A DNA stretch of 41,850 nt from an uncultured Clostridia bacterium (GTDB taxonomy: Bacteria > Bacillota > Clostridia > Christensenellales > UBA1242): assembly GCA_947629505.1 (NCBI GenBank), contig CANRDW010000004.1, positions 1-41,850 of the forward strand. Reading direction: 5' to 3'. The translations under genes were made by a program, and so were the position numbers. The notes under the pieces are model-generated. The model saw nothing but the letters and a program-made list of their open reading frames with translations. It searched no databases and was not told the origin of the DNA. Below are positions 1 to 41,850 of the stretch, in pieces. How positions within the stretch are numbered: the stretch's first letter is position 1; the number at the start of each line of letters is the position of its first letter.

Positions 1-181
1 CCTATTAAAGGTAGAAAAAATAGTAAAATAAAATGCCACCTATCGCAAAGATAGGTGGTCTTTTTTTAGCAGAAACACGGAAATATCAATGTTAGACTTT
101 ATGTATTGACAAGACAAGAACGAACTTTTTGCAGTGATAATACTTGAAACTTTCGCCTTAGACTTAGTGCAGGTTGGTTAC
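1..181. mobile_element. Probable end of an integrated element that interrupts the ABC permease gene
   Basis: Permease similarity stops at ...LKINVGMS, where W-x-G-V-I-x-G-E is expected. The frame continues as unrelated sequence (CNQPALSL...). Confidence 0.5.
36..67 (+). terminator. Rho-independent terminator, probably ending a gene of the inserted element to the left
   Basis: CCACCTATC-gcaaa-GATAGGTGG stem followed by TC and a T7 tract. Confidence 0.7.
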
Positions 182-808
182 AACTCATCCCTACATTTAT
201 CTTCAAAACGGACACAAATTCGGGCATGCTGTTTGGCAGAACGAGTTTGTATAAAATTTGAAACTTGTTTGCATGCATGGATTTTAAAAGCAGAATTTTG
301 CCTTCTTCAACAGACATAAAGGCGGACAGCATTGACATGGTTGTGATAACAATACAAATCAAAATGCACATCACAACAATGGCTTTCGTGCCGGCGCCAA
401 CCCAAAGGATGATAACCGGCCCAAGCGCAATTTTTGGCAGCGAGTTTAACACAACGATATAAGGCTCAAAAATGCGGCGGACTTTCTCATTCCACCAAAG
501 CATCACGGCGATAAGATAGCCCAAGATTGTTGCAATTGCAAAGCCTACAAGAGTTTCATACAGCGTGACCCAAGTGTGCGTCAAAAGTGTGCCATTTTGT
601 GCCAGCGTGATAATTTGATTGAAAATTCGCGATGGCGAACTTACAAAAAACGGATCAATGACTTTGTATTGTGTCAAAATTTCCCACAGTCCCAAAATTG
701 CAACCAAAATAAAAATTCTGAAAAAGATGATGATGAATTTGTCTTTTCTCAGCCTTTTTACATATGTTTTGTGCGCTTTTGAAAAATTAAGTGTTTGCTT
801 TTTCATTT
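99..808 (-). pseudogene. NitT/TauT-type (YtlD-like) ABC permease, C-terminally truncated or interrupted
   Basis: TM segments with LNSLPKIALGPVIILWVGAG and an EAA-like region. Likely start at MKKQTLNF (about 808, overlapping the ATPase end). The final TM region is missing. Confidence 0.65.
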
Positions 809-1557
809 GAAAGTAATCTCCATATTTTGTCAAAAAGTTCGTGGAAGTGGTCAACATCTCGTCTTTTAAGGGGTGTTTCGCCTTCAAGCGCAGGGACGAT
901 AGTTTCTTTCACGGTTGCTGGGCGGGCGGTCATAACAAAAATCTTGTCCGACATTGAAATTGCCTCTGAAATATCGTGCGTGACTAAAGCGGCGGTTTTT
1001 TTCTCGTTTTTGATAATCTGATGAACATCGTCACAAACGGAGAGTTTTGTTTGATAGTCAAGTGCAGAAAAAGGCTCGTCTAAAAGCAACAGTTTTGGCT
1101 CTAGCGCAAGCGTTCGAATAAGCGCCACACGCTGTCGCATTCCGCCCGAAAGTGAACGCGGCTTTTGATTTCTGAAAGAATATAAGTCATATTTTTTCAA
1201 AAGTTCTTCCGCTTTTGCAAGTTTTTCATCCTTGTCTTCTGGCTTTCTTATCTCAAGGCCAAGCGTTATGTTTTTCCAAACAGTTCGCCACTCAAAAAGA
1301 AAGTCTTTTTGAAACATATAGCCAATTTTTTTCGTGTCAATTTTTGTTTCGCCGTCCAAAAGAATTTGCCCAGATGTTGGCTTTAAAAGTCCAGCAGTAA
1401 GCGACAAAATTGTTGTTTTGCCGCAGCCACTTGGCCCGACAATAGAAACAAAATCTTGATTTAAAACATCAAAACAGACATTATTCAATGCAAAAATTTC
1501 ATCTTTTTGTGTTTGATAGAAATAGTTTACATTTTGAAATGAAAGTAAGTTTTCCAT
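787..1557 (-). CDS. NitT/TauT-family ABC transporter ATP-binding protein
   Basis: Walker A GPSGCGKT, signature LSGGMRQR, Walker B LLLLDEPFSALD, H-loop VTHD. Confidence 0.93.
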   Translation of the reverse strand: MENLLSFQNVNYFYQTQKDEIFALNNVCFDVLNQDFVSIVGPSGCGKTTILSLTAGLLKPTSGQILLDGETKIDTKKIGYMFQKDFLFEWRTVWKNITLGLEIRKPEDKDEKLAKAEELLKKYDLYSFRNQKPRSLSGGMRQRVALIRTLALEPKLLLLDEPFSALDYQTKLSVCDDVHQIIKNEKKTAALVTHDISEAISMSDKIFVMTARPATVKETIVPALEGETPLKRRDVDHFHELFDKIWRLLSNEKANT

Positions 1558-1682
1558 ATAAAACCCCTTACAAATACATTGTATTTTTTAGGCGAATTTT
1601 TGTGCTTTTTGATATATTTTTGACACAAAATGTTGATTTATGGCGATTTTCGTGGGAAAATTTCGCACGAAGGAGGTTTAAA

Positions 1683-1961
1683 GTGGATGAAGTAAAAGAT
1701 GCGCTGATTAAAAGGGCTCTTGGCTTTGACAGTGACGAAATTGTGGAAGAATATGTGGCAGATGACAACGGAAAAACCGTGCTTTCAAAACGCAAAGTGA
1801 CAAAAAAATACAATCCGCCGGACATGAGTGCGCTTAAAGTTTTGATTGAGCAGTCTGAGTTTGATGATGAAATTTCGCACATGACGGACAAAGAACTTTT
1901 GCGCGAAAAAGACCGACTTTTAAAACTTTTAGCAGAAAAGGAGCAAGAAGATGAAAATTAA
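1683..1961 (+). CDS. Phage small-terminase-like protein (C-terminal part only), 92 aa
   Basis: GTG start after AGGAGG (1671-1676). The motif DALIKRALGF..EE...K..TKK..PPDMSA resembles the 'NALLKRALGY...TK.VPPD..A' segment of Firmicutes phage TerS/HTH proteins. First gene of the head operon. Confidence 0.55.
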   Translation: MDEVKDALIKRALGFDSDEIVEEYVADDNGKTVLSKRKVTKKYNPPDMSALKVLIEQSEFDDEISHMTDKELLREKDRLLKLLAEKEQEDEN

Positions 1962-2163
1962 AATGTGCAAAAACAGCGTAAGATGTGACCTTTACAAATG
2001 CAAAAACATGGCAAAGTATTCAATTACAACCAAAGGTTTTTTGAAACACGAATTTGTGTTTTGTGATGACTGCATGAAGAAAATGTTTGAATGCTTTTCA
2101 AAAGAGATGGTGCCAAAATCAATCAATGCGCCATACAAAAGACACTTTAAGGAGGAAAAATGA
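1951..2163 (+). CDS. Small Cys-rich putative zinc-binding protein
   Basis: AGGAG RBS, C-x4-C ... C-x2-C (CDLYKC...FCDDC), overlaps both neighbours. Confidence 0.65.
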   Translation: MKIKMCKNSVRCDLYKCKNMAKYSITTKGFLKHEFVFCDDCMKKMFECFSKEMVPKSINAPYKRHFKEEK

Positions 2164-4004
2164 AGAAATTAGATTTAGTTAAAGAAACTTTAGACGATTT
2201 TGAACAAAGGGTGAGAGAAAGAAAGCCCTTTGACAGCCAATGGCAAATGAACATGAATTTTTACATGGGAAATCAATATTGCGAACTTGGCTTTGGCGGC
2301 TTTGTGAGAGATATTGACAGGCAATATTTTTGGCAGGAAAGAGAAGTGTTCAATCACATTGCACCGCTCATCGACATAAGGCTTTCCAAACTTTCAAAAA
2401 TAAAGCCAAGATTTCAAATTTTGCCATCTTCAAACGATGACAACGACATTTACACTGCAAAAGTTGGAAAGAAAATTTTGGATTCAGTTTCAAGCAGACT
2501 TAACCTGACTGCAAAAATCAATCAGGCGACAAAATGGAGTGAAATTTGCGGAACATCTTTCTACAAGATAAGTTGGAATTCAAATCTTGGACAAGTTGTT
2601 GCGCTTGAGGATGACGGCAAAAAGGTGCACACGGGGGATGTTGAAATCAGTGTTTGCAGCCCGTTTGAAATCTATCCAGACAGTTCCACACATGAAAATT
2701 TGAGTGACTGCCAAAGCATAATCCATGCACGCGCTTACACTGTTGAACAAATCAAACAGATGTTTGGCGTGGATGTTAAGGGCAAGGACGTGAATGTCTA
2801 TTCGCTTGATGGCACATCGGCTGCACTTGGCGGACTTGGCTACAACGGGCTTTCAACAAAACTTATTGAAACAACTCGCCAAAACAGCGCCATTGTCCTG
2901 GAAAAATATGTTAAACCAAATGCGGAATTTCCAAACGGCAGGCTGATTATCATTGCCGGCGACACACTTGTTTTTGACGGAGATATGCCATACATCAACG
3001 ATGCAGAGGGCAAAAGAGAATTCCCGTTTGTGCGCCAAATCTGCAACGAAGAAGTTGGCAATTTCTGGGGCGTTTCAATGATTACAAGGCTGATTCCTAT
3101 TCAACGTGCATACAACGCAGTTAAAAACAGAAAGCATGAATATTTAAACAGGCTTACAATGGGCGTTTTGGCGGTTGAGGACGGCAGTGTTGACATCGAC
3201 AACCTTGAAGAAGAGGGTCTTGCACCGGGCAAAATTTTGGTTTACAGACAAGGTGCAACAGCGCCAGAATTTTTGGGCGGCGAAAGTTTGCCAGCCGATT
3301 TTGAAAAAGAAGAAGAAAGGCTTTTGGATGAATTTTCTGTTCTCAGTGGCTCAAACATCGGCACGCTTGAAAACATCAGGACAACCATGTCCGGCGTTGC
3401 CATCGAACTTTTGATGGACGAAAATGAAAGCAGACTTATCTTCACCACAGACAGCATTAAATCGGCGATTAAGACGATTGCAAAACAAATTTTAAGGCTG
3501 TATAAACAATTTGCAACATTCCCACGCCTTGTGAACATCATGGGTGATGACGGAGCGATGGAAATTTTGTATTTCACCGGCAGCGACATTTCAAGTGACG
3601 ATGTTCAATTTGACACTGACAACGAGTCAACTGAAACGCTCTCTCAAAGACGCAATATGATTTTCACACTGCTTGACAAAGGGCTTTTGTGTGACGATGA
3701 GGGCAAAATTTCAGCCAGCATGAAAAACAAAATCATGCAAAATCTTGGCTTTGGAATTTGGGACACCGCAGTGGATGTCAACGACCTTCACATCAAAAAT
3801 GCCGACAAAGAAAATTTGAAACTTGTGGATGGCAAAGAAGTTGCCGTCAAATCCATAGACGAACACTCACTGCATTTAAATCAACACATTGGCTATATGC
3901 TTAGAGTTGTCTATGGGCAAGACAAAGTTGACAAAAAAGCGGAAGAGGCGTTTTTAAAACACATTGAGGCGCACAAACAAGCGCTCGCTAAGGAGGAAAA
4001 ATAA
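2160..4004 (+). CDS. Phage portal protein (podovirus/P22-like, 614 aa)
   Basis: Size and position. N-terminal W..N..FY.GNQY, VFNHIAPLID.RLSKL, SPFEIYPD, FPFV....GNFWG.S....LIPIQRAYN and C-terminal D.H..H...H are typical of large podoviral portals. Confidence 0.8.
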   Translation: MKKLDLVKETLDDFEQRVRERKPFDSQWQMNMNFYMGNQYCELGFGGFVRDIDRQYFWQEREVFNHIAPLIDIRLSKLSKIKPRFQILPSSNDDNDIYTAKVGKKILDSVSSRLNLTAKINQATKWSEICGTSFYKISWNSNLGQVVALEDDGKKVHTGDVEISVCSPFEIYPDSSTHENLSDCQSIIHARAYTVEQIKQMFGVDVKGKDVNVYSLDGTSAALGGLGYNGLSTKLIETTRQNSAIVLEKYVKPNAEFPNGRLIIIAGDTLVFDGDMPYINDAEGKREFPFVRQICNEEVGNFWGVSMITRLIPIQRAYNAVKNRKHEYLNRLTMGVLAVEDGSVDIDNLEEEGLAPGKILVYRQGATAPEFLGGESLPADFEKEEERLLDEFSVLSGSNIGTLENIRTTMSGVAIELLMDENESRLIFTTDSIKSAIKTIAKQILRLYKQFATFPRLVNIMGDDGAMEILYFTGSDISSDDVQFDTDNESTETLSQRRNMIFTLLDKGLLCDDEGKISASMKNKIMQNLGFGIWDTAVDVNDLHIKNADKENLKLVDGKEVAVKSIDEHSLHLNQHIGYMLRVVYGQDKVDKKAEEAFLKHIEAHKQALAKEEK

Positions 4005-4005
4005 T

Positions 4006-4626
4006 ATGGATGAAATGGAAAATGTAGGGGAAGAACAACAAGTCGTTCAACCTTCAATCGAAGAAAACGAAAGTTGCTCCCCAAGTGAACAGGACAAGGA
4101 AGTTGTGACTGAAGGTGAAACTGAAAGGGGTGTTTTCCTTGGAAAATTTAAAAGTGTGGATGACCTTTACAGCGCATACAACAACCTTGAAGCCGAGTTT
4201 ACAAGAAAAAGTCAGCGCCTTTCTGAACTTGAGAAAGAGAAAACGCAAAATCAAGACAGCGATGCTGCCCTTCATGCGTTCCTTTCAAAAAACGAAAGTG
4301 CCGTGGGATACTTGGATGAACTAAAATCCCGTGTCACAGAAGAAAATGCTGACGAAAACGCTTTTGAAAAGGCTTGGGCGGGGATTTTATATGAAAAACT
4401 CTCTTCCAAAGACTTTGCAAAAGAGCCATTTGTTCAAAACATGGTTTTAAACGATGATGCCATTCAAAATATGGTTATCAAAAACTATTATAAACAACTT
4501 CAAAATCAAAAAGCACCTGTTGTGATTTCTTCAAACTCGGGTGAACGCGTGACCACGCCGGCTCAGACGCGTCCAACCTCTTTTGAAGAGGCAAAAAGGG
4601 TGGCAATGGAGTTGTTTAAAAATTAA
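4006..4626 (+). CDS. Capsid scaffolding/assembly protein
   Basis: AGGAGG RBS, acidic N-terminus, GKFKSVDDLYSAYNNLEAEFTRKSQ motif plus coiled coil, located between portal and capsid. Confidence 0.75.
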   Translation: MDEMENVGEEQQVVQPSIEENESCSPSEQDKEVVTEGETERGVFLGKFKSVDDLYSAYNNLEAEFTRKSQRLSELEKEKTQNQDSDAALHAFLSKNESAVGYLDELKSRVTEENADENAFEKAWAGILYEKLSSKDFAKEPFVQNMVLNDDAIQNMVIKNYYKQLQNQKAPVVISSNSGERVTTPAQTRPTSFEEAKRVAMELFKN

Positions 4627-4640
4627 AAAGGAGAAAAATT

Positions 4641-5810
4641 ATGATCACATTAAAAAGTGCAGAAAATGTACTAAAAGAAGTGTATTTAGGCGTTGTTGCT
4701 GACCAAATCAACACAAAAACAAGCCCACTTTTTTCTAAAATTAGAAGAACATCAAGAAACATCGTTGGAAAGAAAATTCACGTTGTTGCACCAATCGGCG
4801 TAAACGGCGGAATTATGGCAGGGGAAGAAACAAGCGTGCTTCCAGACGGAGTTGGCGCTCCATATCTTTCACTTACATCTGAACTTAAAAACCTTTTTGG
4901 AAGATTTGAAATCTCTGACAAGGCAATTCGCGCATCTTCAACTGATGTTGGCAGTTTTGTAAACTTGATTCAAGACAATATGGACACACTTTTGAAAGCA
5001 AGCATGTTCAATCTTTCAAGAATGCTCTATGGTGATGGAAGCGGCCTTTTGGCAACTGTCACAGATGCATCTGACAAGGTTGTTTTGTCATCTGTAAACG
5101 GCATTGCTCCAGGAATGTATGTTGATGTTTATGGCAGTGACGACAACATGAAAATTGAAAATGCATATGTTGAAAGCGTTGAGCCTGCCACAAAAGAAGT
5201 TAAACTTACATTCTCAAAAGAAGCTTCTGTTGCAGGCGAAGACAAAATCTATGTTCATGGCTCTAAGGACAACGAAATAATCGGGCTTAAAGGGATTGTT
5301 AAAAACAATGACACTCTCTACGGCGTTGACAGAAGCGTTTACAAAGTTATGAACGCAAACAACACAAGCGCTGTTGGAAGCGAAGCTTTTGACGAAGAGT
5401 ATGTTCAAAGTTTTATAGACGACCTTGAAGCAAAGGGGACTGTTGTAAACTTTATCAACACTTCATATGCGCTTAAAAGATTGTATCAAAAATATTTGAC
5501 TGTAAACAAGAAAAATATTGAATACACAACCTTAGAAGATGGCACAAAAGTTATCACTCATCTTGGAACACCAATCGTTCCAACAAATCAAATTGACGAT
5601 GGGGAATGCTATTTCCTCAACACCGATGATTTGGTTTTCTACGAACTTGGCGATTGGAAGTGGCTTGAAGATGAATGCGGCAGAATTTTAAAGCAAAATC
5701 CAAACAAGGCATCTTTTGGTGCAACTTTGGTTAAATACACCGAACTTATCTGCCAAAAGCCATCTGGAATTGCTCATGTGACAGGCATTAAAACAACATA
5801 CGGCGAATAA
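4641..5810 (+). CDS. Major capsid protein (HK97-fold expected)
   Basis: 389 aa directly after the scaffold, strong AAGGAG RBS. The segment LKNLFGRFEISDKAIRAS...SFVNLI...LSRMLYGDGSG and C-terminal YTELICQKPSG fit phage MCPs. Confidence 0.8.
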   Translation: MITLKSAENVLKEVYLGVVADQINTKTSPLFSKIRRTSRNIVGKKIHVVAPIGVNGGIMAGEETSVLPDGVGAPYLSLTSELKNLFGRFEISDKAIRASSTDVGSFVNLIQDNMDTLLKASMFNLSRMLYGDGSGLLATVTDASDKVVLSSVNGIAPGMYVDVYGSDDNMKIENAYVESVEPATKEVKLTFSKEASVAGEDKIYVHGSKDNEIIGLKGIVKNNDTLYGVDRSVYKVMNANNTSAVGSEAFDEEYVQSFIDDLEAKGTVVNFINTSYALKRLYQKYLTVNKKNIEYTTLEDGTKVITHLGTPIVPTNQIDDGECYFLNTDDLVFYELGDWKWLEDECGRILKQNPNKASFGATLVKYTELICQKPSGIAHVTGIKTTYGE

Positions 5811-5822
5811 AAGGGGCTTTTT

Positions 5823-6155
5823 ATGAAACAAAAGTTATTTGAAGTTGACAGCGACTGCTTGGAAATAGTGAGGCGAATTAAAGAAATTGATGACGATTAT
5901 TTTGTCATGTATGACAGCGAAAATCATAAATTTCAACTGCACTCAAGGTCGCAAAGAAACACATATTGTTTAACTTTTCCATATGATACTCTTGATGAAA
6001 GGGCTGTTTTGTATGTGCTGAAAACACGCGTGCAAAACAGTGACAAAATTTTTGCAGAACTTGAAGAAGAAAATCGCAAACTAGAAGAGAAGAAGTCAAA
6101 GGAAATTTTGAATAACTTTAAGGAGAAACTCTATGAAAGTTTTAGACATAATTAA
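5823..6155 (+). CDS. Phage-like hypothetical protein in the head operon
   Basis: Intact ORF with AAGGGG RBS, overlaps the next gene, C-terminal coiled coil. Confidence 0.7.
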   Translation: MKQKLFEVDSDCLEIVRRIKEIDDDYFVMYDSENHKFQLHSRSQRNTYCLTFPYDTLDERAVLYVLKTRVQNSDKIFAELEEENRKLEEKKSKEILNNFKEKLYESFRHN

Positions 6156-6687
6156 AATGGTTTGTGATTTTGTGGGAGAGAGTGAGATTTTTTCGAAACT
6201 CTCTTCAAAATCTTCGCTTACAAGCAAAGAGCAAGAGAAAGTTGACAGAATGCTTCGCTGTTTCAACCTTGTAAGACAGGAAATTGCTTGCGATTATCTT
6301 CCACTTTACACTAAAGAGAATGTTGACGCAAATGCGATTTTAAATTTCAGTTCGCTTTCAAAAAAGGTGATACATATCTTTGAAGTGAAAAACCGTTTTG
6401 GCATGAATTTGCATTTCAAAAATTTCGACAACTACATTGAAATTTCTGGCAGAGCAAAAAGCGTTTTATACTCTTATCTTCCAGAAGATTTGACGATAGA
6501 TGATGAAATTATCATGCACAGCGGACTCAGTGGAAGAATCTATGCTTATGGCGTGGCAAGTGAATATCTTTTGATTGACGGCGTGAGCGAGGATGCGGAA
6601 ATTTGGGAAAACAGATTTAAAGAGAGCCTGTTTGTTCTTTCCAGAAAACGTGGGGAACTTGTTTTACCTAAAAGGCGTTGGCTGTGA
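6133..6687 (+). CDS. Putative head-tail adaptor (P22 gp4 / T7 gp11-like)
   Basis: 184 aa, helical N- and C-termini around a beta-rich middle, YAYGVASEY....AEIWENRF end motif, position after the MCP. Confidence 0.55.
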   Translation: MKVLDIIKMVCDFVGESEIFSKLSSKSSLTSKEQEKVDRMLRCFNLVRQEIACDYLPLYTKENVDANAILNFSSLSKKVIHIFEVKNRFGMNLHFKNFDNYIEISGRAKSVLYSYLPEDLTIDDEIIMHSGLSGRIYAYGVASEYLLIDGVSEDAEIWENRFKESLFVLSRKRGELVLPKRRWL

Positions 6688-8183
6688 TTTTCTATAAAAA
6701 TCTCAAAAAAAATAAGCCGGTTTCTAGCAAAAATCTTGTTTTTTCTGTCTTTGATGGCGGAATTGTTTCAAACACCGATGACAGTGTTGCAAAACCAAAT
6801 GCATGCAAAACTTTTTACAATCTTTCATACATTGACGGGGCGCTTAAAACAGGGCTTGGGTTTTCGGATTTGGCAGTTCCTGCATCTGAGGACAACCTTG
6901 ATGACACTCACACCTATGATTTTGCTTCCAAAATAGATGAAATTTGTGGACTTTGGCTTGACAGGTGGTTTAACAATAATTCTGGGACATATCAGTATCA
7001 AATTATTTTAAGCGACACAAAAAATTATCTTTGGGGCGTTCCGCTCATCGACAGAAACAATGGCTTTATTTGGGACAAATCGGACAAACTTAAATCTCCG
7101 CCACTTTTTCAGTGTGCTTATCGAATTGATAACACAGACTGTTGTTTGTTTTTTGCAAATGAGGGGCTTTTATATCTCTCAACAGTCAGGGAGGGAATAT
7201 ATCCAAATGTTCCGCCGTTTATTTCTTGCGTTGTGCATTATGACAATTTTTTTGGAATTACAAACACAAACCGAAACACACTTATTTATACAACAAACTT
7301 AAACATAACCAAATGGCAAGAGGAAGAAAACCTTTCCACGATTGAATTTTTGGACAACCGTGGGGCTTTCACAAAACTTGTTGCGTTTAATGATTATGTA
7401 TATTTATTCAGAGAAAATGGCATAACAAAAATTTCACTTTACACCACAAGAGGTGAGTTTTCATTTACACATCTATACACGTCAACATCCAAAATTTTTG
7501 AAAATTCTGTGTGCGTGTGTGGGGGACAAGTGTTGTTTATGACACGTGATGGACTTTACACTTTCAATGGAAATTCTGTAAGCAAAGTTGCACAACAATA
7601 TGACAATTTTTTCAAAAAACTTGACAACTCAAATTGCACGTGTGCTTGCCTTGACGGAAAATATTATTTTGCAAGCAAATGCAACTTTGATGACGGAGAA
7701 AAAGTTGGTTGTGAAAATGGCGACTTTGTCAATAATTACCTTTTTGAAATTGACATTAAAACTTTTGAGTTGAATCTTTATCGCGGAGTTGACATCAGAA
7801 AATTGCTTGCCTTGGACAACCCTTACATGAGCAAAATGTGTGCTTGTTTTTACAATGAAAATAAGCAGCGTGTTGGGCAGTTGAATTTTGATGGCTCAAC
7901 CTTTGAAAAGGCAACACAAAAATGTTGGAAGTCTTTTTCAACTGACTTGGATTTTCCGGGCAAACGCAAAAGAATAAAAGAAATTTACATCACATCTTTG
8001 TATGATTGTGAAATGACAATAATTTCAGATGAAGAAGAAAAATCATATAAATTTGTTGGAAAAAGTGAAATTCAACGTGAAAAAATCAACATTTGTGGCA
8101 AAAGCTTTCAATTTATTTTAAAATCGACAGAAAAAAATTGCGACATAAAAAAGCCGATGGTGACGTTTGATGTTAAAGAATAA
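6678..8183 (+). CDS. Putative tail hub/nozzle beta-propeller protein (P22 gp10 / T7 gp12-like)
   Basis: Starts F.GGI..., repeated blade-like strands (LVAFNDYVYLFRENGI, VLFMTRDGLYTFNG, DGKYYF), C-terminal W.S..TDLDFPGKRKRIKEI. Confidence 0.6.
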   Translation: MAVIFYKNLKKNKPVSSKNLVFSVFDGGIVSNTDDSVAKPNACKTFYNLSYIDGALKTGLGFSDLAVPASEDNLDDTHTYDFASKIDEICGLWLDRWFNNNSGTYQYQIILSDTKNYLWGVPLIDRNNGFIWDKSDKLKSPPLFQCAYRIDNTDCCLFFANEGLLYLSTVREGIYPNVPPFISCVVHYDNFFGITNTNRNTLIYTTNLNITKWQEEENLSTIEFLDNRGAFTKLVAFNDYVYLFRENGITKISLYTTRGEFSFTHLYTSTSKIFENSVCVCGGQVLFMTRDGLYTFNGNSVSKVAQQYDNFFKKLDNSNCTCACLDGKYYFASKCNFDDGEKVGCENGDFVNNYLFEIDIKTFELNLYRGVDIRKLLALDNPYMSKMCACFYNENKQRVGQLNFDGSTFEKATQKCWKSFSTDLDFPGKRKRIKEIYITSLYDCEMTIISDEEEKSYKFVGKSEIQREKINICGKSFQFILKSTEKNCDIKKPMVTFDVKE

Positions 8184-8284
8184 TTTTGTTTTTTACAATT
8201 CCACTAAACTTTTTGTTTGGAAATCTTTTGAAATTTTAGGCGACTTTAATGCCTATAAAAAATGCATTTTTAAAGGATGAAAAA

Positions 8285-8503
8285 ATGGAAATTTGGGAGG
8301 AAATTATCAGCATCATCATCAGCAATGGAGTGTTTGCAATTTTGTTTGTTTGCCTTTTTGTTTATCAACTTAAAGACAGCAGGCGCAGAGAAGAAAAGTA
8401 TCAACAAACGATTGAGGAACTCACGGTTGGATTGCAAGTTTTGCAAGATGTAAGAGAAGATGTTGATGAAATAAAAGATATTTTGGAGAGTGAAAAACTA
8501 TGA
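8285..8503 (+). CDS. BhlA/UviB-family holin-like peptide
   Basis: SNGVFAILFVCLFVYQLKDSRRREEKYQQTIEEL matches the BhlA/UviB pattern (single TM then REEKYQ). Confidence 0.8.
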   Translation: MEIWEEIISIIISNGVFAILFVCLFVYQLKDSRRREEKYQQTIEELTVGLQVLQDVREDVDEIKDILESEKL

Positions 8504-8757
8504 AAAATTTTTTCAAAAAATTTAAAAGTTATGGCTTTTGGGTGAGTTTATCTGCGGCAGTGATTGTGCTTTTAAACGCACTTGGCAGAGCCTTTGGGTT
8601 TTCAATAGATGAGAAGATTGTTGACGATGTTGTCATGTCACTTGCAAGCCTTTTGGTTGTGCTTGGAATTGTGGATATGTCAACCAACAAAGACTCTCAT
8701 GATGACGATTCAGACGAAGATGACAACTTGCCAAATGATGATAAAAATAATGAATAA
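8500..8757 (+). CDS. Two-TM phage holin-like protein
   Basis: K.KSYGFWVSL..A TM1, second TM ending LVVLGIV, acidic tail. Confidence 0.7.
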   Translation: MKNFFKKFKSYGFWVSLSAAVIVLLNALGRAFGFSIDEKIVDDVVMSLASLLVVLGIVDMSTNKDSHDDDSDEDDNLPNDDKNNE

Positions 8758-8794
8758 ATAAACAATATAATGTATAAATATACACACAAAAAAC

Positions 8795-8828
8795 AAAGTC
8801 GAGTCAATTTTTAGACTCGGCTTTTTTA
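8795..8828 (+). terminator. Rho-independent terminator closing the phage-like operon
   Basis: AAAGTCGAGTC-aattttta-GACTCGGCTTT followed by a T tract. Confidence 0.8.
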
Positions 8829-8901
8829 TTTTAGAAAATTTTGTTGGCGAATTGCTTGTAAATATTATTTATTTATGATAAAATCTTTATATGGAGGAGT
8901 T

Positions 8902-9252
8902 ATGAAAAAAGTTTTATACACGATTTTGTCAATTTTGTCGATAATATATATTGGCTTTATGTGCGTGGATGTTATTCGCAGAGCAAATCCACAGTTTCTT
9001 GCGGACATGGGCTGGTTTACAAAAATTTATGAGTGCATCGTAAGTTTTGGCGGCATTGCAATCATCTTCTGTTTTGCTCTTGTCAATTTTGCGGGAAGCC
9101 CGCTTAAAACGGTGTTCTTCATTTTGCTTATTGTTGCAATCATCTGCTTTATAATCGTTTCAATTGTTCCAGATTTCTTTTACAATCTTTTTGGTGGAAA
9201 GGCAACAACAGAGGGCGCTGTGAATGCAGCAAGAGTTTTCCTTAAAATGTAA
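8902..9252 (+). CDS. Hypothetical membrane protein (3 TM)
   Basis: GGAGGAG RBS before ATG 8902, three hydrophobic segments, 9 bp before polA. Confidence 0.75.
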   Translation: MKKVLYTILSILSIIYIGFMCVDVIRRANPQFLADMGWFTKIYECIVSFGGIAIIFCFALVNFAGSPLKTVFFILLIVAIICFIIVSIVPDFFYNLFGGKATTEGAVNAARVFLKM

Positions 9253-9261
9253 GGGTGATTT

Positions 9262-11754
9262 GTGAAGAAAATTATTGTTGTTGATGGAAATAGTTTGGCA
9301 AATAGGGCATTCTACGCAATGCCTTATTTATCTAATAGGCAAAAAGAGCCTTCTGGAGCGGTTTTTGGGTTTGCAAATTTGCTTGTAAAACTTATTTCAA
9401 CCACGAGGCCAGACTATATTGCCGTTGCTTTCGACCACGCTCGAAAGACTTTCAGAAATGAAATTTATGCCGATTATAAGGCAAAACGAAAGGAAACTCC
9501 GCCGGATCTTGTTGCACAATTTCCTGTTATTAAAAAAATGTTGGATGTTATGGGCATCAAAATTTTTGAAAAAGCGGGGATTGAAGCGGACGACATTATT
9601 GGCACGATTTCAAGAAACAGCGGCATTGAAAACATCCTTGTTTCTGGGGACAGGGATCTGTTGCAACTTATAAATGACACAACTTCTGTGTGGCTTACAA
9701 GAAAGGGCGTGACTGAAACAGAACTTTTCGACAAAAACAATCTTCAAGAGAAATTTGGTGTGACTGCACAGGGCGTGGTGGAACTTAAAGCGCTCATGGG
9801 CGACCAAAGTGACAATATTCCCGGGATTGCCGGCGTTGGCGAGAAAACGGCATTGTCTTTGATTCAGGAATACGGATCTTTGGATGTGGTGTATGAAAAT
9901 ATATCCAAAATTTCTGGAAAACTGCAAGAAAAACTTTCAAATGGCAAGAATGACGCCTATATGTCAAAACAACTTGCCACAATCAAAACCGATTGTGAAA
10001 TTGGCTTTGATTTAAAGGATTGTGAATATGTCTATCCGTTTTCGCAAGAAGTGAGAGATTTCTTCGATGATTGGGATTTTCGAAGTCTTGTTTCAAGACA
10101 GGATATTTTTGGGCAATATGTCAAAGAAAAGTCAGAAACTGTGAAAATCTGCCTTGAAAACAAACAGGCGTTGTTGTCCTTTAAAGAAAAAATCAAAGAT
10201 GTGCTGTGTTATAACCTTGAAAATATGGAATTTTCAACAAAAGACGGCGAAAATTATTTTATTCAAAAAGAGATAAATTTGTTTTCAAACACGCTTGATT
10301 TGAAAGATGTTTTATTGGAATTTAAAGATGTTTTTGAGGATAAAAACATTTTGAAAATCACAAATTCTTCTAAACAAGATATAAAAATTTTAAAGGATTT
10401 AAACATTCAGTTAAACAACTTTTTTGACCTTGAAATAGCAAGATATGTGCTGTTTGCAGGCTTGCCAAAAGCCCCACTTTTGAAAGTTGAAGAATTTGTG
10501 AAAAACAAAGATATTCTTTTGAAGCAAATGCACGATGAAGGTGTTTTTGAAATTTACAATGAAATTGAAATTCCGCTTGTGAAAATTCTTGCGGATATGG
10601 AAGAAGAGGGCTTTAAAATCAATGAATCTGAATTGGATGTTTTGCAGCAGAAATATGACAGCGAACTTTCCTCTTTGTCGCAGCAAATCTATGCGCTTGC
10701 GGGCGAAACTTTCAATATAAACTCGCCAAAACAGGTTGCAAACATTTTGTTTGACAAACTTGGATTGAAAAGTTTTAACAACAAAAAACAATCCACAAAT
10801 TTTGCTGTTTTGGATGAGATGAGGTGGCAGCATGAGATTGTTGAACTTATCATCTCACACAGAAAACTTTCCAAACTTGTCAGCACTTATATAAATGTTT
10901 ACAAGCGAATTTGTGACGCGAGTGGCCCTGTTGTGCACACTGTTTTCAATCAAACTCTCACTTCAACGGGCAGGCTTTCAAGCAGTGAGCCAAACATGCA
11001 AAACATTCCAACGCGAAATGAAGAGGGGCGCAACCTTCGAAAAATCTTCATTTCAAAATATGATGACGGTCGAATAATCTCGGCGGACTACAATCAAATT
11101 GAACTGAGGCTTCTTGCCAATATGGCACAGGAAGAGAGTATGATTGATGCTTATAAGCATGGCGTGGATATTCACACAAAAACTGCGAGTGAAATTTTTG
11201 GCGTGCCGGTTGAAAAAGTGACAGCAGAGCAGCGCCGCGATGCAAAAGCGGTCAATTTTGGCATAATTTATGGAATTTCCGATTTTGGACTTTCTCAAAA
11301 CATTAAATCAAGCAGAAACAAGGCAAAAAACTATATTGAAAACTATTTCAATCGTTATCCAAAAATCAAAGTGTTTATGGACAAAAATGTCAATTTTGCA
11401 AAGGAGCATGGGTTTGTGCGCTCTTATTTTGGCAGAATTAGGCATATTCCAGAAATCAAAGCATCAAATGTCATGGTCAGAAAGTTTGGAGAGCGCGTTG
11501 CCATGAACATGCCACTTCAAGGCACGGCATCTGATATCATCAAAAAGGCGATGGTGGAGGTTGGAAAGCGTCTTGAGGGCATGGATAGTCATGTTATTTT
11601 GCAAATTCATGACGAACTTATTGTCGATTGTCCGCGTGACGAAGTTGAAAAAGTTGAGCGCATTTTAAAAGAATGCATGGAAAATGTTTGCAGTTTTGAA
11701 GTGCCACTGACTGTGTCTGTAAGCAGCGGCAAAAATCTTTTTGAATGTAAATAA
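9262..11754 (+). CDS. polA: DNA polymerase I
   Basis: 5'-3' exonuclease (VDGNSL, EADDIIG, GDRDLLQL), TGRLSS.EPNMQNIP, motif A ADYNQIELR, motif B KAVNFGIIYG, motif C QIHDEL. Confidence 0.97.
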   Translation: MKKIIVVDGNSLANRAFYAMPYLSNRQKEPSGAVFGFANLLVKLISTTRPDYIAVAFDHARKTFRNEIYADYKAKRKETPPDLVAQFPVIKKMLDVMGIKIFEKAGIEADDIIGTISRNSGIENILVSGDRDLLQLINDTTSVWLTRKGVTETELFDKNNLQEKFGVTAQGVVELKALMGDQSDNIPGIAGVGEKTALSLIQEYGSLDVVYENISKISGKLQEKLSNGKNDAYMSKQLATIKTDCEIGFDLKDCEYVYPFSQEVRDFFDDWDFRSLVSRQDIFGQYVKEKSETVKICLENKQALLSFKEKIKDVLCYNLENMEFSTKDGENYFIQKEINLFSNTLDLKDVLLEFKDVFEDKNILKITNSSKQDIKILKDLNIQLNNFFDLEIARYVLFAGLPKAPLLKVEEFVKNKDILLKQMHDEGVFEIYNEIEIPLVKILADMEEEGFKINESELDVLQQKYDSELSSLSQQIYALAGETFNINSPKQVANILFDKLGLKSFNNKKQSTNFAVLDEMRWQHEIVELIISHRKLSKLVSTYINVYKRICDASGPVVHTVFNQTLTSTGRLSSSEPNMQNIPTRNEEGRNLRKIFISKYDDGRIISADYNQIELRLLANMAQEESMIDAYKHGVDIHTKTASEIFGVPVEKVTAEQRRDAKAVNFGIIYGISDFGLSQNIKSSRNKAKNYIENYFNRYPKIKVFMDKNVNFAKEHGFVRSYFGRIRHIPEIKASNVMVRKFGERVAMNMPLQGTASDIIKKAMVEVGKRLEGMDSHVILQIHDELIVDCPRDEVEKVERILKECMENVCSFEVPLTVSVSSGKNLFECK

Positions 11755-11816
11755 AAAAATTTTATTATTTTATTTGACTAATTTGCAAAATTTAGATAAA
11801 ATAAGAATGGTGATAT

Positions 11817-12242
11817 ATGCAATATTCAAGACTTATGGGGTTAGATTATGGAAAAACAAGGATTGGCGTGGCATTCACGGATTTGTCCGCTACAATCGCA
11901 ACGGCTGACCATATCTACAAATCTTGTGGGCTTGAAAAAGATATTTGCTATTTCGCCAACTTGATTAAGGAGAAATCTGTAAGCAAGGTTGTGTTTGGGC
12001 TTCCGCTTAACACTGACGGAACTGAATGCGAAATGACGGCTGTGGTCAAAGATTTTGCCGAACAACTTGCAAAAGCCACAAATGTTGGAATTGCCTTTCA
12101 GGACGAGCGCTACACATCTTTGGAAGCAGAAGAACTTTTAAAAGAAGCCAAAATCAAGTGGGAGAAGCGAAAGGAACTTTTAGATAAAGTTTCAGCGCAA
12201 ATAATATTGCAAAATTATCTGAACGAAAATCCAAAAAAATAA
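11817..12242 (+). CDS. ruvX: Holliday junction resolvase-like RuvX/YqgF
   Basis: GLDYGKTRIGVA, GLPLN.DG, DERYTS, DKVSAQIILQNYL. Confidence 0.93.
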   Translation: MQYSRLMGLDYGKTRIGVAFTDLSATIATADHIYKSCGLEKDICYFANLIKEKSVSKVVFGLPLNTDGTECEMTAVVKDFAEQLAKATNVGIAFQDERYTSLEAEELLKEAKIKWEKRKELLDKVSAQIILQNYLNENPKK

Positions 12243-12254
12243 AGGAGAAAGATT

Positions 12255-12638
12255 ATGGATAAGAAAAAAATTCAGAAAATTGAAGAAGTTTCAGACAAAG
12301 TTGAAGAAGAACTTGCCAACTTGGACATTATTGACATTCTTTTGGATGAGGACAACAAAGATCCAATCGTTTTAGTTGACGGAAACGGCAGAAGATTGTC
12401 TTTTGAACAAATTGCGGTTATTCCTTACAACGACAAACTCTATGCAATTTTAAAGCCAATCGACCATATTGACAATGTTGAGGACGATGAAGCAATCGTG
12501 TTCTATGTTCAAGAAGAAAGAGGCAAAGACCCTGTTTTGATGGTTGAAACTGATGAAAAAGTTGCAATCGATGTATTTGAAGAATACTACAACCTTCTTG
12601 ATGAAGCCGAAGACAAAAAGAAGAAAAAGAAAAAATAA
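12255..12638 (+). CDS. DUF1292-like acidic protein
   Basis: Typical position after ruvX, I.L.D..G....FE..A.I.Y..K.YAIL pattern. Confidence 0.7.
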   Translation: MDKKKIQKIEEVSDKVEEELANLDIIDILLDEDNKDPIVLVDGNGRRLSFEQIAVIPYNDKLYAILKPIDHIDNVEDDEAIVFYVQEERGKDPVLMVETDEKVAIDVFEEYYNLLDEAEDKKKKKKK

Positions 12639-12714
12639 TTATTTGAATAATTTTACCTCTTTTTGACAAAATATAATTACAAGGTTATATGCCTTGAAAA
12701 AGGGAGGTAAAACT

Positions 12715-12867
12715 ATGTTTGGTAGAAAAAAGGCAAAGATGAAAAACAGCGAAGCCGCTATGGAAAGCACAAACTCTTCTGCTAAGTCCAAAACATCAAA
12801 CTGTGGTGCGAAGGCTAAATGCGGAAGTTGTGGAAAGAAAAAGTCTTCTGCAAAAGCGAGCAAATAG
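12715..12867 (+). CDS. Small basic Lys/Ser/Ala-rich protein, 50 aa (not in the ORF track)
   Basis: AGGGAGG RBS at 12701-12707. Sequence MFGRKKAKMKNSEAAMESTNSSAKSKTSNCGAKAKCGSCGKKKSSAKASK, followed by a terminator. Confidence 0.7.
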   Translation: MFGRKKAKMKNSEAAMESTNSSAKSKTSNCGAKAKCGSCGKKKSSAKASK

Positions 12868-12880
12868 TTTAAACCTGCTT

Positions 12881-12914
12881 AAAAAACCACACATTTTTTT
12901 TGTGTGGCTTTTTT
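12881..12914. terminator. Bidirectional terminator
   Basis: A6-CCACACA-ttttttt-TGTGTGG-C-T tract between convergent genes. Confidence 0.7.
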
Positions 12915-13767
12915 ATATCTTCCAATCGTCTGGAAAGTCAACCGAGATGTTGATTTGCTGCTTTGTGCGGAAATGCTCAAAAGAAATTTCCTTTAAAATC
13001 AAAAAAGCGTGTTCTTGGGCGTTTCCATATATGCTATCGCCAACGATTGCATGACCGCAAGAGGCCATGTGCAAGCGAATTTGATGAGTTCTGCCCGTTT
13101 CCAATTTGAATTTAGCAAGACAGGTGTTTTCATAATTTTTCACAGGGAAAACATGTGTGATTGCGGGCTTTCCTTCGCTTGAGATGATGCGTTTATGCTC
13201 ATTAACTCCGTCTTTTGCCACGGTTAAAATTGGCTTGTTGATGGAAAATGGGCTGTCAAGGTTGCCTTCGCAGAGGGCATAATAAGTTTTGTTCAGTTTG
13301 ATTTTGTTGTAGGCAAGCACATTCTTTGCAATCACAACAATTCCTGCCGTTTCTCTGTCCAAGCGACCGACAATTCTCAGCACAAAATTTTTGTCCTTTT
13401 CAAGCATATATTTCATGACTTGTCCGCCAAGATTGTCATAGAAATGCGAGCGACTTGGCGTGCTGGAGAGATTGTGCGGCTTGTTGACGATGAAATAATC
13501 ATCATCTTCAAACAGAATATTGAGTTTGCCGTCACAAAGGGCGATGTCAGTCGATTTGTTTGGGCTTTTTAAAATTTCCAAAACGTCATTTTTGCTGATT
13601 TTTGCTCTAATATTCACAAATTGCCCATTCAATTTTATTGAATTTGGAGTGTTTCGCAGATTTTTGATGTAATTTTCCGAAAATTTAAGATTTTTGAGAA
13701 AAAAATAAACAGTGTTCTGTTTTAAGTTTTGCAAATCGTCAATTTCAATTCTTTCAAACTCTGTCAT
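12913..13767 (-). CDS. RluA/RluD-family pseudouridine synthase
   Basis: VNKPHNL, GRLDRETAG (catalytic Asp), LETGRTHQIRLH, GHAIVGD..YG. Confidence 0.92.
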   Translation of the reverse strand: MTEFERIEIDDLQNLKQNTVYFFLKNLKFSENYIKNLRNTPNSIKLNGQFVNIRAKISKNDVLEILKSPNKSTDIALCDGKLNILFEDDDYFIVNKPHNLSSTPSRSHFYDNLGGQVMKYMLEKDKNFVLRIVGRLDRETAGIVVIAKNVLAYNKIKLNKTYYALCEGNLDSPFSINKPILTVAKDGVNEHKRIISSEGKPAITHVFPVKNYENTCLAKFKLETGRTHQIRLHMASCGHAIVGDSIYGNAQEHAFLILKEISFEHFRTKQQINISVDFPDDWKI

Positions 13768-13822
13768 AACACTATTTTATCACACTTTGCCGTGTGCTGG
13801 CAAATAAATTGCTTAAATTTGG

Positions 13823-13851
13823 TTGACTTAAAAGATTTTATATGTTAGAAT
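13823..13851 (+). promoter_or_regulatory. Sigma-A promoter of the pheST leader
   Basis: TTGACT-17 bp-TAGAAT with extended TG. Confidence 0.75.
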
Positions 13852-13860
13852 ATTTCCATT

Positions 13861-14098
13861 AAAGGCGAAGATAAAAGACAAGTAAATTTTGTGCGTTTCT
13901 TCCAGAGAGTCTGTGGCGCTGAAATACAGACAGAAACAGCAATTTTGAATTCACTTTTTAAGCCGCACTTTGAAGGCGTTTGCTGTGTAGGAGTTGCCGT
14001 TTGCGCTGCGTAAAAGCGTTTAATGAGGCAGAAGTTTTCTGCGAAGTTAGGTGGTACCACGATTTTTCAGTCGTCCTAATATTTGGGGCGATTTTTTT
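13861..14098 (+). promoter_or_regulatory. T-box riboswitch (Phe specifier)
   Basis: AGTA, AGAGA and GCTGAAA stem I motifs. GAA-TTC specifier (TTC = Phe at 13950-13952). T-box AGGTGGTACCACG, terminator TCGTCCTAA...TTGGGGCGA plus T tract, upstream of pheS. Confidence 0.93.
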
Positions 14099-14109
14099 AT
14101 GGAGGGGAA

Positions 14110-15129
14110 ATGAAAAAGAAACTTGAACAAATCAAAGAGAATGCAATTAAAGAGATAAAGGCGCTTGATGGGCTTAAAGAACTTGATGAAGTGCGTGTGA
14201 AATATCTTGGGAAAACGGGAGAACTCACTGCAATTTTGCGCGGGATGAAAGATGTTCCTGCAGAGGATAGGCGTGAGGTTGGAAGCCTTGCCAATATGGT
14301 GAGAGAGAGCATTGAAAAAGCGCTGTCACAAAAATGGGCTGACCTTGAAAACGCACAACTTCTTGCCGATATGGAAAAGGAAAAAGTTGACATAACCTTG
14401 CCAAGCACGGGGACTAAAAAGGGAAGTCTTCATCCTTTGACACGCTTCAACAACAAATTTATGGAAATTTGCGTGGAGATGGGCTTCACAGTGATTCAAG
14501 GGCCGGAGATTGAAACGGATTATTACAATTTCGAAGCATTAAATGTGCCAAAAAACCATCCAGCACGCGATATGCAGGATTCTTTCTACATCACGGACAA
14601 CATTTTGATGCGCACACAAACTTCAAATATGCAAATTCGTGCCATGGAGAAAATGAAGCCTCCTTTCAAGGTTGTTTGTCCGGGCAGGGTGTATAGAAAT
14701 GACAGCGACAGTTCGCATTCGCCAATCTTTAATCAATTTGAGGCGCTTGTCATTGATGAAAACATTGGAATGAAAGATTTGATGTTTATGATAAAAGAAA
14801 TTCTTAAAAAACTTTATGGGGATGACATAAAAATCAGAGTGCGTCCATCATATTTCCCATTCACAGAGCCTTCAATTGAAATTGATGCAACATGTCAGAT
14901 GTGTCAGGGCAAAGGCTGCAATCTTTGCAAAGGCACAGGCTTTTCAGAATTTTTTGCAGCAGGCATTGTCAATCCAAAAGTTTTGGAAATGAGCGGAATT
15001 GACAGCAAAAAATACAGCGGCTTTGCTTTTGGGCCGGGGATTGACAGAAGCGTTATGGTGACAAACAAAATTCCAAACATCAAATATTTGTTTAGAAATG
15101 ATATGCGTTTCTTAAAACAGATGAGATAA
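14110..15129 (+). CDS. pheS: Phenylalanine-tRNA ligase alpha subunit
   Basis: HPARDMQDSFY, PGRVYR.D, RPSYFPFTEPS, C-x2-C-x4-C-x2-C, GFAFG. Confidence 0.97.
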   Translation: MKKKLEQIKENAIKEIKALDGLKELDEVRVKYLGKTGELTAILRGMKDVPAEDRREVGSLANMVRESIEKALSQKWADLENAQLLADMEKEKVDITLPSTGTKKGSLHPLTRFNNKFMEICVEMGFTVIQGPEIETDYYNFEALNVPKNHPARDMQDSFYITDNILMRTQTSNMQIRAMEKMKPPFKVVCPGRVYRNDSDSSHSPIFNQFEALVIDENIGMKDLMFMIKEILKKLYGDDIKIRVRPSYFPFTEPSIEIDATCQMCQGKGCNLCKGTGFSEFFAAGIVNPKVLEMSGIDSKKYSGFAFGPGIDRSVMVTNKIPNIKYLFRNDMRFLKQMR

Positions 15130-15130
15130 C

Positions 15131-15173
15131 ATATTTTGTGGTGGTATGCATTGCATACTACACCATATCTTGT
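15131..15173. repeat. Intergenic palindromic repeat, copy 1
   Basis: GTGGTATGCA-t-TGCATACTAC followed by ACCATATCTTGT. Confidence 0.6.
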
Positions 15174-15193
15174 AATTTAAAGGAGATTTGATT

Positions 15194-17608
15194 ATGAAAG
15201 TTACGTATAATTGGCTGAATGACTTTGTGGATTTGAAAGGAATTTCACCAGAAGAAGTTGCAAAAAAATTGACTGTTTGTGGCTTTGAAGTTGAGGATGT
15301 CATCTATTTAAACAAGCATCTTCATGATGTCTATGTTGGACATATTGACAAGATTGAAAAACATCCAGAGGCGGACAGACTTGTGGTTTGCCAAGTTGAT
15401 GTTGGCTTTAAAAAAGTGCAAATCATCACATCTGCCACTAACGTGTTTGAGGGTGCAAATGTTCCTGTTTCTTTGGATGGAGCCGATCTTGCAAATGGAG
15501 TGAAGATTAAGCCTACAAATTTCAGAGGCATTCAAAGTGATGGAATGTTTTGCTCGGGCGAAGAACTTGGCATCGATGAAAATTATTTTGAGGGTGCTGG
15601 GGTCAATGGAATTTTGATTTTGCCATCTTCATTTAAGGCGGGTGATAAAATTGAGGATGCTTTGATGCTCAACGATGTTGTTTTTGACATCAATGTCACG
15701 CCAAATCGTCCAGATTGCAACAGCGTTGTTGGAATTGCACATGAAATCTGCGCCATTTTCGGGCTGCCTTTTAAAGATTTTGATGTTTCTTATAAGACTG
15801 TTGGGGGAAATGTAAACAACTTTATTTCAGTTGATGTTCAAACAAAAAACTGTCCAAGATATATGGCGGCTTATGTAAAAAACATCAAACTTGAACGCAG
15901 CCCACTTTGGCTTAGAAGCAGGCTTTTTGGCGTTGATATTAAAACAATAAACACAATGGTTGACATTACAAACTACATTTTGATTGAACAAGGTCAGCCG
16001 ATGCACGCTTTCGATTATCGTTATCTTGACGGCAAAAAGATTGTTGTGCGTCAGGCAAAACAGGGCGAAAAACTTGCCGTTTTAAATGGAAACACCTATG
16101 ATCTTGACGAAGATGTTATGGTGATTGCTGATGAAAACAAGCCTGTTGTTATTGCGGGAACAATTGGCGGAGTGAACAGCGCTGTTGCAGATGACACAAC
16201 TGAAAGTGTGTTTGAATGCGCGGTGTTTGACCTTAAAAGTGTGAGATTGACTGCCAAAAAATTTGGACTTAGAACAGACTCTTCCGCAAGATATGAAAAA
16301 GGCGTGAACATCAACTCTCCAACCTTGGCACTTAGGCGCGCGCTTCATCTTGTAAATCAACTCCATTGCGGAGAAATTGTGGACGGAATTATTGACAAGT
16401 GTTCTAAAAAACTTGGCGAAACAGAAACTTTAAACATTTCTTATTCCAAGGTTTGCAAAATTCTTGGTGTGGACATTCCAAAAGAGAAGATGCTGCAAAT
16501 TTTAAATGGGCTTGGCATAGTCACAACATTTAAAGGCGAGGATGTGATGATTTGCAAGCCTCCAATTCTTCGCGAGGACATCAAAAACGCCAACGATATT
16601 GCCGAAGAAGTGATCAGAATTTATGGCTATGATGTTTACAGTGACATGAAAGGCGGGCTTTTTGAAAATTGCACAACCACAATCGGACAATTTGAGCCGC
16701 GTCTTGTTATGGAAAACAATTTTAAAAACATTCTTGTTGACGCAGGCTTTTATGAAACTTTGAACTATTCACTTTACACGGCATCTGCTTGTGATAAACT
16801 TCTTATTCCAGAGAATGACGAACGCAGAAAAGTGATTAAAATTGCAAATCCAATCAGCGAAGATATGTCAACTGTCAGAACAGTTATGGCTCACGCACTT
16901 TTGTTGGATGTGGCATACAATCTTTCAGTGGGAAACAAAGATTTGAGATTTTTTGAAACCGGGAGGGTGTATTTGCCAAAAGAATTGCCACTGAAAGAAC
17001 TTCCTGTTGAAAACAACAGACTTTCATTTGCAGTTTGCGAGCAAGGTTATGACTTTTTCAAACTTAAAGGTGTGGTTGAAAATTTGCTTATTGGCACATC
17101 GCTTTCATACACGCTTAAACGCAGTGCGCAGCCATATCTTCACAGCGGAGTGAGTGCAGATATCGTTGCTGAAGATGGCGCAATAGTTGGCCATTTTGGG
17201 AAAATCCACAAGAGCGTGCTTAAAAATTATGACATAACTTCAGATGTATATTATGGCGAACTTGACACAGATTATCTTGCATCTCTTCCAGAAAAGGCGT
17301 ATGCAACAAAAGAAATCTCAAAATTTCCTGCGGTTGAGAGAGATATTGCCATTGTTGTGGATGAAAATATTGACAACGCAACCTTGACGTCAGCAATAAA
17401 ATCTGCTTGTGGAAAAATTTTCTATGACGTTCAACTTTTTGATGTGTATAGAAGTGAGGCGCTTGGCGAGGGCAAAAAGAGCATGGCTTACAAGATTGTG
17501 TTTATGAGTGAAGAGAAAACTTTGACGGGTGATGAAATCACCGCTCAGGTGAATAAAGTTGTTAGAACTTTGGAATACAAGTTTGGCGCAAAACTTAGAG
17601 AGATTTAG
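15194..17608 (+). CDS. pheT: Phenylalanine-tRNA ligase beta subunit
   Basis: HPEADRL, TPNRPDC, GQPMHAFD, SSARYEKG, EEVIRIYGY, SKFPAVERDIA. Confidence 0.97.
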   Translation: MKVTYNWLNDFVDLKGISPEEVAKKLTVCGFEVEDVIYLNKHLHDVYVGHIDKIEKHPEADRLVVCQVDVGFKKVQIITSATNVFEGANVPVSLDGADLANGVKIKPTNFRGIQSDGMFCSGEELGIDENYFEGAGVNGILILPSSFKAGDKIEDALMLNDVVFDINVTPNRPDCNSVVGIAHEICAIFGLPFKDFDVSYKTVGGNVNNFISVDVQTKNCPRYMAAYVKNIKLERSPLWLRSRLFGVDIKTINTMVDITNYILIEQGQPMHAFDYRYLDGKKIVVRQAKQGEKLAVLNGNTYDLDEDVMVIADENKPVVIAGTIGGVNSAVADDTTESVFECAVFDLKSVRLTAKKFGLRTDSSARYEKGVNINSPTLALRRALHLVNQLHCGEIVDGIIDKCSKKLGETETLNISYSKVCKILGVDIPKEKMLQILNGLGIVTTFKGEDVMICKPPILREDIKNANDIAEEVIRIYGYDVYSDMKGGLFENCTTTIGQFEPRLVMENNFKNILVDAGFYETLNYSLYTASACDKLLIPENDERRKVIKIANPISEDMSTVRTVMAHALLLDVAYNLSVGNKDLRFFETGRVYLPKELPLKELPVENNRLSFAVCEQGYDFFKLKGVVENLLIGTSLSYTLKRSAQPYLHSGVSADIVAEDGAIVGHFGKIHKSVLKNYDITSDVYYGELDTDYLASLPEKAYATKEISKFPAVERDIAIVVDENIDNATLTSAIKSACGKIFYDVQLFDVYRSEALGEGKKSMAYKIVFMSEEKTLTGDEITAQVNKVVRTLEYKFGAKLREI

Positions 17609-17657
17609 TGGTGTTATGCAATAAAACTCATTGCATACTACACAATATATTGTGTTT
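17606..17657. repeat. Intergenic palindromic repeat, copy 2
   Basis: GTGTTATGCAAT...ATTGCATACTACACAATATATTGTGT. Confidence 0.6.
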
Positions 17658-17666
17658 GGAGTGAAA

Positions 17667-18785
17667 ATGATTTATCTTGATAATGCAGCAACTACAAAGA
17701 TGTTTGACGAGTGTGTGCAAACTTTTCGCACATATTCTTGTGACAAATTTTTCAATCCATCTGCACTTTCTATTGCGTCAATGGATGTTCAAAAAGACAT
17801 CGCCAAGGTGAGCAAATTTTTGCTTGAAAAAATTGGCGCGAATGTTGGAGATATCATCTACACGGGGTGTGCAACTGAAAGCAACAATCTTGCAATTAAG
17901 GGGAGCATGCGAAATGGCGCTTGGGAGTATGTTTTCTCATCCGGCGAGCATCCTTCTGTATATAATGTTGCAAAAAAGTTGGAACAAGATGGCTGTCTTG
18001 TTCACTTTGTTCCTCTTAAAAGTGACGGCACTTGTGATTTGGAAGAACTGAAAAAAGTGTTAAATGAAAAAACAAGGCTTATCAGCATCATGCATGTCAG
18101 CAATGAAACAGGTGCAATCAACGACTTGGCTGAAATTTCAAAATTGAAACAGCAATTTTGTCCAAAGGCAGTTTTGCATGTTGATGGTGTTCAGGCGTTT
18201 ATGAAAATTCCTTTCAAATTGTCGCAGACTTTGGTTGATTTGTATTCGTTCAGCGCACATAAAATCCACGGGCCAAAGGGAATTGCCGGGCTTTATGTCA
18301 AAAATAAAGGGGCGCTTAAAGAGTTGTTTCAGGGTGGTGGACAGCAGTTTAATCTGCGTTCTGGCACAGAAAATGTTGCCGGAATAATGCAACTTCAAAC
18401 TGCCGTTTCCTTGATTGATGTTGAGAAAAATTTTGAAAATGTGAAAAATTTGAAAAACGCCTTTAAAAAAGGCATTTCTTCGGATGGGGTTGTTGTGCAT
18501 GATTTTGATGGCTCGCCTTACATATTGAATTTGATGTTCTTTGGCGTTAAGGGTGAAACTATGCTTCACGCACTTGAAGAAAAGGGTGTGATTGTTGGGC
18601 TTGGCAGCGCTTGTTCAGCGAAAAAAGCGGGAAATCGCATTTTGGAAGAGATTGGCTTTTCAAAAGATGAGATTATTTCAAGTGTTCGAATAAGTTTCAA
18701 TGCTTACATGAGCGAAAATGAGGTGACGGACGCTGCAAAAATTATCAGTGATGTCTATGCGGACATAAAAAGAAGGGTGCAATGA
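17667..18785 (+). CDS. Cysteine desulfurase (IscS/NifZ-like, ThiI partner)
   Basis: IYLDNAATT, EHPSV, SAHKIHGPKG (PLP Lys), RSGTENV, GSACS. Confidence 0.93.
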   Translation: MIYLDNAATTKMFDECVQTFRTYSCDKFFNPSALSIASMDVQKDIAKVSKFLLEKIGANVGDIIYTGCATESNNLAIKGSMRNGAWEYVFSSGEHPSVYNVAKKLEQDGCLVHFVPLKSDGTCDLEELKKVLNEKTRLISIMHVSNETGAINDLAEISKLKQQFCPKAVLHVDGVQAFMKIPFKLSQTLVDLYSFSAHKIHGPKGIAGLYVKNKGALKELFQGGGQQFNLRSGTENVAGIMQLQTAVSLIDVEKNFENVKNLKNAFKKGISSDGVVVHDFDGSPYILNLMFFGVKGETMLHALEEKGVIVGLGSACSAKKAGNRILEEIGFSKDEIISSVRISFNAYMSENEVTDAAKIISDVYADIKRRVQ

Positions 18786-19945
18786 AAAAAGTTCTTTTAC
18801 TTAAGTTTGGAGAGTTGTTTTTGAAAGGCAGAAATCGCCATGATTTTATCAAACTTTTAAAGACAAACATATTGAAAAAATTGCATGGATTTGAATGTCG
18901 TCTTGAAGAAACTCAGGGGCGACTTGTTTTGTCGGGCTATCAACAGGACAAAGAAAATGAAATCATCTACAAATTGCAGCAAGTGTTTGGGCTGATTGCC
19001 GTTATGGATGCCAAAGAGATTGACACCACGCTTGAAAATATTGAAAATGAAGTTTTAAAGGTGGACTTAAGTGGTGCAAAAACCTTTAAAGTTTCAACTA
19101 AGCGCGCCGACAAAACTTTTTCCATGACTTCAATGGATATGGACAAACATTTGGGCGAGATTATCCTTGAAAAATATGAAAATTTAAAGGTTGACCTCTA
19201 TGAGCCAGAGGTGACAGTGTATGTTGAGATAAGAAACAACGGCAAAACCTATATATATAATAGGTTATTTAAATGTGCCGGCGGGCTTCCACTTTCAAGT
19301 GCGGGGAGCGGGCTTTTGCTGTTGTCGGGCGGAATTGACAGCCCTGTTGCGGGCTATCTTATGGCAAAACGCGGGCTGAGTTTTGAAGCAGTGCATTTTC
19401 ATTCTTATCCTTACACAAGCATTCAAGCAAAAGAAAAGGTGATTGAACTTGCCAAAGAGATTTCGGCATATTGCGGAAAAATCAAACTGCATGTTGTGTC
19501 ATTCACTGAAATTCAAGAGCAAATTCACAGATGTTGCGACAGCGAATACATGATCACAATTATGCGAAGAATTATGATGCGAATTGCACAAAAAATCTGT
19601 GAGAAAAACGGGCTTGGGGCGATTGTCACAGGGGAAAGTTTAGGGCAGGTTGCAAGCCAAACAATGCAAAGTATGAATGTGACAAATTCAGTTGTGAGTT
19701 CGCCTGTGTTTAGGCCTCTTATTGCTTTTGACAAAGAGGACATAATGGATATAGCGCGAAAAATCGGCACATATGAAACATCGATTTTGCCATATGAAGA
19801 TTGCTGCACAGTGTTTCTTCCAAAAAATCCTGTGATAAGGCCAACAATAAAACGGGCGCAAGAACTCGAAGAAAATTTGGACATAGACATGCTTGTCAAA
19901 CAGGCGCTGAACAATGAAGAGATTATCGAATTAGACAATTATTAA
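18782..19945 (+). CDS. thiI: tRNA 4-thiouridine synthase ThiI
   Basis: GELFLKGRNR, THUMP domain, PP-loop LSGGIDSPVA, GESLGQVASQT, PYEDCC. Confidence 0.95.
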   Translation: MKKVLLLKFGELFLKGRNRHDFIKLLKTNILKKLHGFECRLEETQGRLVLSGYQQDKENEIIYKLQQVFGLIAVMDAKEIDTTLENIENEVLKVDLSGAKTFKVSTKRADKTFSMTSMDMDKHLGEIILEKYENLKVDLYEPEVTVYVEIRNNGKTYIYNRLFKCAGGLPLSSAGSGLLLLSGGIDSPVAGYLMAKRGLSFEAVHFHSYPYTSIQAKEKVIELAKEISAYCGKIKLHVVSFTEIQEQIHRCCDSEYMITIMRRIMMRIAQKICEKNGLGAIVTGESLGQVASQTMQSMNVTNSVVSSPVFRPLIAFDKEDIMDIARKIGTYETSILPYEDCCTVFLPKNPVIRPTIKRAQELEENLDIDMLVKQALNNEEIIELDNY

Positions 19946-19972
19946 AAAAACGCAAGTGAACTTGCGTTTTTT
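19945..19972. terminator. Bidirectional terminator
   Basis: AAAAAACGCAAG-tgaa-CTTGCGTTTTTT. Confidence 0.85.
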
Positions 19973-19973
19973 C

Positions 19974-21140
19974 TTATAAATTTCTTCCTTCAGGGAAGTG
20001 TTTGTGTATGTGACGTTCTTCACTAGAAAAATCTTGATTTTTGTGATGGAAGTTTGTGCTTTCATCAATTCTTTTTCTTGCAAAGTCGGTTAATGCTGCT
20101 CTTTTCCTGCTTGCTTCCAACTCTTCTCTCTTGGCAAAAACGATTGGTTGATAAATCTTATTTTCTCTGTTGATAAGATCTTCAATGTCTTGTTGAGAGC
20201 CATCTGAATCAATACATTTTTCAGTAAGGTCAGTCAAATACAGTCTGTATTTCTTTGCGATTTCGTTCATTGCATCGCTGCCTTTTTCAAAGGACTCTGC
20301 AGGAGTGTTTCTTAAATTGTCATAAAAATCATTTTGCTTTTCAGTTTCAACGTTTTCTTCGACTGCCACTTCAGGGTTTTCTTCAACAGGTTTTTCAGCC
20401 ACTTCTTCTGTTTTATCATTGTAAACATAATCCAAAACAGATTCAAAAAATTTGTCATATGCATCTCTGCAGTTGTTGGAAGAATACATGAAGAAAGCGT
20501 TTTTGTGTTTTTGGTCATCACAGAAAGTCATAAAATCTGCAACAGTGTTGAGGTTTTTGTCTGACAAATATGTAAACAGTATGTTCATCTGTTTATCGTC
20601 TTGACCATCAACCAAATCTTTCAGGAGGGTGGTGTCTTGTTTGTGCTTATCTCTCAGCGATGGAGTCAAAAATCTTCTTCTTTGATGATTTTGTGTTTTT
20701 TCTTCGGTTTGAGAAACTTGTTGAGCTTGTTCTGGCTGAGTTTGAGCATTATTGAAATGGTTGTCATAAAGTTCGTGTGCGGCATTCATTAATTTTCTGA
20801 TGGAATAATCATAGTTGTCGAGTTGTGTGAATGGACGACTTTTGTAATTGTATTTGTCAGTGTGTGCGGAAGTGTATTGCTCATTTATCTTGCTGATAAT
20901 GTCCTCAAACAAAAACACTTCTGGATTTTTTTTGAAGAGGGTGTAGATGGCATTGAAATCTTTGCTTGTGCGATCAAAATTTCTATATGCCTCGTCAGCG
21001 CGCTGTCTTGCTTCTTCAAGTGTCTTGGCAGGCTTCCATCTTCTTGCGACTGAATTGATGAGTTCTTCTTGAGTTTTTTCATGAACTTTAACTTTTTTTC
21101 TAACAAAGTTGCCTTGTCGATTATAATGATAATTTGCCAT
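19974..21140 (-). CDS. Hypothetical soluble protein, 388 aa
   Basis: Long ORF with its own promoter (TTGACT 21197-21192, 17 bp, TGaTATAAT 21174-21169) and AAGGA RBS. No motif recognised. Confidence 0.75.
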   Translation of the reverse strand: MANYHYNRQGNFVRKKVKVHEKTQEELINSVARRWKPAKTLEEARQRADEAYRNFDRTSKDFNAIYTLFKKNPEVFLFEDIISKINEQYTSAHTDKYNYKSRPFTQLDNYDYSIRKLMNAAHELYDNHFNNAQTQPEQAQQVSQTEEKTQNHQRRRFLTPSLRDKHKQDTTLLKDLVDGQDDKQMNILFTYLSDKNLNTVADFMTFCDDQKHKNAFFMYSSNNCRDAYDKFFESVLDYVYNDKTEEVAEKPVEENPEVAVEENVETEKQNDFYDNLRNTPAESFEKGSDAMNEIAKKYRLYLTDLTEKCIDSDGSQQDIEDLINRENKIYQPIVFAKREELEASRKRAALTDFARKRIDESTNFHHKNQDFSSEERHIHKHFPEGRNL

Positions 21141-21325
21141 TTTGATTTTTTTCCTTTTTTACCCCACAATTATATCACGGCGGGGGCAATAAGTCAATAT
21201 GCAAAATCCAAAAAATTTACATCCTTCAAAAGCAAAATTGGATAAAATGAAAATGTATATTCATTTATAATTATAAATTTCATTTTTATAAATTTTCAAA
21301 ATTTGAAATTTTTATAAAAAATTGA

Positions 21326-21420
21326 TGAATAAATATACAAAAATCGCTTGCATATTTATAAATTTTAGTGTATAATAATCAAAAATGCATGAATAAACAT
21401 AAATTTATATTTATGCATAA
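21326..21420 (+). promoter_or_regulatory. argR sigma-A promoter overlapped by ARG-box-like sites
   Basis: TTGCAT(21348)-17 bp-TATAAT(21371). ARG-like cores TGAATAAATATACA, TGCATATTTATAAA, TGAATAAACATAAA and TTTATATTTATGCA. Confidence 0.65.
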
Positions 21421-21471
21421 AAGCCTACACACCGCTAAAATACGAATGTGTAGCGATTGAAGGAGGAAAAG

Positions 21472-21924
21472 ATGGCACGCAGTTCTAGACAGTCAAAAAT
21501 TTTGGAACTTATTTCCACAAAGGAGATTGAAACGCAAGAAGAACTCGCAAAAGAACTTAAAAATGCAAACTTTGAAATCACTCAGGCGACAATTTCGCGC
21601 GATATCAAAGAACTTGGCTTGACCAAAATTTTGAGTAGCAGCGGCAAATATAAGTATGCTATTCTTGGTGGCGAACAACAAGTTGTTTCCAACAAATACA
21701 TAAACATTTTTAAAGAGAGTGTCATTTCCGTTAAGCCGGCGCTTAATTTGGCGGTTGTCAAAACAATCAAAGGCATGGCGGCTGGCGTTTGTTCTTTTAT
21801 CGACAAACTCAATTTAAATGAACTTCTTGGAGCAACCTGTGGTGATGACACTGTGATGCTTATTTTCCCTTCCACAACACTTGCAAATGAAGCAGTTGTA
21901 ACTTTGCAAGATATTATGTTATAA
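21472..21924 (+). CDS. argR: Arginine repressor
   Basis: IETQEEL, TQATISRDIKEL, G..CGDDT, AGGAGG RBS. Confidence 0.95.
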   Translation: MARSSRQSKILELISTKEIETQEELAKELKNANFEITQATISRDIKELGLTKILSSSGKYKYAILGGEQQVVSNKYINIFKESVISVKPALNLAVVKTIKGMAAGVCSFIDKLNLNELLGATCGDDTVMLIFPSTTLANEAVVTLQDIML

Positions 21925-21941
21925 TCTTTTTGTAGGAGCGA

Positions 21942-23603
21942 GTGATGCTTTCTTCTTTAACCTTGACAAATTTTGCTTTGTTCAAAAAGCAAACTATTGA
22001 TTTTAAAGATGGATTCAACTGCCTCTTGGGGCAATCGGGTGCGGGCAAGAGTATTGTCATTGACGCACTCAGTTTTTCTCTTGGCGCAAAATCTGACAAG
22101 ACTTTTATTCGCTCGGGGGAAACTTCTCTTCGCGTGGATGCCGTTTTTGACAACTTGACGCCTGAGCAAATTGCAATGCTTGGTGATTGGGAAATCGATT
22201 TTGACGGCGAACTTATCTTATCACGCACTTTGTCACAAGATGGAAAATCGTCTGTGAAGATGAATGGCTTGCCTGTGACATTGAAGATGCTTCAAAATTT
22301 TGCGCTCTCTTTGGCTGACTTTTGCGGGCAGCATGACAGCGTTGGACTTTTGAATGTAAACAATCATCTTCCGCTTTTGGACAGATTTGCCGGGGCTGAA
22401 GTTTCAACTTTGCAAAGCGAGGTTGAAAAGACTTATGACCAACTTAAAACTGTTGAATCACAGATAAAAGACATGGGCGGCGATGATGCACAGCGTGCAC
22501 GCGAGAAAGAACTTTTGGAATATCAGATCGATGAGATTGAAAATGCGCACTTGCAACTTGGCGAAGTGGAAGAGTTAAAAAAGCGTTTTGATTTTATCTC
22601 TTCTTCAGAAAAAATCTTTGAGCAAGTGGGAAGTGTTTTGGAAAAACTAGATTCTGGCAGAGAAAATGTGACATCGATGCTTTATGATGCGAAGAATGAA
22701 CTGTCGCAGTTTTCCAATTTTGACGACATAGAAGAATGCCGCCAGAGGATTGAGAATTCTTATTATGAACTGAAAGATGTTGCCGAAACGCTTGAAACAA
22801 TCAGGCAAAACACAGATTTTGACCCAAAAGAACTTGAACGAATAGACGCAAGGCTTGACCTTATCAAATCCCTTTCACGCAAATATGGAAAGACGATTGA
22901 GGACATTTTAAATTTTCAGGAAGATTGTCAGCAAAAACTTGAAAATCTTGAAAACAGCGTTGAAATTTTGGCTAAACTTCAATCTCAAAAACAACAACTT
23001 GAGAGTGTTTTGAAATCTCAATGTCAAAAACTGAGTGAATGCCGCAAAAAATATGCGCTTGTGTTTGAAAAGTCCATTTCAAAAGAACTTGAAGATTTGC
23101 AGATGCAGGGCACAGCGTTTAAGGTTTGTTTTGAAGAGGTTGCTCCATCTAAAAAGGGCTTTGACAGTGTGAAATTCATGTTCTCAGCAAACAAAGGTCA
23201 GGACATTCGCGATTTACATAAAACGGCGTCTGGAGGGGAACTTTCAAGGCTTTTGCTTGCGTTTAAAAACGTTATGCTTGAAAAAGAAAGGGTGCAGACG
23301 ATTGTGTTTGACGAAATTGATGCCGGAATAAGCGGTCACACAGCGGGCAAATTGGCAGAAAAACTTGTGAACATCTCAAAATTCACACAGATTATTTGCA
23401 TCACGCACACACCTGTTGTGGCATCAAAGGCAAACGAATTTTTGCTTGTTGAAAAAGAGATTGTTGACGAAAACACAGTGTCAAAAGTGTCACATTTGGA
23501 TAAAAGCAGCGCCGTTGTGGAAGTTGCACGGCTTATTGATGGCGCAGCAGACGTTTCACAGACGGCAATCAATCATGCAAAACAATTGTTTGAAAACAGA
23601 TAA
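21942..23603 (+). CDS. recN: DNA repair protein RecN
   Basis: GQSGAGKS, coiled coil, ASGGELSR, FDEIDAGISG, ITH, located after argR. Confidence 0.95.
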   Translation: MMLSSLTLTNFALFKKQTIDFKDGFNCLLGQSGAGKSIVIDALSFSLGAKSDKTFIRSGETSLRVDAVFDNLTPEQIAMLGDWEIDFDGELILSRTLSQDGKSSVKMNGLPVTLKMLQNFALSLADFCGQHDSVGLLNVNNHLPLLDRFAGAEVSTLQSEVEKTYDQLKTVESQIKDMGGDDAQRAREKELLEYQIDEIENAHLQLGEVEELKKRFDFISSSEKIFEQVGSVLEKLDSGRENVTSMLYDAKNELSQFSNFDDIEECRQRIENSYYELKDVAETLETIRQNTDFDPKELERIDARLDLIKSLSRKYGKTIEDILNFQEDCQQKLENLENSVEILAKLQSQKQQLESVLKSQCQKLSECRKKYALVFEKSISKELEDLQMQGTAFKVCFEEVAPSKKGFDSVKFMFSANKGQDIRDLHKTASGGELSRLLLAFKNVMLEKERVQTIVFDEIDAGISGHTAGKLAEKLVNISKFTQIICITHTPVVASKANEFLLVEKEIVDENTVSKVSHLDKSSAVVEVARLIDGAADVSQTAINHAKQLFENR

Positions 23604-23634
23604 ACAGTTATGAAAACATAACTGTTTTATTTTT
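23602..23634 (+). terminator. Rho-independent terminator after recN
   Basis: AAACAGTTATG-aaaa-CATAACTGTTT followed by a T-rich tract. Confidence 0.75.
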
Positions 23635-23682
23635 ATAATATTTCACCATCTGCCCTCATATTTATATAGAAAGGGGGCTTGT

Positions 23683-24309
23683 ATGGCTAATTTTTTCGCA
23701 GATAATTTTTCTGATTGCGTGGCACTTGCTGTGTTTTTGCTTGCGATGTGCCCAATGGTTGAAAGCAAAATCGCAATCCCGTTTGCATTGTCAAGCGTGC
23801 TTTGGGGCGACTGCACTCTTTCGCCGCTTTGTGCCTTTGTTGTGGCTTTTGCCGGAAGCATGTTGCCAAGCATTTTGATGATTTATCTGTCTAGATTTAT
23901 CAAAAACAAGACAAGTGGCTTTGTGCATGACAGGTTCACTAGTTTTATGTCCAAGCATTTTCAAAAGAATGTTGATAAAGTTTCATCAAAGACAAACACC
24001 TTTCAAAAGTGCATGGCGATTGCAACTTTTGTGGCTGTGCCACTTCCATTGACGGGGACATACACGGGCAGTCTTGTTGCGGGCTTTACAAATCTTAAAA
24101 TTTGGCAGTGCTTTTTGAGTGTGCTTGTGGGCGAACTTCTCTCGTGCGGGGTGATGCTTACACTTTGCGTGTTGTTTGAAAACTCCGCTTTCTATGTGCT
24201 TTTGGCGTCTATATGCCTTTTATTTGCGTTTTTGCTTGCAAATCTTGTCATTGCACTCATTTCAAAAATAAAAAAGAAAAGAGATGTAAATTCGTCCTTC
24301 AAAGACTAA
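23683..24309 (+). CDS. Small multi-drug export (COG2426-like) membrane protein
   Basis: M.P.VE.K.AIP and FVAVPLPLTGTYTG motifs, multiple TMs. Confidence 0.8.
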   Translation: MANFFADNFSDCVALAVFLLAMCPMVESKIAIPFALSSVLWGDCTLSPLCAFVVAFAGSMLPSILMIYLSRFIKNKTSGFVHDRFTSFMSKHFQKNVDKVSSKTNTFQKCMAIATFVAVPLPLTGTYTGSLVAGFTNLKIWQCFLSVLVGELLSCGVMLTLCVLFENSAFYVLLASICLLFAFLLANLVIALISKIKKKRDVNSSFKD

Positions 24310-24326
24310 TAATCTCTTTTCGTTTT

Positions 24327-24358
24327 TAAGTTAAGTCATTTAACTGCGACTTAACTTA
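24327..24358. terminator. Hairpin between convergent genes
   Basis: TAAGTTAAGTC-10 nt-GACTTAACTTA perfect 11-bp inverted repeat. Confidence 0.55.
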
Positions 24359-24405
24359 TTTGTATTGTCTGCGATAATTTGAAAAATATTCAAACTTTTT
24401 AAAAA

Positions 24406-25971
24406 TTATTTTGCATATCTTTTAAACAAGAATTTTTTGATGTAATAGTTGATTGGAAAGGCGAGTAATATCGCGAAAATAGGCACAAGCAAACTTGTCA
24501 GATAATGTGAAAATGTTTCATACTGCATGCCCGCAATCACGTTTGCAACCAGCACAACCACGCATCCAAGCACAAACACTGCCCAATTGACAACGGCGTT
24601 GTAGGTGAGTGACGCTTTTTTGCTTGGCAGAGTTTTGTGAATTATGAATGTGACAATGCAGTGAATCAAAAACAAAATTGGCACTGTGTAGAACAAGAAG
24701 TTTGAACTTACACTCAAAAGATTTGCCCCACAAATTATTCCAAATAGCACTGCGCATCCAACTCCGGAAAGCAGAAGCAAAATTGCGGAAGATATGAATG
24801 TCAAAAAGTTTGTGTTGTGAATGCGCTCTACATTTGTTTTCTTGTATTCTTTAAATTCAATTCCATGGCCGTTGTAATATGATTTTAGGCTGTTGTAGTC
24901 CACAAAACTTGCCATATCGTTGTAATTTTCGCTCTCTTCTTTGACAGGCTCTTTGACAGGGGAGGCCTTTTCTTTTTTGCGTTCAAAAAGTTTGCTCATC
25001 ATGTCTTTGTAGGTTGGCTCTAAGTTTGTGTCGCGTTTTGGCGCTGGGAGTGAAGTGACATCAATATCAATGTTTGGCGGAGTGATTTTGCGCTGAACAG
25101 GAATTTCACTTTCGTTGATCTTTGGCTCGGTGATGAAGATAGCGTCATCCACAGCACTTTCTTTCACAGTTTCCTCTTGCACAGGGGCAGGAGGCTCTTC
25201 TACATGGTGATTTTCACGCGCAGATAGCAGTGAAGATTTGAGTTGTTCAATGCGCTGTCTTTGCATTTCTTGATCTTCGGCACTTTCATACACAACAGAC
25301 ATTTCAATCTGATTTTCAGAGAAACTTTTGCGTTTGCGATATTTGTTAAATTCATTTGCTGAGTCATACAGGCGCTTGTTTTGTTCTTGTTTTTCTTCGA
25401 TGACCCTTTCATCTGCGTCCAAAAAGACGGCATCATCTTTTTGAGGTTGCTCTTGGAGTTTGTTTTCATAATATTCCATCTTTTCTTCATCTGTTTTTTC
25501 TTCAGACTGCTGTGGCATAGAAAAAATGTCCATTTGATTTTCCACGACATCTGATTGAGGCTCTTCTTCCTTTACAGGCTGAGGCTTTTCTTCTTTAACC
25601 ATGTTGAAAAGACTGTCTTGTTGCAAAAATACAGGCTTTTGCTCTTCACTTTCTTGTGGTTCTTCATCATCTTGTGTGTAGGAGGCGTTTTCAAAATCTG
25701 CGGCAAGTTGTTCATATTCGCGTTTGCCGCTTGTGGTGATGGTGTAATAGTGGCGTTTGCCACCAAGTTCACTTTCTCCCCAAAAAGATGAAGAAACAAG
25801 CCCTTTCTTTTCCATACGTGTGAGGCAGGAGTAAAGGGTTGGTTTTTTCATGATGTAATTTCCGCCGGTTTTAGCAGAAATGTATTCGATGATTTCAAGC
25901 CCATATTTAGAGCCTTGCATAAGGCTGTCAAGAACTAAATATGAAACTTGCCCACTTGAATTAAATGCCAT
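24406..25971 (-). CDS. PadR-type winged-helix protein with long acidic linker and 4 C-terminal TM helices
   Basis: KYGLEII...MKKPTLYSCLTRMEKKGLV.S.W......KRHYYTIT..G. Start at ATG 25971 after GAGGG. Confidence 0.8.
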   Translation of the reverse strand: MAFNSSGQVSYLVLDSLMQGSKYGLEIIEYISAKTGGNYIMKKPTLYSCLTRMEKKGLVSSSFWGESELGGKRHYYTITTSGKREYEQLAADFENASYTQDDEEPQESEEQKPVFLQQDSLFNMVKEEKPQPVKEEEPQSDVVENQMDIFSMPQQSEEKTDEEKMEYYENKLQEQPQKDDAVFLDADERVIEEKQEQNKRLYDSANEFNKYRKRKSFSENQIEMSVVYESAEDQEMQRQRIEQLKSSLLSARENHHVEEPPAPVQEETVKESAVDDAIFITEPKINESEIPVQRKITPPNIDIDVTSLPAPKRDTNLEPTYKDMMSKLFERKKEKASPVKEPVKEESENYNDMASFVDYNSLKSYYNGHGIEFKEYKKTNVERIHNTNFLTFISSAILLLLSGVGCAVLFGIICGANLLSVSSNFLFYTVPILFLIHCIVTFIIHKTLPSKKASLTYNAVVNWAVFVLGCVVVLVANVIAGMQYETFSHYLTSLLVPIFAILLAFPINYYIKKFLFKRYAK

Positions 25972-26032
25972 AATTTTGCCCTCTTGTATATATTTTAAAA
26001 TATATAATTTAAATTTGTCAAATAAATTTAGG

Positions 26033-26120
26033 GGTGTTATGCAAAAATTTTTAATTTGCATAATACAACAAAATGCGTGGTATTATGCAAAATAAAAACA
26101 CAATATATTGTGTAGTATGC
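26033..26120. repeat. Intergenic palindromic repeat cluster, copy 3 (several half-sites)
   Basis: GTGTTATGCAAA..TTTGCATAATAC..GTATTATGCAA..ACACAATATATTGTGTAGTATGC. Bases 26096-26120 are the exact reverse complement of 17633-17657. Confidence 0.65.
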
Positions 26121-26193
26121 CATAATTTTTGTAAAATTGGAAAACAACTTAATTTGTTTTGACAAAAAAATTTTAAGTTGTATAATTGACTGT

Positions 26194-26826
26194 ATGGAAA
26201 TCAAAATAATCAAAGAGAAAAGAAAGACAATTTCGCTTAAACTTTTGGACAGCGCCCATGCCGTTGTGAAAGCGCCAAACAGAATGTCAGATGCGAAGAT
26301 AAATGAGTTTATTTCTGAAAAAAGAAGTTGGCTTGACAAAGCGGCAGCCAAACTTTTGGCACGCGAAACCTTTGCAGATGAATTTGACCTTATGAGATTT
26401 GTGTATTTAGACGGCAAAAAGCAGTTTAAAACCGAAGAACTCGCCCAAAACTTCAACGATTTTTCACCTAATAAGAAAAACAAAACGATTATGAATTTCT
26501 ATCTTTCCAAATTTGAAGATTTAGTTTCTTTGGTGCAGGATGTTTCAAATAAAAGTGGGCTTGAATACAGAAAACTGCTTCCAACAAACTCAGTGCGTGT
26601 GTGGGGGACTTATTCCAGCGAAAGAGTGATGAAATTGAATTTCAAACTTGTGATTTTGCCAAAGGAACTTCAATATTATGTTGTTGTGCATGAACTTTGC
26701 CACAGTTTGCACTTCAATCACAAGCCAAAATTTTGGGCAAGTGTTGAAAAATTGTGTCCAAATTACAAGATGTTGAAAAAACAACTTGCGGCATATTCAT
26801 TTGTTTTGAAAAGCAGGTTTATTTGA
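26194..26826 (+). CDS. YgjP/DUF45 (M48-like) zinc metallohydrolase
   Basis: KRKTISL, WGTYSS, YVVVHELCHSLHFNH...FW (HExxH). Confidence 0.88.
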   Translation: MEIKIIKEKRKTISLKLLDSAHAVVKAPNRMSDAKINEFISEKRSWLDKAAAKLLARETFADEFDLMRFVYLDGKKQFKTEELAQNFNDFSPNKKNKTIMNFYLSKFEDLVSLVQDVSNKSGLEYRKLLPTNSVRVWGTYSSERVMKLNFKLVILPKELQYYVVVHELCHSLHFNHKPKFWASVEKLCPNYKMLKKQLAAYSFVLKSRFI

Positions 26827-26859
26827 ATATAAAAGCAAAAACGGAAGAAACTAAGAAAT

Positions 26860-28020
26860 ATGAAAAAAGGCAGAATTTTCTTAGTTTCTTTTTTGATTGT
26901 CTTTGCACTTGCACTTTCCCTCACAATGCCGCTTTGTGAGATTTTTTCGCTTGAAAACGGCTTTTTGGCGGGCTATGACGATGTTCAGGTGGCAAATTCG
27001 ACCAACAGATTTGGGCTTTTCATAAAAACTCAACTCGAAGAAAAAGAAAGTCAGGTTTCCGGCGAAAAGGTTAAGCAAAATGAGGTTGTTTTCAAACTTT
27101 TTGGCTTTATTCCCATTCGCAAAGTGGATGTCAAACTTTGCACAGATGAGGTGTATTATGTGGGTGGCGTTCCAATCGGACTTGACATAATTTCACGCGG
27201 AGCAATCGTCATTTCAAGTGACAACACCGCCTTAAAAGAGGGGGATATCATAACAAAAATCAATGGGCAAGAAGTTGAAAACTTGCAGCAGATTGAGGGC
27301 TTTTTGGAAATTCAGCCCGAAGAGGCAGAAGTGGAGTATCTTCGCAAAAACAAGCCGACAAAGACCATTTTAAAAACCACACGAGATGAATTTGGGAAAC
27401 TTAAACTTGGACTTTGGGTGAAGGACGACATTGCCGGCGTTGGAACACTCACTTTTGTCAATAAAGACAGCAAAAAATACTCCGCTCTTGGACATCCCAT
27501 TGTTGAAAGCGCAAGTGGGAACATTGTGCCTGTTTCAAGCGGCGATATCTATGAATGTAATTTGATTGGCATAAACAAAGGGAAACGCAACAATCCCGGC
27601 GAACTTAAATGTATTTTCATGCCGGGCGCTCAAAGCAAGGGCACAATCGACAACAACTGCAAATTTGGTATAAACGGCGTGCTTAATGACACAAGTTTTG
27701 TGGATGAAAATGTGACTGCACACTTGGGTGGCAGGCTGGGTGTTGTTATGGGCGATGCAAAGATTGTTTCAAGCATAAGCGGCATAAGAGAAGAATATGA
27801 CATTGAGATTATCAAAACAAACTATCAAAAACATGCGGATGACAAGAGCATTGTGTTTCGCGTGAAAGACAAACGGCTTTTAAATCTTACGGGTGGCATT
27901 GTGCAGGGGATGAGCGGCTCACCAATCATGCAAAACGGCAAAATAATCGGTGCAGTCACGCACGTGTTTTTGTCAGACCCGACGAAGGGATATGGAGTTT
28001 ACACGGATTGGATGCTTTAA
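26860..28020 (+). CDS. spoIVB: SpoIVB serine peptidase (S55) with PDZ domain
   Basis: GLWVKD..AGVGTLTF, ALGHPI, TGGIVQGMSGSPIMQNGKIIGAVTHV. Confidence 0.95.
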   Translation: MKKGRIFLVSFLIVFALALSLTMPLCEIFSLENGFLAGYDDVQVANSTNRFGLFIKTQLEEKESQVSGEKVKQNEVVFKLFGFIPIRKVDVKLCTDEVYYVGGVPIGLDIISRGAIVISSDNTALKEGDIITKINGQEVENLQQIEGFLEIQPEEAEVEYLRKNKPTKTILKTTRDEFGKLKLGLWVKDDIAGVGTLTFVNKDSKKYSALGHPIVESASGNIVPVSSGDIYECNLIGINKGKRNNPGELKCIFMPGAQSKGTIDNNCKFGINGVLNDTSFVDENVTAHLGGRLGVVMGDAKIVSSISGIREEYDIEIIKTNYQKHADDKSIVFRVKDKRLLNLTGGIVQGMSGSPIMQNGKIIGAVTHVFLSDPTKGYGVYTDWML

Positions 28021-29057
28021 TCCGCTTCAAAAATCTTAACTTTTCCGGCAACGGCCTTTCGCATATCTTCGTTGATTGCGGCGTAATGGCGTTTTGTGGT
28101 GTTGACATCTTTGTGGCCTAAAACATCGGCGACAATATAAATATCTTTTGTTTCTCTGTATAAATTTGTGCCAAAAGTGGAGCGCAGTTTGTGCGGAGAA
28201 ATCTTTTTGAGCGGACTGCCTTCTCTTGCAAACTTTTTGACAAGATTTTCCACTGCGCGCACGCAAATACGCTTGTTTTGAAGGGATACAAACATGGCAT
28301 GCTCATTAGGGTCTAATTTCAAAGTTTCGCGTTTTGCAAGCCATGTGTTTAAGGCATCGCGCACTTCATATGAAAAATACAAGATCGCTTGATTGCCACC
28401 TTTCCTTGTCACTTTAAAAGCGTTTTGCGAGAAATCAAAATCTTCAACATTCAGACCAACAAGTTCGGAGATACGAATGCCCGTGCCAAGAAAAAGCGTG
28501 ACGATGGCGTTGTCGCGGGCGGTGGTGTTTTGATTGTAGTGTTTTTGGCGTTCTGTGAAAGTTTTTGGACTAGATACTGCGTTGAGCATTCTTGTCACTT
28601 CGTCTTTTTCCAGGCGAATAATCTCTTTATTGTGCAGTTTTGGAGTTTGTATTTTGCTTGCAACATTGCTTGAAATCATGTCATGATTGAAAAGATATTT
28701 GAAAAAACTACGAATGGAGGCAAGTTTTCTCGCTTTGCCGCGTTCGGTGTTTTTCTGATATTTGTCGCCACACTCATAATAGGAGATGTAGGACAAAAAG
28801 TTTTCAATGTTTCTTGCTTGAAGAGAGTCCAAATCCTCAAGTGTGATTTGCATTTTTGGTTTTTTCAAAACATACTTTTCAAGATAGTCGAAAAACACTG
28901 TCAAATCCATGGCATAGTTGACGCGTGTTAGCGAAGAAGTGTTGTTTTCAATTCCTGTGAAAAAATCATAGCAAAATTCTGGAAGCTGTGACAAATAACT
29001 TCCGACTTTTTGCATATTTTTAAGGTCGCGTTTTTCATAGAAAGAAAGCGTTTTCAT
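28017..29057 (-). CDS. xerC: Chromosomal tyrosine recombinase, XerC-like
   Basis: RKLASIRSFFKYL, GTGIRISELVGL, SPHKLRSTF, LGH..VNTT..HY catalytic set. Confidence 0.8.
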   Translation of the reverse strand: MKTLSFYEKRDLKNMQKVGSYLSQLPEFCYDFFTGIENNTSSLTRVNYAMDLTVFFDYLEKYVLKKPKMQITLEDLDSLQARNIENFLSYISYYECGDKYQKNTERGKARKLASIRSFFKYLFNHDMISSNVASKIQTPKLHNKEIIRLEKDEVTRMLNAVSSPKTFTERQKHYNQNTTARDNAIVTLFLGTGIRISELVGLNVEDFDFSQNAFKVTRKGGNQAILYFSYEVRDALNTWLAKRETLKLDPNEHAMFVSLQNKRICVRAVENLVKKFAREGSPLKKISPHKLRSTFGTNLYRETKDIYIVADVLGHKDVNTTKRHYAAINEDMRKAVAGKVKIFEAD

Positions 29058-29100
29058 ATTTTAATTATATCAAAGTTTTTCAAAAAATCAAACTTTTTGA

Positions 29101-29907
29101 CTAAAAAATTTCTTCCATTTTGCGATTATAGACGGGGTTAAATTGTGAGATAAGCGCAAACACCACCAAAACTGACGCCACTAAAGAGTAATAGATTGTT
29201 GCGGGCACAAAAATGCCGCATATCACAAGCACAAGTGCCGAGAAAAGATAGCCCTTTGCGCGCTGTTTGTTGAATGAGTAGGCGCAAAAATCTCTAAGCA
29301 GCCACTTCTTCTCTTGTGGCAGAGTTTTTGTGATTTTGGGAAAATAGTTGTAATATTTGTAGAGATATTTGTATGTCATAAATTCGTCCAAAATGATGAT
29401 TTTCTCTTCAAAGGTTGAAAGGATTGACGGCAAAGTTTTGTCGGAAACATTTTTGCAGCAAATCACAATTTTGTTTGCATTTTCTTTTTTAAGTTTGCTG
29501 TAAATTGAAAGTAAATTTGTGCTTGAAAGCCCTTCAAAAGACGGGTGAAAATATAAAAGAGTTTTTTTGTTTTCTTCGTGCATAACGCAGATGTAACTTT
29601 TGTGTTTTATCACATCTTTGTGCTTTGTTTTGGCAAGTTTAAAGAAAAAATCCATAGGCTCTTTTTCAAACACAAGTGACAAAAACATGTTTTGCGCATC
29701 TTGTTGCTCTTTGATTTTAAGCCTTGTTTTGTTTTTCTTTTTTGTTGTGAAAAAATGCCATATGCCGCACACAAGCGCTGTCAAAACTGCCGACAGAAAA
29801 ATGCTTGGCACAAGCTTTTTTAAAAGATATCTAATCCAAACAAAAATCAAAAGATAGACGCACAAAATTTTTAGGATTTCTTGTAAAATAATATTGATTT
29901 TTCGCAT
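29101..29907 (-). CDS. Hypothetical membrane protein (2 TM, soluble alpha/beta domain, 2 TM)
   Basis: Intact ORF and hydropathy pattern. Confidence 0.7.
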   Translation of the reverse strand: MRKINIILQEILKILCVYLLIFVWIRYLLKKLVPSIFLSAVLTALVCGIWHFFTTKKKNKTRLKIKEQQDAQNMFLSLVFEKEPMDFFFKLAKTKHKDVIKHKSYICVMHEENKKTLLYFHPSFEGLSSTNLLSIYSKLKKENANKIVICCKNVSDKTLPSILSTFEEKIIILDEFMTYKYLYKYYNYFPKITKTLPQEKKWLLRDFCAYSFNKQRAKGYLFSALVLVICGIFVPATIYYSLVASVLVVFALISQFNPVYNRKMEEIF

Positions 29908-29978
29908 AGCATAATTTTTGACACAAATTTTTTAAATATACATTTGACAAAAGGGAGGTTTTTTGCTAAAATTTAAGT

Positions 29979-30296
29979 ATGAAAAACAAAAAGATTGCAG
30001 AACTTGTCAAACTTCTGCAAGACAACAAAATTAAAAATGTTTCTGTGTATGACTTATCCACTGCGGACAGTGAGAGATACATTATCATTTCCACGTCAAA
30101 CAAAGTCATCGACAGCAAAAAAGCGGCGGATGTCATTGCCGCAACTTACAACTACACCGACAAAATTGAGGGCTATTTCAAGGGTGAGTGGATAGTGTTT
30201 GATTTTGAAAATGTCACACTTCACATATTCCTTCCAAAACTTCGCGAAAAATACAATCTCGACAAACTTTACAAGCCGAAAAAAATTGTTCTTTAA
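29979..30296 (+). CDS. rsfS: Ribosome silencing factor RsfS
   Basis: D.K...V.VYDL, EG...GEWIVFDF..V.LHIF....REKYNLDKLY. Confidence 0.85.
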   Translation: MKNKKIAELVKLLQDNKIKNVSVYDLSTADSERYIIISTSNKVIDSKKAADVIAATYNYTDKIEGYFKGEWIVFDFENVTLHIFLPKLREKYNLDKLYKPKKIVL

Positions 30297-30379
30297 AATT
30301 TTTGAAAACAAGGCGATTTTGCTTTGTTTTTTCTTTTTTTTAGGTTATAATGAATTTGTAAATTGGTTGCGGAGAGAAT

Positions 30380-30808
30380 ATGATTGAAATTTGTTTTGTT
30401 TGCACGGGCAACACCTGCCGCTCAGTTATGGCGGAGAGAATTGCAAAGAAAATGGCAAAAGAAAGAAAGATGAAAGATGTCAAATTTTCTTCGGCAGGCA
30501 TTTATGCAAAGGGCGACAACATCTCACAGAACGCTGCGGCGGCGCTTAAAGAACTTGGCTATGACGGGCGCAATCGAAAAAGCGTGAAATTGAAAAAAAA
30601 CAAGCCAAATGTTGTGTATGTTGCCGTGACTGAAAATCACAAACCATATATTGCAAGCAAAAAAGTGTTGAGTTTTAAAGACCTTGCAGGTGAAGTTGTT
30701 GACCCTTATGGGCAGCCACTTGAAGTTTACATAAACTCGGCAAAACAAATTGAAAAAAATGTTGAAGTTTTGCTTGAAAAATTGAAAGTTTTAAGGGGGA
30801 GAGTATGA
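30380..30808 (+). CDS. Low-molecular-weight protein phosphatase (YwlE-like)
   Basis: FVCTGNTCRS P-loop, SAG, DPYG, upstream of rpiB. Confidence 0.9.
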   Translation: MIEICFVCTGNTCRSVMAERIAKKMAKERKMKDVKFSSAGIYAKGDNISQNAAAALKELGYDGRNRKSVKLKKNKPNVVYVAVTENHKPYIASKKVLSFKDLAGEVVDPYGQPLEVYINSAKQIEKNVEVLLEKLKVLRGRV

Positions 30809-31236
30809 TTATAATGGCAAGCGACCATCGCGGTTATGCTTTAAAAGAAGAACTTAAAACCTTTTTTAATCAAGAAAATATCATCACCATCGATGTTGGA
30901 ACTTACAGCAAAGAGCCTGTGGATTATCCTGACTTTGCCAAACTTGGCACAACCAAGATTTTGGAGGGCAAAAGCAATGTTGGAATTTTCATTTGTGGAA
31001 CGGGCATTGGCATGAGCATTGCGGCAAATCGAAATCCAAAGATAAGGGCGGCGCTTTGCTTGGACAACAAAATGGCAGAACTTGCCCGCCGACACAACGA
31101 TGCAAATGTTTTGTGCTTGCCCGGAAATTTGAAAAAGAAAAAAGCGCTTGCTATTGTGAAAATATTTTTGACAACAAGTTTTGAAGGCGGCAGACATTCA
31201 AGGAGATTGAAAAAAATTTCGGGGGATAGCAAATGA
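30805..31236 (+). CDS. rpiB: Ribose-5-phosphate isomerase B
   Basis: ASDHRG, VDYPD, CGTGIGMSIAAN, HNDANVL, FEGGRH. Confidence 0.95.
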   Translation: MIIMASDHRGYALKEELKTFFNQENIITIDVGTYSKEPVDYPDFAKLGTTKILEGKSNVGIFICGTGIGMSIAANRNPKIRAALCLDNKMAELARRHNDANVLCLPGNLKKKKALAIVKIFLTTSFEGGRHSRRLKKISGDSK

Positions 31237-31988
31237 TAAATATAATCGTTCCTATCGTGGAAAATGTCGAAGGATTTAAAAATTTCATCCAAGCGCATAA
31301 AAGCAAAGATGTGAAGTTTTTTGTTGGAATGAAAGAATCACTAAAGGCGGATTTTGACAAAGATGTTGAAGTGCATGTTTTTAAAAATTCATCCAATAAA
31401 GAAGAAATTATCAATTCGCTTCATTCCTGCAAAATGCAGAAAGGCAAAATCATGGTTGTAAGGCGTCCGCTCACAGATGAAGAATACAAAACTCTCACAA
31501 TTTCCACGGCGCAAATCACAACGCTTAAAGCAAAAAGAAACAAATTTGTGAATATGTTTAAACGCATGGCAAGGGCGATTGTGAGAAAGATTTTTGCCTT
31601 CAATTTCTTTGAAGATATTTCAGCAATTTGTTACAGCGAAGAGATGTTTGAACTTCTCTCTGTTTGCAACAATTTCTCAATGGCAACACGCCTTAACAAA
31701 TATGTTGGCGTTGACATTGCCGAATTTGAAACATCTCAAAAACCGGTCAGAAAACAATATAGCCGTTTTAAAAATGCGCTGCTTTTGATTTGTTGGAGTG
31801 TGATTTTGGCTTGCAGCATTGCGGGTGGGATTTTGATTTGTTTGTTCTTCCCACTGCATGCATTGAATGTCATATGTGTTATCTTTTGGATTTTCATAGC
31901 GCTTGTGCTTTGGCTTGGAGGACTTTTAAACTTTACAAGGACAATCGCTGTTGGAGATTTGAGATATGGCAGAGCAGAAGAAGTTTAA
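31233..31988 (+). CDS. Membrane protein with degenerate GT2-like N-terminal domain
   Basis: MINIIVPI start, topology like GtrB-type glycosyltransferases (two C-terminal TMs), no DxD motif. Confidence 0.5.
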   Translation: MINIIVPIVENVEGFKNFIQAHKSKDVKFFVGMKESLKADFDKDVEVHVFKNSSNKEEIINSLHSCKMQKGKIMVVRRPLTDEEYKTLTISTAQITTLKAKRNKFVNMFKRMARAIVRKIFAFNFFEDISAICYSEEMFELLSVCNNFSMATRLNKYVGVDIAEFETSQKPVRKQYSRFKNALLLICWSVILACSIAGGILICLFFPLHALNVICVIFWIFIALVLWLGGLLNFTRTIAVGDLRYGRAEEV

Positions 31989-33008
<1,020 letters not shown>

Positions 33009-33024
33009 ACAAAAAGGATGAGAG

Positions 33025-33972
33025 ATGAAAAATCAATTAAACAAAGACTTAATTGAAAATTTAGACGAAAGTTTCAACGAAGAATTTTTAAACAATATAA
33101 ACGAATATGTTTATACGCTTGTTTCAAACGTTGTGGCGGACATTGAAACGCTTTCTCCATTTGTTAAGGCGGACAAGTGTTTTCTTCAGCCAGCAAACGA
33201 GATCTGCACAAATGCACTTACACAACTTTCGGAATATGACTATTTTCTTGGAATAGATAATCCACAAATCGAATTTAACAGCAAAACAAGAAAGAATTTT
33301 TGGAAGTTTGCTTGGCGGGAGTTTAAAGCATCGTGGCGTCTTGGAAGAAAAAAGTATAAAAAACATAAAAATGAAATAAAAACCGTTGAAAATATTGAAA
33401 AATACAAGATCAGCGACTTTAAAAACGATTTCATAAGCAATGTGGCAAATTATCTCAGCACAACAACTGTGATTTATGACCACATGCAGCATATCTCAAT
33501 AGTTGGGAAAGATGATTTTGGCTCTGGCGTGAAAGTAAACATATATTTTGCCATCTATGACGCTAAAAATCAGGCGTTTAAGTTTTACAATGAGATTAAA
33601 AATAAATACAAAGTGTATTCCTTTGGCGACAGATTTTCCAACATGGACATAAAATATGAAGAATGTGGCGAGATGTTTAGCAGCATGATAAGAATGCTCA
33701 ATTCTTTGTTTTCAAAACGTTTCAATCGCGTTCCAAATCAAATTTTGGTTGAAAGTTTGATTTTCAATTGTCCAAAAATTCTGTTTATTGAGGAAGATAT
33801 CTATCAAACTTTCATAAACATCGCAAATTACATCATCCTTGCAAATCCAAAGGCGCTTTCATCAATCTGTGATATAAGCAAAAACGTCTTTGAAGAGCCA
33901 CTTATCATTGAAGCGGGGCAACAGGTTGATTTTTCAAAGATAATTTCAATTTTGGAAGCATTTAAATATTAA
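33025..33972 (+). CDS. Hypothetical protein resembling a degenerate SMODS/CD-NTase nucleotidyltransferase
   Basis: FLQPANEICTNA...SEYDYFL, FSSMIRMLNSL and PNQILVESLIFNCP echo CdnE-like motifs. Confidence 0.5.
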   Translation: MKNQLNKDLIENLDESFNEEFLNNINEYVYTLVSNVVADIETLSPFVKADKCFLQPANEICTNALTQLSEYDYFLGIDNPQIEFNSKTRKNFWKFAWREFKASWRLGRKKYKKHKNEIKTVENIEKYKISDFKNDFISNVANYLSTTTVIYDHMQHISIVGKDDFGSGVKVNIYFAIYDAKNQAFKFYNEIKNKYKVYSFGDRFSNMDIKYEECGEMFSSMIRMLNSLFSKRFNRVPNQILVESLIFNCPKILFIEEDIYQTFINIANYIILANPKALSSICDISKNVFEEPLIIEAGQQVDFSKIISILEAFKY

Positions 33973-33984
33973 ATTCGACTTTTT

Positions 33985-34013
33985 GTATATTTTTTCGACA
34001 AATGCCCACACTA
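33985..34013 (+). promoter_or_regulatory. Putative SigG-type promoter with an embedded Spo0A box
   Basis: GTATA-17 bp-CACACTA. TTCGACA (reverse complement of TGTCGAA) at 33994-34000. Confidence 0.45.
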
Positions 34014-34033
34014 GAAATAGGAGGGCATTTTTC

Positions 34034-34231
34034 ATGAAAGAAATCTGGATGGTTGTTGGCTTTGGTGCGGGGCTTGTTGCAGGGGCACTTTTATATAAAC
34101 ACTGTGATGATGCAAAGAAACTTGTAAACAAGGGCGAAAAGGCCGTGAAAGAAGAGGTTGAAAACCTTAAACAAGTTGTCAAAGACCCAAAAACAAAGAA
34201 ACAAGCAAAAACAAAGCAGAAAACTACATAA
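34034..34231 (+). CDS. Small YtxH-like single-TM protein
   Basis: AGGAGGG RBS, GFGAGLVAGALL TM followed by a charged amphipathic tail. Confidence 0.7.
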   Translation: MKEIWMVVGFGAGLVAGALLYKHCDDAKKLVNKGEKAVKEEVENLKQVVKDPKTKKQAKTKQKTT

Positions 34232-34287
34232 CACCATATGTTGTGTATTATGCAACAATAATATATTGCATAATACACTAAATATTG
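34231..34287. repeat. Intergenic palindromic repeat, copy 4
   Basis: Perfect 13-bp IR GTGTATTATGCAA / TTGCATAATACAC (34243-34278) with ACACCATATGTTGTGT overlapping the left arm. Confidence 0.65.
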
Positions 34288-34291
34288 AAAC

Positions 34292-34321
34292 AAAAAAGCA
34301 AGGAAACAACCTTGCTTTTTC
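34292..34321. terminator. Bidirectional terminator (SRP RNA and small ORF)
   Basis: AAAAAAGCAAGG-aaacaa-CCTTGCTTTTT. Confidence 0.8.
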
Positions 34322-34324
34322 ATT

Positions 34325-34592
34325 TTCTGGGCGATTGCTTTGTTGCAGACTGACCGACTGCCTCACAGATTGCTTGCTCCACCAAAGTTTCCTCATGGCA
34401 CAACGACCAATCTTTTTAGTGATGCTTCCGTCAGGATCTGACACGGTTCAAAGGAGTCGATTGCATAAGACCTTGATTTCAACGCAAGAAAAATGTGCAC
34501 ATATTCAACCAATTTGCACCTAGGCAACTGTTCGACCCTGCTGTAGCGGATTGCAGGTCACAGGGCACCGCTATCTCCCCGTCTAGCCCAGC
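34325..34592 (-). ncRNA. ffs: Large (Bacillus/Clostridium-type) SRP RNA
   Basis: 5' Alu-domain GGGGAGATAGCGGTGCCCTGTGACCTGCAATCCGCTACAGCAGGGTCGAA, helix 8 GTGTCAGATCCTGACGGAAGCATCAC, paired ends CTGGGC/GCCCAG. Confidence 0.92.
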
Positions 34593-34598
34593 AATAAT

Positions 34599-34627
34599 AT
34601 TATATAGATTTGCCACGCCTTTGTCAA
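34599..34627 (-). promoter_or_regulatory. Consensus sigma-A promoter for SRP RNA
   Basis: TTGACA-17 bp-TATAAT on the minus strand. Confidence 0.85.
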
Positions 34628-34722
34628 GAAAAATTTGCCAACTTTTTTATGCGACAAAACCCGCCAAATTTTGACGCCAAATGCAAACTTTTCTCTCATA
34701 AGTTGTTTTAAGGGGTGAGTGT

Positions 34723-35625
34723 ATGCTGGAAAAAATCCTGCCAGAGAAGTTTTACAATATTATCGCAAGCAAAATCAATCTAAAAGCCGTCAATGAAATA
34801 AGGCTCAGATGCGACAGGCCGGTTGTCATCAATGTCAGCGGCAAAAATTTTTTTCTTTGTGAAAACGGCGTGACAACATCGCGTGCAAACGCCTTGATTG
34901 CAAGCAAAATTATGATTGAAGATGTGATTTTCAGGGCGAGTGAGTGTTCAATTTATTCGGTGAATGAGCAGATTAAACGGGGATTTATTGTCACTGATGA
35001 TGCTGTGAGAATTGGAATTGGCGGAAATCTTGTGGAGGAAAACGGCAAAATCAAAACTATGTCAAATTTCACTTCTTGCAACATTCGTGTGCCACATTTT
35101 GTGAAGAATTGTTCGCTTTGTGCATTTCCATACATCGTTTCAAATGATGGAGTCCAAAACACGCTTGTAATTTCTCCGCCCGGCTGTGGCAAGACCACTT
35201 TTTTAAAGGATTTTGTCAGTCAACTAAGTCAGCGCAATTTGGCATACAATGTGCTTTTACTTGACGAGCGTGGCGAACTTGACATTGGCATAAATTCGTC
35301 TTACACCGACAAGATTGCTTTTTCAAGCAAAAAAGTGGGCTTTGAAAACGGCATTCGTTCGCTTTCACCAGACATCATCGTCACGGACGAAGTGGGGCAA
35401 GAGGATGATGTGGATGCAATAAGATATGCCTGCACTTGCGGAGTGAAAATTTTGGCGTCTGCACACGCCGAAAGCGTTGAAACTTTCTGCAAAAAGCCAC
35501 TTTTCCAAGAGGTGATTAAAGAGAAGTTGTTTAAACGCTTTGTTGTGCTTTCAAAACGCAACGGCCCAGGCACTTTTGAGGGAATTTATGATGAGAATTT
35601 TGCGCGGATTTATCACTCAACTTAA
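34723..35625 (+). CDS. spoIIIAA: Stage III sporulation ATPase AA
   Basis: EIRLR..RP, SPPGCGKTT.LKD, DERGEL, IRSLSPD..VTDEVG, first gene of the 8-gene operon. Confidence 0.92.
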   Translation: MLEKILPEKFYNIIASKINLKAVNEIRLRCDRPVVINVSGKNFFLCENGVTTSRANALIASKIMIEDVIFRASECSIYSVNEQIKRGFIVTDDAVRIGIGGNLVEENGKIKTMSNFTSCNIRVPHFVKNCSLCAFPYIVSNDGVQNTLVISPPGCGKTTFLKDFVSQLSQRNLAYNVLLLDERGELDIGINSSYTDKIAFSSKKVGFENGIRSLSPDIIVTDEVGQEDDVDAIRYACTCGVKILASAHAESVETFCKKPLFQEVIKEKLFKRFVVLSKRNGPGTFEGIYDENFARIYHST

Positions 35626-35634
35626 GGAGGGTGC

Positions 35635-36129
35635 ATGAAATATATTTTTATTGTTTTATTGTTTGGAGTTTGCGTTGTTGTGGGCTATGTTATGTCACTT
35701 AAATACGCCAAACGCAAAAAGTTTTTCACAAGCCTTATCACAGTGGCGGACAAACTTTGCATGGAGATAAATTTCTCACGCGAAAGGCTTAGAGTTTTGT
35801 TTGCAAATTTGGACGAAAATTTGAAAAAACATCTTCTTGGAGTGGACGAGCAGTTTGTCAGATTTTTGGACAGAGAATGCGAACTCGTGGAGAGCGAAAT
35901 CTTTAAAAAAGCGGACTGTTTAAAAGCGGATGAAAAAGAAGCAATTTTGATGTTTTTTAAGATGCTTGGCAGAAGCGATGTTGAAAATCAGACGAAAGAA
36001 ATTTCTTCTTATGTGAGCAGATTTGGCGAGTTTAAAAAAACTTGTGATGAAGAACACAAAAAATATGGCTCTCTTTCAATCAAACTTGGCTTTATTTGTG
36101 GGCTTTTTGTGGCGGTCATTCTGTTTTAA
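35635..36129 (+). CDS. spoIIIAB: Stage III sporulation protein AB
   Basis: N- and C-terminal TMs, LGRSDVENQ, operon position. Confidence 0.85.
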   Translation: MKYIFIVLLFGVCVVVGYVMSLKYAKRKKFFTSLITVADKLCMEINFSRERLRVLFANLDENLKKHLLGVDEQFVRFLDRECELVESEIFKKADCLKADEKEAILMFFKMLGRSDVENQTKEISSYVSRFGEFKKTCDEEHKKYGSLSIKLGFICGLFVAVILF

Positions 36130-36135
36130 AAGGAG

Positions 36136-36336
36136 ATGCAGATGGATGTTGATATTATCTTCAAAATCGCCGCAATAGGCATCTTGACAGCCGTTGTCAG
36201 CCAAATTCTGAAAAACAGCGGCAAGGACGACATCTCCACTTTGGCAACTTTGGCGGGAGTTGTGATTGTGCTGTTTATGGTTGTTGGCATGATCGGGGAG
36301 TTGTTTACAAACATAAGAACGATATTTAGTTTTTAA
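36136..36336 (+). CDS. spoIIIAC: Stage III sporulation protein AC
   Basis: MDVDIIFKIAAIGILTAV...TLAG. Confidence 0.92.
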   Translation: MQMDVDIIFKIAAIGILTAVVSQILKNSGKDDISTLATLAGVVIVLFMVVGMIGELFTNIRTIFSF

Positions 36337-36345
36337 AAGGCGCAT

Positions 36346-36738
36346 ATGGACACACTTTTCAAAATTATCAGTGTTGCACTTATCACTTGTGTGGCTTGCA
36401 TGGTTGTCAAACCTGTGCGGGCTGATTTTGCCGTGTTGTTGTCCATTGTGGGCGGAATAATAATCATTCTTTACATGCTTTCTTATTTTTCAGATATCTT
36501 CAAAATCTTTGACAGCATCTTTCATTTTTCGGGCATAAATTCGTCTATTTACAGCGTTGTTTTGAAGATAATCGGCGTGGGCTATCTGACGGAGTTTGCT
36601 TCTAGCGTTTGCAGTGACACGGGCAATTCTTCGCTTGCGGACAAGGTTTTGCTTGGTGGCAAAATTGTGATTTTGGTCATGTCCCTTCCTATTGTGACCA
36701 GCATCCTTGATATTGTCATGCAACTTTTGCCAAAGTGA
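36346..36738 (+). CDS. spoIIIAD: Stage III sporulation protein AD
   Basis: LKIIGVGYLTEF...C.D.G..SLA.KV.LGGK. Confidence 0.92.
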   Translation: MDTLFKIISVALITCVACMVVKPVRADFAVLLSIVGGIIIILYMLSYFSDIFKIFDSIFHFSGINSSIYSVVLKIIGVGYLTEFASSVCSDTGNSSLADKVLLGGKIVILVMSLPIVTSILDIVMQLLPK

Positions 36739-37988
36739 CAAGAAAAATGTTGAGCCTGACAAAAAGGAAGGGGATTGTCAAGGTTTTTGTTTTAATGATT
36801 GTGCTGTGCATCTTTGTTTCTTGTTTTTTTGGGCGATTTGGCATATCGGGCTTTGAGGTGAATGTTGCATATGCGGCAACTGTCCAAGAGGATGATACAC
36901 AAAAAGCGCTTGAAGAGGAAGTTGAAAAACAACTCGACAATTTGGACTTTACAGCACTTGAAGATGTCATTTCAAAACTGTCAGTTTCGGCAAAAGAGAT
37001 TTTTGCGTCAAATTCGTTTATGGACAAACTCAAACTTGTCATCTCGGGCGACTATGCGGAAAATTCAAAGTCTTTTCTCGCGGCAGTCAGTTCGATTTTT
37101 TGGGACGGCATGAAAACCTTTATGCCAATCATCGCAAGCATAATTGCAATATCCATTTTGGGCGGCATGATTTCTTCATTAAAGCCGACAAGTTCTGGAA
37201 AGTCCATCGGCGGAATTGTTCACTTTGTCACTTATGGGATTGTGATTGTCTTTTTGGGAGCGACACTTGTGCAACTTATGCAAACCACAACTCAAACGCT
37301 CACAACAATCAAAAGTGTTTTTGACGGCATCTTTCCGCTTTTGTTGACATTATTGACCGCTATTGGCGGTTCTGTTTCTGTAGGGATTTATCAGCCTGCA
37401 ATCGCACTTATTTCAAATGTCATAATCTCTTTTATCACGCATATTCTGTTGCCTATTTTCATCTTTTCGCTTGTGTTTTCAATCATCGGCAATCTTTCAA
37501 ACAATGTCCGTCTTGACAAATTCGTGTCCTTTTTGCAGTCCACTTTCAAATGGACAATCGGCTTTTGTTTCACCATCTTTCTGGGCTTTATTTCAATTCA
37601 GGGCATCATGGCTGGCAGCGTTGACGGGCTTTCCATCCGCACAGCAAAATATGCCATAAAAAGTTATGTGCCGGTGGTGGGCGGCTATGTTGCAGACGGC
37701 ATGGGCATCATCCTTGCAAGCAGCACACTCATCAAAAACGCTGTCGGTGGCGTTGGGCTTTTCCTTTTGCTTGCAAGCGTGATTTCACCTGTTTTGCAAC
37801 TTGTTTTGTTTATGCTTTCGCTGAAGTTTATGGCGGGCGTGATTGAGCCTATTGGCGACAGCAAAGTTGCCTCGTTTATCAGCGATGTTTCAAAAAGCAT
37901 GTCGCTTTTGATTGCGCTTATTGTAGCGGTGTCGTTTATGTATTTGGTGCTGACCGGACTTATCATGTGCAGCGCAAATCTTGTTTAG
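36735..37988 (+). CDS. spoIIIAE: Stage III sporulation protein AE
   Basis: Polytopic, DG...RTAKY....VPVVG, IKNAVG..G. Confidence 0.92.
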   Translation: MTRKMLSLTKRKGIVKVFVLMIVLCIFVSCFFGRFGISGFEVNVAYAATVQEDDTQKALEEEVEKQLDNLDFTALEDVISKLSVSAKEIFASNSFMDKLKLVISGDYAENSKSFLAAVSSIFWDGMKTFMPIIASIIAISILGGMISSLKPTSSGKSIGGIVHFVTYGIVIVFLGATLVQLMQTTTQTLTTIKSVFDGIFPLLLTLLTAIGGSVSVGIYQPAIALISNVIISFITHILLPIFIFSLVFSIIGNLSNNVRLDKFVSFLQSTFKWTIGFCFTIFLGFISIQGIMAGSVDGLSIRTAKYAIKSYVPVVGGYVADGMGIILASSTLIKNAVGGVGLFLLLASVISPVLQLVLFMLSLKFMAGVIEPIGDSKVASFISDVSKSMSLLIALIVAVSFMYLVLTGLIMCSANLV

Positions 37989-37998
37989 GGGAGGCAAA

Positions 37999-38493
37999 AT
38001 GGGTGCGATTTCAAGTTGGCTTTTGTCAATTGCGGGTGTTGTGATTTTAAGCGTTCTGTCCGAACTTGTGCTGCCAGAAGGGCAGATTAACAAATACACA
38101 AAAGTGATTTTTTCCTTTGCAATTTTGCTTGTGATAATCATGCCGCTTCCAAAACTCTTTGGCAAAAACTTTGATATATCAAAATTCTTTGGGCAGCAAA
38201 GCGAACTTCAAGAAGATTATCTCTATCAACTCAATCTAGACAAAGTGACGGCACTTTCAGACGACTTTTCAAAAAAGGTTGAAAGCGAAGGAATGAAGAG
38301 AGTTAAAATCTCCATCAACGCCAACATTCTGTCAGAAAAGTTGGAGATTTTCAGTGTTTATGTCGATTTATGCGATATTGAATATACAAAAGAATTTGGC
38401 AATATGGATATAGCAAGAGCCAAGATAAAAATTCTTGACATAGCAAAAAGTTTTGAACTTTTAAAAGATGTGGAGGTTAGGTTTAATGAGTAA
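37999..38493 (+). CDS. spoIIIAF: Stage III sporulation protein AF
   Basis: W...I......LP.G...KY.K.....L...I..P pattern, GGGGAGG RBS. Confidence 0.85.
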   Translation: MGAISSWLLSIAGVVILSVLSELVLPEGQINKYTKVIFSFAILLVIIMPLPKLFGKNFDISKFFGQQSELQEDYLYQLNLDKVTALSDDFSKKVESEGMKRVKISINANILSEKLEIFSVYVDLCDIEYTKEFGNMDIARAKIKILDIAKSFELLKDVEVRFNE

Positions 38494-39001
38494 AGTCAAA
38501 GATTTGTTTAACAAGATAAAATCAATAAAGCACATTCATATCTATCTTGCAGTTTTTGTGGGAGTTGTGCTTTGTGTGGCATACTTTTCTTTTTTGAATA
38601 AGCCTGCCGACAAAAACGAAGATGTTTCGACATCAACGGACAACATTGCGGTGGAATATGTGAAAAATTTAGAGAATAAACTTTCTAATGTATTGTCCAA
38701 AATCTCGGGCGTGGGACAAACCAGCGTTTTAATAACCTTGGAAAGCGGCTTTTCATATGAATACGCCAAAGATATTGAAACACGGACAAGTTCATCTGGC
38801 GGAAATGACATCGTCATATCTTCGGAGAAAGTGATTCTTGACAACGGCGAGCCTGTTGTTGTGAAGGAATATTATCCGACAATAAAGGGGGTGGTGATTG
38901 TTGCAAAAGGCGCAGAAAATTTCAGCGTGAAGATGAACATTTTAACGGCTGCAACAACCGTTCTTGAAATTGACAGCAGTAATATAACAATTTTATGTTA
39001 A
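38486..39001 (+). CDS. spoIIIAG: Stage III sporulation protein AG
   Basis: Y...LENKL..VLSKISGVG...V.ITL, P.IKGVVIVAKGA. Confidence 0.88.
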   Translation: MSKVKDLFNKIKSIKHIHIYLAVFVGVVLCVAYFSFLNKPADKNEDVSTSTDNIAVEYVKNLENKLSNVLSKISGVGQTSVLITLESGFSYEYAKDIETRTSSSGGNDIVISSEKVILDNGEPVVVKEYYPTIKGVVIVAKGAENFSVKMNILTAATTVLEIDSSNITILC

Positions 39002-39011
39002 AGGAGTGATT

Positions 39012-39482
39012 ATGAAAAAGAGAACAAAAATTATCATACTTTCAGCAATGGTGCTTTTACTTGGAGTGACGGGCTATTTGAATATCGTGCTTAATAATTC
39101 AATTAAACAAACCACAACCACAACAACTGAAGCGGCAAGTTATTTTTCGTCATTCAGAAATGACAGGGCGTCAACTCGCGACCAAGAACTTTTGTATTAT
39201 GACGCAATTATAAACGGCGAAAGTTCAACAGAAAGCGCTGTCGCAGCGGCTCAGCAAGCAAAACTTGACCTTATAAATCTTATGGACAAAGAACTTGTCG
39301 TTGAAGGGTTGATCAAAGCGCAAGGCTTTGAAGATTGCGTTGTGGTTGTCACAGACAGCAAAGTCAACGTTGTTGTCAAAGCGGCACATCTTGAAGAGGA
39401 TGAGGCAATTGGCATTTGGACAACCGTTATTGAACAACTTAAAAGACCAATTGAAGATATTATAATAAATTATGCAGAATAA
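39012..39482 (+). CDS. spoIIIAH: Stage III sporulation protein AH
   Basis: N-terminal TM, YF..FR..R...R, E.LIKAQGFEDCVV. Confidence 0.88.
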   Translation: MKKRTKIIILSAMVLLLGVTGYLNIVLNNSIKQTTTTTTEAASYFSSFRNDRASTRDQELLYYDAIINGESSTESAVAAAQQAKLDLINLMDKELVVEGLIKAQGFEDCVVVVTDSKVNVVVKAAHLEEDEAIGIWTTVIEQLKRPIEDIIINYAE

Positions 39483-39541
39483 TTTGCAAAATTTGTTTGA
39501 CTTATGATAAAATATGTTTGTAATAACATAAGGAGCATATT

Positions 39542-39907
39542 ATGGCAGTTAAAAATCAGGAAGGAAGCGGAAAGATTACTCTCGACAGAAAAATCCTCGT
39601 TTCCATCATAAATCTTGCGGCAAAGGAAATCAACGGCGTTGAAAGTGTGACCAATTCGGCACGTCCGTGGATTAAACGTGTTTTCAAAAAATATGATGAC
39701 GGCGTTGAGATTAAGTTTGAAAAGAATGGGGCGCTTACAATCGATGTGTATATAAGCATTTATGTTGGATTCAGCGTGCCAGACATTGCATATCGCGTTC
39801 AGGAAAATGTGAGAAACTCACTTGCAACAATGGTGGCATTAAAACCACAAAAAATCAACATTCATGTGATTAATGTCGAATGTGATAAAGAGGTTGAAAA
39901 TGCGTAA
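39542..39907 (+). CDS. Asp23/Gls24-family protein
   Basis: G.I......I...AAKEINGV, VPDIA..VQENV, INIHV, canonical position before nusB. Confidence 0.88.
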   Translation: MAVKNQEGSGKITLDRKILVSIINLAAKEINGVESVTNSARPWIKRVFKKYDDGVEIKFEKNGALTIDVYISIYVGFSVPDIAYRVQENVRNSLATMVALKPQKINIHVINVECDKEVENA

Positions 39908-40286
39908 CGATGCAAGATGCAATGCGTTTAAACTTATTTTTGAGGGGCTTTTTCATGAATGTGACGAAGCGCTTTCAAAAGAAAGTTTAACCGAACTTAA
40001 CAAAGAAGAAGATAAAAAGTTTTTCGAAGAAATTATGAGTGAATTTAAAGCACATAAAGACCAACTTAAAACTCAAATTGAAAAACATTTGAAAAACTAT
40101 GAATATGACAGACTTTTTAAAATAGACCTTGCACTTGTCTATCTTTCACTCACAGAAATTGAGTTTTGCGGCACTCCAAAGGCTGTTGCCATAAACGAAG
40201 CGTTGAATCTTGCAAAGACTTACAGCACGGAAAAATCTCACAAATTTGTTAATGGGCTTGTATCAGCCATTTTGGAAGAAAAATGA
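39900..40286 (+). CDS. nusB: Transcription antitermination factor NusB
   Basis: RL.KID.A, P.AVAINEALNLAK.YS...S.KFVNGL. Confidence 0.9.
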   Translation: MRNDARCNAFKLIFEGLFHECDEALSKESLTELNKEEDKKFFEEIMSEFKAHKDQLKTQIEKHLKNYEYDRLFKIDLALVYLSLTEIEFCGTPKAVAINEALNLAKTYSTEKSHKFVNGLVSAILEEK

Positions 40287-41461
40287 TAGGCACAATCTCT
40301 GTCACAAAATTTAATAACTATGTTAAAAATATTTTTAACGCAGAAGAACTTCTCCACAACGTCAAAATAGTTGGAGAAGTTTTTGGCGTTTCTGTTGCAA
40401 AAAGTTCATTTTATTTTAATCTCAAAGACGAAGAAAGCAGTCTGCCATGCATTTGCTTTTATCCAGACATCATGCAAAGCGTCAAAGAAGGCGACAGCGT
40501 TGTCATCACAGGCAGCCCAAATTTCTACACAAAACAGGGGCGATTTAACTTTGTCGTTTCAAAGATTGAGCCATATGGGCAGGGCGTTTTGTATCAGCGT
40601 TTTTTGGAACTTAAAGAAAAACTTTTGAAAGAGGGCATCTTTGACGAAGCGCACAAAAAACCAATTCCAAAAACCATAAAAAGAATAGGCGTTGTCACAT
40701 CAAAAGATGGCGCAGTCATTCAGGACATAAAAAACGTCACTTGGCGAAGAAATCCGTCTGTGGACATTGTGCTTTACAGCACCAAAGTGCAGGGAAGCGG
40801 TGCAGAAGATGAGATTAAGGCTGGCATTGACTTTTTCAGTGAATATGACGGCGTGGATGTTGTGATTGTGGCGCGTGGAGGCGGCAGTTTGGAAGATTTG
40901 GCGGCTTACAACACAGAAGTTGTTGCACGGGCGACTTACAACTGCAAAAAGCCGATTATTTCGGCGGTCGGGCATGAAACCGACTTTACAATCATTGACT
41001 TTGCAAGCGACCTAAGAGCGCCCACACCAAGTGCTGCGGCAGAACTTCTCACAACGGACACCCATTCCAACAAAACTCTTTTAAACAAGGATTTGTCGCG
41101 ACTTTCAAGGCTTTTGGAAAGTTATCTTGCTGACAAAACAGTTGAATTTCAGGGCAATAAAAACATCATTTTGGACTTGTTTGAAACCAAGATAAAAAAC
41201 TACAAACAAAAACTCGACAAATTGACGCTCACACTTTCGTCAAAACTCAATGCGTTTGTGGTTGAAGCAAAATATGCTTTGGAAATCAAACTTGCAAAAT
41301 TAAATAAACACAATCCGCTTGACATTTTAAGGCTTGGATATGCTAAAATAGAACAAGGCGGCATATCTGTGACGTCGGCAAATAAAATTGACGAAAAAGC
41401 GGACATTTTAATCAACTTTGCTGACGGGCAAATCATCACAAAATTTAAGGAGAGAAAATGA
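40283..41461 (+). CDS. xseA: Exodeoxyribonuclease VII large subunit
   Basis: YFNLKDE, IVARGGGSLEDL, SAVGHETD, RAPTPSAAAE. Confidence 0.95.
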   Translation: MIGTISVTKFNNYVKNIFNAEELLHNVKIVGEVFGVSVAKSSFYFNLKDEESSLPCICFYPDIMQSVKEGDSVVITGSPNFYTKQGRFNFVVSKIEPYGQGVLYQRFLELKEKLLKEGIFDEAHKKPIPKTIKRIGVVTSKDGAVIQDIKNVTWRRNPSVDIVLYSTKVQGSGAEDEIKAGIDFFSEYDGVDVVIVARGGGSLEDLAAYNTEVVARATYNCKKPIISAVGHETDFTIIDFASDLRAPTPSAAAELLTTDTHSNKTLLNKDLSRLSRLLESYLADKTVEFQGNKNIILDLFETKIKNYKQKLDKLTLTLSSKLNAFVVEAKYALEIKLAKLNKHNPLDILRLGYAKIEQGGISVTSANKIDEKADILINFADGQIITKFKERK

Positions 41462-41661
41462 ATTACGAAGACGCTGTTAAAGAAATGGAAGAAATCATAA
41501 ACAAACTTGAAAATGAATCTTTGCCACTTGCGGAGGCACAAAAACATTTTCAGCGCGCAAGCGAACTTGCCAAATTCTGCCAAGAAGAACTTTCAAAGGC
41601 ATCTGGCAAATTGTTTATTATAAAGAAAGAACTCGACCAAATTCAAGAGGAGGAAGTATGA
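41458..41661 (+). CDS. xseB: Exodeoxyribonuclease VII small subunit
   Basis: YEDA...MEEII..LE...LPL pattern, follows xseA. Confidence 0.9.
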   Translation: MNYEDAVKEMEEIINKLENESLPLAEAQKHFQRASELAKFCQEELSKASGKLFIIKKELDQIQEEEV

Positions 41662-41850
41662 AGTTATCAACACTTGTTGGGCAAAGACTTAAAGAAGCGC
41701 CAAATGGGGCAAGTTTAAAAAGCCACATTTTGCTTTTGCGCGCGGGCTACATAAAGCAGGTTGCAACGGGGATTTTCACACTCCTTCCACCAGCGCAACG
41801 CGTGAGTTTGAAAATTCAAAAAATCATCCGCGAAGAGATGGACGCTCTCG
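41658..41850 (+). CDS. proS: Proline-tRNA ligase, N-terminal part (runs off the window)
   Basis: MKLSTLVGQRLKEAPNGASLKSHILLLRAGYIKQVATGIFTLLP...KIQKIIREEMDA. Confidence 0.88.
   Translation, partial: MKLSTLVGQRLKEAPNGASLKSHILLLRAGYIKQVATGIFTLLPPAQRVSLKIQKIIREEMDAL

What the first reader, a model, noticed from the sequence alone, without database searches (positions are those of the whole stretch)
1683..8828. Stand-alone podovirus-like capsid operon in the core chromosome: candidate gene transfer agent or domesticated virion system in a spore-forming Clostridia
Seen: nine intact, co-oriented, mostly overlapping or tightly coupled ORFs with good RBSs (TerS-like, Zn-finger, portal, scaffold, MCP, unknown, adaptor, nozzle, two holins) ending in a clean terminator. 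It is flanked directly by an ABC ATPase (125 bp away) and a membrane gene plus polA. There is no integrase, repressor, replication gene, visible att repeat or pseudogene debris. Known: decaying prophages usually leave ragged, frameshifted remnants, whereas GTAs such as RcGTA and VSH-1 keep intact structural operons and place other functions elsewhere. Inference: this is a host-maintained, vertically inherited particle-forming module, either a podoviral-type GTA or a capsid repurposed as a compartment, possibly linked to sporulation. I know of no characterised system of this architecture in this group.
Basis: partly seen in the sequence, partly recalled or inferred. Interest (0 to 1): 0.92.

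Follow-up and report, generated by a model that had tools for sequence, protein, structure and literature searches.

The report
Domesticated short-tailed phage particle genes
A gut bacterium with a very small genome keeps an intact, strongly conserved set of short-tailed-phage head, neck and lysis genes, inherited with the chromosome across its whole genus and order, which most likely builds DNA-packaging particles like a gene transfer agent.

Summary
Window 1683-8757 holds ten co-oriented, intact genes: a short TerS-like protein, a 4-Cys zinc ribbon, a P22-type portal, a candidate scaffold, the major capsid protein (MCP), a conserved unknown, an adaptor, a nozzle and two holins. A promoter lies upstream and a terminator downstream.

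The operon is not a decaying prophage. It is colinear beside the same ABC transporter in all 24 sampled species of the genus (genomes 0.7-1.3 Mb). dN/dS is 0.05-0.13, as for polA.

The "missing" terL exists at an unlinked, conserved locus. It was found in 96 of 100 genus species, with dN/dS of 0.02 or less, next to a phage late-activator-like gene.

In at least 16 other families of the order (probably Christensenellales) the same genes form one contiguous cluster of about 12 kb, in many loci next to genes with homologues in this genome. The MCP tree follows host families.

Best reading: an anciently domesticated podovirus-type particle that works like a gene transfer agent (GTA). Packaging, release and transfer were not shown here. 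No fibre, ejection-protein or endolysin gene was found.

A podovirus-like GTA (FpGTA, Faecalibacterium) was published in 2026, and that paper saw GTA-like packaging in Christensenellaceae without finding the genes. I therefore class this as a new member of a known kind.

The parts
1597..1661 (+). Conserved promoter region: upstream T-rich TGTG box (about 1597-1605), TTTTTGACAC box (1617-1626), -35-like TTGATT (1633-1638), 17-nt spacer, -10-like GAAAAT (1656-1661)
   Evidence: The same architecture aligns in 20 of 21 upstream regions of genus species. A weight matrix trained without the window ranks this site first of about 2 million positions in the own genome, score 25.3 against 21.8 for the next. 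Sequence read.
1683..1961 (+). Short TerS-like protein (92 aa, GTG start, RBS AGGAGG at 1671-1676). It matches only a central or C-terminal stretch of a TerS profile; no N-terminal DNA-binding domain is evident.
   Evidence: phrog_309 E 2.6e-4, profile positions 197-239 of 319. 15 of 19 homologues match phrog_309, best E 2.1e-7. Homologues are about 75-95 aa and begin at this start.
1951..2163 (+). Small zinc-ribbon-like protein (70 aa), role unknown
   Evidence: C12, C17, C38 and C41 are invariant in 24 of 24 aligned homologues, including two from other families. No Pfam or PHROG hit.
2160..4004 (+). Portal protein, P22 type (614 aa)
   Evidence: PF16510 E 6.5e-24; phrog_156 E 1.9e-36. 52-76% identical across the genus.
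4006..4626 (+). Candidate scaffolding protein (about 206 aa from the ATG at 4006)
   Evidence: Assigned by its position between portal and MCP only; no family hit. Conserved at 30-53% identity across the genus. dN/dS 0.093. Stops near the HSP start in 2 of 28 homologue HSPs suggest a start downstream of the TTG at 3964; the ATG at 4006 is my choice.
4641..5810 (+). Major capsid protein (389 aa)
   Evidence: phrog_14242 E 3e-47. Nearest Atlas clusters carry SU10_MCP on part of their members. Best GenBank phage matches are only 24.5-27% identical. dN/dS 0.051.
5823..6155 (+). Conserved 110-aa protein of unknown role, kept in the cluster across families
   Evidence: Homologues found in 29 HSPs over 31 loci. 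dN/dS 0.058. No hit in Pfam, PHROGs, PDB profile search or Atlas.
6133..6687 (+). Head-to-tail adaptor (184 aa)
   Evidence: AF2 pLDDT 90.2, pTM 0.81. Foldseek PDB: 17 matches with E up to 0.001, all listed ones chains of phage portal-tail or connector complexes, TM 0.4-0.66. Sequence profile against PDB found nothing.
6678..8183 (+). Tail nozzle, beta-propeller type (501 aa)
   Evidence: AF2 pLDDT 88.6, pTM 0.88. Foldseek PDB top hits are podovirus tail nozzle chains (Pa223, VP1, GP4, SU10, P22, T7 gp12). phrog_3287 virion structural protein, E 1e-6.
8249..8503 (+). Holin, BhlA family (84 aa)
   Evidence: PF10960 E 6.5e-16; phrog_2429 E 1.5e-16.
8500..8757 (+). Second holin (85 aa)
   Evidence: PF04531 E 5.8e-5, 24 bits against a cut-off of 22; phrog_297 holin E 8.1e-10. 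dN/dS 0.121.
8795..8834 (+). Intrinsic terminator closing the operon
   Evidence: 11-pair stem with 5 G-C pairs, 8-nt loop, then TTTATTTT.

Best explanation
The operon is the structural and lysis half of an anciently domesticated short-tailed (podovirus-type) phage. The host lineage maintains it as its own gene set, and it most likely works like a gene transfer agent (GTA).

Shown here:
- The ten genes are intact, conserved in position and under strong purifying selection.
- Their partner genes sit at a second conserved locus of the same genome: a large terminase (Terminase_6N/6C), a phage late-activator/sigma-like protein of 180 aa, and a membrane-anchored SH3 protein.
- In other families of the order all of these genes form one contiguous cluster of about 12 kb, in many loci next to genes with homologues in this genome.

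Inferred mechanism:
1. A signal, possibly acting through the 180-aa activator and the conserved boxes upstream of a sigma-A-like promoter, turns on the operon and terL.
2. Portal, scaffold and MCP build procapsids.
3. TerL, together with a very short TerS that shows no evident DNA-binding domain, fills them with DNA by the headful, probably host DNA of no particular sequence.
4. The adaptor and nozzle close the portal.
5. The two holins open the membrane, host autolysins complete lysis, and the particles are released.

Whether the particles then deliver DNA to other cells is open. This genus encodes no recognisable fibre, ejection protein or endolysin for them.
For: Conservation and inheritance:
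- MCP is single-copy, without stops, in 24 of 24 same-genus species and 15 of 15 in a second draw.
- The whole operon is colinear and adjoins the divergent ABC ATPase wherever the fetched stretch reaches that far (20 of 24 genus loci).
- Operon-gene HSPs with a stop: TerS 0 of 25, Znf 0 of 24, portal 0 of 31, MCP 0 of 31, o184 0 of 28, o501 0 of 27, hol1 0 of 23, hol2 0 of 24. o110 (7 of 29) and scaffold (2 of 28) have stops only at HSP ends.
- dN/dS against a relative with 95% MCP identity: scaffold 0.093, MCP 0.051, o110 0.058, adaptor 0.069, nozzle 0.127, hol2 0.121. Housekeeping neighbours: polA 0.080, ruvX 0.073. dS is 0.26-0.64 for the operon genes.

The terL locus:
- terL is in the own genome on contigs C41 and C32 and intact in that relative.
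- It is single-copy in 96 of 100 genus species, and in 71 of 72 high-quality genomes.
- dN/dS is 0.000 over the first 127 codons and 0.018 over the remaining 321.
- Where both lie on one contig, terL is 35-147 kb from the operon in 11 genomes and about 6 kb away in one (coordinates).

Regulation and wider distribution:
- The promoter architecture is conserved in 20 of 21 species.
- The 180-aa neighbour of terL matches phage transcription activator and sigma families: phrog_36 E 2.7e-7, phrog_248 E 3.5e-7. Homologues sit beside the cluster in other families.
- In the order, MCP was found in 195 of 401 genomes. It is near-universal in some families (20/20, 20/21, 17/20, 10/11, 6/6) and missing from others (0/21, 0/21, 0/20, 0/20, 0/20).
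- terL lies directly upstream on the same strand in 51 of 60 loci of 17 families of the order plus one family (f90) of another order. In many of these loci genes with homologues in this genome adjoin the cluster.
- On the MCP tree the family labels need 23 changes (minimum 20; shuffled mean 64.3; as low in 0 of 200 shuffles).

Precedent: FpGTA is a podovirus-like GTA-like element with a TerS that lacks a DNA-binding domain. GTA-like packaging was reported for Christensenellaceae MAGs with no genes assigned (PMC12946183, section 9).
Against: - There is no evidence here of expression, particles, packaged DNA or transfer. No RNA run holds the sequence.
- No tail fibre or receptor-binding protein, ejection protein or endolysin was found in either locus.
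- The distal genes of other families were not found in the own genome, which is 85.8% complete. This covers DUF7934 and 26 variable ORFs tried.
- Capsid size, and hence capacity, is unknown.
- TerS and scaffold assignments are weak.
- A tree that follows host families could also come from co-diverging prophages.
- 4 of 100 genus genomes gave no terL match, and 2 terL matches carry one in-frame TAA.
Confidence: 0.6

Rival explanations
1. A domesticated particle whose selected function is not gene transfer. Options are programmed lysis with release of DNA or nutrients, a PBSX-like non-delivering particle, or a decoy that interferes with infecting phages. The capsid and terminase would still work, but the benefit would come from lysis, released DNA or interference.
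For: Two holins are part of the operon. This family has lost the distal genes that other families keep between the nozzle and the holins: DUF7934 is in 0 of 4 other genera of the family against 38 of 60 loci overall. No fibre or ejection genes were found. The FpGTA authors themselves leave open a PBSX-like role without delivery (PMC12946183 discussion passage).
Against: terL is the most constrained gene measured (dN/dS 0.02 or less), and the adaptor and nozzle are kept. This fits DNA held in a closed head better than lysis alone. The genome keeps ComEC and DprA, so DNA uptake is possible, but these genes are common.
Confidence: 0.25
2. A cryptic prophage remnant with no function, not yet eroded.
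For: The cluster lacks replication, lysogeny, fibre and endolysin genes.
Against: It sits at the same locus in 24 of 24 species whose proteins differ by 35-55%. There are no internal stops. dN/dS equals that of polA. The promoter is conserved. The gene set is retained in genomes of 0.7-1.3 Mb that have shed most biosynthesis (PMC12306168, abstract and passages).
Confidence: 0.03
3. A mobile satellite (PICI or capsid-forming PICI type), or a live temperate podovirus whose other genes lie nearby.
For: IMG/VR lists 66 related contigs as viral. A few long ones (for example L101, L111, L117) carry many extra unknown ORFs around related capsid genes and may be real phages. Sporadic hits occur in other Clostridia families: 2/13 and 1/9.
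Against: No integrase, att repeat or replication gene lies at the locus. The position is fixed next to the same host genes. The genes are split over two loci 35-147 kb apart in relatives. The copy is single and inheritance follows host families.
Confidence: 0.04

Closest known systems
FpGTA of Faecalibacterium (PMC12946183, Nat Commun 2026)
   Same: A chromosomal, near-ubiquitous gene set of short-tailed-phage type in a gut Clostridia lineage. It includes a TerS without an evident DNA-binding domain, TerL, portal, scaffold, MCP and tail parts. It has no replication genes, its genes are split over two loci (125 kb apart in one strain), and lysis genes are included.
   Different: The host order differs. 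The gene order differs: FpGTA has TerS upstream of TerL, whereas here the ancestral order is TerL then TerS, and the two are unlinked in this genus. FpGTA locus II holds baseplate, fibre, RBP, holin and endolysin; here the holins close the capsid operon and no fibre or endolysin was found. Sequence homology could not be tested because the FpGTA proteins were not available. In 400 Clostridia genomes only one lineage outside the order (f90) carries this MCP in many genomes, and the largest families score 0/13 to 0/17. FpGTA particles were shown by EM, proteomics and DNA sizing; nothing of that kind exists here.
RcGTA-type gene transfer agents of Alphaproteobacteria (recalled, and as summarised in PMC12946183)
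   Same: A vertically inherited head-and-packaging cluster under purifying selection, with further genes at unlinked loci, a truncated TerS and release by lysis.
   Different: RcGTA is long-tailed (siphovirus-like) with a protease and tail tube genes, and it is regulated by host CtrA and quorum systems. Here the particle is short-tailed with an adaptor and nozzle, a scaffold and no protease, and a phage-type activator sits beside terL.
P22-, SU10- and Pa223-like podoviruses
   Same: P22-type portal (Pfam), an MCP close to SU10_MCP clusters, adaptor and nozzle folds, and use of a scaffold instead of a protease.
   Different: No replication, lysogeny, fibre or spike, needle, ejection-protein or endolysin genes. 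The best MCP identity to any GenBank phage is 27%.
PBSX-like defective prophages of Bacillus
   Same: A host-retained, non-replicating phage-derived particle of a Gram-positive bacterium that packages host DNA and is released by lysis (as summarised in PMC12946183).
   Different: PBSX is a contractile-tailed particle encoded by one large contiguous prophage-like region. No sheath, tube or baseplate genes occur here.

Membership tests
Gene transfer agent (general definition) | Phage-derived structural genes fixed in the chromosome, inherited vertically and kept by selection | tested here: met
   24 of 24 genus species have the operon at the same locus. dN/dS is 0.05-0.13. The MCP tree follows host families.
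Gene transfer agent (general definition) | No replication, integration or lysogeny module; the genes cannot travel together in one particle | tested here: met
   The flanks are an ABC transporter and a membrane gene plus polA, with no att repeat. terL is 35-147 kb from the operon in 11 relatives with both on one contig and 6 kb away in one. In the own genome they lie on different contigs, so the distance is unknown.
Gene transfer agent (general definition) | Particles package random host DNA in pieces smaller than the encoding genes | not testable with these tools
   This needs sequencing of particle DNA. No virome or RNA run holding the sequence was listed.
Gene transfer agent (general definition) | Release by lysis of a producing cell | tested here: inconclusive
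   Two holins end the operon. No endolysin lies in either locus. Two Amidase_3 genes lie elsewhere in the genome, with no link shown.
Gene transfer agent (general definition) | Delivery of the DNA to recipient cells | not testable with these tools
   No fibre or ejection genes were found. ComEC and DprA are present.
FpGTA (Faecalibacterium) | Sequence homology to FpGTA capsid and portal proteins | not tested
FpGTA (Faecalibacterium) | Operon I order TerS-TerL-portal-scaffold-MCP-tail parts; operon II with fibre, RBP, holin and endolysin | tested here: not met
   The ancestral order here is TerL-TerS-Znf-portal. The holins are in the capsid operon and no fibre or endolysin was found.
Functional P22/SU10-like prophage | Complete genome with replication, lysogeny, fibres or spikes, ejection proteins and endolysin | tested here: not met
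   Only 10 genes plus the terL locus are present. Host genes adjoin on both sides.
PICI / capsid-forming PICI | Integrase, att sites, replication module and helper dependence | tested here: not met
   None of these is at the locus. The position is fixed across the genus.

The most novel reading that the evidence does not exclude
This is one ancient GTA lineage. It would have been domesticated once, before at least 16 Christensenellales families diverged, and kept even in the family's obligately partner-dependent genomes of under 1 Mb. There it would serve as the main route of recombination. It would also be the unidentified genetic basis of the GTA-like packaging seen for Christensenellaceae in human faecal particles. 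In the window's family the particle has lost its distal tail genes, so DNA entry would have to use another route, for example the recipient's ComEC/DprA uptake system.
Probability: 0.35. Interest if true: 0.8.

Novelty: new member of a known kind. Interest (0 to 1): 0.66.

Why it matters
Few GTAs have known gene sets, and only one podovirus-like example is in print.

This finding gives a concrete, widely conserved gene set for an abundant but uncultured gut order. The MCP was found in 195 of 401 sampled genomes of the order, and at least 580 matched stretches in the species-genome collection encode a relative. That makes the published observation of GTA-like packaging in Christensenellaceae directly testable.

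About 11 kb of virion genes, roughly 1% of the genome, are held under housekeeping-level constraint. The host genomes have lost amino-acid, nucleotide and lipid synthesis. This argues that the particle gives a real benefit, possibly recombination in small, bottlenecked populations.

The stepwise break-up also documents stages of domestication: one cluster in most families, loss of the distal genes in this family, and separation of terL in this genus.

Tried and rejected
- PF03354 (TerL_ATPase) found no terminase in the own genome. This was a false negative of that family. terL was found with relatives' TerL proteins and belongs to Terminase_6N/6C.
- The single MCP sequence found nothing in IMG/VR. 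The MCP alignment found 66 loci.
- Sequence-profile searches of the PDB gave nothing significant. This holds for o184, TerS and o110; o501 gave only a weak SU10 tail-protein hit, E 0.0014.
- The Atlas gave nothing for o110; best score 0.75.
- PHROGs gave nothing for 9 of 10 variable distal ORFs of other families, and one weak hit of unknown function.
- DUF7934 was not found in the own genome. tblastn E values were above 0.3, and the family search gave one sub-threshold 15.7-bit hit.
- Sigma-54 promoter idea: the TGGCAC-N-TTG box has one base too many, and a TATAAT-like -10 follows the TTG at 17-18 nt. I read it as a sigma-A-type promoter with upstream boxes; rpoN was not searched.
- Regulon search with the promoter matrix: the window's own site ranks first. 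The next hits, such as the one upstream of rsfS at 29909, look like ordinary promoters, so no regulon can be claimed. A TTTTTGTC box upstream of terL in 9 loci is suggestive only.
- p830, the 830-aa gene after terL, was considered as a fibre. It has a signal peptide and a C-terminal membrane anchor, so it is a surface protein of the cell and not a virion part.
- Sequencing runs: no RNA holder was listed. Four DNA runs of one rabbit-gut sample hold 0.60-0.71 of the words, and five others hold small shares.
- The search for homologous proteins returned 5402 close relatives, named at most 'phage major capsid protein'. This did not help to link the element to FpGTA.
- Supplements of PMC12946183 (lists of packaging events and proteomics) were closed. 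They may show which Christensenellaceae scaffolds were packaged.
- Not-in-print claim: it rests on searches. It also rests on term counts of 0 for 'phage' and 'capsid' in both PMC12306168 and PMC13155120, for 'gene transfer' in the first and for 'terminase' in the second.

Full report
**The observation**

The window is a whole 41,850-bp contig (C4) of a 991-kb, 43-contig genome that is 85.8% complete. Between 1683 and 8757 lie ten co-oriented ORFs that overlap or sit 12-65 nt apart. A terminator follows at 8795-8824. On the left, 125 bp away and divergent, is an ABC-transporter ATPase with its permease. On the right are a small membrane protein, polA, ruvX and pheST.

Portal, MCP and both holins are identified by family models.
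- The 501-aa protein (pLDDT 88.6) matches podovirus tail nozzles best: Pa223 at E 9e-22 and TM 0.72, then VP1, GP4, SU10, P22 and T7 gp12.
- The 184-aa protein (pLDDT 90.2) matches chains of podovirus portal-tail complexes. These include the PhiM1 portal-adaptor complex, KP32 tail tubular protein A and T7.

The first ORF is best read from the GTG at 1683, after an AGGAGG. It is only 92 aa long. It and 14 of its 18 aligned homologues match a small-terminase PHROG over a central or C-terminal part of the profile. The 70-aa protein has four invariant cysteines. The 'scaffold' is assigned by position only. No att-like repeat flanks the operon.

**Not a remnant**

The MCP is present once and without stops in 24 of 24 sampled species of the genus, whose genomes are 0.7-1.3 Mb. 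I fetched the loci. The whole ten-gene order is kept, and the same divergent ABC ATPase adjoins it in the 20 of 24 genus loci whose fetched stretch reaches that far. The downstream neighbour (membrane gene plus polA) is shared by five fetched species of the window's subclade and one further species.

No operon gene has an internal stop in any of the 31 loci. The only stops lie at the ends of HSPs of o110 and the scaffold, where my query's ends were offset.

Against a relative with 95% MCP identity, dN/dS is 0.05-0.13 for six operon genes. The neighbouring polA and ruvX give 0.07-0.08, and dS is unsaturated.

The 125-190-bp region upstream of TerS keeps one architecture in 20 of 21 species, although their proteins are only 45-65% identical. 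It consists of a TGTGAC-like box, a TTTTTGGCAC box, a TTG -35 element, a 17-18-nt spacer, a TATAAT-like -10 element and a conserved leader. A matrix trained without the window ranks the window's site first in its genome.

**The missing terminase**

A first search with PF03354 found nothing. In other families of the order a 475-aa Terminase_6N/6C protein lies directly upstream of TerS. With these proteins as queries I found terL in the own genome. It is cut by an assembly break between the ends of contigs C41 and C32. It is whole in the close relative.

terL is single-copy in 96 of 100 genus species and in 71 of 72 high-quality genomes. Two matches carry one in-frame TAA, and four genomes gave no match.

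Its locus is conserved too:
- a 180-aa protein matching phage transcription activator and sigma families;
- a divergent membrane-anchored SH3 protein;
- terL;
- a fast-evolving 760-830-aa surface protein with a signal peptide and a C-terminal anchor.

terL is the most constrained gene measured, with dN/dS 0.000 and 0.018 for its two parts. The activator gives 0.047, the SH3 protein 0.133 and the surface protein 0.253 at 70% identity.

Where both loci lie on one contig they are 35-147 kb apart in 11 genomes and about 6 kb apart in one (coordinates).

**Origin**

Record titles of related genome contigs name uncultured gut Clostridia, 'Christensenella sp.' and 'Candidatus Caccovivens'. Caccovivens is placed in Christensenellales, family UBA1242 (PMC8035907, passage read). 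That family has genomes under 1 Mb, has lost most biosynthesis and has retained sporulation genes (PMC12306168, abstract and passages). The window indeed carries spoIIIAA and spoIIIAE. The taxon assignment of the window itself is an inference from these titles.

In the order, the MCP profile hits 195 of 401 genomes, nearly always once. It is near-universal in some families and not found in others.

I fetched 60 loci from 17 families of the order plus one family (f90) of another order.
- In 51 of them terL lies just upstream on the same strand.
- The usual order is activator, SH3-type membrane protein (opposite strand), TerL, TerS, Znf, portal, scaffold, MCP, o110, adaptor, nozzle, 0-3 variable ORFs, DUF7934, holins.
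- In many loci genes with homologues in the window's genome adjoin the cluster directly.
- The other four genera of the window's family have the contiguous cluster but no DUF7934 (0 of 4, against 38 of 60 overall).
- The window's genus has, in addition, terL separated from TerS.

The MCP tree of 92 rows groups sequences by host family. The labels need 23 changes against a minimum of 20 and a shuffled mean of 64.3, and 0 of 200 shuffles were as low. The genus forms one group.

Outside the order, 400 Clostridia genomes gave only sporadic hits plus one further lineage with a fragmentary cluster. The nearest GenBank phage MCPs are at most 27% identical.

**Mechanism and limits**

The gene set covers capsid assembly, DNA packaging, portal closure and membrane lysis. 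It contains nothing for replication or lysogeny. This points to a host-kept, DNA-packaging particle. The very short TerS parallels GTA small terminases.

What is missing weakens the transfer step. No fibre, ejection protein or endolysin was found, and the distal genes of other families have no homologue in this incomplete genome. ComEC, DprA and two Amidase_3 genes exist but are common genes. No expression data could be found.

**What is known**

PMC12946183 (sections 9 and 26 and passages read) describes FpGTA in Faecalibacterium as the first podovirus-like GTA-like element. It reports GTA-like packaging for Christensenellaceae MAGs without a gene cluster. My searches found no description of this cluster in Christensenellales or UBA1242.

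The element is therefore a new member of a known kind. It has a different gene order from FpGTA, and its homology to FpGTA is untested.

Noticed in passing
own genome contigs C41:2-382 and C32:9002-9964 (outside the window): terL is cut by an assembly break of about 75 bp. A second genus genome (G001) has its terL split over two contig ends at nearly the same codon. The gene is whole in the close relative G871. The cause is unknown; it could be strain variation or an insertion in part of the population.
   Followed up: partly
own genome C32:6427-8919 (locus L049): An 830-aa surface protein with a signal peptide and a C-terminal membrane anchor lies directly after terL in the 8 genus terL loci fetched whole plus the own genome and the close relative G871. 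It evolves far faster than its neighbours: 70% identity where terL is 98-100%, dN/dS 0.25, and only 21-35% identity across the genus. A homologue lies between TerL and TerS in IMG/VR locus L078.
   Followed up: partly
loci L257-L260 (family f90, another order of the class): All eight hit genomes of one genus, of which four were fetched, carry a strong single MCP match. In the four fetched only scaffold, MCP, o110 and two further ORFs (about 177 and 596 aa) lie together, with no portal or terL adjacent. On the MCP tree they sit inside the Christensenellales diversity on a long stem. This may be a transfer between orders followed by further break-up.
   Followed up: no
locus L202 (G281, same family, other genus): Two MCP genes lie in tandem (C2:8035-9204 and 9219-10367) within the cluster.
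   Followed up: no
window 34723-37988: spoIIIAA (PF19568, E 4e-61) and spoIIIAE (PF09546, E 2e-66) are present, so sporulation genes are kept in a genome of about 1 Mb. This agrees with PMC12306168.
   Followed up: partly
window 28017-29057 (- strand): A tyrosine recombinase with an N-terminal SAM-like domain (XerC/D type) lies 19 kb from the operon. No link to the operon is evident.
   Followed up: no
upstream regions of TerS in loci L013-L036: A leader motif close to CAAAGTTGCAAAGGAG lies between the -10 element and the start codon. It is conserved in most genus species and weaker in the window. Its role is unknown.
   Followed up: no
MCP tree, window subclade (window plus L013-L019): The eight species nearest the window sit on a long stem of 1.13 changes per site inside the genus. 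Their MCP, portal and ABC ATPase are all much closer to each other than to the rest of the genus, so this is a deep split within the genus.
   Followed up: no
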